This document shows positions 1-64,000 of a stretch of DNA of 64,000 nucleotides, one piece after another (the stretch's first letter is position 1; every line of letters starts with the position of its first letter). A program made the position numbers and the translations under genes. The notes under the pieces are model-generated. The model was not told the DNA's origin. It did not search any database and saw only the letters and a list, made by a program, of their open reading frames with translations. Source of the stretch: Marinobacter sp. (GTDB lineage: Bacteria; Pseudomonadota; Gammaproteobacteria; Pseudomonadales; Oleiphilaceae); contig NZ_JBQDKB010000011.1 in assembly GCF_052094685.1 (NCBI RefSeq), positions 505 through 64,504 of the forward strand. Direction: 5' to 3'.

Positions 1-1118
1 GCTGGCACGCCTTTTTTCTGGCCATGGTGTTGTGGGTATCTGGCCAAGGAGTGGTTGGTGGTCTTGAGCGCGCATTTCGGATTGTCGTGCCCGGCACGTT
101 GGTGCTCTTGGTTGCATTATTCGGGCTTGCCGCGTGGTACGGAAAGATTAACGGAGCCGTCAGCCAGATTCTTCAGATGCATCCCCAGGATCTTTCATGG
201 GCCAGTTTGAGCGCTGCACTGTTTCATGCATTTTTTACACTGGGCCTGGGTATGGGCGTTTGGGCTATTCTGGGTGCTTACACCACACCGGACACGCAGT
301 TTAAACGATCCATTCTCGCGGTTGTGCTGATGGATACGCTGGTCGCAATTTTGGCCGGGCTGATGATATTTTCCGTAGCAACGGAAACCAGTGTGTTTGA
401 CGGCCTGCGTGGGTTCGGCCTGCTGTTTGTTTCACTCCCGCTTACCCTTGCTGAGTTTCCTGCAAGCCAGTTCGTTATCGCGACCGTATTTGTCATGGTG
501 GTCATGATTGTATGGGCAACCGCACTGGCGTTGCTGGAGCCGGTTGTTGGATGGTTTCGTGAGTGGACAGGAGCGCCCCGGGGGCTCTCTGTATTTCTGG
601 TGGGCATGGCGGTATGGATCGCGGGTTTGGCGTCATTATTTTCATTCAACCTGTGGGCTGAATATCGGGTAGGTGGCGCGACGGCTTTTCGTTGGCTTGA
701 GCTGGTAACCGGAGGGTTGATGATTCCTTTGGTGGCGATTCTAATAGCGCTTTTTACCGGTTGGTGCCTAACCCGCAACCTTGCAAGAACTATGGTTGGT
801 GCAGCACCCAAGCTCTTTGGGAAAATCTGGTTCTGGGTTATGCGCTTGGTGTTGCCTCTGGTTGTCGCGTATATCGGCATTCACTACACAGCAGCTTCAT
901 TGGTGAGTTTGTGCGACAGCGGTAGTGATGCATTTTGGTGCGAGCCTTCGCCGGGAATCGATTTTCGGGATGAGCGTAAAATCTCGCCTGAGGTGGAGGT
1001 TGAGGGCTCAAGAGAGTTGCTCCCGGCAAATAAACTACCTGCAAGCGACCGTGTTGAGCGGCAATCGCTCCCCGAAAATACCCCTAAAGAAGACGATATC
1101 CTTTATCATAGTGTCTGA
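1..1118 (+). CDS. Sodium-dependent transporter, SNF/NSS family (5' end lies outside the window)
   Basis: Frame is open from the window edge; many hydrophobic TM segments; 'AFFTLGLGMG' and 'AYT' resemble the NSS 'FFSLSLG(M)G..Y.SY' motif. Confidence 0.8.
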   Translation, partial: WHAFFLAMVLWVSGQGVVGGLERAFRIVVPGTLVLLVALFGLAAWYGKINGAVSQILQMHPQDLSWASLSAALFHAFFTLGLGMGVWAILGAYTTPDTQFKRSILAVVLMDTLVAILAGLMIFSVATETSVFDGLRGFGLLFVSLPLTLAEFPASQFVIATVFVMVVMIVWATALALLEPVVGWFREWTGAPRGLSVFLVGMAVWIAGLASLFSFNLWAEYRVGGATAFRWLELVTGGLMIPLVAILIALFTGWCLTRNLARTMVGAAPKLFGKIWFWVMRLVLPLVVAYIGIHYTAASLVSLCDSGSDAFWCEPSPGIDFRDERKISPEVEVEGSRELLPANKLPASDRVERQSLPENTPKEDDILYHSV

Positions 1119-1192
1119 TTGCATCCATGTGAGCACGTCAGAGCTCTGCAATTGGTCTTAACGCGTGTTTGTAAGTAGGACAGCCAGTTCCA

Positions 1193-1636
1193 ATGCCCCA
1201 TCAGATTGATAAAACAGCCCTGGTTATGCACTCTGCCGAGCGTATGTTTCACTTGGTTAACGATATTGCCCGTTATCCCGAGTTTCTTCCTTGGTGTGCG
1301 GGTGCCGAGATTCATCAGCAGGATCCGGAGCAGATTATGGCTTCGCTAGAGATTGCTAAGGGTGGGGTGCGCCACAAACTCACCACCCGCAACCAGTTGC
1401 TGATGCCAGAAGCCATTGAAATGAACCTGGTGGATGGGCCATTTCGCAATCTTACGGGGCGTTGGCATTTCAAGGCGCTGAGTGAAAATGCCTGTAAAGT
1501 CATCTTAACGCTGGATTTTGAGTTTTCAGGCACTTTGTCGCGTATGACCTTTGGGCCTGTGTTTAATCAAGCTGCCACAACTATGGTGGATGCATTCTGT
1601 CGTAGAGCTGATGATATTTACACAGGAGGTGCCTGA
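1193..1636 (+). CDS. ratA: RatA/PasT START-domain protein (Coq10-like, ribosome association toxin)
   Basis: 'LVNDIARYPEFLPWC' and 'GPFRNLTGRWHF' motifs; precedes ratB and bamE. Confidence 0.93.
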   Translation: MPHQIDKTALVMHSAERMFHLVNDIARYPEFLPWCAGAEIHQQDPEQIMASLEIAKGGVRHKLTTRNQLLMPEAIEMNLVDGPFRNLTGRWHFKALSENACKVILTLDFEFSGTLSRMTFGPVFNQAATTMVDAFCRRADDIYTGGA

Positions 1637-1923
1637 TGCCGCAGGTTGAGGTGGCTTATGCCCGGCCAGACAAGCAGGAAATCATTTCTGTGCGGGTGCC
1701 GAAAGGCACAACGGCGGTTGAAGCGGTCAAATTATCAGGCATTGCTGCGATTTTCCCCGAGATCGATGCTGAGTCCATTGATATGGGGATATTTGGCAAA
1801 GCTATTAAAAGGCCAGCGGATCACGAATTGCGTGATGGCGATAGAGTAGAGTTGTATCGCCCGCTTCAAATTGACCCGAAGCAGGCGCGCCTGAACCGGG
1901 CCAAAAAGAAATCCGGGGATTAG
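1636..1923 (+). CDS. ratB: RatB/RnfH ubiquitin-like protein
   Basis: 'VEVAYA...GIFGK...LRDGDRVELYRPLQIDPKQAR'; overlaps the ratA stop. Confidence 0.92.
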   Translation: MPQVEVAYARPDKQEIISVRVPKGTTAVEAVKLSGIAAIFPEIDAESIDMGIFGKAIKRPADHELRDGDRVELYRPLQIDPKQARLNRAKKKSGD

Positions 1924-2246
1924 TAGGCGGGGGTTTCTTCCAGAAGCTGCGCTTCGTAATGAGAGTAACGGTTGTCGTTGTAGTGCACGATGATTCGTTG
2001 TTCCTCAATGTCGCCACCGCGGCGCTGGAACGTATAAACGTAGTATTCCCGAGAATCATCAACTGGGTTCAGCATTAAAGGGCTACCGAGCAGTGCCTGA
2101 ACCTGGCTGCGAGGCATTCCTTCGTTGAGTTTAGACAGCTCTTCATCGGTTACAATATTGCCTTGCTGGACGTTGATCTTGTAAACGCCTGGGAAAGCAC
2201 AACCGGATAGAACCAGAGTGAGAATGAGAGCTGTGAGCTTTTGCAT
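1920..2246 (-). CDS. bamE: Outer membrane protein assembly factor BamE
   Basis: Lipobox LSGC; 'YKINVQQGN...GMPRSQVQALLGSP'; divergent from fur. Confidence 0.93.
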   Translation of the reverse strand: MQKLTALILTLVLSGCAFPGVYKINVQQGNIVTDEELSKLNEGMPRSQVQALLGSPLMLNPVDDSREYYVYTFQRRGGDIEEQRIIVHYNDNRYSHYEAQLLEETPAY

Positions 2247-2368
2247 CGCCGGAGGAAATCCTCTATCTTGAAATCGCCTGCCAAGGGCAGGTGTGGCACG
2301 GGTTAACCGTTAAAAGGCGGCTTCATCATACCGGAAGCCGTGAGGCACACCAAAGAGTGAATCGTAAC

Positions 2369-2776
2369 ATGTCATCTGAAAACGCCGAATTACGAAAAGT
2401 CGGTCTCAAAGTAACTCTGCCAAGAGTGAAAATCTTCAATATCTTGGAAAACGCCAAGGATCACCACCTCAGCGCCGAGGACGTGTACAAGCGGCTCCTT
2501 GACCAAGGTGATGATGTGGGGCTGGCCACCGTGTACCGGGTGCTCACCCAGTTTGAGACGGCGGGGCTGGTGCTTCGTCATAACTTTGAAGGTGGTCATG
2601 CTGTATTCGAGATGGCGGGTGAAGATCACCATGATCACATGGTTTGTACTCAAACAGGCCAGGTGATTGAGTTTGTTGATGAAGTTATCGAGGAGCGTCA
2701 GCAGAAAATCGCAAAAGAGCACGGCTATGAAATTGTCGAGCACAGCCTGATTCTTTACGTTAAACCCATCAAATAG
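2369..2776 (+). CDS. fur: Ferric uptake regulator
   Basis: 'LRKVGLKVTLPRVKI...GLATVYRVLTQFE...HHDHMVC'; start reassigned to the ATG at 2369. Confidence 0.97.
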   Translation: MSSENAELRKVGLKVTLPRVKIFNILENAKDHHLSAEDVYKRLLDQGDDVGLATVYRVLTQFETAGLVLRHNFEGGHAVFEMAGEDHHDHMVCTQTGQVIEFVDEVIEERQQKIAKEHGYEIVEHSLILYVKPIK

Positions 2777-2805
2777 TAAGCGGGCAGTATTAGATAGCGG
2801 AACAG

Positions 2806-2835
2806 AAAAAGGGGGCAGGCTGTGAAGCCTGCCCC
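2806..2835 (-). terminator. Intrinsic terminator between convergent fur and recN
   Basis: GGGGCAGGCT-gtga-AGCCTGCCCC with an A5 run on the left, giving a U tract on the minus strand. Confidence 0.7.
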
Positions 2836-2880
2836 AACAGCTCTCAGGGTCGAGAGGGGGAAGTGGTAATTGTCATCAAA

Positions 2881-4560
2881 TCAATGATGTGTTGCCTGTC
2901 CTTTGGAAAACATTTCTGTAGCGTGGGCGATGGTGTGTTCGGTCATGTCTACGCCGCCCAGCATTCTTGCAACTTCACTGATCCTTGCTTCGTCGTCCAG
3001 AGATTCGATTTTTGAGAAAGTCGCGTCCTGCTGGGTAAATTTGCTGACAAACAGGTGTTGGTGACACTGGGCCGCAACCTGTGGCAAGTGGGTTACGCAG
3101 ATAACCTGGCCATTGTCTCCCAGCGAGCGCAGCAGCTTGCCAACCACCTCGGCGGTGCCGCCGCCAATGCCCACATCAACTTCGTCGAAGATCAACGTGG
3201 GCGTTGTGGATGTTTGTGCAACAACTACCTGGATTGCCAGGCTGATGCGTGAAAGTTCGCCACCGGAGGCAACTTTGGCAAGAGGTCTTGCAGGCTGCCC
3301 GGGGTTGGCGCTCACCAAAAATTCGACTTCTTCCAGCCCGTGCGGCGCAGGCTCGCTTTGGCCGCTGCGGTTCAGGTGGGTAACAAACTGAACCGACGGC
3401 ATGCTTAGTTGCGCCAGTTCGCCGGCAATACGCTGGTCCAGATCCCCTGCTGCTTTGGCTCGAACTTCGGAAAGTTTTCCGGCCAGCTCGTCAAAACCTT
3501 TACGCTGGTTTGCCAGCTCTTCTTCCAGCTTCTCAAGGCTGCCTTCGCCGCCATTCAGCTCTGCCAGTTCGGCATTTTGCCGCTTATGAAACTCCGGCAG
3601 TTCTTCCGGGCCAATACGATGTTTGCGTGCCATCTGGTAAATGGCGCTGAGCCGCTCTTCAACTTCTGACAGTCGTGCTGGATCTGCCTCATAGTCATCC
3701 ACAAAATGACGAAGGTTATCACCAGCTTCGCTGATCTGGATCTCGGCTTCCTTCAGCATCTGGAGGGTGTCGGCCAGTGCCGGTACTTCAGTCGGCAGTT
3801 GCTCGAGCTGCTGTAGTGCTTGGCGCACCAGGTTCGCTGCATTGGTTTCGTCCTCGGTGCACAGCAGCGCTGCGTGATGGCTGCTATGAAGGATGGCGTC
3901 GGCCTGGCTCAGTTGTGCCTGTTCTTTTTCAAGCTGCTCTTGTTCGCCGGCTTCAAGCGCTAGGCGGTCAAGTTCTTCTACCTGGTAGCGCAGTAGTTGC
4001 AGTCTGGCTTCAGACTCTTCGGCGTTCTGCTGGCGCTCAATCAGCTTTGTGCGGATTTGGTTCCAGGCTTTCCAGGCTTCGCGGGTCTGGCTGGCGAGTT
4101 CTTCGGCACCGGCAAATTCATCGATCAGCTTGCGGTGGGTTTCTTTGCGCAGAAGCGACTGGTGTTGATGTTGGCTGTGAATGTCCATTAGCAGCCCGCC
4201 GAGATCTTTCAGGTGGGCAAGCGGGCAGGGCTGGCCATTAATGTATGCCCGTGAGCGCCCGTCTTTGCTGATTACTCTGCGCAGGATGCAGTCGCTGTCG
4301 TCATCCAATTCGTGGCTTTCCAGCCATTGCAACGCTTCCGCGATACCGGAAACATCAAACGTAGCAGTAATGTCCGCACGTTTTGCGCCGTGGCGCACGG
4401 CCCCTGCATCGGCGCGACCGCCCATCGCTAGCCCCAGAGCGTCCAGTACAATGGATTTGCCCGCGCCAGTTTCACCCGTGAGCGCTGTCATGCCTTTATT
4501 GAATTGCAGTTCTACCCGTTCGGCAATTGCATAGTTGGAAACTGTGAGCTGTGTGAGCAT
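2881..4560 (-). CDS. recN: DNA repair protein RecN
   Basis: Walker A 'TGETGAGKS', coiled coil, 'SGGELSRI', 'LIFDEVD'. Confidence 0.97.
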   Translation of the reverse strand: MLTQLTVSNYAIAERVELQFNKGMTALTGETGAGKSIVLDALGLAMGGRADAGAVRHGAKRADITATFDVSGIAEALQWLESHELDDDSDCILRRVISKDGRSRAYINGQPCPLAHLKDLGGLLMDIHSQHQHQSLLRKETHRKLIDEFAGAEELASQTREAWKAWNQIRTKLIERQQNAEESEARLQLLRYQVEELDRLALEAGEQEQLEKEQAQLSQADAILHSSHHAALLCTEDETNAANLVRQALQQLEQLPTEVPALADTLQMLKEAEIQISEAGDNLRHFVDDYEADPARLSEVEERLSAIYQMARKHRIGPEELPEFHKRQNAELAELNGGEGSLEKLEEELANQRKGFDELAGKLSEVRAKAAGDLDQRIAGELAQLSMPSVQFVTHLNRSGQSEPAPHGLEEVEFLVSANPGQPARPLAKVASGGELSRISLAIQVVVAQTSTTPTLIFDEVDVGIGGGTAEVVGKLLRSLGDNGQVICVTHLPQVAAQCHQHLFVSKFTQQDATFSKIESLDDEARISEVARMLGGVDMTEHTIAHATEMFSKGQATHH

Positions 4561-4588
4561 GCAGATAACCTCCGCCTTCCAAAATGTA

Positions 4589-4623
4589 CTGTTCGTTCAT
4601 ACAGTCACTGTGAATATATACAG
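4589..4623. promoter_or_regulatory. Two tandem LexA (SOS) boxes upstream of recN
   Basis: CTGTTCGTTCATACAG (4589-4604) and CTGTGAATATATACAG (4608-4623), both CTG-N10-CAG. Confidence 0.9.
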
Positions 4624-4682
4624 GGTTTTTCCGGTTTGCAAACGCCTGGGTGTGATTTTCTTCAGGAATGCAGGCTTTGATG

Positions 4683-4710
4683 GTTGAAACCTGAGACGCT
4701 AACCCCATAT
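4683..4710 (+). promoter_or_regulatory. Sigma32 (RpoH) promoter of grpE
   Basis: GTTGAAA-N13-CCCCATAT. Confidence 0.85.
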
Positions 4711-4806
4711 CGGTTCGCAATAACGTTCTTCCGGCACTGCGTGGCCGGAGCCTATGTTCAATTGGTCGCGATTTAGCCGACCACCGAAGATCTGGCAGGA
4801 GTAGTC

Positions 4807-5409
4807 ATGAGCACCGACGAAAACCGCAATGAGCAGGTAGATGAGTTGAAAGAGGCCGCTGAGGCGTCCGCTGAAGAAGTGCAAGCGGGCGAGCAGGAGG
4901 TTGAGCAAGATGAGGTTTCTGAAGTAGATGCGTTAAATGCGCAACTTCAGGATTCCCAGGAGCAAATGCTGCGTATGCAGGCAGAGATGCAGAATGTGCG
5001 TCGCCGGGCAGAGATGGATGTTGAGAAAGCGCACAAATTTGCGCTGGAAAAGTTCGTCAAAGAATTGCTGCCGGTAGCTGACAGTCTTGAGAAGGCGGTT
5101 GAGAGCACCGAGGGCCAAGAGAAGGCTGGAGAGCTGGTAGCTTCTATTCGCGAGGGCGTGGATATGACGCTCAACCTGTTTGTGTCGAGCCTTAAAAAGT
5201 TCAATGTTGAGCCGTTGAACCCGGTGGGTGAGCCGTTCGATCCCCAGCAGCATGAAGCCATGTCTATGGTGCCCGCCCCAAATGCAGAGCCGAACAGCGT
5301 GGTTGCAGTGGTGCAGAAAGGCTACCTGCTGAATGGGCGTGTGGTACGGCCAGCAATGGTCATGGTCGCGAAGGCTGAAGGTGCATCAAAAATTGATGAG
5401 AAGGCTTGA
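4807..5409 (+). CDS. grpE: Nucleotide exchange factor GrpE
   Basis: 'AEMQNVRRR', 'FDPQQHEA', '[16 protein letters not shown]'. Confidence 0.97.
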
Positions 5410-5432
5410 AAAAACGCCGAAAGCGCCAATAT
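5405..5432 (+). promoter_or_regulatory. Sigma32 promoter of dnaK, overlapping the grpE stop codon
   Basis: CTTGAAA-N13-GCCAATAT. Confidence 0.7.
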
Positions 5433-5512
5433 AGCTATTAAACAGAATCATCCGGACTAAACATCTCCGGACAACTATTAAGAACAGTATTCAGAAGAAC
5501 TGGAGCGAATCA

Positions 5513-7432
5513 ATGAGCAAGATTATCGGTATTGACCTTGGAACAACCAACTCGTGTGTCGCCATCATGGATGGTGACAAGGTTCGGGTTATTGAGAACG
5601 CAGAGGGTGATCGCACTACCCCATCGATCATCGCCTACACCGAAGATAATGAGATTTTGGTTGGCCAGTCAGCTAAACGCCAGGCGGTTACCAACCCTGA
5701 GAACACTATTTACGCCATCAAGCGTTTGATCGGCCGTCGTTTCAAAGATGATGTTGTTCAGAAAGACATCAAAATGGTGCCCTATAAAATTTCGGGTGCG
5801 GATAACGGTGATGCTTGGGTAGAAGTGAAAGGCGAAAAAATGGCGCCGCCGCAGGTTTCTGCGGAAATTCTGAAAAAGATGAAGAAGACTGCAGAAGATT
5901 ACCTGGGTGAGAAAGTGACTGAAGCGGTTATCACCGTTCCTGCTTACTTCAATGACAGCCAGCGCCAGGCCACTAAGGATGCGGGCAGAATTGCCGGTCT
6001 TGAAGTGAAGCGTATTATTAACGAGCCGACTGCGGCAGCTCTGGCCTACGGTCTAGACAAAAAAGGCGGCGATCGCACCGTAGCGGTATACGACCTGGGT
6101 GGCGGTACTTTCGATCTTTCCATCATCGAAATTGCGGATGTGGACGGCGAGCACCAGTTTGAAGTGTTGGCGACCAATGGCGATACCTTCCTTGGCGGCG
6201 AAGACTTCGATATGAAAATCATCGAATTCCTGGCTGACCAGTTCAAGAAGGACAGTGGGATTGATCTGCGCGGCGACTCTCTGGCCATGCAGCGTCTGAA
6301 AGAAGCGGGTGAAAAAGCCAAGATTGAGCTTTCCAGCAGCCAGCAGACCGACGTTAACTTGCCGTACATCACTGCAGATGCCAGTGGTCCCAAGCACATG
6401 AACGTAAAGCTGACCCGAGCCAAGCTCGAGTCGCTGGTTGAAGATCTTGTTCAGCGCAGCCTGGAGCCTTGTAAGGTTGCCCTGAAGGATTCAGGCATGA
6501 AAGTTGGCGAAATCGACGAAGTTATCCTGGTCGGTGGTCAAACTCGTATGCCGCTGGTTCAGGAAAAAGTTAAAGATTTCTTTGGCAAAGACGCCCGTAA
6601 GGACGTGAACCCTGATGAAGCTGTTGCTATGGGCGCTGCGATTCAGGCGGCCGTACTTTCTGGTGATGTGAAAGACGTACTGCTGTTGGACGTGACTCCG
6701 CTGACCCTGGGTATTGAAACCATGGGTGGTGTTGCCACACCGGTAATCGATAAGAACACCACGATTCCGACCAAAAAGTCGCAGACCTTCTCGACAGCAG
6801 AAGATAACCAGACAGCGGTGACCATTCATGTTGTTCAGGGTGAGCGCAAGCAAGCGACTCAGAACAAGTCCCTTGGGCGTTTTGATCTGGCGGACATTCC
6901 ACCGGCATCACGCGGTGTGCCGCAAATCGAAGTAACCTTCGATATCGATGCCAACGGTATTCTGAACGTGTCTGCAAAAGACAAGGCTACCGGCAAAGAG
7001 CAGTCCATCGTGATCAAGGCTTCTTCTGGCCTGAACGACGATGAAATCGAAAAGATGGTGCAGGACGCTGAAGCGAACGCTGAAGAAGATCGCAAGTTCG
7101 AAGAGTTGGTTCAGGTTCGTAACCAGGGTGATGCGATGGTTCACGCCGTACGCAAAACTTTGACAGAAGCTGCTGACAAGGTCAGCGAAAGCGAGAAAGA
7201 GTCTATCGAGGCGTCTATCAAGGAGCTCGAAGAAGCACTTTCGGGTTCTGATAAGGACGACATTGAAGCCAAAACTCAGAAGCTGACTGAAGCTTCTTCA
7301 GAATTGGCTCAGAAGATGTACGCAGAAGAAGAGGGCCAGGCAGAGCAAGCTGGTGGGCAGGAAGAAGCCCAGTCTGCTGATGATGCAGTGGATGCCGAGT
7401 TCGAAGAAGTTAAAGACGACGAAAAGAAGTAA
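5513..7432 (+). CDS. dnaK: Chaperone DnaK (Hsp70)
   Basis: '[13 protein letters not shown]', 'TVPAYFND', 'DLGGGTFD'. Confidence 0.99.
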
Positions 7433-7456
7433 TTCTGACGTACATCAGGTAGTTGG

Positions 7457-7481
7457 AAAACGCGGAGCTGCTCCGCGTTTT
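7457..7481 (+). terminator. Terminator-like hairpin between dnaK and dnaJ
   Basis: AAAACGCGGAG-ctg-CTCCGCGTTTT. Confidence 0.7.
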
Positions 7482-7509
7482 CCTCGTTTAAAAAACAGGG
7501 TTTTAAAGC

Positions 7510-8643
7510 ATGGCCAAGCGCGATTATTACGACATTCTCGGGGTTTCACGGGACGCGGACGACAAAGAAGTTAAGCGGGCGTACCGAAAGCTCGCAATGA
7601 AATACCACCCCGACCGTAACCCAGAAGATACCGACGCCGAGAACAAGTTCAAAGAGGCCAGCGAAGCCTATGAAATATTGGCTGACCAGTCTAAGCGAGC
7701 GGCTTATGATCAGTTCGGCCATGCCGGAGTAGATGGCCAAGCCGGTGGTGGATTTGGAGGTGGTGGCAATGGCAACTTCTCCGATATCTTTGGCGACGTA
7801 TTTGGCGATATTTTTGGTGGTGGTGGCGGTCGCGGTGGCCGCAACACCCGAGGTTCAGATCTGCGCTACACCCTGGAGCTGGATCTAGAAGAAGCCGTAA
7901 AGGGAAAAACCGTTGAGATTAACATTCCCGGGCACCGGGAATGTGATACTTGTGACGGTAGCGGTGCTGAAAAAGGTTCCCGCCCTGAAACCTGCGGCAC
8001 TTGTAAAGGTATGGGCCAGGTGCGTATGCAGCAGGGCTTCTTTGCCGTGCAGCAGGCTTGTCCCACGTGCCGTGGATCTGGCCAGATTATCAAAAACCCG
8101 TGTAGGTCTTGCCAGGGGCAGGGCAGGATTCGGGAAGAAAAAACCCTTTCCGTTAAAGTGCCACCCGGTGTGGATACGGGCGACCGTATTCGGCTCTCGG
8201 GCGAAGGCGAGATGGGTATAGATGGCGGCCCCTCCGGCGATCTGTACGTGCAGATGTCTGTGCGTGAGCACTCCATTTTCACCCGTGATGGCCGCAACCT
8301 TTATTGCGAAGTGCCTATAAGCATTGTTGATGCCACTCTTGGCGGCGAGCTGGAAGTGCCAACACTGGACGGCCGCGTAAAGCTGAGAATTCCGGCAGAA
8401 ACCCAGACTGGGAAGCTCTTCCGGCTACGCAGCAAGGGTGTTAGCCCGGTTCGCGGAGGCCCTTCCGGAGATCTCTTGTGCCGCGTCATTGTGGAGACCC
8501 CTGTTAGGCTGAACAAGCGCCAGAAAGAATTGCTTCAGGAATTTCAGGCCACCCTCGATAACAACAAGGGTACAAATCACGCGCCGAAGAAAACGTCCTG
8601 GTTTGAGGGTGTTAAAAGCTTTTTCGACGAAATGAAATTCTGA
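7510..8643 (+). CDS. dnaJ: Chaperone DnaJ
   Basis: J domain with HPD, G/F-rich region, four CxxCxGxG repeats. Confidence 0.99.
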
Positions 8644-8664
8644 ACCGTTTCATATAAGGAATAG

Positions 8665-9468
<804 letters not shown>

Positions 9469-9488
9469 CACCGGGTGATGATTTTGCA

Positions 9489-9517
9489 TGGACACAAAAC
9501 CGCATATTTTATACAAT
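9489..9517 (+). promoter_or_regulatory. Sigma70 promoter of carAB
   Basis: TGGACA-N17-TACAAT. Confidence 0.7.
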
Positions 9518-9584
9518 AAGGCGGTTTAACTGCACCAAGCGTAGGCTTTGAAAAGCCCAAGGGACAAAAAAGTCCCCGGATAAC

Positions 9585-9623
9585 AAAAAGCGGGACGGGG
9601 TTTTTACTCCCTCTCGCTTTTTT
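9585..9623 (+). terminator. Terminator/attenuator hairpin in the carA leader
   Basis: AAAAAGCGGGACGGGG...CTCCCTCTCGCTTTTTT, located between the promoter and the carA start. Confidence 0.65.
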
Positions 9624-9692
9624 GCGACCTGAATTTGCGCTTGCGTTCCTGCATGTGACGAACCAAAACGCCACCCGATGAGGATACAAGCC

Positions 9693-10823
9693 TTGAGCAC
9701 ACCCGCAATCCTTGCACTCGCAGACGGAAGCCTGTTCTACGGCACCGCCATTGGCGCTGACGGCGAAACCAGTGGTGAAGTGGTGTTTAACACCGCTATG
9801 ACCGGCTACCAAGAAATACTGACAGATCCGTCCTACGCCCGCCAGCTCGTTACTTTAACCTACCCGCATATCGGCAACACCGGTGTGAATGAGGAAGATG
9901 TTGAGTCAGATCGCGTTCAGGCCGCCGGCCTGATTATCCGCGATCTACCTTTGATGGCTAGTAACTGGCGCAGCACTGGGTCGTTGGACGAGTACCTGCG
10001 AAGCAACAATATTGTCGGAATTGCCGATATCGATACCCGACGCCTCACGCGCATTCTTCGAGACAAGGGTTCCCAGAGCGGCGCGATTGTGGCAGGCGCT
10101 AACGTCACGGCAGAGCAGGCATTGGAATTGGCTAAGGCATTCCCGGGGCTCCAGGGCATGGATTTGGCCAAAGAGGTCACCTGCGACAAAATCTATAATT
10201 GGACTCAAGCTGAGTGGGTACTTGGCGAAGGCTACGCTGAGGGCGGCGAAGCAAAATTCAAGGTTGTTGCATGGGATTATGGCGTTAAATTCAACATTCT
10301 GCGCATGCTTGCATCCCGTGGCTGCGACATTACCGTTGTGCCCGCGCAAACGCCGGCTGCAGACGTACTGGCAATGAATCCAGATGGCATATTTCTGTCC
10401 AATGGTCCGGGCGATCCAGCGCCCTGCGATTACGCGGTTAAAGCTATTCAGGAAGTGCTGGAAACGGAGATTCCTGTGTTTGGCATCTGCTTGGGGCACC
10501 AGTTTCTGGCGCTTGCCAGTGGCGCGAAAAGCATAAAGATGAAGCACGGTCATCACGGTGCCAATCACCCGGTTCAGCGCCTGGCTAATGGCACGGTTAT
10601 GATTACCAGCCAGAACCATGGTTTTGCGGTGGATGAAGCATCTTTGCCGGATGTGCTGGAAGTTACCCACAAATCGTTGTTCGACGGCACGCTGCAAGGT
10701 GTTCGCCGCACTGATAAACCGGCATATAGCTTTCAGGGACACCCCGAAGCGAGCCCGGGCCCATGCGACGTGGCGCCTTTATTTGATGAGTTTATCCACC
10801 TCATGGAAACTCGGGCGAAATAA
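9693..10823 (+). CDS. carA: Carbamoyl-phosphate synthase small subunit
   Basis: '[14 protein letters not shown]', 'FGICLGHQ', '[10 protein letters not shown]'; TTG at 9693 is the likely start (alternative ATG at 9678). Confidence 0.98.
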
Positions 10824-10900
10824 CGCCGTCTCTCAGACAGACACGCGCCGCGTTCATTGCGCTGCAAGAATTTAAATGTTGCTGACAGGTTAACCAAGAC

Positions 10901-13900
10901 ATGCCAAAACGGACCGATATTAAAAGCATCCTGATTCTGGGCGCTGGCCCAATTGTGATCGGGCAGGCGTGCGAATTTGACTACTCCGGCGCTCAAGCCT
11001 GTAAAGCTCTGCGTGAGGAAGGTTACCGGGTCATTCTGGTTAACTCGAACCCGGCCACCATCATGACCGACCCGGTGATGGCGGATGCCACGTATATCGA
11101 GCCGATTACCTGGCAAACTGTTGCTAAGATTATTGAGAAAGAAAAGCCCGATGCACTGCTGCCGACCATGGGTGGGCAGACTGCCTTGAACTGCGCGCTG
11201 GATCTGGAAAAGCACGGCGTTCTGGTTGAGCACGGGGTGGAAATGATCGGCGCCAATGCCGATACCATCGACAAAGCGGAAGACCGTCGTCGCTTTGACC
11301 AGGCGATGAAAGATATTGGGCTTGAATGCCCTCGCGCCTCCATTGCAAACAGTATGGATGAGGCTAGGAAGGTTGCGGAAGATATCGGCTTTCCGTGCAT
11401 TATTCGCCCTTCATTTACCATGGGCGGTTCCGGTGGTGGTATTGCATACAACCGGGAAGAATTTGAAGAAATCTGTACTCGCGGTCTTGATCTTTCCCCC
11501 ACCAACGAGCTGCTTATCGATGAGTCGCTGATTGGCTGGAAAGAGTATGAAATGGAAGTGGTCCGCGACAAGGCGGACAACTGCATCATTGTGTGTGCCA
11601 TCGAGAACTTTGACGCCATGGGCGTACACACTGGCGATTCCATTACTGTCGCGCCGGCTCAGACATTGACAGATAAAGAATATCAGATCATGCGGGATGC
11701 CTCGTTGGCTGTGCTGCGTGAAATAGGTGTGGAAACCGGCGGCTCCAACGTACAGTTCGGTATCCACCCGGATACCGGCCGTATGGTCGTTATCGAGATG
11801 AACCCAAGGGTGTCTCGCTCATCTGCACTGGCTTCAAAAGCAACCGGTTTCCCGATTGCTAAAGTTGCCGCAAAGCTGGCCGTAGGCTACACCCTTGATG
11901 AGTTGCGTAACGAGATCACCGGTGGCGTAACGCCAGTCTCGTTCGAGCCCAGCATCGATTATGTGGTTACCAAGATCCCCCGGTTTACCTTTGAGAAGTT
12001 CCCCCAGGCCGACGCCCGCCTGACGACCCAAATGAAGTCTGTGGGCGAAGTGATGGCTATTGGCCGAACTTTCCAAGAGTCGCTACAGAAGGCCCTTCGC
12101 GGCTTGGAAGTGGGGTCTGATGGCTTTGATGAGCAGTTAGAAGAGTTTACTTCCGAGAGTTCCCGCGAAACGCTTACCCGCGAGCTCAGCGTTCCCGGTG
12201 CCGAGCGTATCTGGTACATCGGTGATGCCTTTCGGGCCGGTCTAAGTTTGGAGGAGGTGTTCGAGTTCACCAAGGTGGATCCTTGGTATCTGGTGCAGAT
12301 CGAAGATCTTATCCGTGAAGAGCAAGCTTTGAAGTCTGCCGGTAAAGCCGATATTGATCATGCCACCATGTTTCGCCTTAAGCGCAAGGGCTTCTCCGAT
12401 GCCCGCTTGGCCAAGCTCCTGGGCCTTACCGAGGTAAGCCTGCGTAAGCTGCGGCACGAGCAGAATATTCGCCCGGTTTACAAGCGGGTCGATACCTGTG
12501 CGGCCGAGTTTGCCTCGGATACTGCCTATATGTATTCAACCTATGAGGAAGAGTGCGAAGCAGAGCCAAGTGATCGTGAGAAGATCGTGGTTATCGGTGG
12601 CGGCCCTAACCGGATTGGTCAAGGTATCGAGTTTGATTATTGCTGTGTACACGCAGCACTGGCCATGCGCGAAGATGGCTACGAAACCATCATGATCAAC
12701 TGCAACCCAGAGACGGTGTCTACCGATTACGATACCTCCGACCGTTTGTATTTTGAGCCGATTACGCTTGAAGACGTGTTAGAGATTATCAGCGTTGAGA
12801 AACCAAAAGGTGTGATTGTTCAGTATGGCGGCCAGACCCCGCTGAAACTGGCCCGTGGCCTGGAAGCAGCTGGTGTACCGATAATTGGCACCAGCCCTGA
12901 TGCTATTGACCGTGCAGAAGACCGCGAACGTTTTCAGCAGATGATTCAGCGTCTGGGTCTCAAGCAACCTGAAAATGCCACTGTGCGTAGCCACGAAGAG
13001 GGCATTCTGGCTGCCCGCGAAATCGGTTACCCGCTGGTGGTTCGCCCCTCCTATGTGTTGGGCGGCCGTGCCATGGAGATTGTTTTTGGCGAGGACGAGC
13101 TGGCGCGCTACATGCGCAGTGCCGTGCTGGTTTCCAACGACAGCCCGGTATTGCTGGATCACTTCCTCAACGCAGCCATTGAGGTGGATATTGATGCTAT
13201 CTGCGACGGCAAAGACGTTGTCATCGGCGGCATCATGCAGCACATTGAGCAAGCCGGTATTCATTCTGGAGACTCTGCGTGCTCCTTGCCACCATACACT
13301 CTGCCAGTCGAAGTTCAGGACGCCATGCGCGAGGCCGTGAAGAAAATGGCCATCGAGCTAGAAGTTGTGGGCCTGATGAACGTGCAGCTGGCTTGGCAGG
13401 ATGATGAAATTTATGTGATTGAGGTTAACCCTCGAGCCTCGAGAACTGTGCCGTTTGTATCTAAAGCCATTGGTGTATCTTTGGCTAAAGTGGCAGCAAG
13501 GGTAATGGCGGGCACCTCTCTGGCAGAACAGGGCTTTACCAAAGAAATTATACCTAGCTACTATGCGGTAAAAGAGTCTGTTTTCCCGTTCAATAAATTT
13601 CCGTCAGTTGACCCGATTCTGGGGCCGGAAATGAAGTCTACGGGTGAGGTTATGGGTCTTGGTGACAGTTTCGATGAAGCCTTCGCCAAGGCATCGTTGG
13701 CCATTGGAGAGCGCCTTCCTTCCGAAGGTACAGCATTTATGTCTGTTCGCGATGTCGACAAGCCCGGTGCTATCACGGTTGCTCGGGATCTGATTGAGGC
13801 TGGATTTAAGCTCGTTGCTACTGCGGGTACCGCGAAGGCCCTCCGTCAAGCAGGTATAGAAGTAGAACGAGTGAATAAAGTGGGTGAGGGGCGGCCACAT

Positions 13901-14119
13901 ATTGTAGACGCCATTAAAAACGGCCAGGTTCAGCTCATTATTAACACCACCGAGGGTCGCAAGGCAGTGTTGGATTCGGCGCAAATTCGCCAGTCAGCTC
14001 TGCAGACCAAAGTGGCTTACACAACAACATTGGCGGGTGGCGAAGCCTTCTGTCGGGCCATCAAGTTTGGCCCCGAGCGCACAGTACGCCGCCTGCAAGA
14101 CCTTCACGCAGGAAAGTGA
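10901..14119 (+). CDS. carB: Carbamoyl-phosphate synthase large subunit
   Basis: '[30 protein letters not shown]', duplicated ATP-grasp domains, C-terminal MGS domain. Confidence 0.99.
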
Positions 14120-14123
14120 AATT

Positions 14124-14603
14124 ATGAGTGAAAGAGTACCTATGACATCCGCAGGCGAGGCCTGTCTTCGTGAGGAGCTCCAGAAGCTTAAATCCGAAGA
14201 TCGCCCTCGTGTTATTGCCGCGATTTCAGACGCCCGGGAGCACGGTGACCTGAAAGAAAACGCCGAATATCATGCTGCTCGGGAGCAGCAAAGTTTTATT
14301 GAAGGCCGAATTCAGGAAATTGAAGGCAAGCTTTCGGCTGTTCAGGTGATTGATGTCACCACCATGGAAAATACCGGCAGGGTCATCTTTGGCACCACCG
14401 TTCATTTGATGAATATGGATACTGATGAGCAGGTGATCTACAAGATCGTTGGGGAAGATGAGGCAGATATTAAGTTAGGCAAGTTGTCTATCTCTTCGCC
14501 CATCGCCCGCGCATTGGTGGGGAAAGTTGAAGACGATGTTGTTGCTATCCGTGTGCCCTCTGGCACCGTAGAGTACGAAATCGAAAAGGTGGAATACATC
14601 TGA
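14124..14603 (+). CDS. greA: Transcription elongation factor GreA
   Basis: '[16 protein letters not shown]', '[10 protein letters not shown]'; start reassigned to the ATG at 14124. Confidence 0.97.
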
Positions 14604-14639
14604 TTCGTGCGGCGCTGGCTGGGCCAGCGTAAGGCAAAC

Positions 14640-14675
14640 AAAAAAACCGGCTGCGCTAACGCAGCCGGTTTTTTT
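14640..14675. terminator. Bidirectional intrinsic terminator between greA and yhbY
   Basis: A7-CCGGCTGCG-ctaa-CGCAGCCGG-T7. Confidence 0.9.
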
Positions 14676-14731
14676 GTTTTAGGTCTTTTCTGTTTCAGGT
14701 GCGCTCGTTTGGCTTAGAAATTCCGCGAGCG

Positions 14732-15043
14732 TCAGTTTTTGTGGCGCAGCAAATTGGACAGTTTGGGGTTGGGCTTTTTGGCTCGGCGCATAATGACGGC
14801 AATCTTGCCAATCGTCTGCACTACTTCGGCACCACTAGACTCGCACAGGGCGTTGATCGCTTCCTGGCGTGCTTCCCGGTCCTGGCTCGCTACTTTAATC
14901 TTAATGAGCTCGTGGTCGGTTAGAGCTCGCTCCAGCTCCCCCTGAAGATTTTCGGTCAGACCCTTGTCACCCACAATGATGACGGGTTTCAGGTTGTGAG
15001 CGATGGCCCGGTATTCCCGGCGCTGTTCCCGTGAAAGGCTCAT
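14732..15043 (-). CDS. yhbY: YhbY/CRM-domain RNA-binding protein
   Basis: 'AHNLKPVIIVGDKGL...HELIKIKV...VQTIGKIAVI'. Confidence 0.93.
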   Translation of the reverse strand: MSLSREQRREYRAIAHNLKPVIIVGDKGLTENLQGELERALTDHELIKIKVASQDREARQEAINALCESSGAEVVQTIGKIAVIMRRAKKPNPKLSNLLRHKN

Positions 15044-15157
15044 GATGTAATCTCTTTATCGGTGCAATTAACAAAAGGTCAGCGGCATATTCGCTGGCAA
15101 CGTCGTATAATTGGCGGATTGTAGCAGACAACCTTGTATACAGATCACCTTGCAGGC

Positions 15158-15187
15158 GTTGTAATTTCCGAGATGAAGCCCACATAT
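15158..15187 (+). promoter_or_regulatory. Possible sigma32 promoter for ftsH
   Basis: GTTGTAA...CCCACATAT, an imperfect match to CTTGAAA...CCCCATNT. Confidence 0.4.
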
Positions 15188-15364
15188 AAGTAACATGGGG
15201 ATTTATTCGGCGTTTAGAAGCGTTTTCGGGTAGATCTGCAGCTACGTTTTTCTGTGGCCGTTACGGATGGGCCGTTTCTGGTGGATAGGCGTACAATTGG
15301 TGTAAGGTGTCGGTAAAGAGTGGTTCCCTCGCGGGTGCGCTTTTCAATTCACAGGTGATGATCC

Positions 15365-17311
15365 TTGAACGATATGGCAAAAAATCTGGTTCTCTGGCTG
15401 ATAATAGCCGCAGTACTGTTGATGGTGTTTCAGAATTTTTCTCCCACCACCAGCGGGCAGCAAGTCAATTATTCTCAATTCGTTGAAATGGTTCAGCAGG
15501 GCCAAGTCAACAAAGTCACCATTGATGGTCTGGAAATCCAGGGCACTCGTGGCGATGGTTCGCAGTTCGAGACGATCCGCCCCCAGGTGTCGGATAACAA
15601 GCTGATGGACGATCTGCTGGCGAACAAGGTGGAGGTGATCGGCAAAGAGCCCGAACGCCAGAGCCTATGGACGCAGTTGTTGGTCGCGGCTTTCCCAATT
15701 CTGATCATTATCGCGTTGTTCGTATTCTTTATGCGCCAGATGCAAGGCGGCGGTGGCGGCAAAGGCCCCATGTCGTTTGGCAAGAGTAAAGCGAAGCTGA
15801 TGAGTGAAGATCAGATCAAAACTACGTTTGCTGATGTGGCTGGCGTAGATGAGGCCAAAGAGGACGTTAAGGAATTGGTGGATTTCCTCCGGGATCCCAG
15901 CAAATTTCAGCGTCTTGGTGGCAGCATCCCCAAGGGTGTTTTGATGGTGGGGCAGCCAGGTACCGGTAAAACACTGCTGGCGAAGGCCATCGCTGGTGAG
16001 GCGAAGGTTCCGTTCTTCTCCATTTCCGGCTCCGATTTTGTGGAAATGTTCGTGGGTGTTGGTGCGTCTCGTGTGCGTGACATGTTCGAGCAAGCCAAGA
16101 AGCAGAGCCCCTGCATTATCTTCATCGATGAAATCGATGCGGTCGGTCGCCATCGCGGTGCTGGCATGGGTGGTGGTCACGATGAGCGTGAGCAAACCTT
16201 GAACGCGCTGCTGGTTGAAATGGATGGCTTTGAAGGAAATGAAGGCGTTATCGTTATTGCTGCGACCAACCGCCCAGACGTTCTGGATCCGGCGCTGTTG
16301 CGCCCCGGCCGTTTTGACCGCCAGGTTGTGGTTGGGCTGCCCGATATTATCGGCCGTGAGCAGATTCTCAAGGTGCACATGAAGAAGGTGCCCCTGGATG
16401 AAAATGTTGAGCCCGCATTTATCGCGCGCGGCACGCCAGGGTTCTCTGGCGCCGATCTTGCGAACCTGGTTAATGAGGCAGCGCTGTTTGCGGCACGTCG
16501 AAATATGCGTCTTGTTTCCATGGAAGAGTTTGAGCTCGCGAAAGACAAGATCATGATGGGCTCCGAGCGCAAGTCCATGGTGATGAGTGAGAAGGAAAAG
16601 CGGAATACGGCTTATCACGAGTCTGGTCACGCCATCGTTGGTCGCCTTGTGCCAGAGCATGATCCTGTCTATAAAGTGAGCATTATTCCTCGCGGTCGTG
16701 CTCTGGGCGTGACTATGTTCTTGCCCGAGGAAGACAAGTACAGCCACAGCAAGCGTTTTCTGATCAGCTCTATTTGCAGCCTGTTCGGTGGTCGTATTGC
16801 CGAGGAGCTGACGTTGGGCTTTGACGGCGTTACTACCGGTGCCTCGAATGATATCGAGCGTGCGACCAGCCTGGCTCGTAATATGGTTACTCGGTGGGGC
16901 TTGTCTGAGAAGCTTGGGCCGCTGCAGTACGATACAGACAGTGAGGAGCCGTTCCTTGGACGCTCCGCTGGTCAGGCTCAGACAGTCTACTCGCCTGAAA
17001 CTGCACAGCGTATTGATGAGGAAGTTCGCAATATTATTGATACCTGTTATGAGACAGCTACGCAGATTCTGGTTGATAACCGGGATAAGCTGGACGTTAT
17101 GGCTGATGCATTGATGAAGTACGAAACCATAGACCGTCATCAGATTGATGACATCATGGAAAACCGTACGCCACGCCCGCCGAAAGGTTGGGACGATCGC
17201 GGACCTACCGGCGGTGTTAAGGCAGATGATCCGGAACAGTCTTCTAATGAGGCCAAGCCCTCTGATGAAGGTCGCCGGCCTGATGTCGGTCGGCCTGCCG
17301 GGGAGCATTAA
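15365..17311 (+). CDS. ftsH: ATP-dependent zinc metalloprotease FtsH
   Basis: Two TM segments, Walker A 'GQPGTGKT', SRH region, 'HESGH' zinc motif. Confidence 0.99.
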
Positions 17312-17342
17312 GCCTCTCAGCTTCCGATAACTGAGTTGACTT

Positions 17343-17375
17343 ACGCCGCCCTGATTACGGGCGGCGTTTGTTTTT
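17343..17375 (+). terminator. Terminator-like hairpin after ftsH
   Basis: ACGCCGCCC-tgattac-GGGCGGCGT followed by TTGTTTTT. Confidence 0.7.
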
Positions 17376-17425
17376 ATCAGGCGCTGTTTTGCAGGTTTTG
17401 GTATGTCAGCCTAGGAAAGTTTGTT

Positions 17426-18256
17426 ATGGAAATGGAGTTTGCCGGGCGAGTATTGGATATGTCCCTCTGTCATGTGATGGGGGTTCTTAACGTAACGCCG
17501 GACTCGTTCTCTGATGGCGGTCGATTCAATCATCAGGGAGCGGCAATCTTAAGAGCGCGCCAGATGGTGGCCGATGGTGCCGCATTTATTGATGTGGGTG
17601 GAGAGTCTACCCGGCCAGGCGCCGCCAGGGTTTCGGTTCAGGAAGAGTTGGATCGGGTTTGCCCCGTGGTAGAGGCAATTGCGCGGGAGTTGGATGTGAT
17701 TGTTTCCGTGGATACCAGTACCCCTGAAGTGATGTCCCAGGCGGCCGAGCTAGGTGCGGGGCTGGTTAACGATGTGCGGGCGTTGTGCCGAGACGGTGCG
17801 CTGGAAGCAGTGGCTAGTGCGAACGTGCCTGTGTGTATTATGCATATTCAAGGGGAGCCGGATACCATGCAGAACCAGCCGGAATACCAGAATGTGCTGC
17901 GTGAGGTTGGGGCGTTTTTAACTCAGCGAGTTCGTGCTGCTGCCCAAGCTGGCATTAATACACGAAATATCATTCTGGACCCGGGTTTCGGGTTCGGAAA
18001 AAACCTTGAGCATAATCTGCGGTTGCTCGCCTCACTGGAGCAGTTGCAGGCGTTGGGTCACCCTCTGTTGGTGGGTATGTCCAGGAAATCCATGCTTGGG
18101 CATATCACTGGCCGGGATGTAGATGAAAGGTTGCCGGCGAGCCTTGCGGCCGCGACAATATCGGCAATGATGGGTGCTAGCATTATCCGCGCGCACGATG
18201 TCAGGGAAACCGTAGATGCCGTCAGGGTTGCGATGGCCGTAAAGGAGGCAGTTTGA
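17426..18256 (+). CDS. folP: Dihydropteroate synthase
   Basis: '[15 protein letters not shown]', '[11 protein letters not shown]', 'DPGFGFGK', 'SRKS'. Confidence 0.97.
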
Positions 18257-19599
18257 TGGCCGGAAGGAAATATTTTGGCACGGATGGAATTCGCGGCAGG
18301 GTGGGTGAGTCCCCGATAACGCCGGAATTTATGTTGCGTTTAGGCTGGGCCGCTGGGCAGGCCTTTAAAAGGGCTGGGCAGCGGAACAGCGTGCTAATCG
18401 GTAAGGATACCCGGTTATCGGGTTATATGTTTGAGTCAGCTCTGGAGGCTGGGCTGTCCGCAGCAGGTGTGGATGTGAAGCTGCTGGGGCCCATGCCAAC
18501 TCCCGCTATTGCCTACCTGACCCGCACTTTCCGCGCCTCCGCAGGTATCGTTATCAGTGCGTCCCATAATCCGCACCATGACAACGGCATCAAGTTCTTC
18601 TCAGCCGACGGCACCAAGCTTGACGATTTGCTGGAAGCAGAGATTGAGCGTTGGCTAGATAAGCCTATTGAAGTGTGTGGTCCCGGCGAGCTGGGTAAAG
18701 CGTCGCGGGTAGAGGATGCTCCTGGGCGCTATGTCGAGTTTTGCAAAAGCACGGTGCCAAATGAGTTTACTCTGGATCATATGAAGATTGTTCTGGATTG
18801 TGCTCACGGGGCGACTTACCACGTTGCCCCGAAAGTGTTTCGTGAGTTGGGTGCGAAGGTTACGGTTATTGGTGCGGAGCCTGACGGGCTCAACATCAAT
18901 CTGAATGTTGGTTCCACCCATCTGGGCGCGTTGAAGCAGACCGTTATCGACACGAATGCTGATCTTGGCATTGCCTTTGACGGCGATGGAGATCGAGTGC
19001 TGATGGTTGATCGTGATGGCTCCGAAGTAGATGGTGATGAACTGCTCTATGTGATGGCTTCCCAGCGGTTTGCCGAAGGTCGCCTCAAAGGCGGAGTGGT
19101 CGGGACGTTGATGACCAATTTGGGGGTTGAGCTGGCGTTGACCGAGATGGGCGTTTCATTCGAGCGTGCCAATGTTGGTGATCGCTACGTAATGGAGCGG
19201 CTGATTGCTAATAACTGGGTGCTTGGCGGCGAAGGTTCCGGGCATATGGTCATCCGCGACTGCACTAGCACGGGGGATGGCATTGTCTCCGCGCTTCAGG
19301 TGTTGTTGTCGATTGGCAAGTCTGGTAAAACGCTCGCCGAGTTACGGCAGGGTATGAGCAAGCTGCCCCAGACGATGATTAACGTGAAGGTTGCAAAGCG
19401 TTTTGATCCGTTCAGTCGCGACGATATTGTTGCTGCGGTCCAGAGGGCTGAGTCAGAGCTTGGCAGCACAGGCAGGATTTTGCTGCGAGCATCCGGAACA
19501 GAGCCGCTGATTCGCGTAATGGCAGAAGGCAAAAATGCCGACAATATTCGTCGTGTAGCGGAAGAGTTGGCTGGCATCGTGGAAAATTCAACACCCTGA
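18256..19599 (+). CDS. glmM: Phosphoglucosamine mutase
   Basis: 'YFGTDGIRG', 'ISASHNP', 'DGDGDR'. Confidence 0.98.
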
Positions 19600-19675
19600 T
19601 TTTGTTGGTTTCAGGCGGTTGTCTGTTATGAGGGACTGCTGTATAGTGCGCCCTCCCTTACATTCGGGAACTGAT

Positions 19676-20434
19676 ATGCGTCGTAAGATAGTAGCCGGAA
19701 ACTGGAAGATGAACGGGTCGAAAGACCTCTCAGAAAAGCTGGTAGGCTATATCCGGTCTGAGGCAGGCTCTCTTGATAGTGGCGTGGAGGTTGTTGTTAT
19801 TCCTCCCGCAATATACATCGGGGATGTGTTGAGGCAGGCTCAAGACACAGTGGCCGTTGGCGTGCAGAATGTAGGGCAGTGGCAGTCGGGTGCTTATACC
19901 GGGGAAGTTTCCTCGGAAATGGCTAAAGATGTAGGTTGTCGCTATGCGCTCGTAGGTCACTCTGAACGGCGTCAGCTTTTCGGAGAAACCGATGAGTTGG
20001 TTGCTGAAAAGGTTTCGCGTGTTGTTTCCGGAGGTTTAACGGCCATTGTGTGTGTTGGCGAAACACTGGAAGAGCGAGAGTCTGCGCAAGCTGAAATAGT
20101 GGTTGCCAGTCAAGTGCGTACAGGCTTGTCGACGGTAGTGCAGGGCGAATGGAAGAATGTCGTGGTAGCCTATGAGCCGGTTTGGGCAATAGGTACCGGT
20201 AAAACGGCAACGTCGGATGACGCTCAAGCTATGCACGCAGTCATACGGCATGTATTGAAAGATATGGGCGCCCCGGCCGAAGAGATTTCACTGCTTTACG
20301 GCGGCAGTGTAAAAGCAGATAATGCAGCGGCGCTTTTTGCTCAGCCCGATATAGACGGCGGTCTCATTGGCGGAGCATCGTTGGTCGCAAAAGATTTTGT
20401 TAGTATTTGCCGGGATTTTCCGGCGAATACCTAA
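19676..20434 (+). CDS. tpiA: Triosephosphate isomerase
   Basis: 'AGNWKMNG', 'GHSERR', 'AYEPVWAIGTG'. Confidence 0.98.
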   Translation: MRRKIVAGNWKMNGSKDLSEKLVGYIRSEAGSLDSGVEVVVIPPAIYIGDVLRQAQDTVAVGVQNVGQWQSGAYTGEVSSEMAKDVGCRYALVGHSERRQLFGETDELVAEKVSRVVSGGLTAIVCVGETLEERESAQAEIVVASQVRTGLSTVVQGEWKNVVVAYEPVWAIGTGKTATSDDAQAMHAVIRHVLKDMGAPAEEISLLYGGSVKADNAAALFAQPDIDGGLIGGASLVAKDFVSICRDFPANT

Positions 20435-20458
20435 AGTTAAAGGTTCGCGAGACTCGAT

Positions 20459-20827
20459 ATGGATTGGATGGAAACACTGGTAGTCGTTGTGCACGTCGTT
20501 ATTGCGGTGGCGCTGGTGGGTCTTGTGCTGATCCAGCAGGGCAAAGGTGCAGATGCAGGCGCGGCCTTCGGTGGCGGTGGCGCATCTCAAACTGTGTTCG
20601 GTAGTCAGGGTAGTGGCAGTTTTCTGACCCGTGTAACGGCCATGCTCGCAATTATATTTTTCGTGACAAGTTTTTCGTTGGCAGTGTTTGCCAAGCAGCG
20701 CGCAGAAGTCTCAGGTGAGGCAGGTATTCCGACTGTTCAGGAATCCCGTCAGGCTCCTGCGGATAATGGTGATGCTGCGAAAAGCGAAACCGAGAGCGGG
20801 GAGACTGATCTTCCCGAGCTCGAGTGA
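20459..20827 (+). CDS. secG: Preprotein translocase subunit SecG
   Basis: 'LVLIQQGKGADAGAAFGGG..SQTVFGSQGS'. Confidence 0.97.
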   Translation: MDWMETLVVVVHVVIAVALVGLVLIQQGKGADAGAAFGGGGASQTVFGSQGSGSFLTRVTAMLAIIFFVTSFSLAVFAKQRAEVSGEAGIPTVQESRQAPADNGDAAKSETESGETDLPELE

Positions 20828-20834
20828 GAGTGTT

Positions 20835-20919
20835 GCCCAAGTGGTGGAACTGGTAGACACGCTATCTTGAGGGGGTAGTGGCGAAAGCTGTGCCGGTTCG
20901 AGTCCGGCCTTGGGCACCA
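20835..20919 (+). tRNA. tRNA-Leu (anticodon GAG)
   Basis: GCCCAAG acceptor stem, D loop TGGTAG, anticodon loop TTGAGGG, long variable arm, GTTCGAG T loop, encoded CCA end. Confidence 0.97.
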
Positions 20920-20925
20920 ATTTAG

Positions 20926-20970
20926 AAAAAACGGCTTGGACTAGGCTTGAACTATCCAGGCCGTTTTTTT
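20926..20970 (+). terminator. Intrinsic terminator after tRNA-Leu
   Basis: AAAAAACGGCTTGGA...TCCAGGCCGTTTTTTT. Confidence 0.85.
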
Positions 20971-20979
20971 GAGCAGTCC

Positions 20980-21008
20980 TTGACCAGTTCGCTCGGCGTC
21001 TCTATACT
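20980..21008 (+). promoter_or_regulatory. Strong sigma70 promoter for the rimP-nusA-infB operon
   Basis: TTGACC-N17-TATACT. Confidence 0.85.
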
Positions 21009-21010
21009 CC

Positions 21011-21207
21011 GGCGGATATTGGAGTCCGGCACTGTTTCGTTGTCGGGTTTCTGACAGGCCAGGTGTCTGTCAGCAGGGAGCGGGATACCGGTATGCTTCC
21101 TGCGAGTTCTTGCAACAAAAGGCCCCGGTTTTCGGGGCTTTTTGATTAAGGGGCCTGGCGCAACGGGCCCTGGTGCGTAAAAAGGGCTGATTAACAGCCC
21201 TTTTTTT
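21011..21207 (+). ncRNA. Structured leader/small RNA upstream of rimP with two terminator hairpins
   Basis: Hairpins at 21051-21073 and 21073-21103, terminator at 21117-21143, GGGCC hairpin, and second terminator GGGCTG-attaa-CAGCCC-T7 at 21179-21207 that resembles the described rimP leader. Confidence 0.55.
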
Positions 21208-21257
21208 GTTTTTGAACCCGGTACATTTTATAACGGTTATAACAGTCATAACGGAGA

Positions 21258-21728
21258 GTGCCGAACTTGTCAGGCAAGCTTAAACAACTGGAAGACATTC
21301 TTCAGCCTGTAGTGGAAGGGTTGGGTTACGAGTTCTGGGGCATCGAGTACCGCTCCAGAGGCTATCAATCACTTCTGCGGGTTTTTATAGACGATGTCGA
21401 AAACGGCGTTGGTGTTGACGACTGCGAGAAAGTCAGCCGTCAGATCAGTGGCGTGATGGATGTGGAAGATCCCATCAAGACAGAATACACGCTTGAGGTT
21501 TCGTCTCCGGGAATGGATCGCCCTCTATTCCGGCCTGAGCAATACCAGGCATTTGTAGGGCATCAGGTACAAATTCGCTTGCGCATGGCGTTTGATGGTC
21601 GGCGCAAGTTTCAGGGGCTTATAAAGGCTGTGGAAGGCGAGGATGTTGTCGTGATTGTTGACGATCACGAGTATCTGCTGCCGTTTGACAGCATCGAAAG
21701 AGCCAACATTATTCCGGTATTCGAGTGA
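21258..21728 (+). CDS. rimP: Ribosome maturation factor RimP
   Basis: 'LRVFID...[18 protein letters not shown]...[14 protein letters not shown]'. Confidence 0.97.
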
Positions 21729-21782
21729 GCTATTTGAATAATTCAGTAGATGCACAGTTTATTTTCAGGGCAGGGCAATCCA

Positions 21783-23276
21783 ATGAGTAAAGAGATCTTG
21801 CTGGTGGTTGAAGCCGTCTCGAACGAGAAAGGTGTCGAGAAGGACGTGATTTTCGAGGCGATCGAGTTGGCACTCGCCACAGCTGCCAAAAAGCGTTATG
21901 ACGATGAAGAGTCGGATGTGCGTGTGTCAATTGACCGCCGTACCGGCGAGTACGAAACCTTCCGCCGTTGGCTGGTCGTAGATAACGACGCTGTACCTGC
22001 ACTGGGTACTGAGCTCACGCTTCAAGAAGCCGAAGAAATCGACACAGAGCTGAAGCCTGGCGACACCTACGAAGAGAAGGCGGAGTCAGTTGCGTTCGGT
22101 CGTATCGGAGCCCAGGCCGCCAAACAGATCATCTTCCAGAAGGTGCGCGAGGCTGAGCGTAGCAAAATTGTTGATAGCTATCGTGATCGCGTTGGTGAGT
22201 TGGTTTCGGGTACCGTTAAAAAGGTTACTCGCGATAACGTCATTGTTGATCTTGGCGCTAACGCAGAGGCGCTGCTGCCTAGAGAGCAACTGATCCCGCG
22301 CGAGACATTTCGCATGGGTGACCGGGTTCGTTCGTTGCTGCTGGAGATCCGTACGGATCACCGTGGCCCACAGCTGATTCTTAGCCGCTCTGCATCGCAG
22401 ATGCTGGTTGAGTTGTTTCGCATTGAAGTGCCTGAAATTGCTGAAGAGCTGATTGAGATCCGTGGCGCAGCCCGAGATCCAGGTTCTCGCGCCAAGATTG
22501 CGGTAAAGACCAACGACCGCCGTATTGATCCCGTCGGTGCCTGTGTGGGCATGCGTGGCTCCCGTGTTCAGGCTGTTTCTAACGAGCTCGGCGGTGAGCG
22601 TGTAGATATTGTGCTGTGGGACGATAACCCTGCACAACTAGTCATTAACGCCATGGCCCCGGCTGAAGTGGCTTCCATTGTGATGGACGAAGATCGTCAC
22701 ACCATGGAAGTAGCTGTTGCCGAAGATAATCTGGCCCAGGCCATCGGGCGTAACGGACAGAACGTTCGCCTGGCTACTGAGCTTACAGGCTGGACTCTGA
22801 ACGTAATGACCGAAGAAGAAGCCGGTGAGCGTCAAGAGCAAGAGCACAACACGCTGGTTGAGCATTTTACTGCGCACCTGGATGTGGATGAAGAGTTCGC
22901 TGCTGTGCTGATCGAAGAAGGCTTTACTTCTATCGAAGAAGTCGCCTACGTACCCATGGAAGAAATGCTGGCGATTGATGGTTTTGATGAAGACACCGTT
23001 TCAGAACTTCGCCGCCGTGCCAAAGACGCTTTGTTGAATCAGGCCCTGGCGAGCGAAGAAGCCCTCGATGGCGCCGAGCCGGCAGAAGATCTTCTGGGCA
23101 TGGATGGCATGGATCGCGGTCTGGCGTTCAAGCTCGCCGGCATGGGTGTGCGTACGATGGAAGATTTGGCTGAGCAGTCGGTTGACGACTTGCTCGATAT
23201 CGAAGGTATGGATGAAGAGCGTGCAGGACAACTTATTATGGCTGCACGCGCCCCTTGGTTTGAAGACCAGGCTTAA
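21783..23276 (+). CDS. nusA: Transcription termination/antitermination factor NusA
   Basis: '[18 protein letters not shown]', S1 and KH domains, acidic repeats. Confidence 0.98.
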
Positions 23277-23293
23277 CTCGGGAGGAGACCAGT

Positions 23294-25843
23294 ATGGCTG
23301 AAGTAACGGTAAAACAACTGGCCGAAGATGTAGGCGCTCCCGTGGATCGTTTGCTGAAGCAGATCGTTGAAGCTGGCCTGAAAGCCCGCTCAGAAACTGA
23401 TTCTGTGTCCAGCGATGAGAAGCAGCAGCTGCTGACTTATCTAAGAAAGGGCCACGGTGACGCAGATGCCGAACCTCAGAAGATTACGCTGAAGCGGAAA
23501 ACGACCACTACGCTCAAGGCTGGTAAAGCCAGGGCCGTTAACGTCGAAGTGCGCAAGCGACGCACCTATGTGAAGCGTGCAGAGTCGCAGCCGGATGCGG
23601 AAGTAGCAGCGCCTGAAGAGATTCAAGAAGAGCAGAAAGTGGAGCCAGTACAGGCGGAGCAATCCGCAAACGTAACGGCTCCGCAAGCAGAAACAGAAGC
23701 TCCTTCTGAAGCGGCGAAGAAAGAAACGCCGGCTGCAGAAGAGCAAGCGCCGGTACAGAAGGCTGAGCCGAAAAAGGCGCCCGAACCTACACCGGTTACC
23801 GCTCCGGAAGATATGCCGATGCCGCCGCCTGAGGGTGATGGCAAGGATCGGAAGCCTAAAAAGAAGAAAGAAAAAGTTCGTGAGCGTGGTGACGAAACCG
23901 AAGAAGGCAAGCCTAAGAAAAAACAGGCTGGCCATCGTGGGCCACGTAACCGCCCGGCAGAAAAGGGCGCAGTGATCTCTGCAGACGATGAAGACAATAC
24001 GTTGCGCAAACCACTGCGTGCGAAAAAGAAATCCAAAGAGAAGCGTCATGGCTTCGAGAGGCCGACCAAACCAATGGTCAGAGAAGTAGAAGTTCCTGAA
24101 GTGATTACCGTTGGCGATCTAGCCCAGCGCATGGCCGTTAAGTCGGGTGATGTCATTAAGGTCCTGATGGGCATGGGTGTGATGGCAACCATCAACCAAC
24201 CGTTGGATCAGGAAACATCGACTCTAGTCGTTGAAGAACTTGGCCATACAGCCAAGCCCATCAGCGACGATGCTTTTGAGCACGATGTACTTAGCGAGTT
24301 CAAAGTGGAAGGCAAGGATAAAACAAAGCGCGCACCGGTTGTGAGCGTAATGGGCCACGTCGACCACGGTAAGACATCACTGTTGGACTACATTCGCCGT
24401 ACCAAGGTTGCTTCTGGTGAGTCCGGAGGTATTACCCAGCATATCGGGGCCTATCACGTGGAAACCGATCAGGGCATGGTCTCGTTTCTGGATACCCCAG
24501 GCCACGCGGCTTTCACCGCGATGCGTGCCCGTGGTGCCCAGTGCACCGATATCGTTATCCTGGTAGTCGCATCTGATGATGGTGTTATGCCACAGACTAA
24601 AGAAGCGGTGTTACATGCCCGCTCTGCCGGTGTGCCCATCGTGGTTGCGATCACCAAGATGGACAAAGAACAAGCTGACCCGGATCGTGTGAAGAACGAA
24701 CTGGCCGCGATCGACGTTATTCCGGAAGACTGGGGTGGCGATGTGCAGTTTGTGCCTATCTCCGCGCATTCAGGTGACGGTGTAGACACGCTGCTAGAGG
24801 CGATTCTGCTGCAGGCTGAGATCCTTGAACTTCAGGCCTCACCTGACGCACCTGCTAATGGTGTTGTTGTTGAATCCAGCCTTGAGCGTGGGCGCGGATC
24901 TGTTGCTACTGTGCTCGTACAGAACGGTACTCTGCGACGTGGCGATATGGTTGTTGCGGGTTCCTTCTTCGGTAAAGTGCGCGCAATGACCGATGAGGCC
25001 GGCAAGCAGGTAAAAGATGCCGGCCCGTCGATTCCGGTCGAGATTCTTGGTTTGAATGGTACACCGAACGCCGGTGACGAGTTCTTTGCGGTAGCTGATG
25101 AACGGAAGGCAAAAGAGCTGGCTGAATTCCGCCACGTTCGTGAGCGCGAGCAGCGTTTGCAGCGGGCGCAAGCGGCCAAACTTGAGAACCTGTTCGAGAA
25201 CATGGGTAAAGATGAGGTTAAAACCCTCAACGTTGTTCTTAAAACAGACGTTCGTGGCTCTCTTGAGGCGATCAACAAGTCGCTGCAAGATCTGGGCAAC
25301 GACGAAGTTCAGGTCAAAATTGTGTCCTCCGGCGTTGGTGGTATTGCAGAGACGGACGTGAGCCTGGCAATGGCGACAAACGCTGTTATCTTTGGCTTCA
25401 ACGTACGCGCTGATACAGCCTCTAAGCGTCTGGTCGAGCAAGAAGGCTTGGATCTACGTTATTACAGCATCATCTATAACCTGCTGGACGATGTGAAAGC
25501 AGCGCTGACAGGCATGTTGGCACCAGAGTTCCGCGAAGACATTATTGGCATTGCCGATGTTCGCGACGTGTTCCGTTCACCGAAGTTCGGCCAGGTTGCC
25601 GGCTGCATGGTGACCGAGGGCAACGTATATCGGAACAAGCCTATTCGTGTGCTGCGTGACAACGTGGTGATCTTTGAAGGCGAGCTGGAATCTCTGCGTC
25701 GCTTCAAGGACGACGTTCCCGAAGTCCGTAACGGCATGGAATGTGGTATCGGTGTTAAAGGCTACGATGTAAAGGTCGGTGACCAGATCGAAGTCTTCGA
25801 CCGGATTAGAGTCGAGCGTAAGCTCGAGTCTACGGGGGCCTAA
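23294..25843 (+). CDS. infB: Translation initiation factor IF-2
   Basis: '[13 protein letters not shown]', 'DTPGHAAF'. Confidence 0.99.
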
Positions 25844-26265
25844 TGGCCAGAGAGTTCAGTCGTATTGATCGCATTGGCGATCAAATGCAGCGTGAGCTTG
25901 CTCAGCTGATTCAGCGTGAGGTCAAGGATCCGCGGTTGGGCATGGTAACGGTCAATGCAGTCAAGGTCAGTCGTGACCTTGGCTACGCTGATATCTATGT
26001 TTCCCTGCTGACTACTGAGGAGCTTACTGCTGAATCCCCTGAAGCACAGGAATCTGTTGCGGTTTTGAACAGGGCGGCTGGGTTTCTCCGCGGCCAAGTG
26101 GGCAGAGCCATGAAGCTGCGGGTTGTTCCGCAGCTTCGTTTCCACTTTGATGCGCTTCAGGGCTATAGCCGTAGAATGGACAGTCTTATTCGTGAAGCGG
26201 TGGGTGACAAACCCGCCGTTGAGCGGAACGACGAAACCCCGAGTGATCCGGAGTCAAACGATTGA
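25843..26265 (+). CDS. rbfA: Ribosome-binding factor A
   Basis: '[14 protein letters not shown]...KDPRLG...VSRDL..A..Y'. Confidence 0.97.
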
Positions 26266-27191
26266 GTCGCAGACGTAAAGGCCGTGTTGTTAATGGCATT
26301 CTGGTCATTGATAAGCCGGCGGGCATCACCTCTAACGGTATCCTGCAAGAGGTCAAGCGCCTTTATGGTGCCGCCAAAGCAGGCCATACCGGCGCTCTGG
26401 ATCCGATAGCAACCGGGGTTCTGCCGCTGTGCTTCGGTGAGGCGACAAAGTTCTCGCAGATGATGCTGGATAGCGACAAGGCCTACATTGCCACGGCGCG
26501 GTTGGGCCAGCGCACTGAAACTGGCGACAGTGAAGGTGCCGTGGTTGCCGAAAAACCGGTGCCAGAAGGCCTTACACCGGAAGTGATCGAGCCCGTGCTT
26601 GAACAGTTTCGTGGCGATATCCAGCAAGTCCCCTCTATGTATTCTGCCCTTAAGCACAAGGGGCGCCCGCTTTATGAATACGCCCGCGAAGGCATCGAAG
26701 TGGAACGTCCCGCGCGACCCGTGACCATTTACAGTCTCGAGCTTCTGGATATTCGAGAAACCGAAATGGATATTGCCGTAAAGTGCACCAAGGGTACGTA
26801 TATTCGCTCACTCGTTGAAGACATTGGCGAAGTGTTGGGTTGCGGTGCCCATGTGATTGCATTGCGGCGCACGCTGGCTGCTGGATTCACCCTGGCCGAT
26901 GCCCACCCAGTGCCCGACCTTGAGGCCATTCGCGAGCGCGGTGAAAGCTTGGATGGCCTTCTGGTTGCACCTGACGCAGCGCTTTCTATGTTCCCTGAGC
27001 ACCGCCTGAGCGGCCAGCCTTTAGTGTCGATATTGAACGGACAACCGGTTAGAATACCGGGCCAGGCTTTTGAAGGTTTCGTGCGTATTTATGGCAACGA
27101 AGGTTTCGTAGGGCTGGCAGAAGCATTGCCAGAAGGCGAGGAAACCCAATTGGTGCCTCGTCGGCTGGTAAGTAACAGCGATAGAAACTAG
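26262..27191 (+). CDS. truB: tRNA pseudouridine(55) synthase
   Basis: '[17 protein letters not shown]', 'KGTYIRSL'. Confidence 0.97.
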
Positions 27192-27268
27192 TTATATCGT
27201 TGTATAGCCGGGCTGTAGAGATGCGCGGTCCGGCCGGATTTAATCGCATCGCAAACATGAGGTGAATT

Positions 27269-27538
27269 ATGGCTCTTTCAGCCAATGAGAAAGCACAGAT
27301 CGTTCAAGATTATCAGCAAGCTGATGGCGACACGGGTTCCCCAGAAGTGCAAGTTGCACTGCTGAGCGCCAACATCAACAAGCTGCAGGGTCATTTCAAG
27401 ATCAACAAGCAGGATCACCATTCCCGCCGTGGTCTGATCCGGATGGTAAACCAGCGTCGTAAACTGCTGGACTACCTCCGTAAGAAAAACGGTGACCGGT
27501 ACCTGGAGCTGATCAAGCGCCTTGGACTACGTCGTTAA
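27269..27538 (+). CDS. rpsO: 30S ribosomal protein S15
   Basis: '[12 protein letters not shown]...[20 protein letters not shown]'. Confidence 0.99.
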
Positions 27539-27693
27539 TCAGGTCTTACGACCTGACGGTTGCCTTCGGGATTTCCCGGTGGCAGCCACCAGCCGGTGGG
27601 CTCCTTAAGGGGCCTGCCGGTTGTGCTTTTGAACACCGCATTGTGTGTTTTGTGAACCTGGGATTTCCTGTCATATTGGGAAGCCGAAATTGA

Positions 27694-27772
27694 TAGCAGG
27701 TTGTTGAAAGCCCGGGCGGTGCGGCTCTAGAGCGTACCAGTTGCCTGGCCGGGGTTTTGCAACAGCCTGTTA
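27694..27772 (+). promoter_or_regulatory. Long stem-loop in the pnp leader (probable RNase III site)
   Basis: TAGCAGGTTGTTGAAAGCCCGG pairs with CCGGGGTTTTGCAACAGCCTGTTA using G:U pairs. Confidence 0.6.
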
Positions 27773-27839
27773 GCTTTCAGGCAGGGTGCCTTTAGGGACA
27801 CACTACTTTCATTTTGAACAGATAACGCAGGAGTTCGTT

Positions 27840-29960
27840 GTGGATCTGCAACCGCGTAAAAAATCATTTGAGCTGGGTGGCGAAACCGTCACTCTGGAAA
27901 CGGGCCGCGTTGCTCGTCAGGCTACCGGTTCCGTTCTGGTCACTGTGGGTGACATCTCGGTTCTGGGTACCGTTGTTGGTGCCAAGGAAGCCAAGCCCGG
28001 TCAGCCATTCTTCCCGCTGACTGTTAACTATTTCGAAAAGACCTATGCCGTTGGCAAAATTCCGGGTGGTTTCTTCAAGCGTGAAGGGCGTCCTTCCGAG
28101 AAAGAAACTCTGACATCCCGTTTGATCGACCGTCCGATTCGTCCGCTGTTCCCGAACGGCTACATGAACGAGACCCAGGTTATTTGTACGGTTATGTCGT
28201 CCAGCAAGAACCAGGATCCAGATATTGCTGCCATGCTGGCCGCTTCTGCTGCCTTGGCAATCTCTGGTATTCCTTTCGCGGGTCCAGTCGGCGCTAGCCG
28301 TGTTGGTTACACCAACGAAAGAGGTTACTTCCTGAACCCAAGCTTCGAAGATCTGAAAACCTCCCTGCTAGACATGATCGTTGCTGGCACCGAAGACGCC
28401 GTTCTGATGGTTGAATCCGAAGCCAAAGGCCTGAGCGAAGATCAGATGCTGGGTGGCGTTCTGTTTGCTCACCAGGAAATGCAGACTGCTGTTACAGCGA
28501 TCAAAGAATTCGCCGCTGAAAATGGCAAGCCTCGTTGGGATTGGCAGCCAGCTGCTGAAAACACCGAGCTGCTGGGTGCGATCACGTCTGAGTTTGCCGG
28601 CGCTATTGAAGAAGCCTATGGCATTCACGACAAGATGGCTCGCTACGCACGTCTTGGCGAAATCAAAACCGCAGCAGTTGAAAAACTAGCTGGCGAGGAG
28701 GAAGGCCAGCCTTCCGCAGACGAAGTTAAAAAGAACTTCGGAAAAGTCGAAAAAACAGTTGTTCGCCAACAGGTTATTGATGGCAAGCCGCGCATTGATG
28801 GTCGTGACAATAAAACCGTTCGTCCGATCGAGATCGAAGTGGGCATTCTGCCCAGCGTTCACGGTTCTGCACTGTTTACCCGTGGCGAAACTCAGGCGAT
28901 TGTGACCACAACCCTGGGTACTTCACGTGACGTGCAGACTATCGATGCATTGGAAGGCGAGCGTAAGGATCCGTTCCTGTTCCACTACAACTTCCCTCCG
29001 TACTCCGTAGGTGAAGCTGGCCGTGTTGGTACACCAGGCCGTCGTGAAGTTGGCCACGGTCGTTTGGCCAAGCGCGGTGTGATGGCGGTTATGCCGACCA
29101 TGGATGAGTTCCCGTATGCCATTCGTTCTGTGTCTGAGATCACTGAATCCAATGGCTCCAGCTCTATGGCGTCTGTTTGTGGTTCAAGCTTGGCATTGAT
29201 GGATGCTGGTGTGCCGCTGAAGGCGCCGGTAGCTGGTATTGCCATGGGTCTGGTTAAGGAAGGCGATAAGTTTGCCATCCTAACGGACATCTTGGGCGAC
29301 GAAGATCACTTGGGCGACATGGACTTCAAGGTAGCTGGTACCAAAGACGGTATCACTGCTCTGCAGATGGACATCAAAATCCAGGGCATTACCGACGAGA
29401 TCATGGAGCTTGCTTTGGAGCAGGCGCACAGTGCTCGTCAGCACATTCTTGTTGAGATGAACAAGGTTATCTCTGAGCCGCGTACTGAGCTTTCTCCGCG
29501 CGCTCCGAGCATCACCGCTATCAAGATCAACCCTGAGAAGATCCGCGACGTGATCGGTAAGGGCGGCTCTATGATCCGTTCTATCTGTGACGAAACTGGC
29601 GCTTCTATTGATCTGGATGACGACGGTAACGTGAAGATCTACGCAGAGAACCAGGAAGCAGCCCAGGCGGCGGTTAACCGGGTTAAAGAGATTACTGCAG
29701 AGATTGAAGTGGATGCTATCTACAAGGGCCGCGTTGAGCGCATTGTAGACTTCGGTGCCTTTGTTAACATTCTGCCTGGCAAGGATGGTCTGGTACACAT
29801 TTCCCAGATCTCTGATCGCCGGATTGAGAACGTAACTGACGAGCTGAGCGAAGGTCAGGAAGTTCTGGTCAAAGTGTTGGATGTAGACAACCGTGGCCGT
29901 GTGAAGCTGTCTATGAAGGAAGTTAAGGAAGGCGAGCAGCCAACTGACTTCACTGACTGA
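27840..29960 (+). CDS. pnp: Polyribonucleotide nucleotidyltransferase (PNPase)
   Basis: '[14 protein letters not shown]', '[11 protein letters not shown]', '[10 protein letters not shown]', KH and S1 domains; GTG at 27840 follows CAGGAG. Confidence 0.99.
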
Positions 29961-29973
29961 TAGCTAGCAGCTA

Positions 29974-30870
29974 CTAAAAACCCGCCTTTCCTTTGGATTG
30001 GCGGGTTTTTTTTGCTTCTAAAAATTCCAGGACAGAATTTTTGTACGCAGGAATGATGAACGTTGCCGCGTGAGGCGTATCAGTCTGAAGGAATTCCTTC
30101 GGTTTATTGGCAGCTTCGTAAAGCGCTTGGCCGTGATGGAAGGGGATGATGCCGTCGCGGACGCTGTGAATGATCATGGTGGGTACGGGGCTGATGTTGG
30201 CAATCTGGTCTACGCCTTCGTATTCGTCTGGGATCGTCCAGCTGAGAGGGATTTGGAAGGGCCAGGTGAGCCAGAAGCTTCCAAGCTTCTCTCTGGCTAT
30301 GCCGCGGAAGCCGGAGAAGGTGCCGTCCAAGATCACGCCACTAAGCTCAGGTGTTTCGTTTCTTTGTACCCATTCACTGGCAAGGGTTAGCCCCAGTGCG
30401 CCGCCCAAGCTTTGGCCGAGGATAAATACAGGCGTGTTATTGGTGTTTCGCTGACGGGTTAGCCACCGTAAGCCGGTTTCGGAATCGTGAAGCGCGCCTT
30501 CTATGTCTGGCGCGCCGGTGGACTTTCCGTAGCCTCGGTAGTCGATGGTGAATACGTTGTAGCCTTCTGCGGGCAGCCAGGCGACGTTGAGTAGGTGGCT
30601 GCTGATGTTTTGGGCATTGCCGTGGAGGAAATAAACGGTGCCATTGGGCTGACCCTCAGCAGGTAGCCACCAGCCGTGCAGGGTCTCTCCGTCGGCAGTG
30701 TCTAGGTAAATATTTTCGTAAGCCAGATCGAGGCGGTCTGGCGTTATGTAGGTGGTTTGATCCGGGAAAAAGAACAGGCTGCTGCAGCCGCTTTGCAGTA
30801 GCACCGCAGCTGAGAGACATAAAAGAAGCAAAAGCTGTTTCAGAAGTACGCGTGCAGTCCGGCTTGCCAT
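29974..30870 (-). CDS. Alpha/beta hydrolase, predicted lipoprotein
   Basis: Lipobox-like 'LQSGC'; 'YFLHGNAQN'; nucleophile elbow GQSLG; 'IHSVRDGII'. Confidence 0.85.
   Translation of the reverse strand: MASRTARVLLKQLLLLLCLSAAVLLQSGCSSLFFFPDQTTYITPDRLDLAYENIYLDTADGETLHGWWLPAEGQPNGTVYFLHGNAQNISSHLLNVAWLPAEGYNVFTIDYRGYGKSTGAPDIEGALHDSETGLRWLTRQRNTNNTPVFILGQSLGGALGLTLASEWVQRNETPELSGVILDGTFSGFRGIAREKLGSFWLTWPFQIPLSWTIPDEYEGVDQIANISPVPTMIIHSVRDGIIPFHHGQALYEAANKPKEFLQTDTPHAATFIIPAYKNSVLEFLEAKKTRQSKGKAGF
29976..30013. terminator. Bidirectional terminator after pnp
   Basis: AAAAACCCGCC...GGCGGGTTTTTTTT. Confidence 0.85.
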
Positions 30871-32705
30871 GTGCTTTGGTACCTGTCGTAGTGATCTTCT
30901 CGGGTGAATTCTGCAAACAGGCTGAATTCGCGGCCTATGTGCCAGTTGGCTCTTGCGTATAGCTGATCTTGTCGGTGCTGACTGCTGACGATCCAGGCCT
31001 TGGTTTTTACTCCGCCAGAAAAGCTGAAGTAGTTGTTTTGGTGCAACAGGCCAATGTCGGCGCCAGGTGCGGCATCGTAGCCACGACGCAGGTCATCGTC
31101 GATTTCCAGATCGGCGGTGGCAATGGCGAAGGCTTGGGTTTGTTGGCCTAGGCTCCAGCTGCCACCAGCGCCACCTTCCAAATAGGGCGCGAAAACCCGT
31201 TTGTTGCCGTTGTCTGTGCGGCGACCACCAAAGCCTACTTGCCAGGATAGTGGGGAGAAGAACGCATTTCTCGGGCTTAGAGAGCGGATTTCGAGGCCCG
31301 TAAGTTGTTCAAGTTGCAGTTCGTCGTTGTCGCGGTAAAGGCGGGCGTCCAGGCGGAAAAACTGCAGCTGAGCGCCACTGCGGTAGCCTGCGGGTGGGTC
31401 GAGAACATCATGATAGGCTGGCCGGAATGTCAGTTGGGTGAATTCTCGATGCGCCAGTTGCCCGGCACTCAGGCTTACGCGAAACGTATCGTGGCCCTGA
31501 TCATCACGTACACGGGGCTCTGGCGGCAGTTTGGGTGGTGCAACACCGTCGATTTTACTGCGCTCGAGCAACAGTGCGTGGGATAGAGGGGCCGCAATAT
31601 CTGTTGGCCAGTCGTCTGCCTCGCTACGGTAACGTACATAATCATAGGTGGCATCGAGTAGGTTGGCTTTTTTCTTGGGGGCTAGAGATTGGACTCTCTC
31701 ATTGTTGGGAGCAATATCTCCATTCGCTATAGCAGCGGCGAGCCCCTGGTGGTCTCTGGGAAGGTTTGACAAGCTATAGGCCACAGATGTTGCGGTGGAT
31801 GGCCGATAGTGCACATTTGCTACCAGATCCTTGTCGACAGCCCAGCGTACTGTGTCTGAAGGTATGGCGTGTGTGGTTACTTGCTCTAGCAGCTCTGTGC
31901 CGGGTCGGGCTGCATCAATAAGTGCAAGCAATCGATAGGCGCAGTTTTCATCAAAGAAGAAGTAATCAAAGTTGCGCCCCTGAATTTCCCAAGCGTGGGC
32001 GAGCATCGAATCCACTTCCTGTTTGGTTAGGTTGAGTTCGTATTCCCATAAATCTCGATGCTCTATATCTGAATAGAGCCGAATTTTCTCGTAGTAAGGC
32101 TGCACGGTAGTGGTACCCGGATATCCGCCGAAGACTCCCTGATAAATAAAGAGCAGCTCGTTGTCCTGTTCCGGGGCGTCAGCGGCATAGGAAATCGTAT
32201 TGGCAAGCAGCAAGCTGGTTTGTTCGTCTTCCTGTGGTGGATCTAGTCGTAGGAAGGTATGGCCAAACATGGATGACGGGCTGTTGAGATAAGATGCTGC
32301 AAACACTAAGGTAATGCTTTCTGTATTGAGAGTGTCAGTCCACGCCTCGTAGTCCGGGCAACTGATCGGGCTTTTAGATAACTCTAGTTGCTCGCGAAGC
32401 CAGGTATCTCGTGCGGGAAAGCGGCACCGGGCGTGGCGGTTGCCTTCTCCTGGTTGTTGGATCGCTTCCAATGTTGCGTTCAGTTCCGCTTTTGGTGAGG
32501 TTTTACCTTGCCTACTTATAAAAAATGCCGGGTCATCGGCTTGGCTCGTGAAACCACTCCCAAATGTATTGGGTTGGTAATGAATGAGTGTGAGCCAAGC
32601 GGGGTTCAGAGATAGCGAATTTATGGTGGTTTGTGCGTGAGCCTGAAGAGGCAGGCCAGTGAAGAGCCAAAGAATGGTTGGCCCAAAGCGAAGCAGTTTA
32701 CCCAT
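30840..32705 (-). CDS. DUF4105 (Lnb-like N-terminal domain) protein with probable C-terminal beta-barrel
   Basis: Signal peptide; 'SSMFGHTFLR' and 'YFFFDENCAY' motifs; amphipathic beta strands ending in ...GLHAYF. Confidence 0.8.
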   Translation of the reverse strand: MGKLLRFGPTILWLFTGLPLQAHAQTTINSLSLNPAWLTLIHYQPNTFGSGFTSQADDPAFFISRQGKTSPKAELNATLEAIQQPGEGNRHARCRFPARDTWLREQLELSKSPISCPDYEAWTDTLNTESITLVFAASYLNSPSSMFGHTFLRLDPPQEDEQTSLLLANTISYAADAPEQDNELLFIYQGVFGGYPGTTTVQPYYEKIRLYSDIEHRDLWEYELNLTKQEVDSMLAHAWEIQGRNFDYFFFDENCAYRLLALIDAARPGTELLEQVTTHAIPSDTVRWAVDKDLVANVHYRPSTATSVAYSLSNLPRDHQGLAAAIANGDIAPNNERVQSLAPKKKANLLDATYDYVRYRSEADDWPTDIAAPLSHALLLERSKIDGVAPPKLPPEPRVRDDQGHDTFRVSLSAGQLAHREFTQLTFRPAYHDVLDPPAGYRSGAQLQFFRLDARLYRDNDELQLEQLTGLEIRSLSPRNAFFSPLSWQVGFGGRRTDNGNKRVFAPYLEGGAGGSWSLGQQTQAFAIATADLEIDDDLRRGYDAAPGADIGLLHQNNYFSFSGGVKTKAWIVSSQHRQDQLYARANWHIGREFSLFAEFTREDHYDRYQSTWQAGLHAYF

Positions 32706-32780
32706 GGGTAGGTGCGAGTTCCTGTCGGGTTTTAAATATACAGCATTGAAAGCGGGCCATCCGTGGCGCTCTGGAATCCT

Positions 32781-33242
32781 TTATGCCGTTACATACTTAC
32801 TCAGGGACTCATTCTTTTCCAATAAGGCGACGATGGCGCTGACGGCTTCGCCAGAAGTTGTGTCGGAATTTGGAAAGATTGTATTAAAGTTACCGCTTAG
32901 CACTCGATAAAACTCACTGCGATTTTCGACTTCAACTCCGAGTGCAGCTGCCATGGCTTCAAGATTTTCACCTTGACCACGGGACATGTCTGCAGCGATC
33001 GCGGCTCCCCGTGATTCCATGATCATTGCCATAGATTGGACGTTTTCATTGGTGTGGCAGCCGACAATACCTAAGGTCATGCTCACCGTTTGTGATGCCA
33101 TGCCGTTGGTCGTTGCAGCTAGTACGTGGGGGGCAATACCCGATTGCCCTTTCCAGATCATAGCGCCTACGCCGCAGCCTGGTTGTGCAAAAGCCATGGA
33201 CGAGGCGCCTAAAAGAATTGCACCGGCTATGAGTTTTTTCAT
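32781..33242 (-). CDS. DUF3015 family secreted protein
   Basis: Signal peptide 'AMAFA', 'PGCGVGAMI', 'LAATTN', 'DMSRGQGENL'; sits directly before the DUF4105 gene. Confidence 0.75.
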   Translation of the reverse strand: MKKLIAGAILLGASSMAFAQPGCGVGAMIWKGQSGIAPHVLAATTNGMASQTVSMTLGIVGCHTNENVQSMAMIMESRGAAIAADMSRGQGENLEAMAAALGVEVENRSEFYRVLSGNFNTIFPNSDTTSGEAVSAIVALLEKNESLSKYVTA

Positions 33243-33532
33243 TATGTTCTCCTAAGATGTTTTAGCAGTCGTCTGGTAACGCGCTGGCCACCATTTTTTG
33301 GTGATTTATAGTGAGCAAGGTGACCATTGGGTTGAGTATAGTTCAATATCAAAATGTGCCAGGTTTGTTGCATATTTTTCATGGGATTGATCAGGAGCAA
33401 AAAATGGTCGCGCGTTGATATTCCCTAATGGATTAAGGTGCTTTTTTTTATAAATTTCTTGTTATAGAGGAAGGGCTTACGTAAGATGTGCGCGGCCATG
33501 AAGGCTTGTTAACAAAACACGGAGACATTCTT

Positions 33533-33964
33533 TTGAAAAAAGTTCTAATTGCATCATCTTTGGTATTGGCTGGCGCGCTGTCAGGCTGTAGTTCAATGAA
33601 CGTTAGCTCTAACTCTATGCCGATTACTGCTCCACTGCAGACCGACATTAAAGCTGACGTTGAAGTTGGTGAGAAAATCACTGGCAAGGCTTCTGTAACG
33701 AAGATCCTGTTTTTCACTATCGGTAATGACAAGCAGTTCGCTGACGGCGTTTCTTACGGCGGCTCTAGCGGTGGTATGGGTCTGCCTTTCGGCGATCCAG
33801 TCTCCAAAGCCAAATCTGCAGCAGCGTACAAAGCTGTTACCGCTTCTGGCGCAGATATCATTGTAGCTCCACGTTACACTGTTGAAACTGAAGACTTCGT
33901 AGTTTTCGGTACCATCAACGTAACGGTTGAAGGCTACAAAGGCACTATCAAAAGCATCAAGTAA
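33533..33964 (+). CDS. Small lipoprotein of unknown function
   Basis: TTG start after GGAG; lipobox LSGC; strongly biased codons (TCT, GCT, TTC, AAC, AAA). Confidence 0.8.
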   Translation: MKKVLIASSLVLAGALSGCSSMNVSSNSMPITAPLQTDIKADVEVGEKITGKASVTKILFFTIGNDKQFADGVSYGGSSGGMGLPFGDPVSKAKSAAAYKAVTASGADIIVAPRYTVETEDFVVFGTINVTVEGYKGTIKSIK

Positions 33965-33987
33965 TTCGCTTTTGATTTGCTGCTTGT

Positions 33988-34027
33988 AAAAAAAGCCGGA
34001 GTACTTTACCAAGTACTCCGGCTTTTT
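33988..34027. terminator. Bidirectional terminator between the lipoprotein gene and livF
   Basis: AAAAAAAGCCGGAGTACTT-tacc-AAGTACTCCGGCTTTTT. Confidence 0.9.
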
Positions 34028-34046
34028 TGTTTCCTTGGGTTGACCA

Positions 34047-34754
34047 TCAGCCACCTAGATAGGCGTTCTGCACATCTGGATTGGCCAGCAAATTCTTACC
34101 TGTGTCGTGCAGGCGAATTTTGCCCGTCTCTAGCACATAACCTCGATCGGCGAGATGCAGTGCTTGGTGGGCGTTTTGCTCCACCAGAAACACAGTAATA
34201 CCTTCATCCCGTAGATGGCCGATAATCTCGAAGATCTGCTTGATGATCAGTGGAGCCAGCCCAAGTGAAGGCTCATCCAATATAATCATGTTTGGGCGGC
34301 TCATAAGCGCCCGCCCGATCGCCAGCATTTGCTGTTCACCACCAGACATGGTGCCCGCGCGCTGCAGTTCGCGTTCTTTCAGGCGCGGAAAGAGTTCATA
34401 CACGTGAGCCTGGCTTTTGCGAATTTCGGCTTTGGTATTGAAGAACCCTCCCATGTGTAGGTTTTCTTCAACTGTTAGGCCGGAAAATATTCTCCGGCCT
34501 TCGGGTACTATGGCAAGCCCCGAGCGCATGATCTGCGAGGTGGGCACGTTAGTGATATCGCGGCCCTCCAGGATTATGCGTCCGGAACTGGCTTGCGGGG
34601 TTCCGCATACGGTCATTAGCAGTGTGGTTTTTCCGGCGCCATTTGCGCCGATCAGCGAGACGATCTCGCCTCGGTTAACCTCAACAGATACCCCGTGCAG
34701 GGCCTCAATCTTTCCGTAATGGGTGTGGACATCTTCTAGTACAAGCATGCTCAT
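34047..34754 (-). CDS. livF: Branched-chain amino acid ABC transporter ATP-binding subunit
   Basis: 'GANGAGKT', 'PEGRRIF', 'MSGGEQQMLAIGR'. Confidence 0.95.
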   Translation of the reverse strand: MSMLVLEDVHTHYGKIEALHGVSVEVNRGEIVSLIGANGAGKTTLLMTVCGTPQASSGRIILEGRDITNVPTSQIMRSGLAIVPEGRRIFSGLTVEENLHMGGFFNTKAEIRKSQAHVYELFPRLKERELQRAGTMSGGEQQMLAIGRALMSRPNMIILDEPSLGLAPLIIKQIFEIIGHLRDEGITVFLVEQNAHQALHLADRGYVLETGKIRLHDTGKNLLANPDVQNAYLGG

Positions 34755-34756
34755 GT

Positions 34757-35512
34757 TTAGGCCTCGCCCAGGTAGGCTTTGATCACGTCGTCGTTCTGGC
34801 GGATTTCTTCTGGCGTACCACAGGCCAAGGGCTTGCCTTGGTTGATGACGTTGATCCGGTCTGAAATATCCATTACCAGGCTCATGTCGTGCTCAATCAA
34901 CACCACGGAAACGTTATAGTCCTCTTTCAGGCTAACAATAAGCTGATTGAGCTCTTTGGTTTCCGCCGGGTTTAGGCCCGCAGCGGGCTCATCGAGCATC
35001 AGCAGTTTAGGCTCGGTAACCATGCAGCGTGCTATTTCAAGCCGTCGCTGCTGACCGTACGCCAAGTTACCCGCATCCCGGTTGGCGAGATCCAGAAGGC
35101 CGACGCGTTCTAGCCAGTAAGCGGCACGATCTAGAGCTTTCTGTTCCCGCTCCCTGTAATTGGGGGTGCCAAGAAGGCCTGCAAGCATGTTGGTATTGAG
35201 ATGTCGGTGCTGGGCCACAAGCAGGTTTTCCACAACCGACATCTGAGTAAACAGACGAACGTGCTGAAAGGTTCTCACCATGCCCAGCCGGGAAATCTTG
35301 TAGTCCGGCTTGCCTTGCATTTCTTTGCCTTCGAAAAGGATCTTGCCACCGGTAGGCTTGTAAAAACCGCTCATGCAGTTGAAAACGGTTGTTTTACCGG
35401 CCCCGTTAGGGCCGATGATGGAAACGATTTCTCGTTCCTGAACGTCCAGTGACACTTGGTCTACCGCTAGCAGGCCGCCAAAGCGCATGGACAGATTTTG
35501 TACTTCAAGCAT
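34757..35512 (-). CDS. livG: Branched-chain amino acid ABC transporter ATP-binding subunit
   Basis: 'GPNGAGKTT', 'LAYGQQRRLEIAR', 'IEHDM'. Confidence 0.95.
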   Translation of the reverse strand: MLEVQNLSMRFGGLLAVDQVSLDVQEREIVSIIGPNGAGKTTVFNCMSGFYKPTGGKILFEGKEMQGKPDYKISRLGMVRTFQHVRLFTQMSVVENLLVAQHRHLNTNMLAGLLGTPNYREREQKALDRAAYWLERVGLLDLANRDAGNLAYGQQRRLEIARCMVTEPKLLMLDEPAAGLNPAETKELNQLIVSLKEDYNVSVVLIEHDMSLVMDISDRINVINQGKPLACGTPEEIRQNDDVIKAYLGEA

Positions 35513-35518
35513 TGTCTG

Positions 35519-36790
35519 TCACTCCTGCTTTTTCAGTTTGATGTGAATGCGGCGCATGGGCAGCAGGCCCTGCGGTCGCCAAACCATCATTAAGACCATG
35601 GCCGCACCGAAAATCAGCATTCGGTATTCGGAGAATTCCCGTGCCAGTTCCGGCAAAATGGTCACTGCAATGGCCGCCAGTATCACGCCAAGCTGTGAAC
35701 CCATGCCGCCTAAGACCACGATCGCAAGAATGATGGCAGATTCCAGGAAAATGAAAGATTCCGGACTGATAAATCCTTGCTTAGAGGCAAACACGGTACC
35801 TGCAAAGCCGGCAAAGAACGCACCAATAGTAAATGCAGAGAGTTTGACAGCCGTGCGGCTCAGGCCCAGCGAGCGGGCTGCGATTTCGTCTTCCCGCAAA
35901 GCTTCCCAGGCCCGACCCACGGGCATGCGCATAAAGCGGCGAATGACCAGTGCGGTTATTACCGCAAGCACCAAGGCAATCAGGTACAGGAAGATCACCT
36001 TGTGTTCGCCGCTGTAAGCAATGCCAAAGGTTTCGTGGAACGAGGTGTTGCCTTCTTCTTTCACGCGTCGGCCAAATTCCATGCCGAACAAAGTGGGGTC
36101 GGGAATGCCGCCAATACCATTTGGGCCGCCGGTGAGGGTGGTCCAGTTATTAAGCAGGATGCGAATGATTTCGCCAAAGCCAAGGGTGACGATGGCTAGG
36201 TAATCCCCTCGTAAGCGCAGTACTGGAAAGCCCAGTATCAGGCCGAATAGACCGGCAAGCAGTGCACCCGCGGGCAGTGCAACCCAGAATGAGACGCCTA
36301 AATATTGTGACAATAAAGCGAAGGTATAAGCTCCAACCGCATAGAAAGCCACATAACCGAGATCTAGCAGCCCCGCTAGGCCAACTACCACGTTAAGGCC
36401 AAGAGCCAGCATGATGTAGATCAGCACCAGCGTGGCCAAATCCACAGAGCCTCGCGAGACAAAGAACGGCCAGAACAGGGCAAGCACTACAAGCCCGGTT
36501 ATCACCCAGGATTCTAGTTTCACCCGCTTGGATTGCTCCATGGGTTCTTTGTTCACCATAGGGTTAAGCTTGGGTAGCTTGCCCAGCACGCCCATGAATG
36601 AATCACGAAACGCTTGGAAAACAAACACCGCAATGGCAGCCAGAACAATGGCAATGTAGGTTGAGGTTTTGGCGCCAGTAAGCGTAATGTTTACGCCCTC
36701 GGCTTCTAAATTGAGCCCAAGAATAGGGAACGAAATAATCAGCGTGACAACGGCACAGAACAGCGCGTGTCTATAATTGTTAGTAGCCAT
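35519..36790 (-). CDS. livM: Branched-chain amino acid ABC transporter permease
   Basis: '[14 protein letters not shown]', '[16 protein letters not shown]'. Confidence 0.95.
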
Positions 36791-37713
36791 TAGATCTTCT
36801 CAACCTCCGGTTTGCCAAGCAGGCCCGTGGGCTTAAACAGCAGAATGAGAATCAGCAGGCCAAAGGAAACCACGTCTTTATACTCACCGCTGAGGTAGCC
36901 CGAGGTCATACTTTCAGACACGCCAAGAATCAGGCCGCCGAGCATAGCGCCGGGAATGCTGCCAATGCCGCCGAGCACGGCTGCCGTAAAGGCCTTGAGG
37001 CCGGCAATAAAGCCAAACAATGGATCAACTGAACCGTAATACATACCTAGTAAGAGGCCGGCAACGGCGGCCAGAGCGGCGCCAATAATAAAGGTGGCCG
37101 AGATAATACGGTTGGTGTCGATGCCCAGCAGACTGGCCATGCCAAGATCTTGCGAAACAGCCCGGCAAGCGCGCCCTGTGCGAGAGCGCGAAATGAACAG
37201 CGAGAGCACTGTCATGCAAATCAGTGTGGTGATAAAAATGGTGATCTGCATATAAGATAACGACATCTGAAACGCACCTTCAGAGCCAAACTGGAAGCCA
37301 CCTTCAATAAGCGCAGGAAAGCCAATGTTGCGAGAGCCCTGAGCAAGGTGGACGTAGTTCTGCAGGAAGATAGACATGCCGATGGCAGAGATGAGCGGGA
37401 TCAAGCGATGACGGCCGCGTACAGGGCGGTAAGCTACCCTTTCTACCGCCCAGCCCATAGAGCTGGAAACAATCATGGCGCACACCAGCGCAACGATCAG
37501 AATCAGGGGTAGCCAGGCCGCACCCAGAGCGGTTAGGCCGGTAATGGCGATAAGCGCTGTGTAGGCGCCAATCATGTAAATTTCACCATGGGCAAAGTTG
37601 ATCATGCCAATGATGCCGTAAACCATCGTATAGCCGATGGCGATCAGGGCGTAAGCGCTCCCGATCGTAAGCCCGTTAATGAGCTGTTGAGAGAAGTACA
37701 GGAGATCTTGCAT
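36790..37713 (-). CDS. livH: Branched-chain amino acid ABC transporter permease
   Basis: '[34 protein letters not shown]'. Confidence 0.95.
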
Positions 37714-37807
37714 TATTGTTTGACTCCGGAGGCCTACTCCCTCCGCTGACACACTCCGAGCCCAGGGTAGCCGGGTTGGATGTGAGGCAGAATCTCAAGG
37801 AGCCTAG

Positions 37808-37846
37808 AAAAACACCTTCTCCCGGATCTCGGTGAGAAGGTGTTTT
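37808..37846 (-). terminator. Hairpin between livK and livH
   Basis: AAAACACCTTCTC...GAGAAGGTGTTTT; typical of lowering permease expression relative to the binding protein. Confidence 0.75.
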
Positions 37847-37874
37847 CATGATTACCGTTAATTAACGATTTGGC

Positions 37875-38987
37875 TTAGTTTACCGGAGTTTTGCTGCCAT
37901 CTGAATGCCATTCGAACACAACAAACTCAAATGACTTCATATCGCCTGCCTCGTCATACTCAACCGTACCAATTGGCGTCTCAAAGGTACCGCTGCGCAG
38001 GGCTGCGGCAACATCAAACGGGTCTTTGGAGTCTGCGGCTTCAATGCCGTCTGCAATCAACTGAACGGCAGCGTAAGACGTAAGCACGAACGGGCCAGAC
38101 GGGTCCTCATCCGCAGCCTCAAAGGCCTTCACGAGTTCTTGGTTTTCTTGTTTCTTATCAAAGCTTGGTGGCAGAGTTACCAGAAGCCCCTCGGAAGCTT
38201 CGCCAGCAATGGTGTTGATGTCGTTGTTACCAACACCTTCAGGACCCATGAATTTGACGTCTAGATTGGCTTGCTCTGCCTGGCGCAGAATCAAACCCAG
38301 CTCAGGGTGGTAGCCGCCAAAGTACACATAATCCACATCAGCTTGCTTAAGCTTGGTGATCAGTGATGAGAAGTCTTTGTTGCCAGCGGTAACACCTTCA
38401 AACATGGCAACTTCAACGCCTTTGTTCTTCAGTGTGTCACGAACCGCCGTGGCAATACCTTCACCGTACTGCTGTTTATCGTGAATAACAGCAACCTTCT
38501 CGGGGTTCTGGCTGGCAATGTAGTCGCCGGCAACAGGGCCCTGCATGCTGTCTAGCCCGATGGTACGGAAAATCAGCTCATAGCCACGCGATGTAACCTC
38601 CGGGCTGGTAGACGCTGGCGTGATCATCAGAATGCCTTCGTCCTCGTAAATGTCTGAGGCAGGCTGAGTTGAGCTTGAGCACAAATGGCCAACAACATAG
38701 CGAACGCCATCGTTAACCATCTGGTTGGCAACTGTAACGGCCTGCTTGGGGTCGCACACGTCGTCGTATTCTACAGCAACCAGCTTTTCGCCCATCACGC
38801 CGCCGGCAGCGTTAATTTGCTTAATGGCCATGCGTGTGCCAGAGAATTGCATGTCGCCGTACTGGGCAACTGGGCCAGTAATGGGCCCTGCAACGCCAAT
38901 TTTGATATCTGCAGCTGCGTTGCCGGCAGCCATAAGAGCAACGGAAGCGCTAACCGCGGTGACGAGTTTTTTTACTGAAATTGTCAT
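37875..38987 (-). CDS. livK: Branched-chain amino acid ABC transporter substrate-binding protein (LivJ/LivK)
   Basis: Signal peptide; 'DDVCDPKQAV', 'VVGHLCSSST'. Confidence 0.9.
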   Translation of the reverse strand: MTISVKKLVTAVSASVALMAAGNAAADIKIGVAGPITGPVAQYGDMQFSGTRMAIKQINAAGGVMGEKLVAVEYDDVCDPKQAVTVANQMVNDGVRYVVGHLCSSSTQPASDIYEDEGILMITPASTSPEVTSRGYELIFRTIGLDSMQGPVAGDYIASQNPEKVAVIHDKQQYGEGIATAVRDTLKNKGVEVAMFEGVTAGNKDFSSLITKLKQADVDYVYFGGYHPELGLILRQAEQANLDVKFMGPEGVGNNDINTIAGEASEGLLVTLPPSFDKKQENQELVKAFEAADEDPSGPFVLTSYAAVQLIADGIEAADSKDPFDVAAALRSGTFETPIGTVEYDEAGDMKSFEFVVFEWHSDGSKTPVN

Positions 38988-39196
38988 GGGGGATTGTCCT
39001 GTATTTTCAGGGTTATTCTTATAGTCTCAGTAGCTAAACAAACACCACCGGTGCAACCTTGTCAAGTTGACCGGTGGCTTAGCTGGCTATTTAACATTCT
39101 GCACGTAAAAACCGCTACTTGCATTCGTGGGTTCGAAGACCTCTAATACTTAGTGGTGTAAATAAAAGGCAAGAGCCTCTTTGGAGCAGTAACACA

Positions 39197-39691
39197 GTGA
39201 GCAACTACGAGCACGTACTGGTAGCACTTCGGCGAGTTATTCGGGCAACAGATCTACATTCCAAGCGTCTTAGCAAGAATGCCGGGCTTACCGGCCCGCA
39301 GCTATTAATTATGCGAACCATTCGGGAGCTAGGCGAGGTTACCATCGGTACCATTGCCGACAAAGTAAGCTTAAGCCAGGCTACCGTAACAACGATTCTT
39401 GATCGCCTAGAGCACAGGCAACTGGTTTATCGTGTTCGTAGCACCCAAGACAAGCGCAAGGTTCATGCTCACCTGACTGAGGAAGGCGCAGACATACTTT
39501 CCCGCGCGCCCAACCCGTTGCAAGAAGAGTTTATTAAAAAGTTTCAGAACCTTCATGAGTGGGAGCAGAATATGATTCTGGCCTCTCTTCAGCGGGTGGC
39601 CAACATGATGGATGCCGACGATATTGATGCCTCGCCTGTGTTGGATGTAGGCCCGGTATTGAAGGACGATGGCTGGAATGAAAAGGCGTAA
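39197..39691 (+). CDS. MarR-family regulator, CosR/EctR-like
   Basis: 'LRRVIRATDLHSKRL....GLTGPQL...SQATVTTILDRLE...DKRKVHAHLT...APNPLQ..F..L..WEQ'; GTG start at 39197. Confidence 0.8.
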   Translation: MSNYEHVLVALRRVIRATDLHSKRLSKNAGLTGPQLLIMRTIRELGEVTIGTIADKVSLSQATVTTILDRLEHRQLVYRVRSTQDKRKVHAHLTEEGADILSRAPNPLQEEFIKKFQNLHEWEQNMILASLQRVANMMDADDIDASPVLDVGPVLKDDGWNEKA

Positions 39692-39882
39692 ATTTTTCTC
39701 TCGATCTGGTCGGTGATGTAAGTGGCCCCGCAGATTGGGGGCGCAGCGAGCTTTATCTTGAGGATGAATTATTGGTAATGGTACACTGAGCGTACTATTC
39801 TATGCAGGAAATCGGTGCGGTCGCACAGCTTCTGATTTTCACGCTGGCGGAACTTGGAGTGGAGTTGTGCAGTTGATGATCT

Positions 39883-40671
39883 TTGCCGTATTTCATCAGC
39901 ACTCCATTGGAACAACCTGTGATCGCTATTAGTCAGCTTAAATTCAGTTACACATCATCGGCCGGCCCAGTGCTGACGGGAATTGATCTTGATGTGCCCG
40001 ACAGTGCGTTATTCGGTCTGCTTGGCCCCAACGGCGCCGGCAAGACTACGTTGTTGTCGATTTTGGCCGGTTTGATTCCGTGTCCGCAGCAGTCTGTTTT
40101 CATTAACCGCAAGGATCTGTCTACCCCGGCTGGTCGTGCTGCCTCTAGGCTTTCACTGGTGCCGCAGGAGTATGCCTTTTATCAGCCACTGACCGTGCGG
40201 GAAAACCTGGCATTTTTTGCCGGTGTTCAAGGCGTGCCGGCAAAGAACGTTGAACAGCGTATTCAGGAGGCGGTTGCACAGACCGGGCTGGCGGAGAGGC
40301 TAAATAGCCGCGCGAGCAAATTGTCCGGAGGGCTCAAGCGCCGGTTGAACCTGGCAATCGGTTTGTTGAACCGCCCTCGCTTGTTGTTACTGGATGAACC
40401 AACGGTGGGCATTGACCCCCACTCCCGGCACTTTATTCTTGAAACTCTTCGAAGCCTGGGCGCTACCGGTACCACAGTGATTTACACTTCCCATTACATG
40501 GAAGAGGTGGAAGAACTTTGTGATCATGTGGCTATTATGGACCACGGTCGAATACTCCGTAGCGGCGCCTTGGTTCAATTGTTGGCCGAGGCGCCGCAAA
40601 CGGGGCATCGTCGCAAATCCAGCCTCGAGTCCCTGTTTCTCGATCTCACTACTCGCGATCTGAGGGACTGA
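39883..40671 (+). CDS. ABC exporter ATP-binding protein
   Basis: 'GPNGAGKTT', 'LSGGLKRR', 'LDEPTVGID', 'SHYMEE'. Confidence 0.92.
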   Translation: MPYFISTPLEQPVIAISQLKFSYTSSAGPVLTGIDLDVPDSALFGLLGPNGAGKTTLLSILAGLIPCPQQSVFINRKDLSTPAGRAASRLSLVPQEYAFYQPLTVRENLAFFAGVQGVPAKNVEQRIQEAVAQTGLAERLNSRASKLSGGLKRRLNLAIGLLNRPRLLLLDEPTVGIDPHSRHFILETLRSLGATGTTVIYTSHYMEEVEELCDHVAIMDHGRILRSGALVQLLAEAPQTGHRRKSSLESLFLDLTTRDLRD

Positions 40672-40672
40672 G

Positions 40673-41848
40673 ATGGGCGTTATGATCGCACTGATCCGCA
40701 AAGAATTTCTGCTACTGTGCCGCGATCCCCACGGCTTGCTGTTGCTGTTTGTGATGCCCGCCGTATTTGTGTTGATCATGACTTTTGCCTTGCAAAACCA
40801 GTACGCCATAGACAAGGACGTGACGCTGGATTTCCTGCTTTTTAGTGAGGATAACAGCGGGCTCAGTACTGCCTTTGCCCGGGAGCTGGCTACTATGGCT
40901 CCCTTGCAAAGGGTGCCCACACAAAGCAACTGGCAGAAAATGCAGGCTCTGGCACAAGCAGATAAAGTGAAGTTTTTGGTCCGGGTGAAACCCGGATTTG
41001 ATCAGTTGCTTATTGATGGTGAACCGGCGGTCGAAATTCTGTTTTCACCAGGAACGTCGCCAGTATTTGCCAGTGTTGCACAGGCCCGGGTGACAGAACT
41101 ATTGAACCGGCTGTACCTGCGTTATCGGTTGGCAACCATGCCGGGGGTGCAAAGTAGCTTGGTAGCCAATGCCTCGGATCTCGTTGAGGCCAGCTCCCTG
41201 TATGATAACAGTGGCGCCTTGCCGTCATCGGTGCAGCAGAATGTGCCCGCCTGGCTGCTGTTTGCCATGTTTTTTATCGCCATTCCTCTGTCGACCACTC
41301 TGATCAACGAGCGCCAGCAGGGTACCTTGTTGCGGCTGCAAAGCATGGGTGTCGGCCCGGCGCAGCTGCTGGCCGGTAAAGTGATTCCGTTTTTCATTGT
41401 CAACTTGCTACAGGTGGCGGTATTGTTCCTGATCGGCCTATATCTGATTCCGCTGCTGGGTGGTGATCAACTGACTCTGGGCGCAAATCCCGAGGGTTTG
41501 GTACTGGTGGCAGTGGCCGCTAGCCTGGCGGCGGTGAGCTATGCTCTTTTGATTGCGCAGATCGCCAAAACCATTGAGCAGGCCACCATTGTTGCTGGCG
41601 TTCTTAACATCATTATGGCGGCGCTTGGCGGCGTAATGGTCCCCAGATTTTTGATGCCTGATGCCATGCGGGAAATAGGCAGCTATTCGCCTATGTCCTG
41701 GGGGCTCGATGGTTTCTTTGACATCTTATTACGCAATGGCACAGCGGTTGATGTGCTGCCGGAAGTGGGTGCCTTGTTGGGGTTTGCAGCGCTTATGCTG
41801 AGCCTTGCGATAGGCATGTACCACCGTGCCGCACCTGAACGAGGGTAA
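40673..41848 (+). CDS. ABC-2 type exporter permease
   Basis: 'IRKEFLLLCRD' N terminus, periplasmic loop, 'SSVQQNVPAWLLFAMFF', six TM segments. Confidence 0.9.
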   Translation: MGVMIALIRKEFLLLCRDPHGLLLLFVMPAVFVLIMTFALQNQYAIDKDVTLDFLLFSEDNSGLSTAFARELATMAPLQRVPTQSNWQKMQALAQADKVKFLVRVKPGFDQLLIDGEPAVEILFSPGTSPVFASVAQARVTELLNRLYLRYRLATMPGVQSSLVANASDLVEASSLYDNSGALPSSVQQNVPAWLLFAMFFIAIPLSTTLINERQQGTLLRLQSMGVGPAQLLAGKVIPFFIVNLLQVAVLFLIGLYLIPLLGGDQLTLGANPEGLVLVAVAASLAAVSYALLIAQIAKTIEQATIVAGVLNIIMAALGGVMVPRFLMPDAMREIGSYSPMSWGLDGFFDILLRNGTAVDVLPEVGALLGFAALMLSLAIGMYHRAAPERG

Positions 41849-41853
41849 ATCAA

Positions 41854-42138
41854 ATGACGGCCAACAACATGAGTGATGGTATGAACACGTCGCAACTTAA
41901 AACGGAACTCAAGGAGTTAATTGTTGAGGAATGCGATGTGGAAATTGGGGCCTGCGATATTCAGGATGACGAACACCTGATCGGACCGGATAGCCGGCTG
42001 AATCTGGATTCGTTGGACGCTCTGAGCATATCTCTGGAAGTGAAAAGCCGCTACAAAAAACATATCGACAGTGGTAACGAAACACGCATGGCATTGACCT
42101 CGGTAGCGACCTTGGCCGAATTTATTCTTGCTGACTAA
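41854..42138 (+). CDS. Acyl carrier protein
   Basis: Small acidic protein with phosphopantetheine motif 'LDSLDAL'. Confidence 0.9.
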   Translation: MTANNMSDGMNTSQLKTELKELIVEECDVEIGACDIQDDEHLIGPDSRLNLDSLDALSISLEVKSRYKKHIDSGNETRMALTSVATLAEFILAD

Positions 42139-42159
42139 CATCGGGCTATTGAGCGCTCA

Positions 42160-43335
42160 ATGAAAGACCTGAATCAATCAACAAAAGTACCCGTAAGAAT
42201 TGTCGCCAGCGGCCTTGTCAGTGCTCTGGGTAATGGCAAATGCAGCAATCTCACCGCGCTGTTCAGGGACACAGCCGCCGCCCCGGGCCGGTTGTCTTTG
42301 AAGCTTCTCGAAGAGCCTGTGGATATTCCTTACCATGCAGTTTCCGGAGCCCCAGAGGCAGCAGAAAATCGCTTGCACTGGTTACTGGATCAGGCGATCA
42401 ATGAGCTATTGACTGAACACCCCTTGGCCCGGGAGCAACGCGCGACTATTCCGGTATTTATTGGTTCTTCCTGTTGGGGAATCAGCATTGCCGAGGAAGA
42501 GTATCGCCAGCAATGCCACGATAACCCAGACACTGCCATTCCGATGCCGCTGGACGGCCTCAGCCAAATTAGCCGGTATCTGCAAAAACAGTTCGGCTTT
42601 CACGGTGCAGACTTTGCGCTCAATACCGCCTGTACAGCCACTGCCAACGCCATACTCAGCGCGGCGGCGGCCATTGGTGCCGGGATCAGTGACCATGCTC
42701 TGGTGGTTGGCCTGGAAGTCCGAAACGATACCACTTTGGCCGGGTTTCATGGCATGCAATTGTTGGCACAAGACAACATGCGCCCATTTGATCGGCAGCG
42801 TGACGGCTTGGTGTTGGGTGAGGGTTGCGGAGCCATGCTTTTGTCAAAGTGTGAAAGCCACGACTCAGGTGTTTTGATTTTGGGTGGTGCCAGTAACTGC
42901 GATACGTTTAGCATTTCCGCTTCTAACCCGGATGGCAGCACCATTGCGGCGGTGATGGCTGACGCGATGGGCCGGAGCGGCCTTGCGCCTTCCGACATTC
43001 AGGCAATCAAGGCCCATGGTACCGCTACGCCCCTGAATGATGATGGCGAAGCCGCCGGCATGCGCTGCGTTTTTGACACAGTACCGCCGTTTTTCTCCCT
43101 GAAGGCGGCGCTCGGGCATACGCTGGGAAGTTGTGGCGTGATGGAAACCCTGTTAGTTGCTGCGGCCCTTCCTCGAGGCAGACTGCCGGCCAGTGCCGGA
43201 TTTTCCGAGCCTGACCCAAGCCTCGGTGTGGCGCCGATATCACAGCCGCTACTGGTGGGCCCTGGTAATTATTTGCTGAACTTCTTCGGGTTTGGGGGCA
43301 ATAACTCCAGCCTGATTATCCGCTATCAAGATTGA
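42160..43335 (+). CDS. Beta-ketoacyl-ACP synthase (KS, ApeO/FabF-like)
   Basis: Cys-His-His triad: 'NTACTAT', 'KAHGTATPLND', 'KAALGHTLG'. Confidence 0.9.
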   Translation: MKDLNQSTKVPVRIVASGLVSALGNGKCSNLTALFRDTAAAPGRLSLKLLEEPVDIPYHAVSGAPEAAENRLHWLLDQAINELLTEHPLAREQRATIPVFIGSSCWGISIAEEEYRQQCHDNPDTAIPMPLDGLSQISRYLQKQFGFHGADFALNTACTATANAILSAAAAIGAGISDHALVVGLEVRNDTTLAGFHGMQLLAQDNMRPFDRQRDGLVLGEGCGAMLLSKCESHDSGVLILGGASNCDTFSISASNPDGSTIAAVMADAMGRSGLAPSDIQAIKAHGTATPLNDDGEAAGMRCVFDTVPPFFSLKAALGHTLGSCGVMETLLVAAALPRGRLPASAGFSEPDPSLGVAPISQPLLVGPGNYLLNFFGFGGNNSSLIIRYQD

Positions 43336-43336
43336 G

Positions 43337-44242
43337 TTGACCCCGGGATTCGAACTTATGCTCGATATTATTGCCATAGGAGACTACTACCAGGGCGTTG
43401 ACCCCGATCAGGGGCTGACCGATATGAGAGCCGCTGCCACGGAAGCGTGTTGCGAGCGCTTTCGACGCATTGACCGGTTCACTCAGATGGCACTGATTGG
43501 TTCGGCCCAATGTGTTGAAGGCGCTGAAGTTAAACCCGATGCGGGGTTGTACATCGGCTCTCGATTTGCCTCCTTGGGCAGCATCACGAAAGTTCATGAG
43601 CAGATGGTTGGTAGGGGTTCGGTGCCAAAGCCCGCCAATTTCATCAACACGCTGAGCAACTCGGCAGGCTATTTTGTTGCGCGCAACCTTGGGTTGCGCC
43701 ATCGTAACCTGTTTGTCTCACGGGGCGATGCCTCGATGGTTGCTGCACTGCAACTGGCGGCCATGGATGTAAGCACGGGCGCCGTATCTCAGGCATTAGT
43801 GGGGGTCGTGGAAGAGGCGGTTTTGCCGCTTGAACATCATCATTTTCGTCTCGGGGTGGAACCGGGTACGGAAATTGGCGAGGGCAGTCACTGGTTATTG
43901 GTGGCGCCTGAGGGCAGCGCCGATAGCCTTGCCTCGATAACAGACATGATTACTCTGGTAGACGAGCAGGCGCTGGATCAGTGGTTGAACCAGCTCGACC
44001 CGGCTACCGAGTACCGAGTGTCTCTGTCGCCCTGGACTCGGCAGCGAATAACCTCGAGCTGTTTGCAAAACCGGCCGCGGCTCAGAGGCTTTGATCCGGC
44101 GCTGGCCGTGTATCCGGGCTACGTTGCCGGTGCAACGATTCGCTATCTGCAGTCGGGTGAAGCCTCACCCCTGATTGTTATTGCCGCCGATACCGATGGC
44201 CGTTTTCACGCTATTGTTGCTTGGCCCAAGCGGGCGAATTGA
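43337..44242 (+). CDS. Chain-length-factor-like, catalytically inactive ketosynthase
   Basis: 'RRIDRFTQMAL', 'FINTLSNSAG'; no TAC catalytic motif; follows the KS gene by 1 bp. Confidence 0.65.
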   Translation: MTPGFELMLDIIAIGDYYQGVDPDQGLTDMRAAATEACCERFRRIDRFTQMALIGSAQCVEGAEVKPDAGLYIGSRFASLGSITKVHEQMVGRGSVPKPANFINTLSNSAGYFVARNLGLRHRNLFVSRGDASMVAALQLAAMDVSTGAVSQALVGVVEEAVLPLEHHHFRLGVEPGTEIGEGSHWLLVAPEGSADSLASITDMITLVDEQALDQWLNQLDPATEYRVSLSPWTRQRITSSCLQNRPRLRGFDPALAVYPGYVAGATIRYLQSGEASPLIVIAADTDGRFHAIVAWPKRAN

Positions 44243-44247
44243 AGGTG

Positions 44248-45240
44248 TCAGCGCAATTTGAGCTCCAGCAGTTGCCGGTAACCCTGTTGTTCCATATCGG
44301 CCACGGTGCGCAGTTGCGTGGCCAGCTTGCTGTAGTCCAGCGCAGTGCGTCCCTTGAGCATCTTCGCCGCATAAAGCGCAAAGCGGCGCCACTCATCACC
44401 GGCGTCGGTGAACTGGTCAGCGGCTTGCGCCAGGCCTTCATGAGAAAGCAGGTGTGCCGATTCCTGCAAGAACGAAGCGAACAGAAAACGGAAGCCGGCA
44501 CCGCCAGTGCCAATCTCTTCTTGCATGCGCACCATATGGCCGATAAGCAGCTTGTTGTAATGCTCATTGGCGGGCGACAGCTTATCCATGTGCCGGGCAA
44601 CGTGGCGGATGCCGCTCACACCGATAAACGGCAGGGGCGTGCGCGTCATCATATTAGCGGTTGAGCGAATGGCGCGGGGAATGGCTGCGGTTAAATCCGG
44701 TGTCTGCGTGATGGTTTCCGGGTAATAAATCAGCCCTTTCGGAGCCAACATCCCTTTGACGAACCTTGCCCGCTGAAGGGAAGCAACATCTGCCCGAACC
44801 GGCTGTTCGAACGTTGGGTCGCTGATCAGGTAGTCATCGCCCTCTTTACCGTAGGCCACCATGTTGTGAGCATTGAAGTGGAAGCGCATGTTTTCCGGGA
44901 AGTAGGGCAGCCAGTAAACCGATGCCTGCAGGCCTACCGGGGATCCTTGTTCCAGGTATTTGTCCAACGCTACTGTTCCATCTTTCGGGTTGCGGAAGCG
45001 CTGAAAATGGAAGCGTATGCCCAAACGCTTGCTTAGTCCGCGAATGATGCGGCCCGGAGGCATGCGGTAGGCCAGTAGCGGCATGCCGCCCACCCTCACC
45101 AACGGAATGTAGGCGTAGGTGAGGGCGGAGGACAGCCCGAATACCATGGGTTCGGACAGGTCGAGACCGTTATGGCGCAGCAGGGCTGCCACGGCACCGC
45201 TTTCGCAGTGGGCGGTTTGCTGGTGGTTGAAATCAGTCAT
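44248..45240 (-). CDS. BtrH N-terminal/DUF4872-type papain-fold protein
   Basis: 'HQQTAHCESG' (Cys) and 'FHFNAHNMV' (His); found in DAR/flexirubin-type clusters. Confidence 0.8.
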   Translation of the reverse strand: MTDFNHQQTAHCESGAVAALLRHNGLDLSEPMVFGLSSALTYAYIPLVRVGGMPLLAYRMPPGRIIRGLSKRLGIRFHFQRFRNPKDGTVALDKYLEQGSPVGLQASVYWLPYFPENMRFHFNAHNMVAYGKEGDDYLISDPTFEQPVRADVASLQRARFVKGMLAPKGLIYYPETITQTPDLTAAIPRAIRSTANMMTRTPLPFIGVSGIRHVARHMDKLSPANEHYNKLLIGHMVRMQEEIGTGGAGFRFLFASFLQESAHLLSHEGLAQAADQFTDAGDEWRRFALYAAKMLKGRTALDYSKLATQLRTVADMEQQGYRQLLELKLR

Positions 45241-45652
45241 TTTGTGGTGTGTCTTCCGGCGGGAGTGTGCGCAGTTGCTCGGCGGTCATCTGCAGCGCCT
45301 CTTCATAACGCCGCAGCTTGTGTGGTGCCAGGCCTTTGAAAATGGCCGGTTTCAGGTGCCGGCGGACCTGCCAGCGAAAAAAGCCTGTGGCCTGAGCCAG
45401 AATTGTCACATCCATCCGATGTGCGTACATGTGGTACTCGAGCACAGAGCAGAGCCGCAAATTCGCCCGCTCACGGGCCTCACGGGCAAAGCGGTTATAT
45501 TCTTCTACCGCCTGATCCAACACCACGTCCTCGGCTTCCCAGCCACTGGATAGCGCCGTGGTGTATTCGCCGTTGGCGTCTCGGGCATACAATCGTTTCT
45601 TTTGACCTTCGAACGATTGCGATTCGTCTTGGGGCACCTCGTCCAGCTTCAT
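45233..45652 (-). CDS. Conserved hypothetical protein of darB clusters
   Basis: 'MKLDEVPQD...SSGWEAE...LEYHM...RMD...LAQATG..RWQVRRHLKP'; overlaps both neighbours. Confidence 0.75.
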   Translation of the reverse strand: MKLDEVPQDESQSFEGQKKRLYARDANGEYTTALSSGWEAEDVVLDQAVEEYNRFAREARERANLRLCSVLEYHMYAHRMDVTILAQATGFFRWQVRRHLKPAIFKGLAPHKLRRYEEALQMTAEQLRTLPPEDTPQND

Positions 45653-46806
45653 GAGAGGCCCTGATGATCACAGACAGTTAATTGCATAAAAGATGAGGCG
45701 AAACGGCCACTTTCAGGCACCCAGCAAAGCAGCTTCTGACCGGGTTCCAGTTTGCCAGACTGGTACAGTTCCTCAAGCATGATGTAGATCGATGCAGAGC
45801 CTGTGTTGCCTTTGTGGGATAAATTAGTGGCCCAGCGTTCGAATGGAATATCCAGCCCGCCTTTCTTTAGGCCCTCATAGGCCCGCTCGCGGAAGTAGCC
45901 AGACGAATAATGCGGAAGAAACCAATCGATATCATCGCCAGACAGTTGATATTTTTCGGTTATTTCGGGCAGATACTGCTCGATAGTGGTCGAAACAATG
46001 TGTTCGTTCAAAAGGCGAACATCTTGCTTGACGGCAAAGATCGACTCCTTCAGCCAAGTTTCGTGAGACAGATCTTTCCAGCTTTCCAGGCTGCCGTCTT
46101 CGCGCTTGCGAGCGCCCGCGTACATGCAGGCATCCAGCTGATTGGCAAAGGAGCGAAGTTCGATCCAGTCGATTCTCAATGACAGGCCTTCTTTGGCTGG
46201 AGTGGGCTCAAGGGCAACCGCACCTGCGCCGTCTGACAGCATCCAGCGCAAGAAATCTTTATCAAAGGCCACTTCCGGCTTTTTTTCAAGGCTGTCTAAC
46301 GAGGCAACAGTCTCTGGCTCGAACAACTTGCCGCGCATGACCGCCGATGCCACTTCCGACCCCGTACTCACCACTCGCTGATGCTGACCTGTGGCAACTG
46401 ACATCCAGCCGTACTTAAGTGCCGACATTCCGGCCAGGCAGACACCAGCGGTTGCTGCTACCTCGCAAGGAGGGGAGGCCAGTTCGCCGTGAACCATAAC
46501 CGCATGGCTGGGCATCAACTGGTCGGGCAGGCTGGTTCCGCAAACTAGGCAATCCATGGCTTTGCTGTATGGGTCGCCCAGTGCGCGAATAGCTTCGGCA
46601 GTCAGTTCCGCGTTGGTATGCGTGCGCTCGCCGGTCTTCGGATCCACTGCGTAATACCGGTTTTTGATCTTGTTACTTTTCAGGATCACCCGCCGTGCTC
46701 GTGAAGGCTGAGCGCCAGCCTGGCCGAGCACCGATTCTATGTCGTCGTTACCAACAGGTTCATTGGGCAGTGCTGTGGCGATAGCGGTAATGTAAACGTT
46801 TTGCAT
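45649..46806 (-). CDS. darB: DarB/StlD-type KAS III (beta-ketoacyl-ACP synthase III)
   Basis: 'LMPSHAVMVHGEL', 'AGVCLAG', 'FLRWMLSDGAGA', 'HYSS', 'KGNTGSAS', 'VPESGRF'. Confidence 0.88.
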   Translation of the reverse strand: MQNVYITAIATALPNEPVGNDDIESVLGQAGAQPSRARRVILKSNKIKNRYYAVDPKTGERTHTNAELTAEAIRALGDPYSKAMDCLVCGTSLPDQLMPSHAVMVHGELASPPCEVAATAGVCLAGMSALKYGWMSVATGQHQRVVSTGSEVASAVMRGKLFEPETVASLDSLEKKPEVAFDKDFLRWMLSDGAGAVALEPTPAKEGLSLRIDWIELRSFANQLDACMYAGARKREDGSLESWKDLSHETWLKESIFAVKQDVRLLNEHIVSTTIEQYLPEITEKYQLSGDDIDWFLPHYSSGYFRERAYEGLKKGGLDIPFERWATNLSHKGNTGSASIYIMLEELYQSGKLEPGQKLLCWVPESGRFASSFMQLTVCDHQGLS

Positions 46807-46861
46807 GTATTAAACAGCTCGGTAACTGGCCGGGGCCGGAAAATTAAAAAAACCTAGGGTC

Positions 46862-47782
46862 TTAATCACCTGAAGGCGCACTGAAATAAGCTTTTTGCCG
46901 CGCAATGCGCTTGCGTGTAAATGGCGAAAGCAAGCGCTTGATTAGCATGCCTGCCGGAACCACTGTCAGAATCATGGCCACCAGGAAAACCGAATAAAAC
47001 ACCAGCACCGGTTTGCGTTGCCAAGCTCCTCGAGGCCCGAGTGCCCGAAGCAGCCGGCCCCAAATGCGAAACGCTCGCTTGCCAGTTCTTTCACTGGAAA
47101 TCAGCCCCTCGTTGATACGCACGGCTGCCAGCCCCCGGAGCATGTCTGGAGATACTTTTTCTTTAACTCTCAACCGGTCGCGAATACGTCGGCCAAAGCG
47201 TTCACTGTCGACCATGGCCTTCTCTGAAACGCCGGCCTTTGGGATTAGGCCACCCCAGAACGGCCCTTTGCGCCCAGTGAGCACCCAAAGAGGCGTGGCA
47301 AAAAAGCTCAGCAGCGAGCCTGCTTCATCCACCATGGCCACATTGCCCACCAGGCTGGCATTCAGCTCCGTTAGCTTCTGCTTCATATCTTCTTGGGCCA
47401 TCAGCCACATATTTCGGCAGGCAATCAGCGTAACCACGGGCGTGTTGTCAAGCAACTGCCTGGCAACCGGATGCTGAAGAAACGCCGTCATTGGAAGAGC
47501 AGGGGAAAGAAACCAAACCTGATACGCCAGAATGACAAGATCAAAATTCTCATCACCAGACACGCCCGGCGCTTCAATAGGGGGCGGGTCCAGATAGACA
47601 GATTCGGGAAACGTATCGAGAAATGTCAGAAAGGGCCACGGAAACGGGAAATCCTCTACCGGCTTGATGTTTTCGAATGTCACCGAAACGTCATCCGATT
47701 CGACCAGTGGTCGCGTAAATTCCCGCACGACATTATCGAGCTGCCCGCTCTGGGAATAGTGTACGACCAGAACCTTCTTCAT
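46862..47782 (-). CDS. darA: Dialkylresorcinol condensing enzyme
   Basis: 'VHYSQSGQL', 'FPFPW', 'YQVWFLSP', 'CRNMWLMAQ', 'RFGRRI'; ATG at 47782. Confidence 0.9.
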   Translation of the reverse strand: MKKVLVVHYSQSGQLDNVVREFTRPLVESDDVSVTFENIKPVEDFPFPWPFLTFLDTFPESVYLDPPPIEAPGVSGDENFDLVILAYQVWFLSPALPMTAFLQHPVARQLLDNTPVVTLIACRNMWLMAQEDMKQKLTELNASLVGNVAMVDEAGSLLSFFATPLWVLTGRKGPFWGGLIPKAGVSEKAMVDSERFGRRIRDRLRVKEKVSPDMLRGLAAVRINEGLISSERTGKRAFRIWGRLLRALGPRGAWQRKPVLVFYSVFLVAMILTVVPAGMLIKRLLSPFTRKRIARQKAYFSAPSGD

Positions 47783-47909
47783 TGTTAGTTTCCAGAATTC
47801 TGTGCCAGAATCGCGTGAATTAAAATTCTTCACGCCCTTCATATTGTTTGGGCGCGCGACTATAACACAGGACAATTTTCATCTGAATCCTCCCGGTAAA
47901 GTTGAAGTC

Positions 47910-48650
47910 ATGCAATTTGATTTTGAAGTATCTGGGGCCCATCGGGCCTTCCCCGGCCATTTCCCAGGCGCCCCGGTTGTACCGGCGGTGGTATTAATTG
48001 AGTACATGACACGGGGGCTGGAGCAGACAACCGGAAAGCCGGTAACCAACATTCGACAGCTGCGCCTGCTGAGCCTGATAGCGCCTGACAAGCGGGTTGA
48101 CGTTGAATGCCAGGAGAAAACACCCGACTCCTGGCGACTAACGTGCACCGTCGCCGGCGAGCCTGTAGCGAAAGCCATATTCAGCAGCGAGCAACTTCAA
48201 ACCGGCACAGATAGGCACCTGCAGTGTGACCAGCCGAGATATCAATCTGCCCAAGCGGTTTATGATCGGTTACCCCACGCGGATGCTATGCAACTGATCG
48301 AGAAATTTGCTCTTATTGATAATGGTGCCCAAACCCGGGCAACCATCACCAACAATCACCCGCTTGCTGATACACATGGCCTGCCTGCGTGGGCAGCACT
48401 GGAATACGCCGCACAACTGATGGCATGCCGAAAACTCAGCATGGGCGGCGAGCCAATGAGCAGGGCAGTCATCGTGCTGGTGCGTGCGTTGCGTCGCTAT
48501 ACGGTTGAATCAATGCCGGCGGAAGGAGAGCTGATGGTGGAAGTTACTGAGAGAGTCGCGCAGCCAGGCGCGGTTCAGTGCGCGTTCACCGCAGCTTACG
48601 GTGAGGAGCGGATTGCAGCCGGCGAGTTTACCGTTGTCAGCGGCGTTTAA
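47910..48650 (+). CDS. Double hot-dog dehydratase (ApeI-like plus ApeP-like fusion)
   Basis: N half 'FPGHFPGAPVVPAV'; C half 'LPHADAMQLIE...LPAWAALEYAAQ'. Confidence 0.75.
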   Translation: MQFDFEVSGAHRAFPGHFPGAPVVPAVVLIEYMTRGLEQTTGKPVTNIRQLRLLSLIAPDKRVDVECQEKTPDSWRLTCTVAGEPVAKAIFSSEQLQTGTDRHLQCDQPRYQSAQAVYDRLPHADAMQLIEKFALIDNGAQTRATITNNHPLADTHGLPAWAALEYAAQLMACRKLSMGGEPMSRAVIVLVRALRRYTVESMPAEGELMVEVTERVAQPGAVQCAFTAAYGEERIAAGEFTVVSGV

Positions 48651-48677
48651 AAATGAGCTGCTTAACGAGCCGATACT

Positions 48678-48705
48678 CTTGAATTCCGAGGCCGGTACCC
48701 AATAT
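48678..48705 (+). promoter_or_regulatory. Sigma32 promoter of cnoX/ybbN
   Basis: CTTGAAT-N13-CCCAATAT. Confidence 0.7.
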
Positions 48706-48742
48706 AGACTCTAATCAATAGTGAACATTTCAGGTGCCTAAC

Positions 48743-49606
48743 ATGAGCAGTTCTCCCCATATATTTGAAGCCACCATGGAAAACTTTCAGCAGGAGGTTA
48801 TGGAAGCCTCCTCTGCCACGCCCGTGCTGGTGGATGTTTGGGCCGAATGGTGTGCGCCCTGTAAGCAGCTTATGCCTGTGTTGGAAAAGCTCGTAGACGA
48901 ATACCAAGGTGCATTCCGCCTTGCCAAAGTGAATGCGGAGGAGCAAGAGCAACTTACCGGCAGTTTGGGTGTGCGTAGCCTACCAACGATTATTTTGGTG
49001 AAAGATGGCCAGGCTGTAGACGGCTTTAACTCAGCCCTGCCAGAGAGCGACATTCGCAAGATTTTAGAGAAGCATGTAGAGCTACCCGAAGAAGACCCAT
49101 ACGAGAAGGCCCACCGCATTTGGAACGAGGGCGACGTAAACGGCGCGATGGACATTCTTTCTGACATGAACCAGAAAGATCCAGAAAACCTAACAGTGCT
49201 AATTGACCTAGCCCAACTAAAAGCAGAAACCGGTGATCTTGAAACCGCTGAACAGGTTCTTAAAAGCCTGCCGCCAGAAGAAAAGCTGCAACACCAAGCA
49301 AAGCAACTGGCAGCCAGAATTAAGTTTTTGAAGCAGTCTGCCGAGCTGCCGCCTGTGAAAGATCTGGAAATGGCATTGGAACAAGACCCAAAAGATCCGA
49401 ACGCCTTGCACTTGCTGGCTCTGCACCATGTTTTGCAAGACAAAAATGCAGAAGCTATGGAGCTACTGATTCGGTTGATGCAGGTAGACAGCAAATACAA
49501 AGATGAAGTGGCTAAGACTACGTTGGTTGAGCTGTTTGAGAAGCTTGGGAACAGTAATCCGGATGTGCGCACCTATCGGCGTAGGCTTTATATGTTGATG
49601 CATTAA
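48743..49606 (+). CDS. cnoX: Chaperedoxin CnoX/YbbN (thioredoxin plus TPR)
   Basis: 'WAEWCAPCKQL' thioredoxin motif followed by TPR helices ending 'YRRRLYMLMH'. Confidence 0.88.
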   Translation: MSSSPHIFEATMENFQQEVMEASSATPVLVDVWAEWCAPCKQLMPVLEKLVDEYQGAFRLAKVNAEEQEQLTGSLGVRSLPTIILVKDGQAVDGFNSALPESDIRKILEKHVELPEEDPYEKAHRIWNEGDVNGAMDILSDMNQKDPENLTVLIDLAQLKAETGDLETAEQVLKSLPPEEKLQHQAKQLAARIKFLKQSAELPPVKDLEMALEQDPKDPNALHLLALHHVLQDKNAEAMELLIRLMQVDSKYKDEVAKTTLVELFEKLGNSNPDVRTYRRRLYMLMH

Positions 49607-49777
49607 TCGCAATAGCCCGCTGTGGGGCGTTCAAAAATACCCCGCAGTTGGCTGGCCTCAGATATATATAGAAACACGATTTTACTCTATTTGACTTTTC
49701 GTCCTGTCGTATTGGGCTACTATCTTCCGTGAAACATGAATGGCGTTTAATAATAAGCCTTTATCACGGAGAAGATA

Positions 49778-51805
49778 ATGAAACCTGCCTTCAAAAAAGC
49801 TGCTTTATCAATTGCTGTCGCTTCAACACTTGCTCTCGCCGGTTGTGGCGGTTCGTCTGGCTCTGGGTCGACACCGCCACCCGCTAATACTTCTTCAGCA
49901 CCTGCATCGTCTGTAAGTGGTGCCGCAGTAAAAGGAATTGTTAGTAATGCCGATGTAACGGCTTATGACTTGGATAATGGCAACGCAGTCGTAGGCGCTG
50001 CGACCACTGATCAGAATGGTGAGTACGAAATCAGCCTTGCTGACAATTACAGCGGTGGCCCCCTCAAAATCATTGTAACGCCTAGTGCTGCATCCAAAAT
50101 GGTCTGTGATGCTGTCTCCAGCTGCGGAAGCGTTGCTAAAGGCGAGGAGCTCGATTTACCTCAGGGGTTCAGCCTTTCGACGATCACCGCCAACACCAAA
50201 GGCCAAGATAAAGTTAGCGCGCCAGTAACTGCCTGGACGACGATTGCGGCCAAACGTGCTGAAAAGCTGATTTCTGAAGGCAAATCTACTGCAGGCGCCG
50301 CAGGCATCGCCAATGCAGAAGTTTCCCGTGCAGCTGGTTTTGATATTGAGCGCACTAAGGCAAAGAGCATTACGTCAGCGGATATCAGCACGGCGTCTGG
50401 CGACCAGCGCAAAGCGGCTTTAATGAATGCGGTTGTAGCAGAGGCGATTTTCAAGCCTGCCCCAGCAGGTGGTAATGCAGATTTTGTTGCAAATCTTGAA
50501 CAGCTGTCTACCGCATTTGAAGACGGTGTATTTGGATCTGAAGACACCAGTAGCGAAGAAAACTCGCTCAAGCAGGCCCTGGCAGATGCCGCGAGCGATG
50601 TGGCTCGCGATCCCGAACTATTAACTTCCTTTGCAAAAGAAGTTAATAGTGTTGCAGAACGCCAAGTGGCGCTTGAGGAAGATAAGCCTTTGGCTGTGAA
50701 GGATCAGGTTAGTCAGAATGAAAGCGACTACACGGGTGACCGTGGGCAGAAGATTAACAGCTTCAAGAATTTTGTTGCTGACGTGCGAGCATGGGCACGG
50801 GCTATTGAAGGGCAGGATAGCGATGCTTTGGCAGCTGCAGTAAAGGTTGACCAGACAACGGTAAAAAATATCTTCAAGTCCACTACAGAAGGGCAGTTTG
50901 AATTTGCCGGGCTGGTGATTGAATCCGCGTTTGGCTTTTTAGCGGATAATCCGGAAGAAGCCAGCGCTCTGATCAAGAATGGTGGTAGCCGCACCGTCGA
51001 TGTGCTGGACGAGACAGATCAGAAAGTCGGGGAAATAGCTGTCGGCTTTTCTGGCTACCAAGGTGGCGTTCAGGTTCGACTTCAAGGTGCCGCTACTGAT
51101 TCGAACAACAATACGCTAGCTCCTCTTGATTTGACACTTCGTACCGATATCCCTCTGGATCTGGTGGCTAATCCTTACGAAGACGGCTCTGTGGATTTGG
51201 TTGTTAACAGGCTGGCGGCGCAAAGTAACATTAGTGTGTCTGGCACCCTGGGTGAATCTTTGATTGAGTTTAAAGATACAAAGCTGAATCTCGCTTTGAA
51301 CCAGCCATGGAATGCCTCATCAGCGGGCGGCCTGTTTGATGATCCAAACCTGGATGCCGAATTTAACAGCCGCTTTGTGTCTGCGCAATTCACCGGTGGC
51401 CTTGCCGTAACAAGCGTTGAAGGCGATCAGTTTGAAGGAAACGTAGATCTGAAATTGGTGCGGCTTGGCGATGCAGGTGCGGGGCGCAACTCTGCGCTGA
51501 CTCAAAGCCGGGTAGCATTGAAGAGTTTTGGTATGAATGGCGCATTCAAATCAGCGGATTTAAGTCATCAGTTCGAGGCCAGCGCCAAGCTGAACATCCG
51601 CAATGCCGACAAGTTCGATGTGGTTGCCTGGGCCGATTACAGCCGGCAGGCGCGCCCTGTGATGGTGAGTGTGCCTAACTCTGATGTGGGAGGGTTAATT
51701 CCCCAATTGGCAGAGCAACCTGTGATCGGGTTTGCAGAAGTTTATCCAGATTACGGTATGTCGGATCAGTTCAGCGTTTGGGGGGGGGGCATTTTACGCC
51801 ACTGA
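49778..51805 (+). CDS. Large lipoprotein, N-terminal part (frame shifts at the G10 tract)
   Basis: RBS GGAG; lipobox LAGC followed by a Gly/Ser linker; stops 5 codons after the G tract. Confidence 0.8.
   Translation: MKPAFKKAALSIAVASTLALAGCGGSSGSGSTPPPANTSSAPASSVSGAAVKGIVSNADVTAYDLDNGNAVVGAATTDQNGEYEISLADNYSGGPLKIIVTPSAASKMVCDAVSSCGSVAKGEELDLPQGFSLSTITANTKGQDKVSAPVTAWTTIAAKRAEKLISEGKSTAGAAGIANAEVSRAAGFDIERTKAKSITSADISTASGDQRKAALMNAVVAEAIFKPAPAGGNADFVANLEQLSTAFEDGVFGSEDTSSEENSLKQALADAASDVARDPELLTSFAKEVNSVAERQVALEEDKPLAVKDQVSQNESDYTGDRGQKINSFKNFVADVRAWARAIEGQDSDALAAAVKVDQTTVKNIFKSTTEGQFEFAGLVIESAFGFLADNPEEASALIKNGGSRTVDVLDETDQKVGEIAVGFSGYQGGVQVRLQGAATDSNNNTLAPLDLTLRTDIPLDLVANPYEDGSVDLVVNRLAAQSNISVSGTLGESLIEFKDTKLNLALNQPWNASSAGGLFDDPNLDAEFNSRFVSAQFTGGLAVTSVEGDQFEGNVDLKLVRLGDAGAGRNSALTQSRVALKSFGMNGAFKSADLSHQFEASAKLNIRNADKFDVVAWADYSRQARPVMVSVPNSDVGGLIPQLAEQPVIGFAEVYPDYGMSDQFSVWGGGILRH
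51780..51789 (+). repeat. G10 homopolymer at the frameshift junction
   Basis: TTT-GGGGGGGGGG-CATTTTAC; removing one G joins the two ORFs. Confidence 0.95.
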
Positions 51806-53030
51806 AGGCGCTCTCGCTTGGAATAGGTACGACCTGAATAAGCAGCAGATTGAGACCGTAAAAACGGCACTGATCGCTAAGCTGTCAGGCGTCTATGCCA
51901 GTGGGTTTACAGTGGTGCCGCAGGGAGCTGTTCCTGAGACTGGCGGGCAAAGCTATTCAGTTGATGCACTTTTGACAGGAGATGGGTTTTACGCAAATGG
52001 TGATTCCTGGGGCCCTTCTTTTGAAAATGTCGTTGCGCCAGGCATCCCTGATGGAAGGGTTTATTCTTCTAACTCTGGAGTTCCTGAGCTGATAGGGAAT
52101 GTTTGGAGTTGGAGTGGTGCGAAAGTATTCACTTTGAATATGAGCCCCGAGCTTGCTAGTGAGGTTGTTGCGGCGATAAATCCGGCTGAATTCCTTGTGG
52201 CTGGTGCCGAGCCTGAATCTTTCGGTATCAACTCTTATAATGGTGAGTCTTACGGATACATTGACTACTCTGTGCCTGTCACTCGCGCGCGTTTTGACAA
52301 CTGTGTTGCCGACCCAGGGGTGATGCTGAAAGCGTACCAGGGATATACAGAATACGGAGTAGCAGGAGACGATGCCGTCATTGACTGTGCTCATGCAACT
52401 TTGGCGTATGAACCAGTTGATAGAGCCGTTGAGTCAGCAGCCGCAGATCAGGCGGAAGCTGCGGGTGTTGGCAAACTCAAATCGGGCCTGGATGTAAACA
52501 TAAGAGAGGGTGTTTCGTCCTCCTTGTGGAATGCTCGTGTTACCTTTGGCGAGCTTGCTGACAACAAACCGGCGCAGCTCGAGTTGATGACTGAATTCCC
52601 AGATCTGGAAACAGCAGACCACTTTCTCGAGGGATCAATTGTTTTGAGTGCGCGCGTTCAGATTCCGGGGTCACAGGACGCTCAGGAAGTTCAGGAAGCT
52701 AACGTGACATTGACGCTGGACCGCTCCAGCCAGAAAGGTGGAGACGTTGAGGCTAATGTAAGCTGGAACGGAGGCAACTACACGGCAGTTGTAAGCTCGG
52801 AGAACTTTGAGGATTTGCAAGGAACAGATGTTATTACTGCGGAGTTTTCTAATGCTGAAGGTTACCGTCTTACGTTGGCCGGCTCCTTCGATGAGAATAA
52901 AAAGCTGACTAATTTAACAGGTGATGCCTACGTTAAGGATACGGACATTGGTAACGTGGAATATCGCAAAGGTAGGCCGGTTATTACCTACCCGAATGGC
53001 ACAGTAACCGAGTTTGAGACTCTGTTCTGA
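51780..53030 (+). CDS. Large lipoprotein, C-terminal part (read only if the tract is G9 or G12)
   Basis: Open frame continues from the tract to the TGA at 53028-53030; no convincing RBS or start of its own. Confidence 0.7.
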   Translation, partial: GGGAFYATEGALAWNRYDLNKQQIETVKTALIAKLSGVYASGFTVVPQGAVPETGGQSYSVDALLTGDGFYANGDSWGPSFENVVAPGIPDGRVYSSNSGVPELIGNVWSWSGAKVFTLNMSPELASEVVAAINPAEFLVAGAEPESFGINSYNGESYGYIDYSVPVTRARFDNCVADPGVMLKAYQGYTEYGVAGDDAVIDCAHATLAYEPVDRAVESAAADQAEAAGVGKLKSGLDVNIREGVSSSLWNARVTFGELADNKPAQLELMTEFPDLETADHFLEGSIVLSARVQIPGSQDAQEVQEANVTLTLDRSSQKGGDVEANVSWNGGNYTAVVSSENFEDLQGTDVITAEFSNAEGYRLTLAGSFDENKKLTNLTGDAYVKDTDIGNVEYRKGRPVITYPNGTVTEFETLF

Positions 53031-54103
53031 TGACAAAACCGGAAAACCGGAAAAAAGGGTGGGGCTTTGGCCCCGCCTTTTTTTTCATCGCAGCAATTAT
53101 GACCACCTCTTCTGCGGCCAGTTACGAGTTATTCGGGCGAACTGAAAATCAGTTTCTCAGCGAGCCTGAGCCAATCCGAGCGAGCCTCAACGACTGGGGC
53201 TCGGAGTTTTCACGTGGCGAGCGCCAGTGGGCAATCAGTCATTTCGAACTGGGCGTACGCTACCAAGGGATAGAAGTGTCCGTGCAGCAGCGTGGTTTAG
53301 TGGATTTGCGCATGAATGCGGAGCTTGCGGAATACTGGGGGCGGATTGACGCCGGTTTACCTCTTGATGAGGGAGCTCAAATACCGGCGCAATTGAGCGT
53401 TGATGGCTTCTCTGCCCGTGCACTGCGTTTGGGCTATCTTTTTACCTGGGATCGAGGGGCTCTAACCGTTGGTGCAGCCGTACTTGACGCAAAACATCTG
53501 GTGGCAGGTGATCTGGCAGGTGATATCCAAGTAACGAATTCGAGCGATTACGTGTTCAGCGCTCAGGTTGATTACAGTTACTACAGGGATGTGCTTTTTA
53601 ATCGCCCCATAGCAAACGAGCCGGTAGGTATGGGCTGGGCGGGAGATCTTCGTGCCCATTGGCAGCTTGATGAGAGCTGGCTCTTCAGCTTAAAGGTCGA
53701 TGACATCTTTGCTCGAATCCGGTGGGAAGACGCGCCCTACACAATTGCCAGAGGCGATTCTGATATCAAGCCTGGTGACGGCAGTAGCCTTGGCAGCGGC
53801 ATTGAGGGCTATCGTGACGTATCCCAAAGGCTTGATCCTCGGTATCAGATAGCTACTGTACTTTCGGAAGGCCCTTGGTCAGCACACCTACAAGGCCAGT
53901 ATCAGTTCGGCTACGGCTTCGTTGGTTTCGGTGCAGGGTACCGCTATGCCAGCGGACTTGCGCTAAAGGGACTGTACTGGCCGAAATACAAAACGATTGG
54001 TGTTGAAGCCGAATATAAGGGCTGGCGGGCCGCGCTAGCCGCAGATCAGTTGGAATGGCGCAAAGTACAGTCGCTGAGTTTTAGTTTGTCGTATGGGTAC
54101 TAA
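53030..54103 (+). CDS. Outer membrane beta-barrel protein of unknown family
   Basis: TGATG overlap with the upstream gene; signal-peptide-like N terminus; alternating beta strands; C-terminal 'FSLSYGY'. Confidence 0.75.
   Translation: MTKPENRKKGWGFGPAFFFIAAIMTTSSAASYELFGRTENQFLSEPEPIRASLNDWGSEFSRGERQWAISHFELGVRYQGIEVSVQQRGLVDLRMNAELAEYWGRIDAGLPLDEGAQIPAQLSVDGFSARALRLGYLFTWDRGALTVGAAVLDAKHLVAGDLAGDIQVTNSSDYVFSAQVDYSYYRDVLFNRPIANEPVGMGWAGDLRAHWQLDESWLFSLKVDDIFARIRWEDAPYTIARGDSDIKPGDGSSLGSGIEGYRDVSQRLDPRYQIATVLSEGPWSAHLQGQYQFGYGFVGFGAGYRYASGLALKGLYWPKYKTIGVEAEYKGWRAALAADQLEWRKVQSLSFSLSYGY
53051..53085 (+). terminator. Intrinsic terminator embedded in the 5' end of the barrel gene
   Basis: GGGTGGGGC-tttg-GCCCCGCCT followed by a T8 run. 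Confidence 0.7.
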
Positions 54104-54110
54104 CTGGTAG

Positions 54111-54149
54111 CGGCTACCTGGGTCGAAAATCCCAGATAGCCGTATTTTT
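54111..54149. terminator. Hairpin between the convergent barrel and DEHAG genes
   Basis: CGGCTACCTGGG-N8-CCCAGATAGCCG followed by TATTTTT. Confidence 0.6.
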
Positions 54150-54213
54150 CTTACAAATCAGTTGAAAATCTTCTATATGGGATACGGCTACCAGCTATCT
54201 CAAAGAGTAAGCT

Positions 54214-54447
54214 TTAAGCTTCATCTCCCGCATGCTCGTCTGGTTCAGCTTCTTCTCCGGCATGCTCATCTTCTTCGTCTTCCGTCTTCGAATCCTCATC
54301 AGAATCCGCTTCTTGTCCTGCATGTTCATCACCACTGCTCTCTTCTACAGCCGTGCCACCATGTTCGTCCTGAGCAACAGCAACGCCACCAAAGGCGAGG
54401 GCGGCAAGCAGGAACATTAGATAGGTCATAGATTGGAGTGTTTTCAT
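54214..54447 (-). CDS. Small secreted acidic protein with DEHAG repeats
   Basis: Strong RBS (AAAGGAGA); signal peptide ending AVA; mature part is Asp/Glu-rich with DEHGG plus three DEHAGxEA repeats. Confidence 0.8.
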   Translation of the reverse strand: MKTLQSMTYLMFLLAALAFGGVAVAQDEHGGTAVEESSGDEHAGQEADSDEDSKTEDEEDEHAGEEAEPDEHAGDEA

Positions 54448-54513
54448 TTTAATTTCTCCTTTGGGTGTCAGTGCTACTTAGTTGTACGTGCTCTTGAATA
54501 TACGGGCAATGCT

Positions 54514-55308
54514 CTAGGGTGGATTTCTTGGTGCTTGATTCCGTGACCGAAATGGCTCGGTTAGCCAGGTGCTGAACGACAAATAATCCTCTCGGCCCTC
54601 CGCAAGGCCTAGGTTCGTCATTTCCTGTTCGTCGGGTTCGGCGTAGGTGCCAAACAGGCGATCCCAAACAATGAAGATAGTGGCAAAGTTGGCATCGCCT
54701 GTGCGCCGAGCCACCGTATGATGACTGGTATGGAATCTGGGCGTTACGATGAACTTCCGTAGCCTGCGCTCCCAGTGCTCGGGTAAATCAATGTTGGAAT
54801 GATGAAACTGGCTAGCAAGGCTTACCGCAATTTCGAACGCGATAAAACCCGCAAGGGACGGCCCCCAGAGTGCAATCCAGGTTAACTTTACAAAAAAGGA
54901 AATGAACAGCTCCCCTGGGTGAAATCTAAGCGCTGTGGTTATGTCTACGTGGGTGTCCACATGGTGCACCTTGTGGAATCGCCAGAGCAGGCCAAGCCGG
55001 TGGTTAAATCGGTGCCACCAGTAGTCCAGCATATCCAGCACGATGATCGTGGCAATGATGCCACCAAGCCCGCTGTACCCGAGTATTGGGGCTAAGCCCC
55101 ATCCCTGTTCCACCACTAGTTCTGTCCAGTAAAGAACCGGCGCCAGAATGATCAGTTTGAGTAGCACTGTGTTGAATATAGCCATGGACAGGTGCGTGCG
55201 CAGGCGTTTGCCCCGCGTCTCTTTGTAGGGGCGAGCCGCAAACAGCGTTTCCACCCCGTAAAGAAGGGCGAAACCCAGCAGGAATATAATCAGTTTTGCG
55301 TCATCCAT
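54514..55308 (-). CDS. Sterol desaturase/fatty acid hydroxylase superfamily membrane enzyme
   Basis: His boxes 'WHRFNH', 'HKVHH', 'FHHSN', 'HTSHH'. Confidence 0.9.
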   Translation of the reverse strand: MDDAKLIIFLLGFALLYGVETLFAARPYKETRGKRLRTHLSMAIFNTVLLKLIILAPVLYWTELVVEQGWGLAPILGYSGLGGIIATIIVLDMLDYWWHRFNHRLGLLWRFHKVHHVDTHVDITTALRFHPGELFISFFVKLTWIALWGPSLAGFIAFEIAVSLASQFHHSNIDLPEHWERRLRKFIVTPRFHTSHHTVARRTGDANFATIFIVWDRLFGTYAEPDEQEMTNLGLAEGREDYLSFSTWLTEPFRSRNQAPRNPP

Positions 55309-55322
55309 CGCTTCGCGCCTGC

Positions 55323-55883
55323 TTACCGAAGAAGGTTTATTCTGTCATTCACAAAATTGTATCTCGGTTGCTGTACCCATTGGTTGTTTGAGCGAGTGGG
55401 GAGTTTGTGGACGTTTTCTTCGTAAACCACCAGTTCACCATCCAATTCCTGCAGCCAGAAATCGAGATCGTAGGTTTTATCTGGGTCGTTAATGGCGGCG
55501 AAGTTGGTGCAAGCAAAATAGAATTGGCCGTCGATCACGCGAACCGGGTCGTGGATGATCTGAAACCGCAGTTCCAGATTTTGGCTAGTGCGTGGGTCGG
55601 TGATTTCGAAAACGCCAGGGTTGCCGAGAGCCGTGCGTTGGCTGATGTGATCGCGCATCGCCGCTTTGATCTGGCTGGTTGTAAAGCGTTTGTTGCTTGA
55701 TGATTCTGGTGTGGCGAGGGTTTTTGGCTCATCGCTACTCTGCGTAACACTCTGATTCTTCTGGTTGGTGGTTTCGGTTACATCGCTTTTGTCGCTACCG
55801 CAGCGTGCAAGGAGTAGTAGCAGAATGATGGGTAAGGCGATCCAGGCTTTGTGGCGGAGCCACTCTGTTCCAGAGGCTTGCAT
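55323..55883 (-). CDS. Exported or lipid-anchored hypothetical protein
   Basis: Hydrophobic leader with 'LARC'; S/T-rich linker; compact domain 'IHDPVR...YFACTNF...YDLDFWL...VHK...PRY'. Confidence 0.7.
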   Translation of the reverse strand: MQASGTEWLRHKAWIALPIILLLLLARCGSDKSDVTETTNQKNQSVTQSSDEPKTLATPESSSNKRFTTSQIKAAMRDHISQRTALGNPGVFEITDPRTSQNLELRFQIIHDPVRVIDGQFYFACTNFAAINDPDKTYDLDFWLQELDGELVVYEENVHKLPTRSNNQWVQQPRYNFVNDRINLLR

Positions 55884-55973
55884 GCTCTGCTCCCACAGAT
55901 GAGTTTGTATAGGCTATTGGCTAATAGTAGTCCTTACGTTGGTTGGTGCAATTTGGATGCTTGGGGTGGGCAC

Positions 55974-56009
55974 AAAAAAGGGCCAGATGAATCTCTCCAT
56001 CTGGCCCTT
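55974..56009 (-). terminator. Intrinsic terminator after the KamA-family gene
   Basis: AAGGGCCAGATG-N8-CATCTGGCCCTT with an A6 run, giving a U tract on the minus strand. Confidence 0.8.
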
Positions 56010-56037
56010 CTCTAAAGTAGTTTTAAGGTACCAGCCC

Positions 56038-57402
56038 TCAGCCTTTCCCCAGCTTCATCGCCTCAAATTCATCCTCAAAGAAAAACTTCTCTTCACCAAA
56101 CGCCGGCTCCAGCTCGTGCAACCAGGTGGCCGTTTCGCTGTACTTGGCAAAGAACGGGCGCTGCACCCAGTCTGGGTTGCGGCCTTGCAAAAAGCGCAAC
56201 ACAAACACCTTCTCGCCGTGAATCTCGGCAATGCCTTGAATCTCCACCTTGCCGGGGCCAGCGCTCATGCTGGGGCCGCGGGCGGTGCGGGCCAGGCCGC
56301 TGACTTTCTTCATGGCTTCGCGATAAATTTCGAAGGCTTGCGCTAGCGGTATTTCAAAGTAGTTCTTGGCGCCGGTATCACGCTCCACAAACATGTAGTA
56401 GGGGATAATGCCCAGCTGTACTTCTTTCTTCCACAGTTTGGCCCAGGCATCGGCATCGTCGTTAACGTGCTTAATCAGCGGGCCTTGCGCGCGAATTTCA
56501 GCACCTGTGGCACGGATACGGCGAATCGCCTCTTCCGAAATCTCAGTGGTGATTTCTTGCCAGTGGTTGTAGTGCGCCATGATCGCTACGTGCTTGCCGG
56601 CATCTACCAGGCGAGCAAACAGGTCAATCAGCTCGTCTGCATCTTTGTCGGTTACAAAGCGGTATGGCCAAAAGGTGAGCGCCTTGGTGCCAATGCGGAT
56701 GGTTTGAAGGTGGTCAAACTCTGGCTGCAACAAAGGCTCAAGGTACTGAACCAGGCTCTTGGTTTTCATCACCATGGGGTCGCCACCGGTCACCAACAGG
56801 TCGGTTACTTCGGTGTGTTCCTGCAGGTAGCCGTGCAGCTTGCTAGCCTCGGTGCTCGACATCTTCAGGTCTTTATCACCCACAAACTGCGCCCAGCGAA
56901 AACAGAAGGTGCAATAAGAGTGGCAGGTTTGGCCTTGGGCTGGGAAAAACAACACGGTTTCGCGGTACTTGTGTTGCACGCCGTCTAGCACCTCGCCTTC
57001 CAGCTCTGGCATGTTCATTTCCATTTGGCCGGCTGGGTGCGGGTTCAGCTCATCGCGAATCTCTTTGGCGACTGCTTGAATCTCTTTTTTCTCGGCGCCT
57101 TCGCGGTGCATTTTGGCCATGCGGTCAAAGTGCTCGTCTTTGAGCATACCTTTTTGTGGGAAAACCAACTGATAGATGGGGTCGTTGGGTACTTTGTCCC
57201 AGTTGATCAGTTCGTTGATTACATACTCGTTTACTCGAAAGGGCAATACGCTGGCCACTACCTTCATTTCAAACAGGGTGTCTTCGGGCAGGCTCTGGAT
57301 AATCTCAATCTTATCTAGCTGGCGGTCGGTATAAACCTTAAAGCGCCGTTCTTCGAACTCGGTGGTAGGAATTCGGTTAGGAAAGGTGACGATTGAATTC
57401 AT
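56038..57402 (-). CDS. KamA-family radical SAM aminomutase (lysine 2,3-aminomutase-like)
   Basis: 'HKYRETVL', CxxxCxxC 'CHSYCTFC', 'TGGDP', 'IRIGT', 'IIPYYMF', 'GPSMSAGPGK'. Confidence 0.88.
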   Translation of the reverse strand: MNSIVTFPNRIPTTEFEERRFKVYTDRQLDKIEIIQSLPEDTLFEMKVVASVLPFRVNEYVINELINWDKVPNDPIYQLVFPQKGMLKDEHFDRMAKMHREGAEKKEIQAVAKEIRDELNPHPAGQMEMNMPELEGEVLDGVQHKYRETVLFFPAQGQTCHSYCTFCFRWAQFVGDKDLKMSSTEASKLHGYLQEHTEVTDLLVTGGDPMVMKTKSLVQYLEPLLQPEFDHLQTIRIGTKALTFWPYRFVTDKDADELIDLFARLVDAGKHVAIMAHYNHWQEITTEISEEAIRRIRATGAEIRAQGPLIKHVNDDADAWAKLWKKEVQLGIIPYYMFVERDTGAKNYFEIPLAQAFEIYREAMKKVSGLARTARGPSMSAGPGKVEIQGIAEIHGEKVFVLRFLQGRNPDWVQRPFFAKYSETATWLHELEPAFGEEKFFFEDEFEAMKLGKG

Positions 57403-57787
57403 AGTTCGCCCTCTGTGGTTAAAAGTGAGAAATAGCAGGAGGGCAAAAGAAATGCCGCTCCGATGGTCAAAAAATGGGCAGGCGAGTATACATAAATAGC
57501 TGTTTAGTTTCAGTTCTAATTAAAAAAGAGCGAATAAAAAGCAAGCTCCATCCGTTTTTATTATGTAACTAATTGATATTAAATAATTAAATGGTCAGTT
57601 GGTGATGCATGGTGATAGCTGGGTCATTTAGTACGGTAACGATTGAAACCGGTAAAAAAGGTACTAAGACGTTGGTCTGAGTTTGGTTGTTTGGTGCTCG
57701 AAAAAGAGGCATTATTGCGTAACTAATCGTAATAATTTTTAGAAATCGCCCGAATAGTTTACGTTTTACGGAATATTTTCGGTCAGT

Positions 57788-57807
57788 TTGTAGTAAAAAA
57801 ACTACAA
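57788..57807. promoter_or_regulatory. Palindromic operator upstream of aceE (HexR/RccR-like)
   Basis: TTGTAGT-AAAAAA-ACTACAA perfect inverted repeat. Confidence 0.65.
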
Positions 57808-57960
57808 GTCTGCAGGGCTGGCTGAATGCCCTGGCTAGATTTTGGCAAGAAATAGGCGAACACGTGGCTTCGGGCAGTAAAACTATAAAAGCTGTTCTAT
57901 GCTTGGTAGATGCCGGTTGCGGCACCTGCTGCACTTTTATGATGTGAAGGGGGAGGTTGA

Positions 57961-60624
57961 ATGCACCACGATGAAGATCCCATTGAAACGAGCGAATGGC
58001 TTGATGCGCTCGAGTCATTAATAGAGAACGAAGGTATAGACCGGGTAAAATACATTTTGGAGCGGCTTTCTGAGCGCGCCAGCCGGGATGGCACCGAGTT
58101 GCCTTATTCTATTACTACGCCATTTCGGAACACGATTCCCGCAGCCCAAGAGGCCCGTATGCCGGGTGATCTGTTTATGGAGCGCCGGATTCGTTCGCTG
58201 ATTCGCTGGAACGCCATGGCAATGGTTGTGCGGGCCGGTAAGCGCCCGGGCGATCTGGGTGGCCACATTTCCACGTTCTCATCTGCTGCCACTCTATATG
58301 ATGTGGGCTTTAACTACTTTTTCCACGGTGGCGACGATAAGCGTGAATCAGACTTGGTGTATTTCCAGGGCCATGCGGCACCAGGTAACTATGCGCGTTC
58401 CTTTTTGGAAGGGCGGTTTACCGAAGAGCAGCTTGATAAATATCGCGAGGAAGTGGATGGCGATGGCCTGTCTTCTTACCCGCACCCCTGGCTAATGCCG
58501 GATTACTGGCAGTTCCCCACGGTATCCATGGGGCTTGGGCCAATTCAGGCAATTTATCAGGCCCACGTGATGAAGTATCTGGATGGCCGCGAGCTCATTG
58601 AAATGGGCGATCGCAAAGTCTGGTGCTTTGTCGGCGATGGCGAAACCGATGAGCCAGAAACCCTTGGGTGCATTTCCAAGGCCGGTCGTGAGAATCTCGA
58701 TAACCTGGTGTTTGTGGTGAACTGCAACCTGCAGCGCCTGGATGGCCCGGTGCGAGGTAACGGCAAAATTATCCAGGAACTGGAAGGCGCGTTCCGTGGC
58801 GCTGGCTGGAACGTTATCAAGGTGGTTTGGGGTCGGGTGTGGGACACTTTGTTCGATCAGGATAACAACAGTGTGATGCAGCGCGCCATGGATGAAATCT
58901 GCGATGGTGACTTGCAGAACTACACCCACAATGGTCCGGCACATACACGCAAGCATTTCTTCGGCAAGTATCCAGAGATGGCCAAACTGGTTGAAGACTG
59001 GTCTGATGAGGATATCAACAAGCTTAACCGGGGTGGTCACGATCCCTACAAAGTTTATGCAGCTTATAAACAGGCGGCAACTGAGGCCAATGGCAAGCCA
59101 ACCGTGATCCTTGCTCATACCATCAAAGGCTACGGCTTTGGTGCAGCGGGTGAATCCCAGAACACAGCGCACTCCCTGAAAAAGCTCGACATGGATACTC
59201 TGAAGGCTTTCCGTGACCGCTTTGCGATTCCACTGAAAGACGAAGAACTGGACGACGTACCCTATTATCGCCCGGCGCCAGACAGCCCAGAGCTGGTTTA
59301 TATGAATAAGCGCCGTCAGGAATTGGGTGGTTTCTATCCCCGCCGCCGCAAAGACAGCCAACCGCTGAAGATTCCCGATTTGGATATTTTCAAGCAGGTG
59401 CTGGAAGGTTCAAACGGCCGGGAAATCTCCACCACCATGGCGTTTGTTCGCCTGCTGAGTGCGCTGGTTAAAGACAAGCGTATTGGCAAGCGCATTGTGC
59501 CTATTGTGCCAGATGAGGCCCGTACCTTCGGTATGGAAGGTATGTTCCGTCAGCTCGGGATTTACACCGCTGAAGGTCAGAAATATGTACCTCAGGATCG
59601 TGACCAGATCATGTATTACCGTGAGGACAAAAAAGGCCAGATCCTGCAGGAAGGTATTAACGAGGGTGGCGCTATGGCCGCGTGGATGGCGGCTGCGACC
59701 TCGTACAGTACCAACAACTTCCCGTTGATTCCGTTCTATGCGTTCTATTCCATGTTTGGTTTTCAGCGTGTGGGTGACTTGGCCTGGGCTTCTGGTGACA
59801 TGCAGGCGCGGGGCTTTCTGATTGGTGGCACCGCCGGGCGAACCACGCTCAATGGTGAAGGGCTGCAGCACCAAGATGGGCACAGCCATATTCTGGCTAA
59901 CACTATCCCCAACTGCCGCGCTTATGACCCGTCTTACGGGTATGAAATGGCCGTGATTGTCCATCATGGTATGAAAGAGATGTTTGAAGAGAACCAAAAC
60001 GTTTTCTACTACATCACCATGGAAAATGAGAACTACGAACAGCCTGCTATGCCCAAAGGATGCGAAGACGGCATCATTAAAGGGATGTACAAGTTCGAGT
60101 CTGTAGAAGTGAAAGGCGGCAAGAAGAAGCTGCGTGTGCAGTTACTTAGCGCTGGCGCGATTATAAATGAGGTTCGAGCAGCGGCTCAAATGCTGAAAGA
60201 CGACTGGGGTGTTGCCTCGGATGTGTGGAGCGTAACCAGCTATAACGAACTGGCTCGTGATGGCCAGCACGTTGAGCGCTGGAATCTGATGCATCCAGAT
60301 GACAAGGGGCGTAAGGCGTATGTCACCCAGTGTCTGGAGAAGCAGATTGGCCCGGTCGTTTCTTCTACGGATTACATCAAGCTGCACTCAGAGCAACTGC
60401 GTGCCTTTATCCCGAAAACCTTCCATACCCTGGGAACCGATGGCTTTGGTCGCAGTGATACCCGGGAGAAGCTGCGGAGTTTCTTTGAGATAGATCGCTA
60501 TCATGTGACGGTAACGGCTCTTTCTGCTCTGGCCAAAGATGGCGAGATTAAAGAAGAGCAGGTTTTGGAAGCCATGCGCAAGTACGGAATCGATCGCAAC
60601 AAAACGAACCCGGCGCACTGCTAA
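57961..60624 (+). CDS. aceE: Pyruvate dehydrogenase E1 (homodimeric)
   Basis: 'DEDPIETSEWL', 'QFPTVSMGLG', 'GDGETDEPE', 'GEGLQHQDG'. Confidence 0.98.
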   Translation: MHHDEDPIETSEWLDALESLIENEGIDRVKYILERLSERASRDGTELPYSITTPFRNTIPAAQEARMPGDLFMERRIRSLIRWNAMAMVVRAGKRPGDLGGHISTFSSAATLYDVGFNYFFHGGDDKRESDLVYFQGHAAPGNYARSFLEGRFTEEQLDKYREEVDGDGLSSYPHPWLMPDYWQFPTVSMGLGPIQAIYQAHVMKYLDGRELIEMGDRKVWCFVGDGETDEPETLGCISKAGRENLDNLVFVVNCNLQRLDGPVRGNGKIIQELEGAFRGAGWNVIKVVWGRVWDTLFDQDNNSVMQRAMDEICDGDLQNYTHNGPAHTRKHFFGKYPEMAKLVEDWSDEDINKLNRGGHDPYKVYAAYKQAATEANGKPTVILAHTIKGYGFGAAGESQNTAHSLKKLDMDTLKAFRDRFAIPLKDEELDDVPYYRPAPDSPELVYMNKRRQELGGFYPRRRKDSQPLKIPDLDIFKQVLEGSNGREISTTMAFVRLLSALVKDKRIGKRIVPIVPDEARTFGMEGMFRQLGIYTAEGQKYVPQDRDQIMYYREDKKGQILQEGINEGGAMAAWMAAATSYSTNNFPLIPFYAFYSMFGFQRVGDLAWASGDMQARGFLIGGTAGRTTLNGEGLQHQDGHSHILANTIPNCRAYDPSYGYEMAVIVHHGMKEMFEENQNVFYYITMENENYEQPAMPKGCEDGIIKGMYKFESVEVKGGKKKLRVQLLSAGAIINEVRAAAQMLKDDWGVASDVWSVTSYNELARDGQHVERWNLMHPDDKGRKAYVTQCLEKQIGPVVSSTDYIKLHSEQLRAFIPKTFHTLGTDGFGRSDTREKLRSFFEIDRYHVTVTALSALAKDGEIKEEQVLEAMRKYGIDRNKTNPAHC

Positions 60625-60634
60625 GGAGACCGTC

Positions 60635-62320
60635 ATGAGTGAACAGGAAATTAAAGTTCCCGATCTCGGCGGGGCAGACGAAGTTGAAGTGATTGAGCTT
60701 CTGGTCAGCGCTGGCGATTCGGTTGAGGCAGAAGATCCGCTTTTAACCATTGAGACCGACAAAGCTTCGGTAGAGTTGCCATCCCCCGGCGCCGGTAAGA
60801 TCACCAAGCTTACCGTGAAGGTGGGCGACAAGGTGAAGGAAGGCGACGTTGTGGGCATGATGGAGGCAAGCGACGGATCTGGAGGGTCAGACAACTCTGG
60901 CGATTCTGACGATTCAGAAAATGAGCCGGAAGAAAAAACGGAAGATGCCCCGAAAGAGGAGTCAAAAGGTCAGGCCGAAGCGCAAGATAGCAAGCCCGCG
61001 CCGAAGAAAAAATCTGGCGGCTCCCGCAAGGAAACTGTGCTGGTCCCACCTCTTGATGGCATGGAAAACGTGCCGGTTATCGAAATCAACGTGTCTGAGG
61101 GGGACACCATCGAGGCAGACGATGCCTTGGTAACGGTTGAGTCCGATAAAGCGACTATGGAAATTCCATCGCCCTATGGCGGTAAGGTTGCAAAGATTCT
61201 GGTGGCCGAAGGCGACAAGTTGTCTGAAGGCGATAAGCTTCTGGAGCTGACCGTTGTTGAAGACGGTGATGATGAGGATGGCGGCCAAGACCAAGCGCCT
61301 ACCGATTCTGGCGAGGAAGCCAAGCCTGAGCCTAAAACAGACGAGGCAGCACAACAGAAAGAGCCAGCGGCACAGGCTCAGAGTTCCACCTACGAGCCGC
61401 CCGCACCAGGCGCCAAGGTTCATGCTGGCCCAGCCGTACGCAAGCTAGCCCGGGAGCTGGGTGCGGACATGACCCGCATCAAAGGCTCTGGCCCGAAAAG
61501 CCGGATTCTGAAAGACGATGTGCAGGATTATGTGAAGAGCCAGCTGCAGCAGTCCCAGCAGGGTGGCTCAGTGGGCACAGGCTCTGGTATTCCAGGTGTG
61601 AAGCTGCCTGACTTCAGCCAGTTTGGTGAGGTTGAGCGCGAGGCCATGTCGCGGATGATGGCGGTTACGGCCACCAACATGCAACGCAGCTGGCTGAACG
61701 TACCCCATGTGACCCAGTTTGAAGATGCAGACATCACAGATATGGAGGCTTTCCGTAAATCCCAGAAAGCCGCCGGTGAGAAAAAAGGCGTGAAGATGAC
61801 GCCGCTGCCCTTCATTTTGAAGGCCTGTGCAACCGCGCTGGCGGAGCTACCCCAGTTTAATGTGTCTCTGGATATGGAGCGCAAAGAGGTGGTTCGCAAG
61901 CAGTACATTCACATTGGTATTGCTGTGGATACGCCCAACGGGCTGATGGTTCCGGTGATTCGCGATGTGGATCAGAAGGGCCTTTGGGAGCTGGCGGCTG
62001 AAAGCGCCGAACTTGCGCAGAAGGCTAGGGATAAAAAGCTGAAGCCGGCAGAAATGCAGGGCGCCTGCTTTACCATCACCAGTTTGGGTGGTATCGGCGG
62101 CACGGCGTTTACGCCGATTGTGAATACACCGGAAGTGGCGATCCTTGGGGTATCCAAGGCGGCGATGAAGCCGGTTTGGGATGGTGCTGAGTTTCAGCCT
62201 AAGCTGATGTTGCCACTGTCGTTGTCCTACGATCATCGGGCAGTGAATGGAGCCGATGCGGCCAGATTCACCTCGCTGCTCAGCCAGCTTATGGGGGATA
62301 TCCGAACCCTGTTGCTGTAA
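60635..62320 (+). CDS. aceF: Dihydrolipoyl acetyltransferase E2 with two lipoyl domains
   Basis: 'ETDKAS', 'ESDKAT', 'HAGPAVRKLARELG', 'YDHRAVNG'; ATG at 60635. Confidence 0.97.
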   Translation: MSEQEIKVPDLGGADEVEVIELLVSAGDSVEAEDPLLTIETDKASVELPSPGAGKITKLTVKVGDKVKEGDVVGMMEASDGSGGSDNSGDSDDSENEPEEKTEDAPKEESKGQAEAQDSKPAPKKKSGGSRKETVLVPPLDGMENVPVIEINVSEGDTIEADDALVTVESDKATMEIPSPYGGKVAKILVAEGDKLSEGDKLLELTVVEDGDDEDGGQDQAPTDSGEEAKPEPKTDEAAQQKEPAAQAQSSTYEPPAPGAKVHAGPAVRKLARELGADMTRIKGSGPKSRILKDDVQDYVKSQLQQSQQGGSVGTGSGIPGVKLPDFSQFGEVEREAMSRMMAVTATNMQRSWLNVPHVTQFEDADITDMEAFRKSQKAAGEKKGVKMTPLPFILKACATALAELPQFNVSLDMERKEVVRKQYIHIGIAVDTPNGLMVPVIRDVDQKGLWELAAESAELAQKARDKKLKPAEMQGACFTITSLGGIGGTAFTPIVNTPEVAILGVSKAAMKPVWDGAEFQPKLMLPLSLSYDHRAVNGADAARFTSLLSQLMGDIRTLLL

Positions 62321-62404
62321 GCCGGTGTTGCTGGTTTTCTGATCTGGCGCAATAGGCGCTGGCAGAAGCCAGGTACACTTGCAGTTCAGATAGCACAGAG
62401 AATG

Positions 62405-62446
62405 CAAAAGGGGTGCAGAGCAATCTGTACCCCTTTTTGCTTTTTT
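62405..62446 (+). terminator. Intrinsic terminator after aceF
   Basis: AAAAGGGGTGCAGA-gcaa-TCTGTACCCCTTTTT. Confidence 0.8.
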
Positions 62447-62480
62447 GTATATAGATCGGTTTATGCCGCCAGGAGTTTGT

Positions 62481-63002
62481 ATGAGCACAGACTTGAATCT
62501 TGCAGCCATTATTTACGACAGCGACGAGCAGCCCGTGGATAAGTTGCTGCACGATATGGCCGCAAAGCTGAACCGCCGTGGTGACCGGGTGGCAGGGCTG
62601 GCCATGGCGCTAAATGCGCAAGGGCTGCGGCGAACACCCATGGCGTTGCAAGATCTGGAAACGGGCGAGGAATACTCCATTGCACAGAAACTGGGCAAAG
62701 AGTCGCAATCCTGCTGCCTGGACCCTCATGGCCTGGCAGATGCCACCAGCGTGCTACGTGCAGCTTTACAAAAGCCACCAGGGTTGGCGGTGGTGAATCG
62801 GTTTGGGCAGCAGGAAATCGACGGCAAGGGGTTTCGTGCCGAGCTTGTTCAGTTATTGGACGCGGGTATACCCGTGCTTACAGTAGTTAAGCGTAAGTTT
62901 CTTGCGCAGTGGCATGAGTTTGCGGGAGAGGGCGCGGTTGATTTGCCGTTTTCTGAGGTGGCTGTGGGGCGGTGGTGTGATGAGGTTTTGACTGATTTTT
63001 AG
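62481..63002 (+). CDS. DUF2478-family protein
   Basis: 'ISQ'-type 'IAQKLGKESQSCCLDP', 'VVNRFGQQEIDGKGFR' motifs. Confidence 0.75.
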   Translation: MSTDLNLAAIIYDSDEQPVDKLLHDMAAKLNRRGDRVAGLAMALNAQGLRRTPMALQDLETGEEYSIAQKLGKESQSCCLDPHGLADATSVLRAALQKPPGLAVVNRFGQQEIDGKGFRAELVQLLDAGIPVLTVVKRKFLAQWHEFAGEGAVDLPFSEVAVGRWCDEVLTDF

Positions 63003-63013
63003 GGCTAGAAATA

Positions 63014-63041
63014 AATACACCCCGGAAGTCCGGGGTGTATT
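63014..63041. terminator. Hairpin between the convergent DUF2478 and porin genes
   Basis: AATACACCCCGG-aagt-CCGGGGTGTATT. Confidence 0.75.
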
Positions 63042-63065
63042 CTATTGCTCGTTTAGCAGTAGGTT

Positions 63066-64000
63066 TTAGAAGTTGTACTGAGCTGCGAACATCAAGCGGT
63101 TGGCGTCTTCGCTGTTGCCCCCCTCTGACTCAGTGCTGAAGTATCCATACTCAACACCCATCATCACGTTCTGTACAGGAGTCCACATGTAGTTAACAAG
63201 AACGTTCTCTCGCGTTTCGTTCTCGTCGTTAGTGGTGAATGCTGCGTAGTCTTCAACATCAAGAGTGGTTATGCCATAGGCTATGTTGACGCTGCGACCG
63301 CCACCAAGATTCATAGAGGCGCCCAGTGTGCCACCAAAACCTGAAATGCTCTCAAGGTTGTTATTGGCGTCACGGTAAGCGTCTGAGCCGCCAGAGAGGT
63401 AGAGATACCCACTAGCACCATCTGTATAGTTTAATGCACCACGGATGGTGAACATGTCGGACAGTGCCATGCTTGCTGCGCCAAATACGCCATAACCAAG
63501 TGTCGAATCATCATTCGTGCCGTCGTCATAGGCGTTCTGTTTCACCAGAGCCGCTGCTGAATAGGCGAATCCGCCCGCGCTGTCCTCCAAACGCGCTGTC
63601 AGAGCCGGCATCCCATCTTTTTGTGAGTCGGACGGGCTGACATCGCTGGCCCCTTTCGGATCTTCAATGGAGAATGACATTGGACCAGAGGTGTAACGCA
63701 ACTGCGCTGTACGAACCTGATAGCCGGCATTCCCTGCAATACCGTTGAAATCCAGTGTAGGGGTGCTCCCTACGAAGCTTGTGTAGTTCGACCATGTTTG
63801 GCCGGCCAAAACGCCATTATAAGAGCCATAGGCATGACGCAGGCGGAAGTCTCCTCCAGAAAAGTCACCTTCGACGTTAAACATTACACCGTCAGCGTTG
63901 GTTGCTTTCAGGCCAACACGGCTTTGTTCAGCAGAAGCACCAAAGTGGCCCTCGTTTTCGCTACTTGATACTTCGTCAAAGGAGCCCGACTGAGTACTGT
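63066..64000 (-). CDS. DcaP-like trimeric outer membrane porin (5' end lies outside the window)
   Basis: Frame is open to the window edge; 'FRLRHAYG...LAGQTWS', 'VRTAQLRY', C-terminal 'AQYNF'. Confidence 0.8.
   Translation of the reverse strand, partial: STQSGSFDEVSSSENEGHFGASAEQSRVGLKATNADGVMFNVEGDFSGGDFRLRHAYGSYNGVLAGQTWSNYTSFVGSTPTLDFNGIAGNAGYQVRTAQLRYTSGPMSFSIEDPKGASDVSPSDSQKDGMPALTARLEDSAGGFAYSAAALVKQNAYDDGTNDDSTLGYGVFGAASMALSDMFTIRGALNYTDGASGYLYLSGGSDAYRDANNNLESISGFGGTLGASMNLGGGRSVNIAYGITTLDVEDYAAFTTNDENETRENVLVNYMWTPVQNVMMGVEYGYFSTESEGGNSEDANRLMFAAQYNF

What the first reader, a model, noticed from the sequence alone, without database searches (positions are those of the whole stretch)
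39883..48650. Dialkylresorcinol biosynthetic cluster with flexirubin-type accessory genes and its own exporter
darA and darB are established to condense two acyl chains into dialkylcyclohexanediones/dialkylresorcinols (Pseudomonas HPR antibiotic, Photorhabdus asymbiotica quorum signal, flexirubin head group). Here they are accompanied by the small hypothetical, a BtrH-like enzyme, an ABC-2 exporter, ACP, KS plus CLF-like protein and a dehydratase. That gene set is reminiscent of Bacteroidetes flexirubin clusters, but there is no aryl-starter ligase, ammonia-lyase, methyltransferase or ketoreductase. The likely product is an exported DAR/CHD, possibly carrying a custom unsaturated chain or ester, from a Marinobacter-like host for which I know no such compound. 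The genes lie in three transcription units (+, -, +) between two core-looking genes, which suggests an acquired or rearranged island.
Basis: partly seen in the sequence, partly recalled or inferred. Interest (0 to 1): 0.8.

Follow-up and report, generated by a model that had tools for sequence, protein, structure and literature searches.

The report
Resorcinol half of split pigment pathway
This is the already described gene module that makes the dialkylresorcinol part of flexirubin/arcuflavin-type aryl-polyene pigments, found in a food-associated Marinobacter where it sits apart from its polyene partner genes, in the place where relatives carry a lon protease gene: an ordinary pathway in an unusual chromosomal position.

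Summary
The genes are real and intact: ABC ATPase, ABC-2 permease, ACP, ketosynthase, inactive KS-like partner (+ strand); DarH (BtrH-like), DarG, DarB, DarA (- strand); a double-hotdog dehydratase (+ strand). The set is not a new combination. It matches, gene for gene by description, the dar locus of Azoarcus BH72 (arcuflavin, 2014). Its core, DarA-B-G-H, ABC ATPase, ABC permease, ACP and KS, recurs in 20 of 23 DarA loci from Marinobacter, Cellvibrio, Variovorax, Bacteroidales, Flavobacteriia and Chitinophaga.

In nine loci from eight other Marinobacter lineages the module lies in one shared, different chromosomal context. In eight of these a second KS follows it, and where gene calls or ORFs were read that KS belongs to aryl-polyene (APE) genes. 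Here the module stands alone, but both MAGs that carry this exact locus also carry the 3' half of an APE cluster on another contig. That half holds tyrosine/histidine-type ammonia-lyase, halogenase, KR, two KS and LolA/MMPL. A related contig adds the ligase, ACPs and acyltransferases.

The likeliest product is therefore a membrane-bound aryl-polyene-dialkylresorcinol ester pigment, not a free exported DAR. The "island" idea holds. A 9.0-kb cassette occupies the place of the lon gene that 61 of 62 related contigs carry between marR and trx. This is a new member of a known kind, of modest interest.

The parts
39688..48675 (.). About 9.0-kb dar cassette. This segment has no counterpart in the empty-site relative L052, where a 2.57-kb lon gene lies instead.
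   Evidence: In blastn against L052, homology stops at window 39687 (end of marR) and resumes at 48676 (upstream of trx). 61 of 62 related contigs have lon here and none has dar genes. Homology to the dar module of other Marinobacter runs from 39906 to 48643.
39919..40671 (+). ABC transporter ATP-binding subunit (DarF of Azoarcus naming)
   Evidence: PF00005, E 2.7e-28; DrrA/NodI-like in NCBIfam, below cutoffs. 63-79% identical orthologues sit at the same place in other Marinobacter dar modules.
40673..41848 (+). ABC-2 type permease (DarI of Azoarcus naming)
   Evidence: PF12698, E 2e-36, and PF01061, E 3e-23. Conserved next to the ATPase in 21 loci.
41854..42138 (+). Acyl carrier protein (DarC)
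   Evidence: NF006617 phosphopantetheine-binding, E 1e-9, below cutoff. DSL motif with Ser53. Conserved in the module.
42160..43335 (+). FabF/ApeO-like ketosynthase (DarJ)
   Evidence: PF00109 + PF02801. Best solved relative is 6QSP_A, deposited as 'Beta-ketoacyl synthase', E 7e-35; that it is the aryl-polyene KS of Xenorhabdus is from my own knowledge. FabF structures score nearly as well. Cys158/His286/His320 present.
43337..44242 (+). Catalytically dead KS-like partner (chain-length-factor-like; DarK)
   Evidence: Only the N-terminal ketoacyl-synt domain matches, E 1e-7. Asp131 aligns with the FabF active-site Cys. Translationally coupled to the KS.
44248..45240 (-). DarH, a BtrH-related acyltransferase (DarE of Azoarcus naming)
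   Evidence: NF053550, 480 bits (cutoff 300); PF14399 BtrH_N + PF16169 DUF4872. N-terminal His11-Cys12. No solved relative by sequence.
45233..45652 (-). DarG, a small conserved protein of unknown role (DarD of Azoarcus naming)
   Evidence: NF053536 DarG family, 159 bits (cutoff 70). No Pfam match. The single-sequence model is unreliable, pLDDT 50.
45649..46806 (-). DarB, the StlD/DarB-type cyclising ketosynthase
   Evidence: NF005293, 584 bits (cutoff 450). Full-length match to the StlD crystal structure 5GK0, E 8e-132, with Cys123, His299 and Asn334 conserved in the alignment.
46862..47782 (-). DarA, the putative aromatase: a flavodoxin-like domain plus C-terminal hydrophobic helices
   Evidence: 5418 homologues; those that carry a name are called 'dialkylresorcinol condensing enzyme'. 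No Pfam or NCBIfam hit. The AF2 model (pLDDT 87) matches WrbA/PnpB/flavodoxin folds.
47910..48650 (+). Fused double-hotdog dehydratase (ApeI-like N half, ApeP-like C half)
   Evidence: FabZ-type H17-FPGAPVVP motif. The C half is 23% identical to the ApeP-like DH of the partner APE locus (E 3e-7). The N half matches the ApeI-like domain of the related contig L128 (E 1e-3). Precomputed Pfam labels are ApeI-like and ApeP-like.
39119..39691 (+). MarR-family regulator. It is a core neighbour, not part of the cassette, but now lies directly upstream of the ABC-ACP-KS operon.
   Evidence: PF01047, E 2e-18. 75-96% identical orthologues lie between livK and lon in 62 related contigs that lack dar.

Best explanation
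The region is the conserved dialkylresorcinol (DAR) module of an aryl-polyene-DAR ester pigment pathway of the flexirubin/arcuflavin type, in a Marinobacter known from food and food-fermentation metagenomes.

From sequence and published biochemistry of relatives: DarB is a close full-length relative of StlD. Enzymes of this family join a beta-ketoacyl thioester and an alpha,beta-unsaturated acyl thioester by Michael addition plus Claisen condensation, giving a carboxy-cyclohexanedione. DarA, a flavodoxin-fold protein with C-terminal hydrophobic helices, aromatises that product with decarboxylation to a 2,5-dialkylresorcinol.

Inferred:
- The dedicated ACP with the KS and its dead partner makes the beta-ketoacyl-ACP by one elongation. 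No KR is needed for that step.
- The ApeI/ApeP-like dehydratase supplies the 2-enoyl-ACP.
- DarH, a BtrH-type ACP-to-acceptor acyltransferase, transfers the finished aryl-polyene acyl chain from its ACP onto a DAR hydroxyl.
- The ABC-2 transporter moves DAR or the ester across the inner membrane, towards the LolA/MMPL system of the polyene locus.
- DarG has no assigned role.

The polyene half lies on a different contig of the same MAGs. It holds an aromatic ammonia-lyase, halogenase, KR, two KS, an ApeP dehydratase, a thioesterase, LolA and MMPL. By analogy with a contig 89% identical in DNA, it also holds an AMP-ligase-ApeI fusion, two ACPs, acyltransferases and a glycosyltransferase.

In this lineage the module occupies the marR-trx interval, where relatives carry a lon paralogue.
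For: Family assignments above curated cutoffs for DarB, DarG and DarH.

DarB against StlD 5GK0: E 8e-132, with the Cys/His/Asn positions conserved.

DarA: 5418 homologues named DAR condensing enzyme where named, and a confident flavodoxin/WrbA-like model.

Intact motifs in the ACP, KS, DH and DarH; Cys replaced by Asp in the KS partner.

The same gene list is published for the Azoarcus BH72 dar locus. There the dar proteins gave DAR in E. coli, while the native organism made only the polyene-DAR hybrid arcuflavin and no detectable free DAR.

Module DarA-B-G-H, ABC ATPase, ABC permease, ACP, KS: complete in 20 of 23 loci across Gamma- and Betaproteobacteria and Bacteroidota. The other three lack part of it within the sequence held.

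Other Marinobacter: in eight of nine loci a second KS (29-33% identical) follows the module. Gene calls for M. nauticus and ORFs of L007 show KR, ApeP-like DH and KS there.

Both MAGs with the 100% identical dar locus also hold an APE locus on another contig: GCA_052092625.1 on JBQDDX010000008.1 and ...38.1; GCA_052104795.1 on JBQEJG010000017.1 and ...59.1.

That APE locus fits the window's genome. GC is 0.54, and its tetranucleotide correlation with the window is 0.92. It is 77.6% identical in DNA to L007, against 76.5% for the dar part.

The upstream half of the APE cluster is seen in a contig 89% identical in DNA.

Mechanism of DarB, DarA and StlD from PMC6836626.
Against: No chemistry or expression data exist for this organism, and no RNA runs were found.

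Assignment of the two loci to one genome rests on MAG binning in two assemblies plus composition, not on a closed chromosome.

Physical separation and a new upstream region (39688-39905, next to a MarR gene) could allow DAR production independent of the polyene.

Per PMC3992019 (citing Fuchs 2013), darA and darB of C. pinensis alone gave a DAR in E. coli. So the roles given to KS/partner/ACP/DH, DarH, DarG and the ABC transporter are inference. The flexirubin paper itself proposed a ligase-like enzyme (FlxW), not a BtrH-like one, for ester formation.

The narrower NCBIfam model 'resorcinol_DarB' is missed (502 bits against 550).
Confidence: 0.7

Rival explanations
1. One reading: the cassette works on its own and makes a free dialkylresorcinol or cyclohexanedione. 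Its ABC-2 transporter exports this as an antibiotic or a cell-cell signal, as in Pseudomonas HPR or Photorhabdus asymbiotica DAR/CHD-PauR.
For: The cassette is physically separate from the polyene genes and has acquired a new upstream region beside a MarR regulator. Dar proteins alone give free DAR in E. coli. The module carries its own transporter.
Against: By my own knowledge, the described signal/antibiotic systems are minimal darABC loci. This one has the DarG/DarH/ABC/KS set that accompanies polyene pigment clusters in every locus examined. The same MAGs encode an APE cluster. In Azoarcus, with the same gene set, no free DAR was detectable. MarR is a pre-existing core gene, not a cluster regulator that travelled with the genes. 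No LuxR-type gene was noted next to the cassette, and the rest of the genome was not searched.
Confidence: 0.13
2. The module's own ACP, KS with partner, and dehydratase build a short unsaturated acyl chain. DarH esterifies this chain to DAR. The product is a DAR ester unrelated to the APE locus.
For: The KS is closest to 6QSP_A, which I know as an aryl-polyene KS, among solved structures. The DH halves resemble ApeI and ApeP. DarH is a BtrH-type acyltransferase.
Against: There is no ketoreductase in the cassette, so iterative polyene extension would need a borrowed KR. The same ACP-KS pair sits in dar modules that lie next to full polyene machinery with its own KS, partner, KR and DH genes, which argues for a role specific to DAR. 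The PDB match to 6QSP_A is only marginally better than the matches to FabF.
Confidence: 0.1
3. The relocated cassette is a non-functional remnant left after the ancestral APE-DAR supercluster broke up.
For: It is separated from its partner genes and sits outside the flank that is syntenic in seven other Marinobacter loci.
Against: All eleven ORFs are intact, with catalytic residues in place. The sequence is identical across four metagenome assemblies and two MAGs. Proteins are 76-92% identical to M. gelidimuriae orthologues, with no frameshifts. Separate DAR and polyene loci are functional in Azoarcus and C. pinensis.
Confidence: 0.04

Closest known systems
Azoarcus sp. BH72 dar locus (azo0283-azo0293), the DAR part of the xanthomonadin-DAR hybrid arcuflavin (PMC3949708)
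   Same: Same gene list: darA, darB, a conserved small hypothetical, a BtrH-like protein, ABC ATPase, ABC permease, ACP, KS, and a hypothetical after the KS. The DAR locus is also not contiguous with the polyene loci there. The dar proteins were shown to give DAR in E. coli.
   Different: Azoarcus carries an inserted Phd/PilT toxin-antitoxin pair, and no dehydratase is listed in its dar locus. Its polyene starter comes from a XanB2-type chorismatase, whereas the partner locus here has an aromatic ammonia-lyase. The comparison is by published annotation: the Azoarcus sequence itself was not retrieved here.
Flexirubin DAR loci of Chitinophaga pinensis (Cpin_6850/6851) and Flavobacterium johnsoniae (PMC3992019)
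   Same: DarA-DarB-DarG-DarH, ABC ATPase, ABC permease, ACP and KS are present in the Chitinophaga deserti, Tamlana, Pseudotamlana, Brumimicrobium and Bacteroidales loci. In C. pinensis the DAR locus is likewise separate from the polyene (flx) cluster. The partner polyene pathway starts from an ammonia-lyase.
   Different: Only 35-50% protein identity. All genes are co-directional in Bacteroidota, while the gammaproteobacterial loci have the convergent +,-,+ layout and, in Marinobacter, an adjacent fused dehydratase.
Contiguous arylpolyene-resorcinol clusters of other Marinobacter (M. persicus, M. nauticus ABH-585, M. gelidimuriae, M. oulmenensis, M. changyiensis); reported from antiSMASH for M. 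persicus in PMC12874462
   Same: Orthologous module: 63-92% protein identity for the ten genes other than the dehydratase (35-76% for the dehydratase), same order and orientation.
   Different: In eight of those nine loci a second KS follows the module, and APE genes were read there in two loci. All seven other loci compared share a syntenic flank with L007 (M48 peptidase, Fe-ADH, FtsX-type ABC, lipase). Here the module is alone between marR and trx, and the APE genes lie beside dctMQP on another contig.
Minimal darABC systems: Pseudomonas aurantiaca/chlororaphis HPR and Photorhabdus asymbiotica DAR/CHD-PauR signalling; StlCD of P. luminescens
   Same: Same core chemistry. DarB here aligns over its full length with StlD (E 8e-132), and a DarA homologue and an ACP are present.
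   Different: Those systems release free DAR, CHD or stilbene. By my own knowledge they lack DarG, DarH, the ABC-2 transporter and the KS pair. No cluster-linked darS/darR or LuxR-solo regulator is present here.
Aryl-polyene (APE) type II PKS of E. coli and Xenorhabdus (ApeO:ApeC KS pair, ApeI:ApeP dehydratase pair; PDB 6QSP)
   Same: The KS with a dead partner, the dedicated ACP and the ApeI/ApeP-like hotdog dehydratase follow the same design. 6QSP_A is the top solved hit for the KS.
   Different: No KR, no ligase, no thioesterase and no LolA/MMPL in the cassette. The dehydratase is a single fused protein. Similarity is low (23-25% for the DH halves).

Membership tests
StlD/DarB cyclising ketosynthases | Full-length match to the curated family model above its cutoff | tested here: met
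   NF005293: 584 bits against a cutoff of 450.
StlD/DarB cyclising ketosynthases | KAS III-type Cys-His-Asn catalytic residues, as in the StlD structure | tested here: met
   In the alignment to 5GK0 (E 8e-132), Cys123, His299 and Asn334 fall in conserved blocks. That these are the catalytic triad rests on my own knowledge of StlD.
StlD/DarB cyclising ketosynthases | Match to the narrower NCBIfam model 'dialkylresorcinol biosynthesis protein DarB' (NF053539) | tested here: not met
   502 bits against a cutoff of 550. The protein belongs to the broad StlD/DarB family but not to the subgroup this exception-level model was trained on.
StlD/DarB cyclising ketosynthases | Condenses a beta-ketoacyl and a 2-enoyl thioester to a carboxy-cyclohexanedione | not testable with these tools
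   Needs an enzyme assay. The activity is known for relatives (PMC6836626).
DarA aromatases | Homology to proteins annotated or characterised as DarA, encoded next to DarB | tested here: met
   5418 homologues with E <= 1e-5; the named ones are called 'dialkylresorcinol condensing enzyme'. Adjacent to DarB in all 22 loci that extend past DarA. Identity to the orthologue in Chitinophaga deserti, a congener of the characterised C. pinensis, is 38%.
DarA aromatases | Match to a curated family model | tested here: inconclusive
   No Pfam-A or NCBIfam model matched, even at E 10 in Pfam. The libraries seem to lack a model for this family, so this says nothing against membership.
DarA aromatases | Redox-cofactor fold compatible with oxidation of a cyclohexanedione | tested here: met
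   In the AF2 model (pLDDT 87, pTM 0.88), residues of about 1-170 match FMN-dependent WrbA, PnpB and flavodoxins (E 1e-5, TM to target 0.52-0.67). Cofactor binding itself is not shown.
Extended dar module of polyene-DAR pigment pathways (Azoarcus dar locus; flexirubin DAR loci) | Gene content: DarA, DarB, small conserved protein, BtrH-like protein, ABC ATPase, ABC-2 permease, ACP, KS (plus KS-like partner) | tested here: met
   All are present. The list matches Table 1 of PMC3949708. The same set is complete in 20 of 23 DarA loci.
Extended dar module of polyene-DAR pigment pathways (Azoarcus dar locus; flexirubin DAR loci) | An aryl-polyene cluster in the same genome | tested here: met
   Both MAGs with the identical dar locus hold an APE locus on another contig. 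Composition and divergence agree. This rests on binning, not on a closed genome.
Extended dar module of polyene-DAR pigment pathways (Azoarcus dar locus; flexirubin DAR loci) | Product is a DAR esterified to an aryl-polyene carboxylic acid | not testable with these tools
   Needs LC-MS or MALDI-MS of the pigment and a saponification or KOH test.
Minimal darABC signal/antibiotic systems (Pseudomonas HPR; P. asymbiotica DAR/CHD-PauR) | Compact darA-darB-darC locus with dedicated regulators or a cognate LuxR solo, releasing free DAR/CHD | tested here: not met
   The locus has eight additional genes typical of pigment-type modules. The only adjacent regulator, MarR, is a core gene also present in 62 relatives without dar. 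LuxR solos elsewhere in the genome were not searched.
BtrH-type ACP-dependent acyltransferases (DarH) | BtrH_N domain with the N-terminal catalytic Cys, and a match to the curated DarH model | tested here: met
   PF14399, E 5e-48; NF053550, 480 bits against 300; His11-Cys12 present. Acyl transfer to DAR is inferred, not shown.
Aryl-polyene type II PKS (Ape) components | Complete iterative set: KS plus partner, ACP, KR, DH pair | tested here: not met
   KS, partner, ACP and a fused DH are present, but no KR lies in the cassette. The KR lies in the separate APE locus.

The most novel reading that the evidence does not exclude
In this lineage, cutting the dar module away from the polyene genes and placing it behind a MarR regulator may have uncoupled the two halves. 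The cell could then make free dialkylresorcinol (or a cyclohexanedione) as a diffusible antioxidant, antibiotic or signal under conditions where no pigment is made. That would be a natural intermediate between pigment-type and signal-type dar systems.
Probability: 0.12. Interest if true: 0.5.

Novelty: new member of a known kind. Interest (0 to 1): 0.25.

Why it matters
It corrects a tempting over-reading. The 'unusual' accessory genes are the standard, phylum-spanning dar module, and the apparently missing polyene genes lie elsewhere in the genome.

It predicts that a Marinobacter common in food and food-fermentation metagenomes makes a halogenated flexirubin/arcuflavin-like membrane pigment. 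No such compound has been described for the genus in the papers searched, and pigments of surface microbes can affect food colour (own knowledge).

The conserved but uncharacterised parts would be a tractable target in this compact 9-kb cassette. These are DarH as candidate esterifying enzyme, DarG, the KS with its dead partner, and the ABC-2 transporter.

The lon-for-dar replacement is a tidy example of a biosynthetic sub-cluster relocating within a genus.

Tried and rejected
Laying runs X1-X4 on the L007 APE part at 80% likeness placed only short pieces of other homologous contigs. One of them carried a 33-nt indel relative to L007. Those depths are therefore not used. The link was settled instead by MAG membership.

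2. DarG structure. The single-sequence AF2 model was too poor to search with (pLDDT 50). Pfam at E 10 gave nothing meaningful.

3. Solved relatives by sequence for DarH and DarA: none found.

4. Mobile-element signatures at the cassette ends. There are no flanking direct or inverted repeats beyond chance-level 14-27-mers. Promoter- and terminator-like sites were no more frequent than in shuffled sequence.

5. A lon remnant in the window: none.

6. Expression: no RNA runs hold the locus.

7. Distant horizontal transfer was considered and rejected. The nearest relatives of every cassette gene are other Marinobacter (85% DNA identity to M. gelidimuriae). GC is 0.55 against 0.53 for the window, and the tetranucleotide correlation with the rest of the window is 0.89.

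8. The precomputed Pfam labels ApeI-like and ApeP-like for the dehydratase were not reproduced by the local Pfam scan. Pairwise comparisons with the APE-locus proteins were used instead.

Full report
**What is in the sequence.** The stated interval holds eleven intact genes.
- On the + strand: an ABC ATPase (39919-40671; the ORF opens at 39883), an ABC-2 permease (40673-41848), an ACP (41854-42138), a FabF-like ketosynthase (42160-43335) and a 301-aa KS-like protein (43337-44242).
- Convergent on the - strand: DarH (44248-45240; BtrH_N + DUF4872; NF053550, 480 bits against a cutoff of 300), DarG (45233-45652; NF053536, 159 against 70), DarB (45649-46806; NF005293, 584 against 450) and DarA (46862-47782).
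- Divergent from darA: a 246-aa double-hotdog dehydratase (47910-48650).

Two reader coordinates need trimming. DarA starts at the MKKVLVVHYSQSGQL methionine and the dehydratase at 47910.

Catalytic features are in place:
- ACP: Ser53 in a DSL motif.
- KS: Cys158/His286/His320.
- DarB: Cys123/His299/Asn334, aligned over its full length with the StlD crystal structure 5GK0 (E 8e-132).
- DarH: His11-Cys12.
- Dehydratase: His17 in a FabZ-type HFPGxPVVP motif.
- KS-like partner: Asp131 in place of the active-site Cys, so it is a dead, chain-length-factor-like subunit.

**DarA.** It matches no Pfam or NCBIfam model. It has 5418 homologues, called 'dialkylresorcinol condensing enzyme' wherever a name is given. 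A 40-sequence alignment gave a confident AF2 model (pLDDT 87). Its N-terminal domain resembles the FMN-dependent quinone reductases WrbA and PnpB and flavodoxins, and long C-terminal helices follow.

**Host and surroundings.** The window is core chromosome: dnaK, carB, infB, pnp and aceE. livKHM lies on one side of the locus and a thioredoxin-TPR gene on the other. The closest DarA in species-representative genomes is Marinobacter gelidimuriae (88%), then other Marinobacter. The locus is 100% identical at protein level in two NCBI MAGs and in several metagenome contigs. The runs that hold it are labelled food or food-fermentation metagenomes, and it is contiguous in four of them.

**The gene set is a known, conserved module.** Table 1 of the arcuflavin paper lists, for the Azoarcus BH72 dar locus, darA, darB, a conserved hypothetical, a BtrH-like protein, an ABC ATPase, an ABC permease, an ACP, a KS and a following hypothetical (PMC3949708). 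That is the same list, apart from an inserted toxin-antitoxin pair there and the dehydratase here.
- NCBIfam's 'DarG' and 'DarH' correspond by description to that paper's DarD and DarE.
- I ran tblastn with the window proteins against 23 DarA loci from Marinobacter, Cellvibrio, Variovorax, Rhizobacter, an uncultured betaproteobacterium, Bacteroidales, Tamlana, Pseudotamlana, Brumimicrobium and Chitinophaga. The set DarA-DarB-DarG-DarH, ABC ATPase, ABC permease, ACP and KS is complete in 20 of them. The other three lack part of it within the sequence held.
- The +,-,+ orientation is shared by all eleven gammaproteobacterial loci. Betaproteobacteria and Bacteroidota have the genes co-directional.

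So the 'own exporter', the BtrH-like enzyme, the small hypothetical and the ACP/KS are standard parts, not a special combination.

**Where the 'missing' genes are.** In nine loci from eight other Marinobacter lineages the module lies in a different chromosomal context.
- In eight of them a second KS (29-33% identical) follows the ABC ATPase.
- Gene calls for M. nauticus ABH-585 and the ORFs of L007 show aryl-polyene genes there: KR, an ApeP-like dehydratase, a second KS, DUF3261 and a halogenase.
- The far side of the module is a flank syntenic between L007 and six other loci.

The L007 APE ketosynthase led to P0132, 87% identical. The contigs that carry P0132 hold, in order: Lip_A acyltransferase, aromatic ammonia-lyase, 4HBT thioesterase, LolA, MMPL, halogenase, DUF3261, KS, ApeP-like DH, KR, KS. 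They end at dctMQP, with no dar genes.
- Such contigs occur in both MAGs that carry the window's dar locus. In GCA_052092625.1 the dar locus is on JBQDDX010000008.1 and the APE locus on JBQDDX010000038.1. In GCA_052104795.1 they are on JBQEJG010000017.1 and JBQEJG010000059.1.
- They also occur in three runs that hold the window's DarA: ERR12057302, ERR12057356 and SRR25395076.
- GC (0.54), tetranucleotide correlation with the window (0.92) and divergence from L007 (77.6% for APE, 76.5% for dar) are consistent with one genome.
- A contig 89% identical in DNA shows the upstream half: PPTase, Ketoacyl-synt_2 partner, acyltransferase, two ACPs, an AMP-ligase fused to an ApeI-like dehydratase, and a glycosyltransferase.

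The aryl-starter ligase is seen only in the related contig. No methyltransferase was seen in either. Separate DAR and polyene loci are already known from Azoarcus and C. pinensis. [quoted passage not shown]

**The island.** A metagenome scan with the thioredoxin-TPR protein returned 79 related loci.
- 62 of them contain both marR and trx. 61 of these have an 838-aa lon paralogue between the two genes, and none has dar genes.
- Against the closest such contig (L052), homology ends at window 39687 and resumes at 48676. An 8,988-bp cassette therefore stands where a 2,571-bp lon segment lies in that relative. No lon remnant is left in the window.
- MarR is a core gene (75-96% identical in relatives), not a regulator that arrived with the cassette.
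- Homology to other Marinobacter dar modules runs from 39906 to 48643, nearly exactly the coding span.
- I found no flanking repeats or mobile-element traces.

The source is within the genus, not a distant donor.

**How it most likely works.** Published work on relatives shows that DarB/StlD joins a beta-ketoacyl and a 2-enoyl thioester into a carboxy-cyclohexanedione, and that DarA-type proteins aromatise it with decarboxylation (PMC6836626). Dar proteins from Azoarcus and C. pinensis gave DAR in E. coli, yet Azoarcus itself contains only the polyene-DAR ester. From the anatomy I infer the following.
- The KS with its dead partner, plus the ACP, makes the beta-ketoacyl-ACP. One elongation needs no KR, which fits the absence of a KR.
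- The fused dehydratase provides the enoyl partner. Its C half resembles the ApeP-like DH of the partner locus (E 3e-7) and its N half the ApeI-like domain of the related contig L128 (E 1e-3).
- DarH transfers the polyene acyl chain from its ACP to a DAR hydroxyl. Its relative BtrH moves an acyl group from an ACP to an acceptor (own knowledge).
- The ABC-2 transporter passes DAR or the ester towards the LolA/MMPL system.
- DarG is unassigned.

The partner locus has an aromatic ammonia-lyase and a halogenase. The predicted product is therefore a halogenated, tyrosine-derived aryl-polyene esterified to a 2,5-dialkylresorcinol.

**Rivals.**
However, the module is of the pigment type, and the adjacent regulator is a core gene that predates the cassette. 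I give this 0.13.
- A DAR ester built from a chain made by the module's own KS and DH: 0.10. The lack of a KR argues against it, as does the co-occurrence of this KS with full polyene machinery elsewhere.
- A decaying remnant: 0.04. The intact, invariant ORFs argue against it.

**Novelty.** Contiguous arylpolyene-resorcinol clusters in M. persicus have already been noted by antiSMASH (PMC12874462). No Marinobacter product was found in the literature searches. This is a new member of a known kind. Its only distinctive trait is the split arrangement, with the cassette in the place of lon.

**Limits.**
- There are no expression or chemical data.
- The link between the two loci rests on two MAG bins and on composition.
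- The depth-covariance test failed for technical reasons.
- The Azoarcus and C. pinensis sequences themselves were not compared. Only their published tables and related species were used.

Noticed in passing
window 49700-56000: A second variable segment lies directly after trx. It holds three ORFs of 675, 432 and 357 aa with no Pfam match (the first two also have no NCBIfam match), a fatty-acid hydroxylase (54514-55308, -) and a 186-aa ORF. In most related Marinobacter contigs listed, trx is followed at once by the 454-aa gene (window 56038-57402) and aceE. Only L055 has the hydroxylase and the 186-aa gene. Gene calls for the 432/357-aa ORFs differ between contigs whose dar locus is identical.
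   Followed up: partly
L052:7388-9904 (empty-site relative); absent from window 39688-48675: An 838-aa Lon-type protease gene is conserved between marR and trx in 61 of 62 related contigs. It is missing from the window, where the dar cassette takes its place. Whether this lineage keeps that lon paralogue elsewhere is unknown.
   Followed up: partly
window 47910-48650: The precomputed Pfam labels for this dehydratase (PF22818 ApeI-like, PF22817 ApeP-like) are not reproduced by the local Pfam-A scan, which reports only weak FabA/PKS_DH_N hits even at E 10.
   Followed up: partly
window 44248-45652: There is a naming clash. NCBIfam's DarG and DarH (small conserved protein; BtrH-like acyltransferase) correspond by description to DarD and DarE of the Azoarcus BH72 paper. 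In that paper 'darG' and 'darH' are an inserted Phd/PilT toxin-antitoxin pair.
   Followed up: yes
L007:17896-18441: In the MAGs L007 and L014 a 181-aa membrane protein ORF lies between the dar ABC ATPase and the APE ketosynthase. By eye it looks like an isoprenylcysteine-carboxyl-methyltransferase; this was not tested. It is absent from M. nauticus at that junction and from both loci of the window's genome.
   Followed up: no
window 39000-49700, run X4: One metagenome (X4) shows a single A>G difference at 47941 in the dehydratase gene. Otherwise the cassette is invariant across four runs at word depths of 16-36.
   Followed up: no

What the first reader, a model, noticed from the sequence alone, without database searches (positions are those of the whole stretch)
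49778..54103. Lipoprotein plus translationally coupled beta-barrel: candidate dedicated surface-display pair
A Gly/Ser-tethered, beta-rich ~1080-aa lipoprotein is followed by a TGATG overlap and a ~357-aa outer-membrane barrel of no family I can name. Cargo lipoproteins encoded next to a barrel translocon are established for Slam/type XI secretion, but this barrel lacks Slam's TPR region. It may be an undescribed export or anchoring system for an adhesin or S-layer-like protein. The central part around the G tract (about 51630-52480) is aromatic-rich and reads like an exchangeable insert. All functional claims here are inference.
Basis: inference. Interest (0 to 1): 0.62.

Follow-up and report, generated by a model that had tools for sequence, protein, structure and literature searches.

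The report
Frameshifted lipoprotein with partner barrel
A Marinobacter carries a conserved but unstudied two-gene outer-membrane unit (a large acidic lipoprotein followed by its own barrel protein), and in this strain the lipoprotein gene is knocked out of frame by a run of ten G's whose length differs between near-identical strains.

Summary
The gene pair is real and tightly linked. All 32 related loci I inspected, across many families of the order, have a large lipoprotein gene directly upstream of the barrel gene. In the Marinobacter loci read at the junction, the lipoprotein stop overlaps the barrel start (TGATG).

- **Broken gene.** The "~1080-aa lipoprotein" is not one ORF here. A G10 tract (51780-51789) splits it into a 675-aa ORF and a 418-codon open frame; G9 would be in frame. 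Public assemblies of near-identical strains carry G10 (seven, counting the window) or G8 (two). A 94%-identical strain has an intact 1083-aa gene with G6ATA.
- **Barrel family.** The barrel is a divergent Pfam DUF5723-type barrel of about 16 strands, with no Slam (DUF560/TPR) match.
- **Terminator.** A terminator-like hairpin sits just after the lipoprotein stop, here inside the barrel's signal-peptide codons. A strict scan finds one in 25 of 33 loci against 2 of 592 control windows.

The variable, aromatic-rich centre is confirmed and is absent from shorter homologues.

I think the barrel most likely docks or exports the lipoprotein, the lipoprotein is made in excess, and the G tract currently keeps it OFF. 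Function is inferred, not shown. No read-level test was possible.

The parts
49778..51805 (+). Lipoprotein gene, N-terminal part (675-aa ORF): signal peptide with lipobox LALAG-C23 (Cys codon 49844-49846), Gly/Ser/Pro tether, Ig-like beta-sandwich, helical region, beta-rich region. Ends at a TGA 14 nt after the G tract.
51780..51789 (+). G10 homopolymer causing a +1 frameshift. G9 or G12 would be in frame. Near-identical strains carry G8 or G10; a 94%-identical strain has G6ATA (in frame).
51774..53030 (+). Lipoprotein gene, C-terminal part: a 418-codon open frame (frame 0) with no start or signal of its own. It holds the variable insert and the conserved C-terminal beta domain ending ...PVITYPNGTVTEFETLF.
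51728..52566 (+). Variable, aromatic-rich central insert (residues about 651-930 of the intact relative). Absent from the 730-896-aa homologues.
53028..53032 (+). TGATG: the lipoprotein stop overlaps the barrel start by one base.
53047..53085 (+). Terminator-like hairpin (A-run, GGGTGGGGC-TTTG-GCCCCGCC, T8) lying in codons 7-19 of the barrel gene (K-K-G-W-G-F-G-P-A-F-F-F).
53030..54103 (+). Outer-membrane beta-barrel gene (357 aa). Signal peptide about residues 1-30 (read by eye, not predicted by a tool). About 16 strands, several 24-28 residues long. Divergent DUF5723.

Best explanation
This is a conserved two-gene outer-membrane module that has not been characterised. Gene 1 encodes a large acidic (pI about 4.1-4.4) lipoprotein. 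Its parts in order are: lipid anchor, flexible Gly/Ser tether, Ig-like beta-sandwich, helical region, beta-rich body, an optional aromatic-rich insert, and a highly conserved C-terminal beta domain ending in ...FE[ST]LF. Gene 2 encodes a DUF5723-type barrel of about 16 strands, some of them long enough to protrude beyond the membrane.

Shown:
- The two genes always travel together.
- Their stop and start overlap (TGATG) in the Marinobacter loci read at the junction.
- A terminator-like hairpin is kept between the two coding regions.

Inferred:
- The hairpin stops most transcripts after the lipoprotein gene, so the barrel is made in smaller amounts than the lipoprotein.
- The barrel is the lipoprotein's dedicated partner. 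It recognises the conserved C-terminal domain and/or the tether, and either docks the lipoprotein on the cell surface or passes it across the outer membrane.

In this strain the lipoprotein gene carries a hypermutable G tract now at G10, one base too long. Translation therefore stops after residue 675, and the translational coupling that feeds the barrel gene is lost as well. Near-identical populations carry G8 or G10, so the tract slips readily. The most likely reading is a slipped-strand ON/OFF switch caught OFF in every population sampled. A very recent inactivation is the main alternative.
For: **Pair and linkage**
- Intact orthologues are 1049-1105 aa and are followed by a 331-365-aa barrel gene with a one-base overlap.
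- Linkage holds in 13/13, 5/5 and 14/14 loci. These loci show lipobox-plus-linker starts and a conserved C-terminal motif; a lipobox was detected in at least 11 of the last 14.
- The module is sparse: 12/191 species of the genus and 32/351 genomes of the order, in 23/145 genera.

**Barrel**
- AF2 gives a barrel at pLDDT 79.6.
- 14 of 25 orthologues match DUF5723, best E 6e-8.
- 541 cluster representatives match at E<=1e-3; nearly all of the best 150 listed are about 330-410 aa.
- The best structural matches are FadL/TodX-type barrels and a barrel chain of the F. johnsoniae BAM complex, all at TM <=0.45.

**Hairpin**
- Folding energy is -36.6 kcal/mol, z -5.3.
- It is kept at nucleotide level in all 11 other loci examined, mostly Marinobacter, whose barrels are as little as 40-55% identical to the window's.
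- Hairpins with different stem sequences occupy the same place in other families: 25/33 loci against 2/592 control windows.

**G tract**
- G10 is found in the window, five Logan assemblies and a second NCBI MAG. G8 is found in two runs from different studies.
- Contigs identical over 6-7 kb differ only in tract length. The SNP at 55844 is shared by one G8 and one G10 sample.
- dN/dS against the intact relative is 0.236 both before and after the frameshift, and 0.085 for the barrel. There are no further stops.
Against: - No in-frame G9 or G12 allele was seen in any of the nine assemblies of this lineage. Reversible switching is therefore not shown, and plain loss of function fits equally well at this divergence.
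- G10 is also present in a strain 0.25% diverged, so the OFF state may be fairly stable.
- Surface exposure, complex formation and termination efficiency are all untested.
- The lipoprotein has no detectable fold or family relative.
- The barrel's matches to solved structures are generic (TM <=0.45).
- A terminator between the genes would also fit two separately regulated genes in those relatives where they do not overlap.
- Long G/C tracts are not clearly enriched in this genome relative to other draft genomes of the genus.
- One MAG shows clustered miscalls next to the tract, so poly-G does disturb sequencing here.
Confidence: 0.55

Rival explanations
1. Recent pseudogene. The module has simply been lost in this food-associated lineage. 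The G tract arose by chance, slipped out of frame, and now drifts (G8, G10) without any functional ON state being used.
For: - All nine assemblies of the lineage are out of frame, and no G9 or G12 was seen.
- G10 persists in a strain 0.25% diverged.
- The module is dispensable: it is absent from 179 of 191 species of the genus.
Against: - The 418-codon downstream frame and the barrel gene have no further lesions.
- dN/dS is the same on both sides of the frameshift (0.236), and the barrel is under strong constraint at 0.085. However, the divergence since the frameshift is too small for this to be decisive.
- Both observed alleles lie exactly one step either side of the in-frame length.
Confidence: 0.27
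2. Nutrient-capture unit. The barrel is a FadL/TodX-like channel for a hydrophobic or other substrate. The lipoprotein is its substrate-binding surface or periplasmic partner (SusD/E-like logic), not a cargo that the barrel exports.
For: - The best structural matches of the barrel are TodX, TbuX, FadL and CymD.
- The hosts are marine hydrocarbon or polysaccharide degraders: Marinobacter, Cellvibrionaceae, Marinimicrobium.
Against: - TM scores are only 0.33-0.45.
- No FadL-family Pfam match.
- No N-terminal hatch is evident in the model.
- About 16 strands rather than 14.
- A terminator that lowers channel expression relative to the binding protein is not what an uptake unit obviously needs.
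Confidence: 0.12
3. Recoding. Full-length lipoprotein is still made from G10 (and from G8), through RNA polymerase slippage on the G run or ribosomal frameshifting, so the gene is expressed at a low level rather than switched off.
For: - Both alleles are one nucleotide from the in-frame length.
- Long homopolymers are known slippage sites (general knowledge; not tested here).
Against: - G10 needs a +1 or -2 shift and G8 needs a -1 or +2 shift, so one ribosomal mechanism cannot serve both.
- No stimulatory structure was looked for or found.
- Orthologues need no recoding.
Confidence: 0.05
4. Sequencing or assembly artefact. The true tract is G9 and the gene is intact.
For: One MAG has 12 clustered mismatches in the 70 nt next to the tract, which shows that this poly-G disturbs base calling.
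Against: - Seven independent assemblies agree on G10 and two on G8, from several studies.
- None shows G9 or G11, which is not the pattern expected from random homopolymer miscalls around a true G9.
Confidence: 0.03

Closest known systems
Pfam DUF5723 (PF18990), an uncharacterised outer-membrane barrel family
   Same: - Orthologues of the barrel match the model: 14 of 25, best E 6e-8.
- A modelled DUF5723 protein of Brachyspira is described as a 16-strand barrel with strands 3-12 elongated on the outside (bioRxiv 10.1101/2025.01.03.631275). This resembles the long strands in my model.
   Different: - The window's own copy scores 19.7 bits, below the 26.8-bit cut-off.
- The family has no known function, so membership explains nothing mechanistically.
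BamG-BamH of the Bacteroidota BAM complex (PMC12611786, PMC12578637; PDB 9n2d)
   Same: - It pairs an outer-membrane barrel with a surface lipoprotein. The barrel's extended strands form an extracellular pillar on which the lipoprotein docks, and the lipoprotein's lipidated tail wraps around the barrel.
- A 390-residue barrel chain of 9n2d is among the better structural matches: TM 0.40, rmsd 8.5.
   Different: - BamG is a 14-strand FadL-family barrel bound to BamA. It is essential and universal in Bacteroidota.
- The barrel here has about 16 strands and is present in only 6% of Marinobacter species.
- It sits in a module that is broken in this strain, so it is an accessory module, not core BAM.
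- Association with BamA was not tested.
Slam / type XI secretion with its surface-lipoprotein cargo (TbpB, HpuA, NilC)
   Same: A lipoprotein gene lies next to a dedicated barrel, and a conserved C-terminal beta domain on the lipoprotein could serve as the recognition element (general knowledge; analogy only).
   Different: - The barrel has no DUF560 and no periplasmic TPR domain.
- Gene order and sizes differ.
- No sequence or fold relationship was found.
hpuAB of Neisseria meningitidis (poly-G phase variation; PMC3786947)
   Same: HpuAB expression is switched by length changes of a poly-G tract inside the reading frame (PMC3786947 abstract). That hpuAB is a lipoprotein-then-barrel operon is from general knowledge.
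   Different: - HpuB is a TonB-dependent receptor.
- In Neisseria both ON and OFF states are documented. Here only OFF lengths (G8, G10) have been seen.
T9SS cargo with a type-B C-terminal domain and an adjacent PorP/SprF-like barrel (e.g. SprB-SprF)
   Same: A large cell-surface protein with a conserved C-terminal domain is encoded next to its own barrel of about 350 aa (general knowledge). PorV (6h3i_F) appears among the weak structural matches.
   Different: - The T9SS is not known in this group (general knowledge; not searched for here).
- The cargo here is a lipoprotein.
- TM to PorV is only 0.26.

Membership tests
Pfam DUF5723 (PF18990) | Whole-protein score at or above the gathering cut-off (26.8 bits) | tested here: inconclusive
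   The window's barrel scores 19.7 bits, E 7e-4, below the cut-off. 14 of 25 orthologues match, best E 6e-8, and several carry PF18990 in precomputed annotation.
Slam / type XI secretion barrel | DUF560 14-strand barrel preceded by a periplasmic TPR domain | tested here: not met
   No DUF560 or TPR match at E<=1. The AF2 model has no N-terminal helical domain.
FadL/TodX family | 14-strand barrel with an N-terminal hatch, and a family HMM match | tested here: not met
   No FadL-family Pfam hit. Foldseek TM is 0.33-0.45 to TodX/FadL. DSSP lists about 16 strands and no hatch.
BamG-BamH (Bacteroidota BAM extension) | Universal and essential in its clade, and physically attached to BamA | tested here: not met
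   Present in 12/191 species of the genus and 32/351 genomes of the order, and frameshifted here. Attachment to BamA is not testable with these tools.
Slipped-strand phase-variable (contingency) locus | Homopolymer of 8 or more bases inside the reading frame | tested here: met
   G10 at 51780-51789 inside the lipoprotein gene.
Slipped-strand phase-variable (contingency) locus | Tract length differs between otherwise near-identical isolates | tested here: met
   G8 against G10 in contigs identical over 6-7 kb, and not tied to the SNP background.
Slipped-strand phase-variable (contingency) locus | Both ON and OFF lengths occur within one lineage (reversibility) | tested here: not met
   Nine assemblies show only G8 and G10. 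The in-frame state appears only as G6ATA in a 94%-identical strain.
Slipped-strand phase-variable (contingency) locus | Length heterogeneity within a population (read level) | not testable with these tools
One Logan contig starts 7 nt after the tract, which is only suggestive.
Intrinsic (Rho-independent) terminator | GC-rich hairpin immediately followed by a U run | tested here: met
   9-bp GC stem, tetraloop and T8, -36.6 kcal/mol, z -5.3. Conserved in position in 25/33 loci against 2/592 controls. Termination itself was not measured.

The most novel reading that the evidence does not exclude
DUF5723-type barrels are dedicated translocons or anchors for their cognate lipoproteins. This would be a lipoprotein surface-display route distinct from Slam/T11SS and also present in Proteobacteria. 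A built-in terminator would set a high cargo-to-barrel ratio, and in this lineage a poly-G switch would turn the displayed protein on and off, for example to escape phage or grazers.
Probability: 0.2. Interest if true: 0.8.

Novelty: new variant of a known kind. Interest (0 to 1): 0.55.

Why it matters
How Gram-negative bacteria place lipoproteins on their surface is only partly understood. The known routes are Slam, BAM-assisted barrel-lipoprotein complexes, and the Bacteroidota systems.

This pair of a lipoprotein and a DUF5723 barrel stays strictly linked. It recurs across many gammaproteobacterial families, carries a conserved internal terminator, and has a swappable central module. That makes it a clean and genetically simple candidate for another such route.

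The natural G8/G10 alleles and the intact allele in close relatives provide ready-made OFF and ON strains for testing it. The pair would also be a documented case of homopolymer-driven gene switching, or gene loss, in an environmental, food-associated marine bacterium rather than a host-adapted pathogen.

Tried and rejected
- **AupA/AupB alkane-uptake pair of Marinobacter:** AupA is FadL-like and AupB is an inner-membrane protein, so this is a different system.
- **Slam:** no DUF560 or TPR match.
- **NCBIfam:** nothing.
- **PDB sequence-profile searches:** nothing for the barrel or the lipoprotein.
- **Foldseek of the lipoprotein model:** no match at E<=1e-3; only vague hits to large beta-sheet proteins.
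- **Pfam on 14 lipoprotein homologues:** only sub-threshold Ig-like hits.
- **Rfam:** nothing above gathering. A weak PrrB/RsmZ hit reflects the hairpin.
- **Internal repeats:** none meaningful.
- **JGI metagenome pattern scan for further tract alleles:** 0 hits.
- **Genome-wide excess of long G/C runs as evidence for a contingency-locus lifestyle:** this genome has 9 tracts of 10 or more. Other draft genomes of the genus show comparable counts, and some are clearly artefactual, so this is not used as evidence.
- **Sigma-70 promoter scan:** no better than shuffled sequence.


Full report
**1. What is in the sequence**

The window has three long open frames on the + strand between 49778 and 54103, not two.

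- Frame 2 runs 49778-51805 (675 aa). It begins MKPAFKKAALSIAVASTLALAG-C23, a lipoprotein signal with lipobox, followed by a Gly/Ser/Pro-rich tether.
- It ends 14 nt after a run of ten G at 51780-51789.
- The protein continues without any stop in frame 0 from 51774 to 53030 (418 codons).
- Counting codons across the tract shows that G9 or G12 would join the two frames (...SVWGGAFYATEG...). G10 is one base too long.
- The stop of the second frame overlaps the ATG of a 357-aa ORF (TGATG, 53028-53032; ORF 53030-54103).

The "~1080-aa lipoprotein" exists here only if one reads through a frameshift.

**2. The lipoprotein is a single ORF in relatives**

A database search with the 675-aa part finds proteins of 1049-1105 aa at 31-75% identity. 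One is a 1075-aa protein of Marinobacter salexigens.

At the tract position M. salexigens reads WGNAFYAT. A 94%-identical strain reads WGDTFYAT, encoded by GGGGGGATA. The in-frame G9 reading of the window (WGGAFYAT) has exactly the same length as both.

**3. The tract length is polymorphic among near-identical strains**

The 90%-identity protein cluster holds differently truncated versions of this protein from several public assemblies. Reading the DNA of each gave the following.

| State | Where found |
|---|---|
| G10 | the window, five Logan assemblies (ERR12057366, ERR12057356, SRR25395076, SRR25394962, SRR25400310) and a second NCBI MAG |
| G8 | ERR12057302 and SRR12103073 |
| G6ATA (intact 1083-aa gene) | SRR25400290 and SRR25399851 |

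- Contigs identical over 6-7 kb differ only in tract length.
- The single SNP at 55844 is shared by one G8 and one G10 sample, so tract length is not tied to the SNP background.
- No G9, G11 or G12 allele was seen.
- One contig (ERR12057304) begins 7 nt after the tract.
- A JGI metagenome scan for more alleles found nothing.

One caution applies. The second MAG is identical to the window over 8 kb except for 12 transversion-rich mismatches, all within the 70 nt next to the tract. These look like base-calling damage beside a poly-G. Miscalls around a true G9 should mostly give G9 itself, with some one-step lengths. Seven consistent G10 and two consistent G8 with no G9 is not that pattern, so I take the alleles as real.

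**4. No decay behind the frameshift**

Compared with the intact 94% relative, dN/dS is 0.236 for the part before the tract and 0.236 for the part after it. It is 0.085 for the barrel. There are no further stops or indels.

This fits either a reversible switch or a very recent inactivation. The divergence is too small to separate them.

**5. The pair is strictly linked**

- The three orthologous loci first fetched show lipoprotein then barrel with the same one-base overlap.
- A scan of one genome per species found 13 loci (Marinobacter spp., Cellvibrionaceae MAGs, Marinimicrobium). Every one has the lipoprotein ORF ending at the barrel start, with the C-terminus ...P[VM]I[TV]YPNG..T.FE[ST]LF.
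- Distant barrels at about 25% identity in four other families are again preceded by 765-964-aa lipoproteins. These have a lipobox, a G/S linker, an "SGTASKGII" start and a C-terminal "DG[ST]FE[ST]L" motif.
- Fourteen further loci drawn from other families gave 14/14 with a 761-1012-aa co-oriented ORF just upstream. At least 11 have a recognisable lipobox and linker.

The module is sparse. It is found in 12 of 191 species of the genus and 32 of 351 genomes of the order, in 23 of 145 genera. It occurs once in this genome.

**6. The barrel**

- Pfam gives only DUF5723 at 19.7 bits, below the 26.8-bit cut-off. However, 14 of 25 orthologues match it, best E 6e-8.
- An exhaustive HMMER search finds 541 cluster representatives at E<=1e-3. 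Nearly all of the best 150 listed are about 330-410 aa.
- The AF2 model (pLDDT 79.6, pTM 0.76) is an all-beta barrel with about 16 strands by DSSP. Three of them are 24-28 residues long, far longer than a membrane span, and there is one short helix.
- Foldseek against the PDB gives only generic barrel matches: TodX/TbuX/FadL, OmpG, a 390-residue barrel chain of the F. johnsoniae BAM complex (TM 0.40), and PorV. All are at TM <=0.45.
- There is no sequence-profile match to any solved structure.
- A preprint describes a modelled DUF5723 protein as a 16-strand barrel with elongated extracellular strands, which agrees with this model.

**7. The lipoprotein**

- It has no significant Pfam, NCBIfam or PDB match.
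- The AF2 model of the intact relative (pLDDT 73) shows a disordered tether (1-41), a beta-sandwich (45-147), a helical region (150-400) and a long beta-rich remainder. Foldseek finds nothing at E<=1e-3.
- The protein is acidic, pI 4.1-4.4.
- Residues about 651-930 are the least conserved, hold most of the indels, and are aromatic-rich at 11.8% FWY.
- Homologues of 730-896 aa match only residues about 5-640 and about 930-1083, so they lack this centre.
- The G tract lies at the insert's upstream edge.
- The last 33 residues are the most conserved part of the protein.

**8. A conserved terminator between the genes**

Codons 7-19 of the barrel gene (KKGWGFGPAFFF) are also an A-run, a 9-bp GC stem, a TTTG loop and a T8 run. 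The fold is -36.6 kcal/mol, z -5.3, with 0 of 200 shuffles as stable.

- The same hairpin is kept almost base for base in all 11 other loci examined, mostly Marinobacter, whose barrels are as little as 40-55% identical to the window's.
- It recurs in Cellvibrionaceae.
- In distant pairs whose genes do not overlap, a hairpin plus T-run lies in the intergenic gap.
- With a strict scanner, 25 of 33 loci have such a site 15-60 nt after the lipoprotein stop, against 2 of 592 control windows. The stems differ in sequence between families, so it is the structure and position that are conserved.

I infer that most transcripts end after the lipoprotein gene and the barrel is made by read-through. This gives more lipoprotein than barrel, as expected for a cargo and its partner rather than a strict 1:1 machine. 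Termination was not measured.

**9. Mechanism, with its status**

Shown:
- the gene pair and its conservation;
- the overlap and the hairpin;
- the frameshift and the allele series.

Inferred:
- outer-membrane targeting of the lipoprotein;
- docking on, or passage through, the barrel;
- surface exposure, suggested by the variable insert, the acidic composition, the homopolymer switch and the analogy with BamG-BamH, where a barrel's extended strands carry a surface lipoprotein;
- loss of barrel translation in the OFF state, because coupling is lost.

My odds for the state of the gene:

| Reading | Odds |
|---|---|
| reversible switch caught OFF | about 0.55 |
| recent pseudogene | about 0.27 |
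| recoding | about 0.05 |
| artefact | about 0.03 |

A nutrient-uptake role for the pair (about 0.12) concerns function rather than gene state, so it is not a competitor in this list.

**10. Comparison and novelty**

The barrel is a divergent DUF5723-like protein, a family with no known function. It is not a Slam, FadL or BamG family member on the features I could test.

Functionally the nearest described things are:
- BamG-BamH;
- Slam with its surface lipoproteins;
- T9SS cargo with PorP-like barrels;
- for the switch, the poly-G-controlled hpuAB operon.

Notes from other agents of this scan report similar pairs of a lipoprotein and a DUF5723 or FadL-like barrel in other phyla. I used these only as leads.

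I rate the finding as a new variant of a known kind: a real, uncharacterised module with useful natural alleles, and no demonstrated function.

Noticed in passing
window 53047-53085: The barrel's signal-peptide codons (KKGWGFGPAFFF) double as a canonical terminator hairpin. The peptide motif WGFGPAFFF is conserved in orthologues, probably because of the RNA or DNA structure rather than the peptide.
   Followed up: yes
L056 (GCA_052104795.1) against window 51707-51777: A second NCBI MAG is identical over 8 kb except for 12 transversion-rich mismatches clustered in the 70 nt upstream of the G tract. This is probably sequencing or assembly damage next to a poly-G, and it yields a spurious protein variant (P0020).
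   Followed up: partly
genome contigs C68:9539-9548, C1:22415-22426, C14:59268-59493, C28:13671-13711: Other long G/C runs occur in the genome. There is a C10 exactly between a GGAG and the ATG of a 570-aa ORF, a C12 where two overlapping minus-strand frames (209 and 196 aa) meet, three C13-C14 runs within 230 nt, and a G9 plus G11 pair. Their variability was not examined.
   Followed up: no
window 43337-48650 against L008 and L010: Upstream of the thioredoxin-TPR gene this genome has a ketosynthase / BtrH-like / ApeI-ApeP-like cluster where M. salexigens and another relative carry lon and a marR-type gene.
   Followed up: no
window about 53760-53800 (barrel residues about 245-256): The window's barrel lacks six residues (consensus YAVFAP) present in nearly all aligned orthologues and differs around them. 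This falls in a low-confidence loop after a long strand, probably an extracellular tip.
   Followed up: no
window 56038-57402 (- strand): A 454-aa protein with no Pfam match lies next to aceE in this genome and in all three Marinobacter-type loci first fetched. It is conserved and uncharacterised.
   Followed up: no
window 53039-53050: A small CCGG-AAAA-CCGG hairpin just before the terminator is also kept in many orthologues. A weak PrrB/RsmZ-like Rfam hit (23.8 bits against a cut-off of 44) covers 52970-53084.
   Followed up: no
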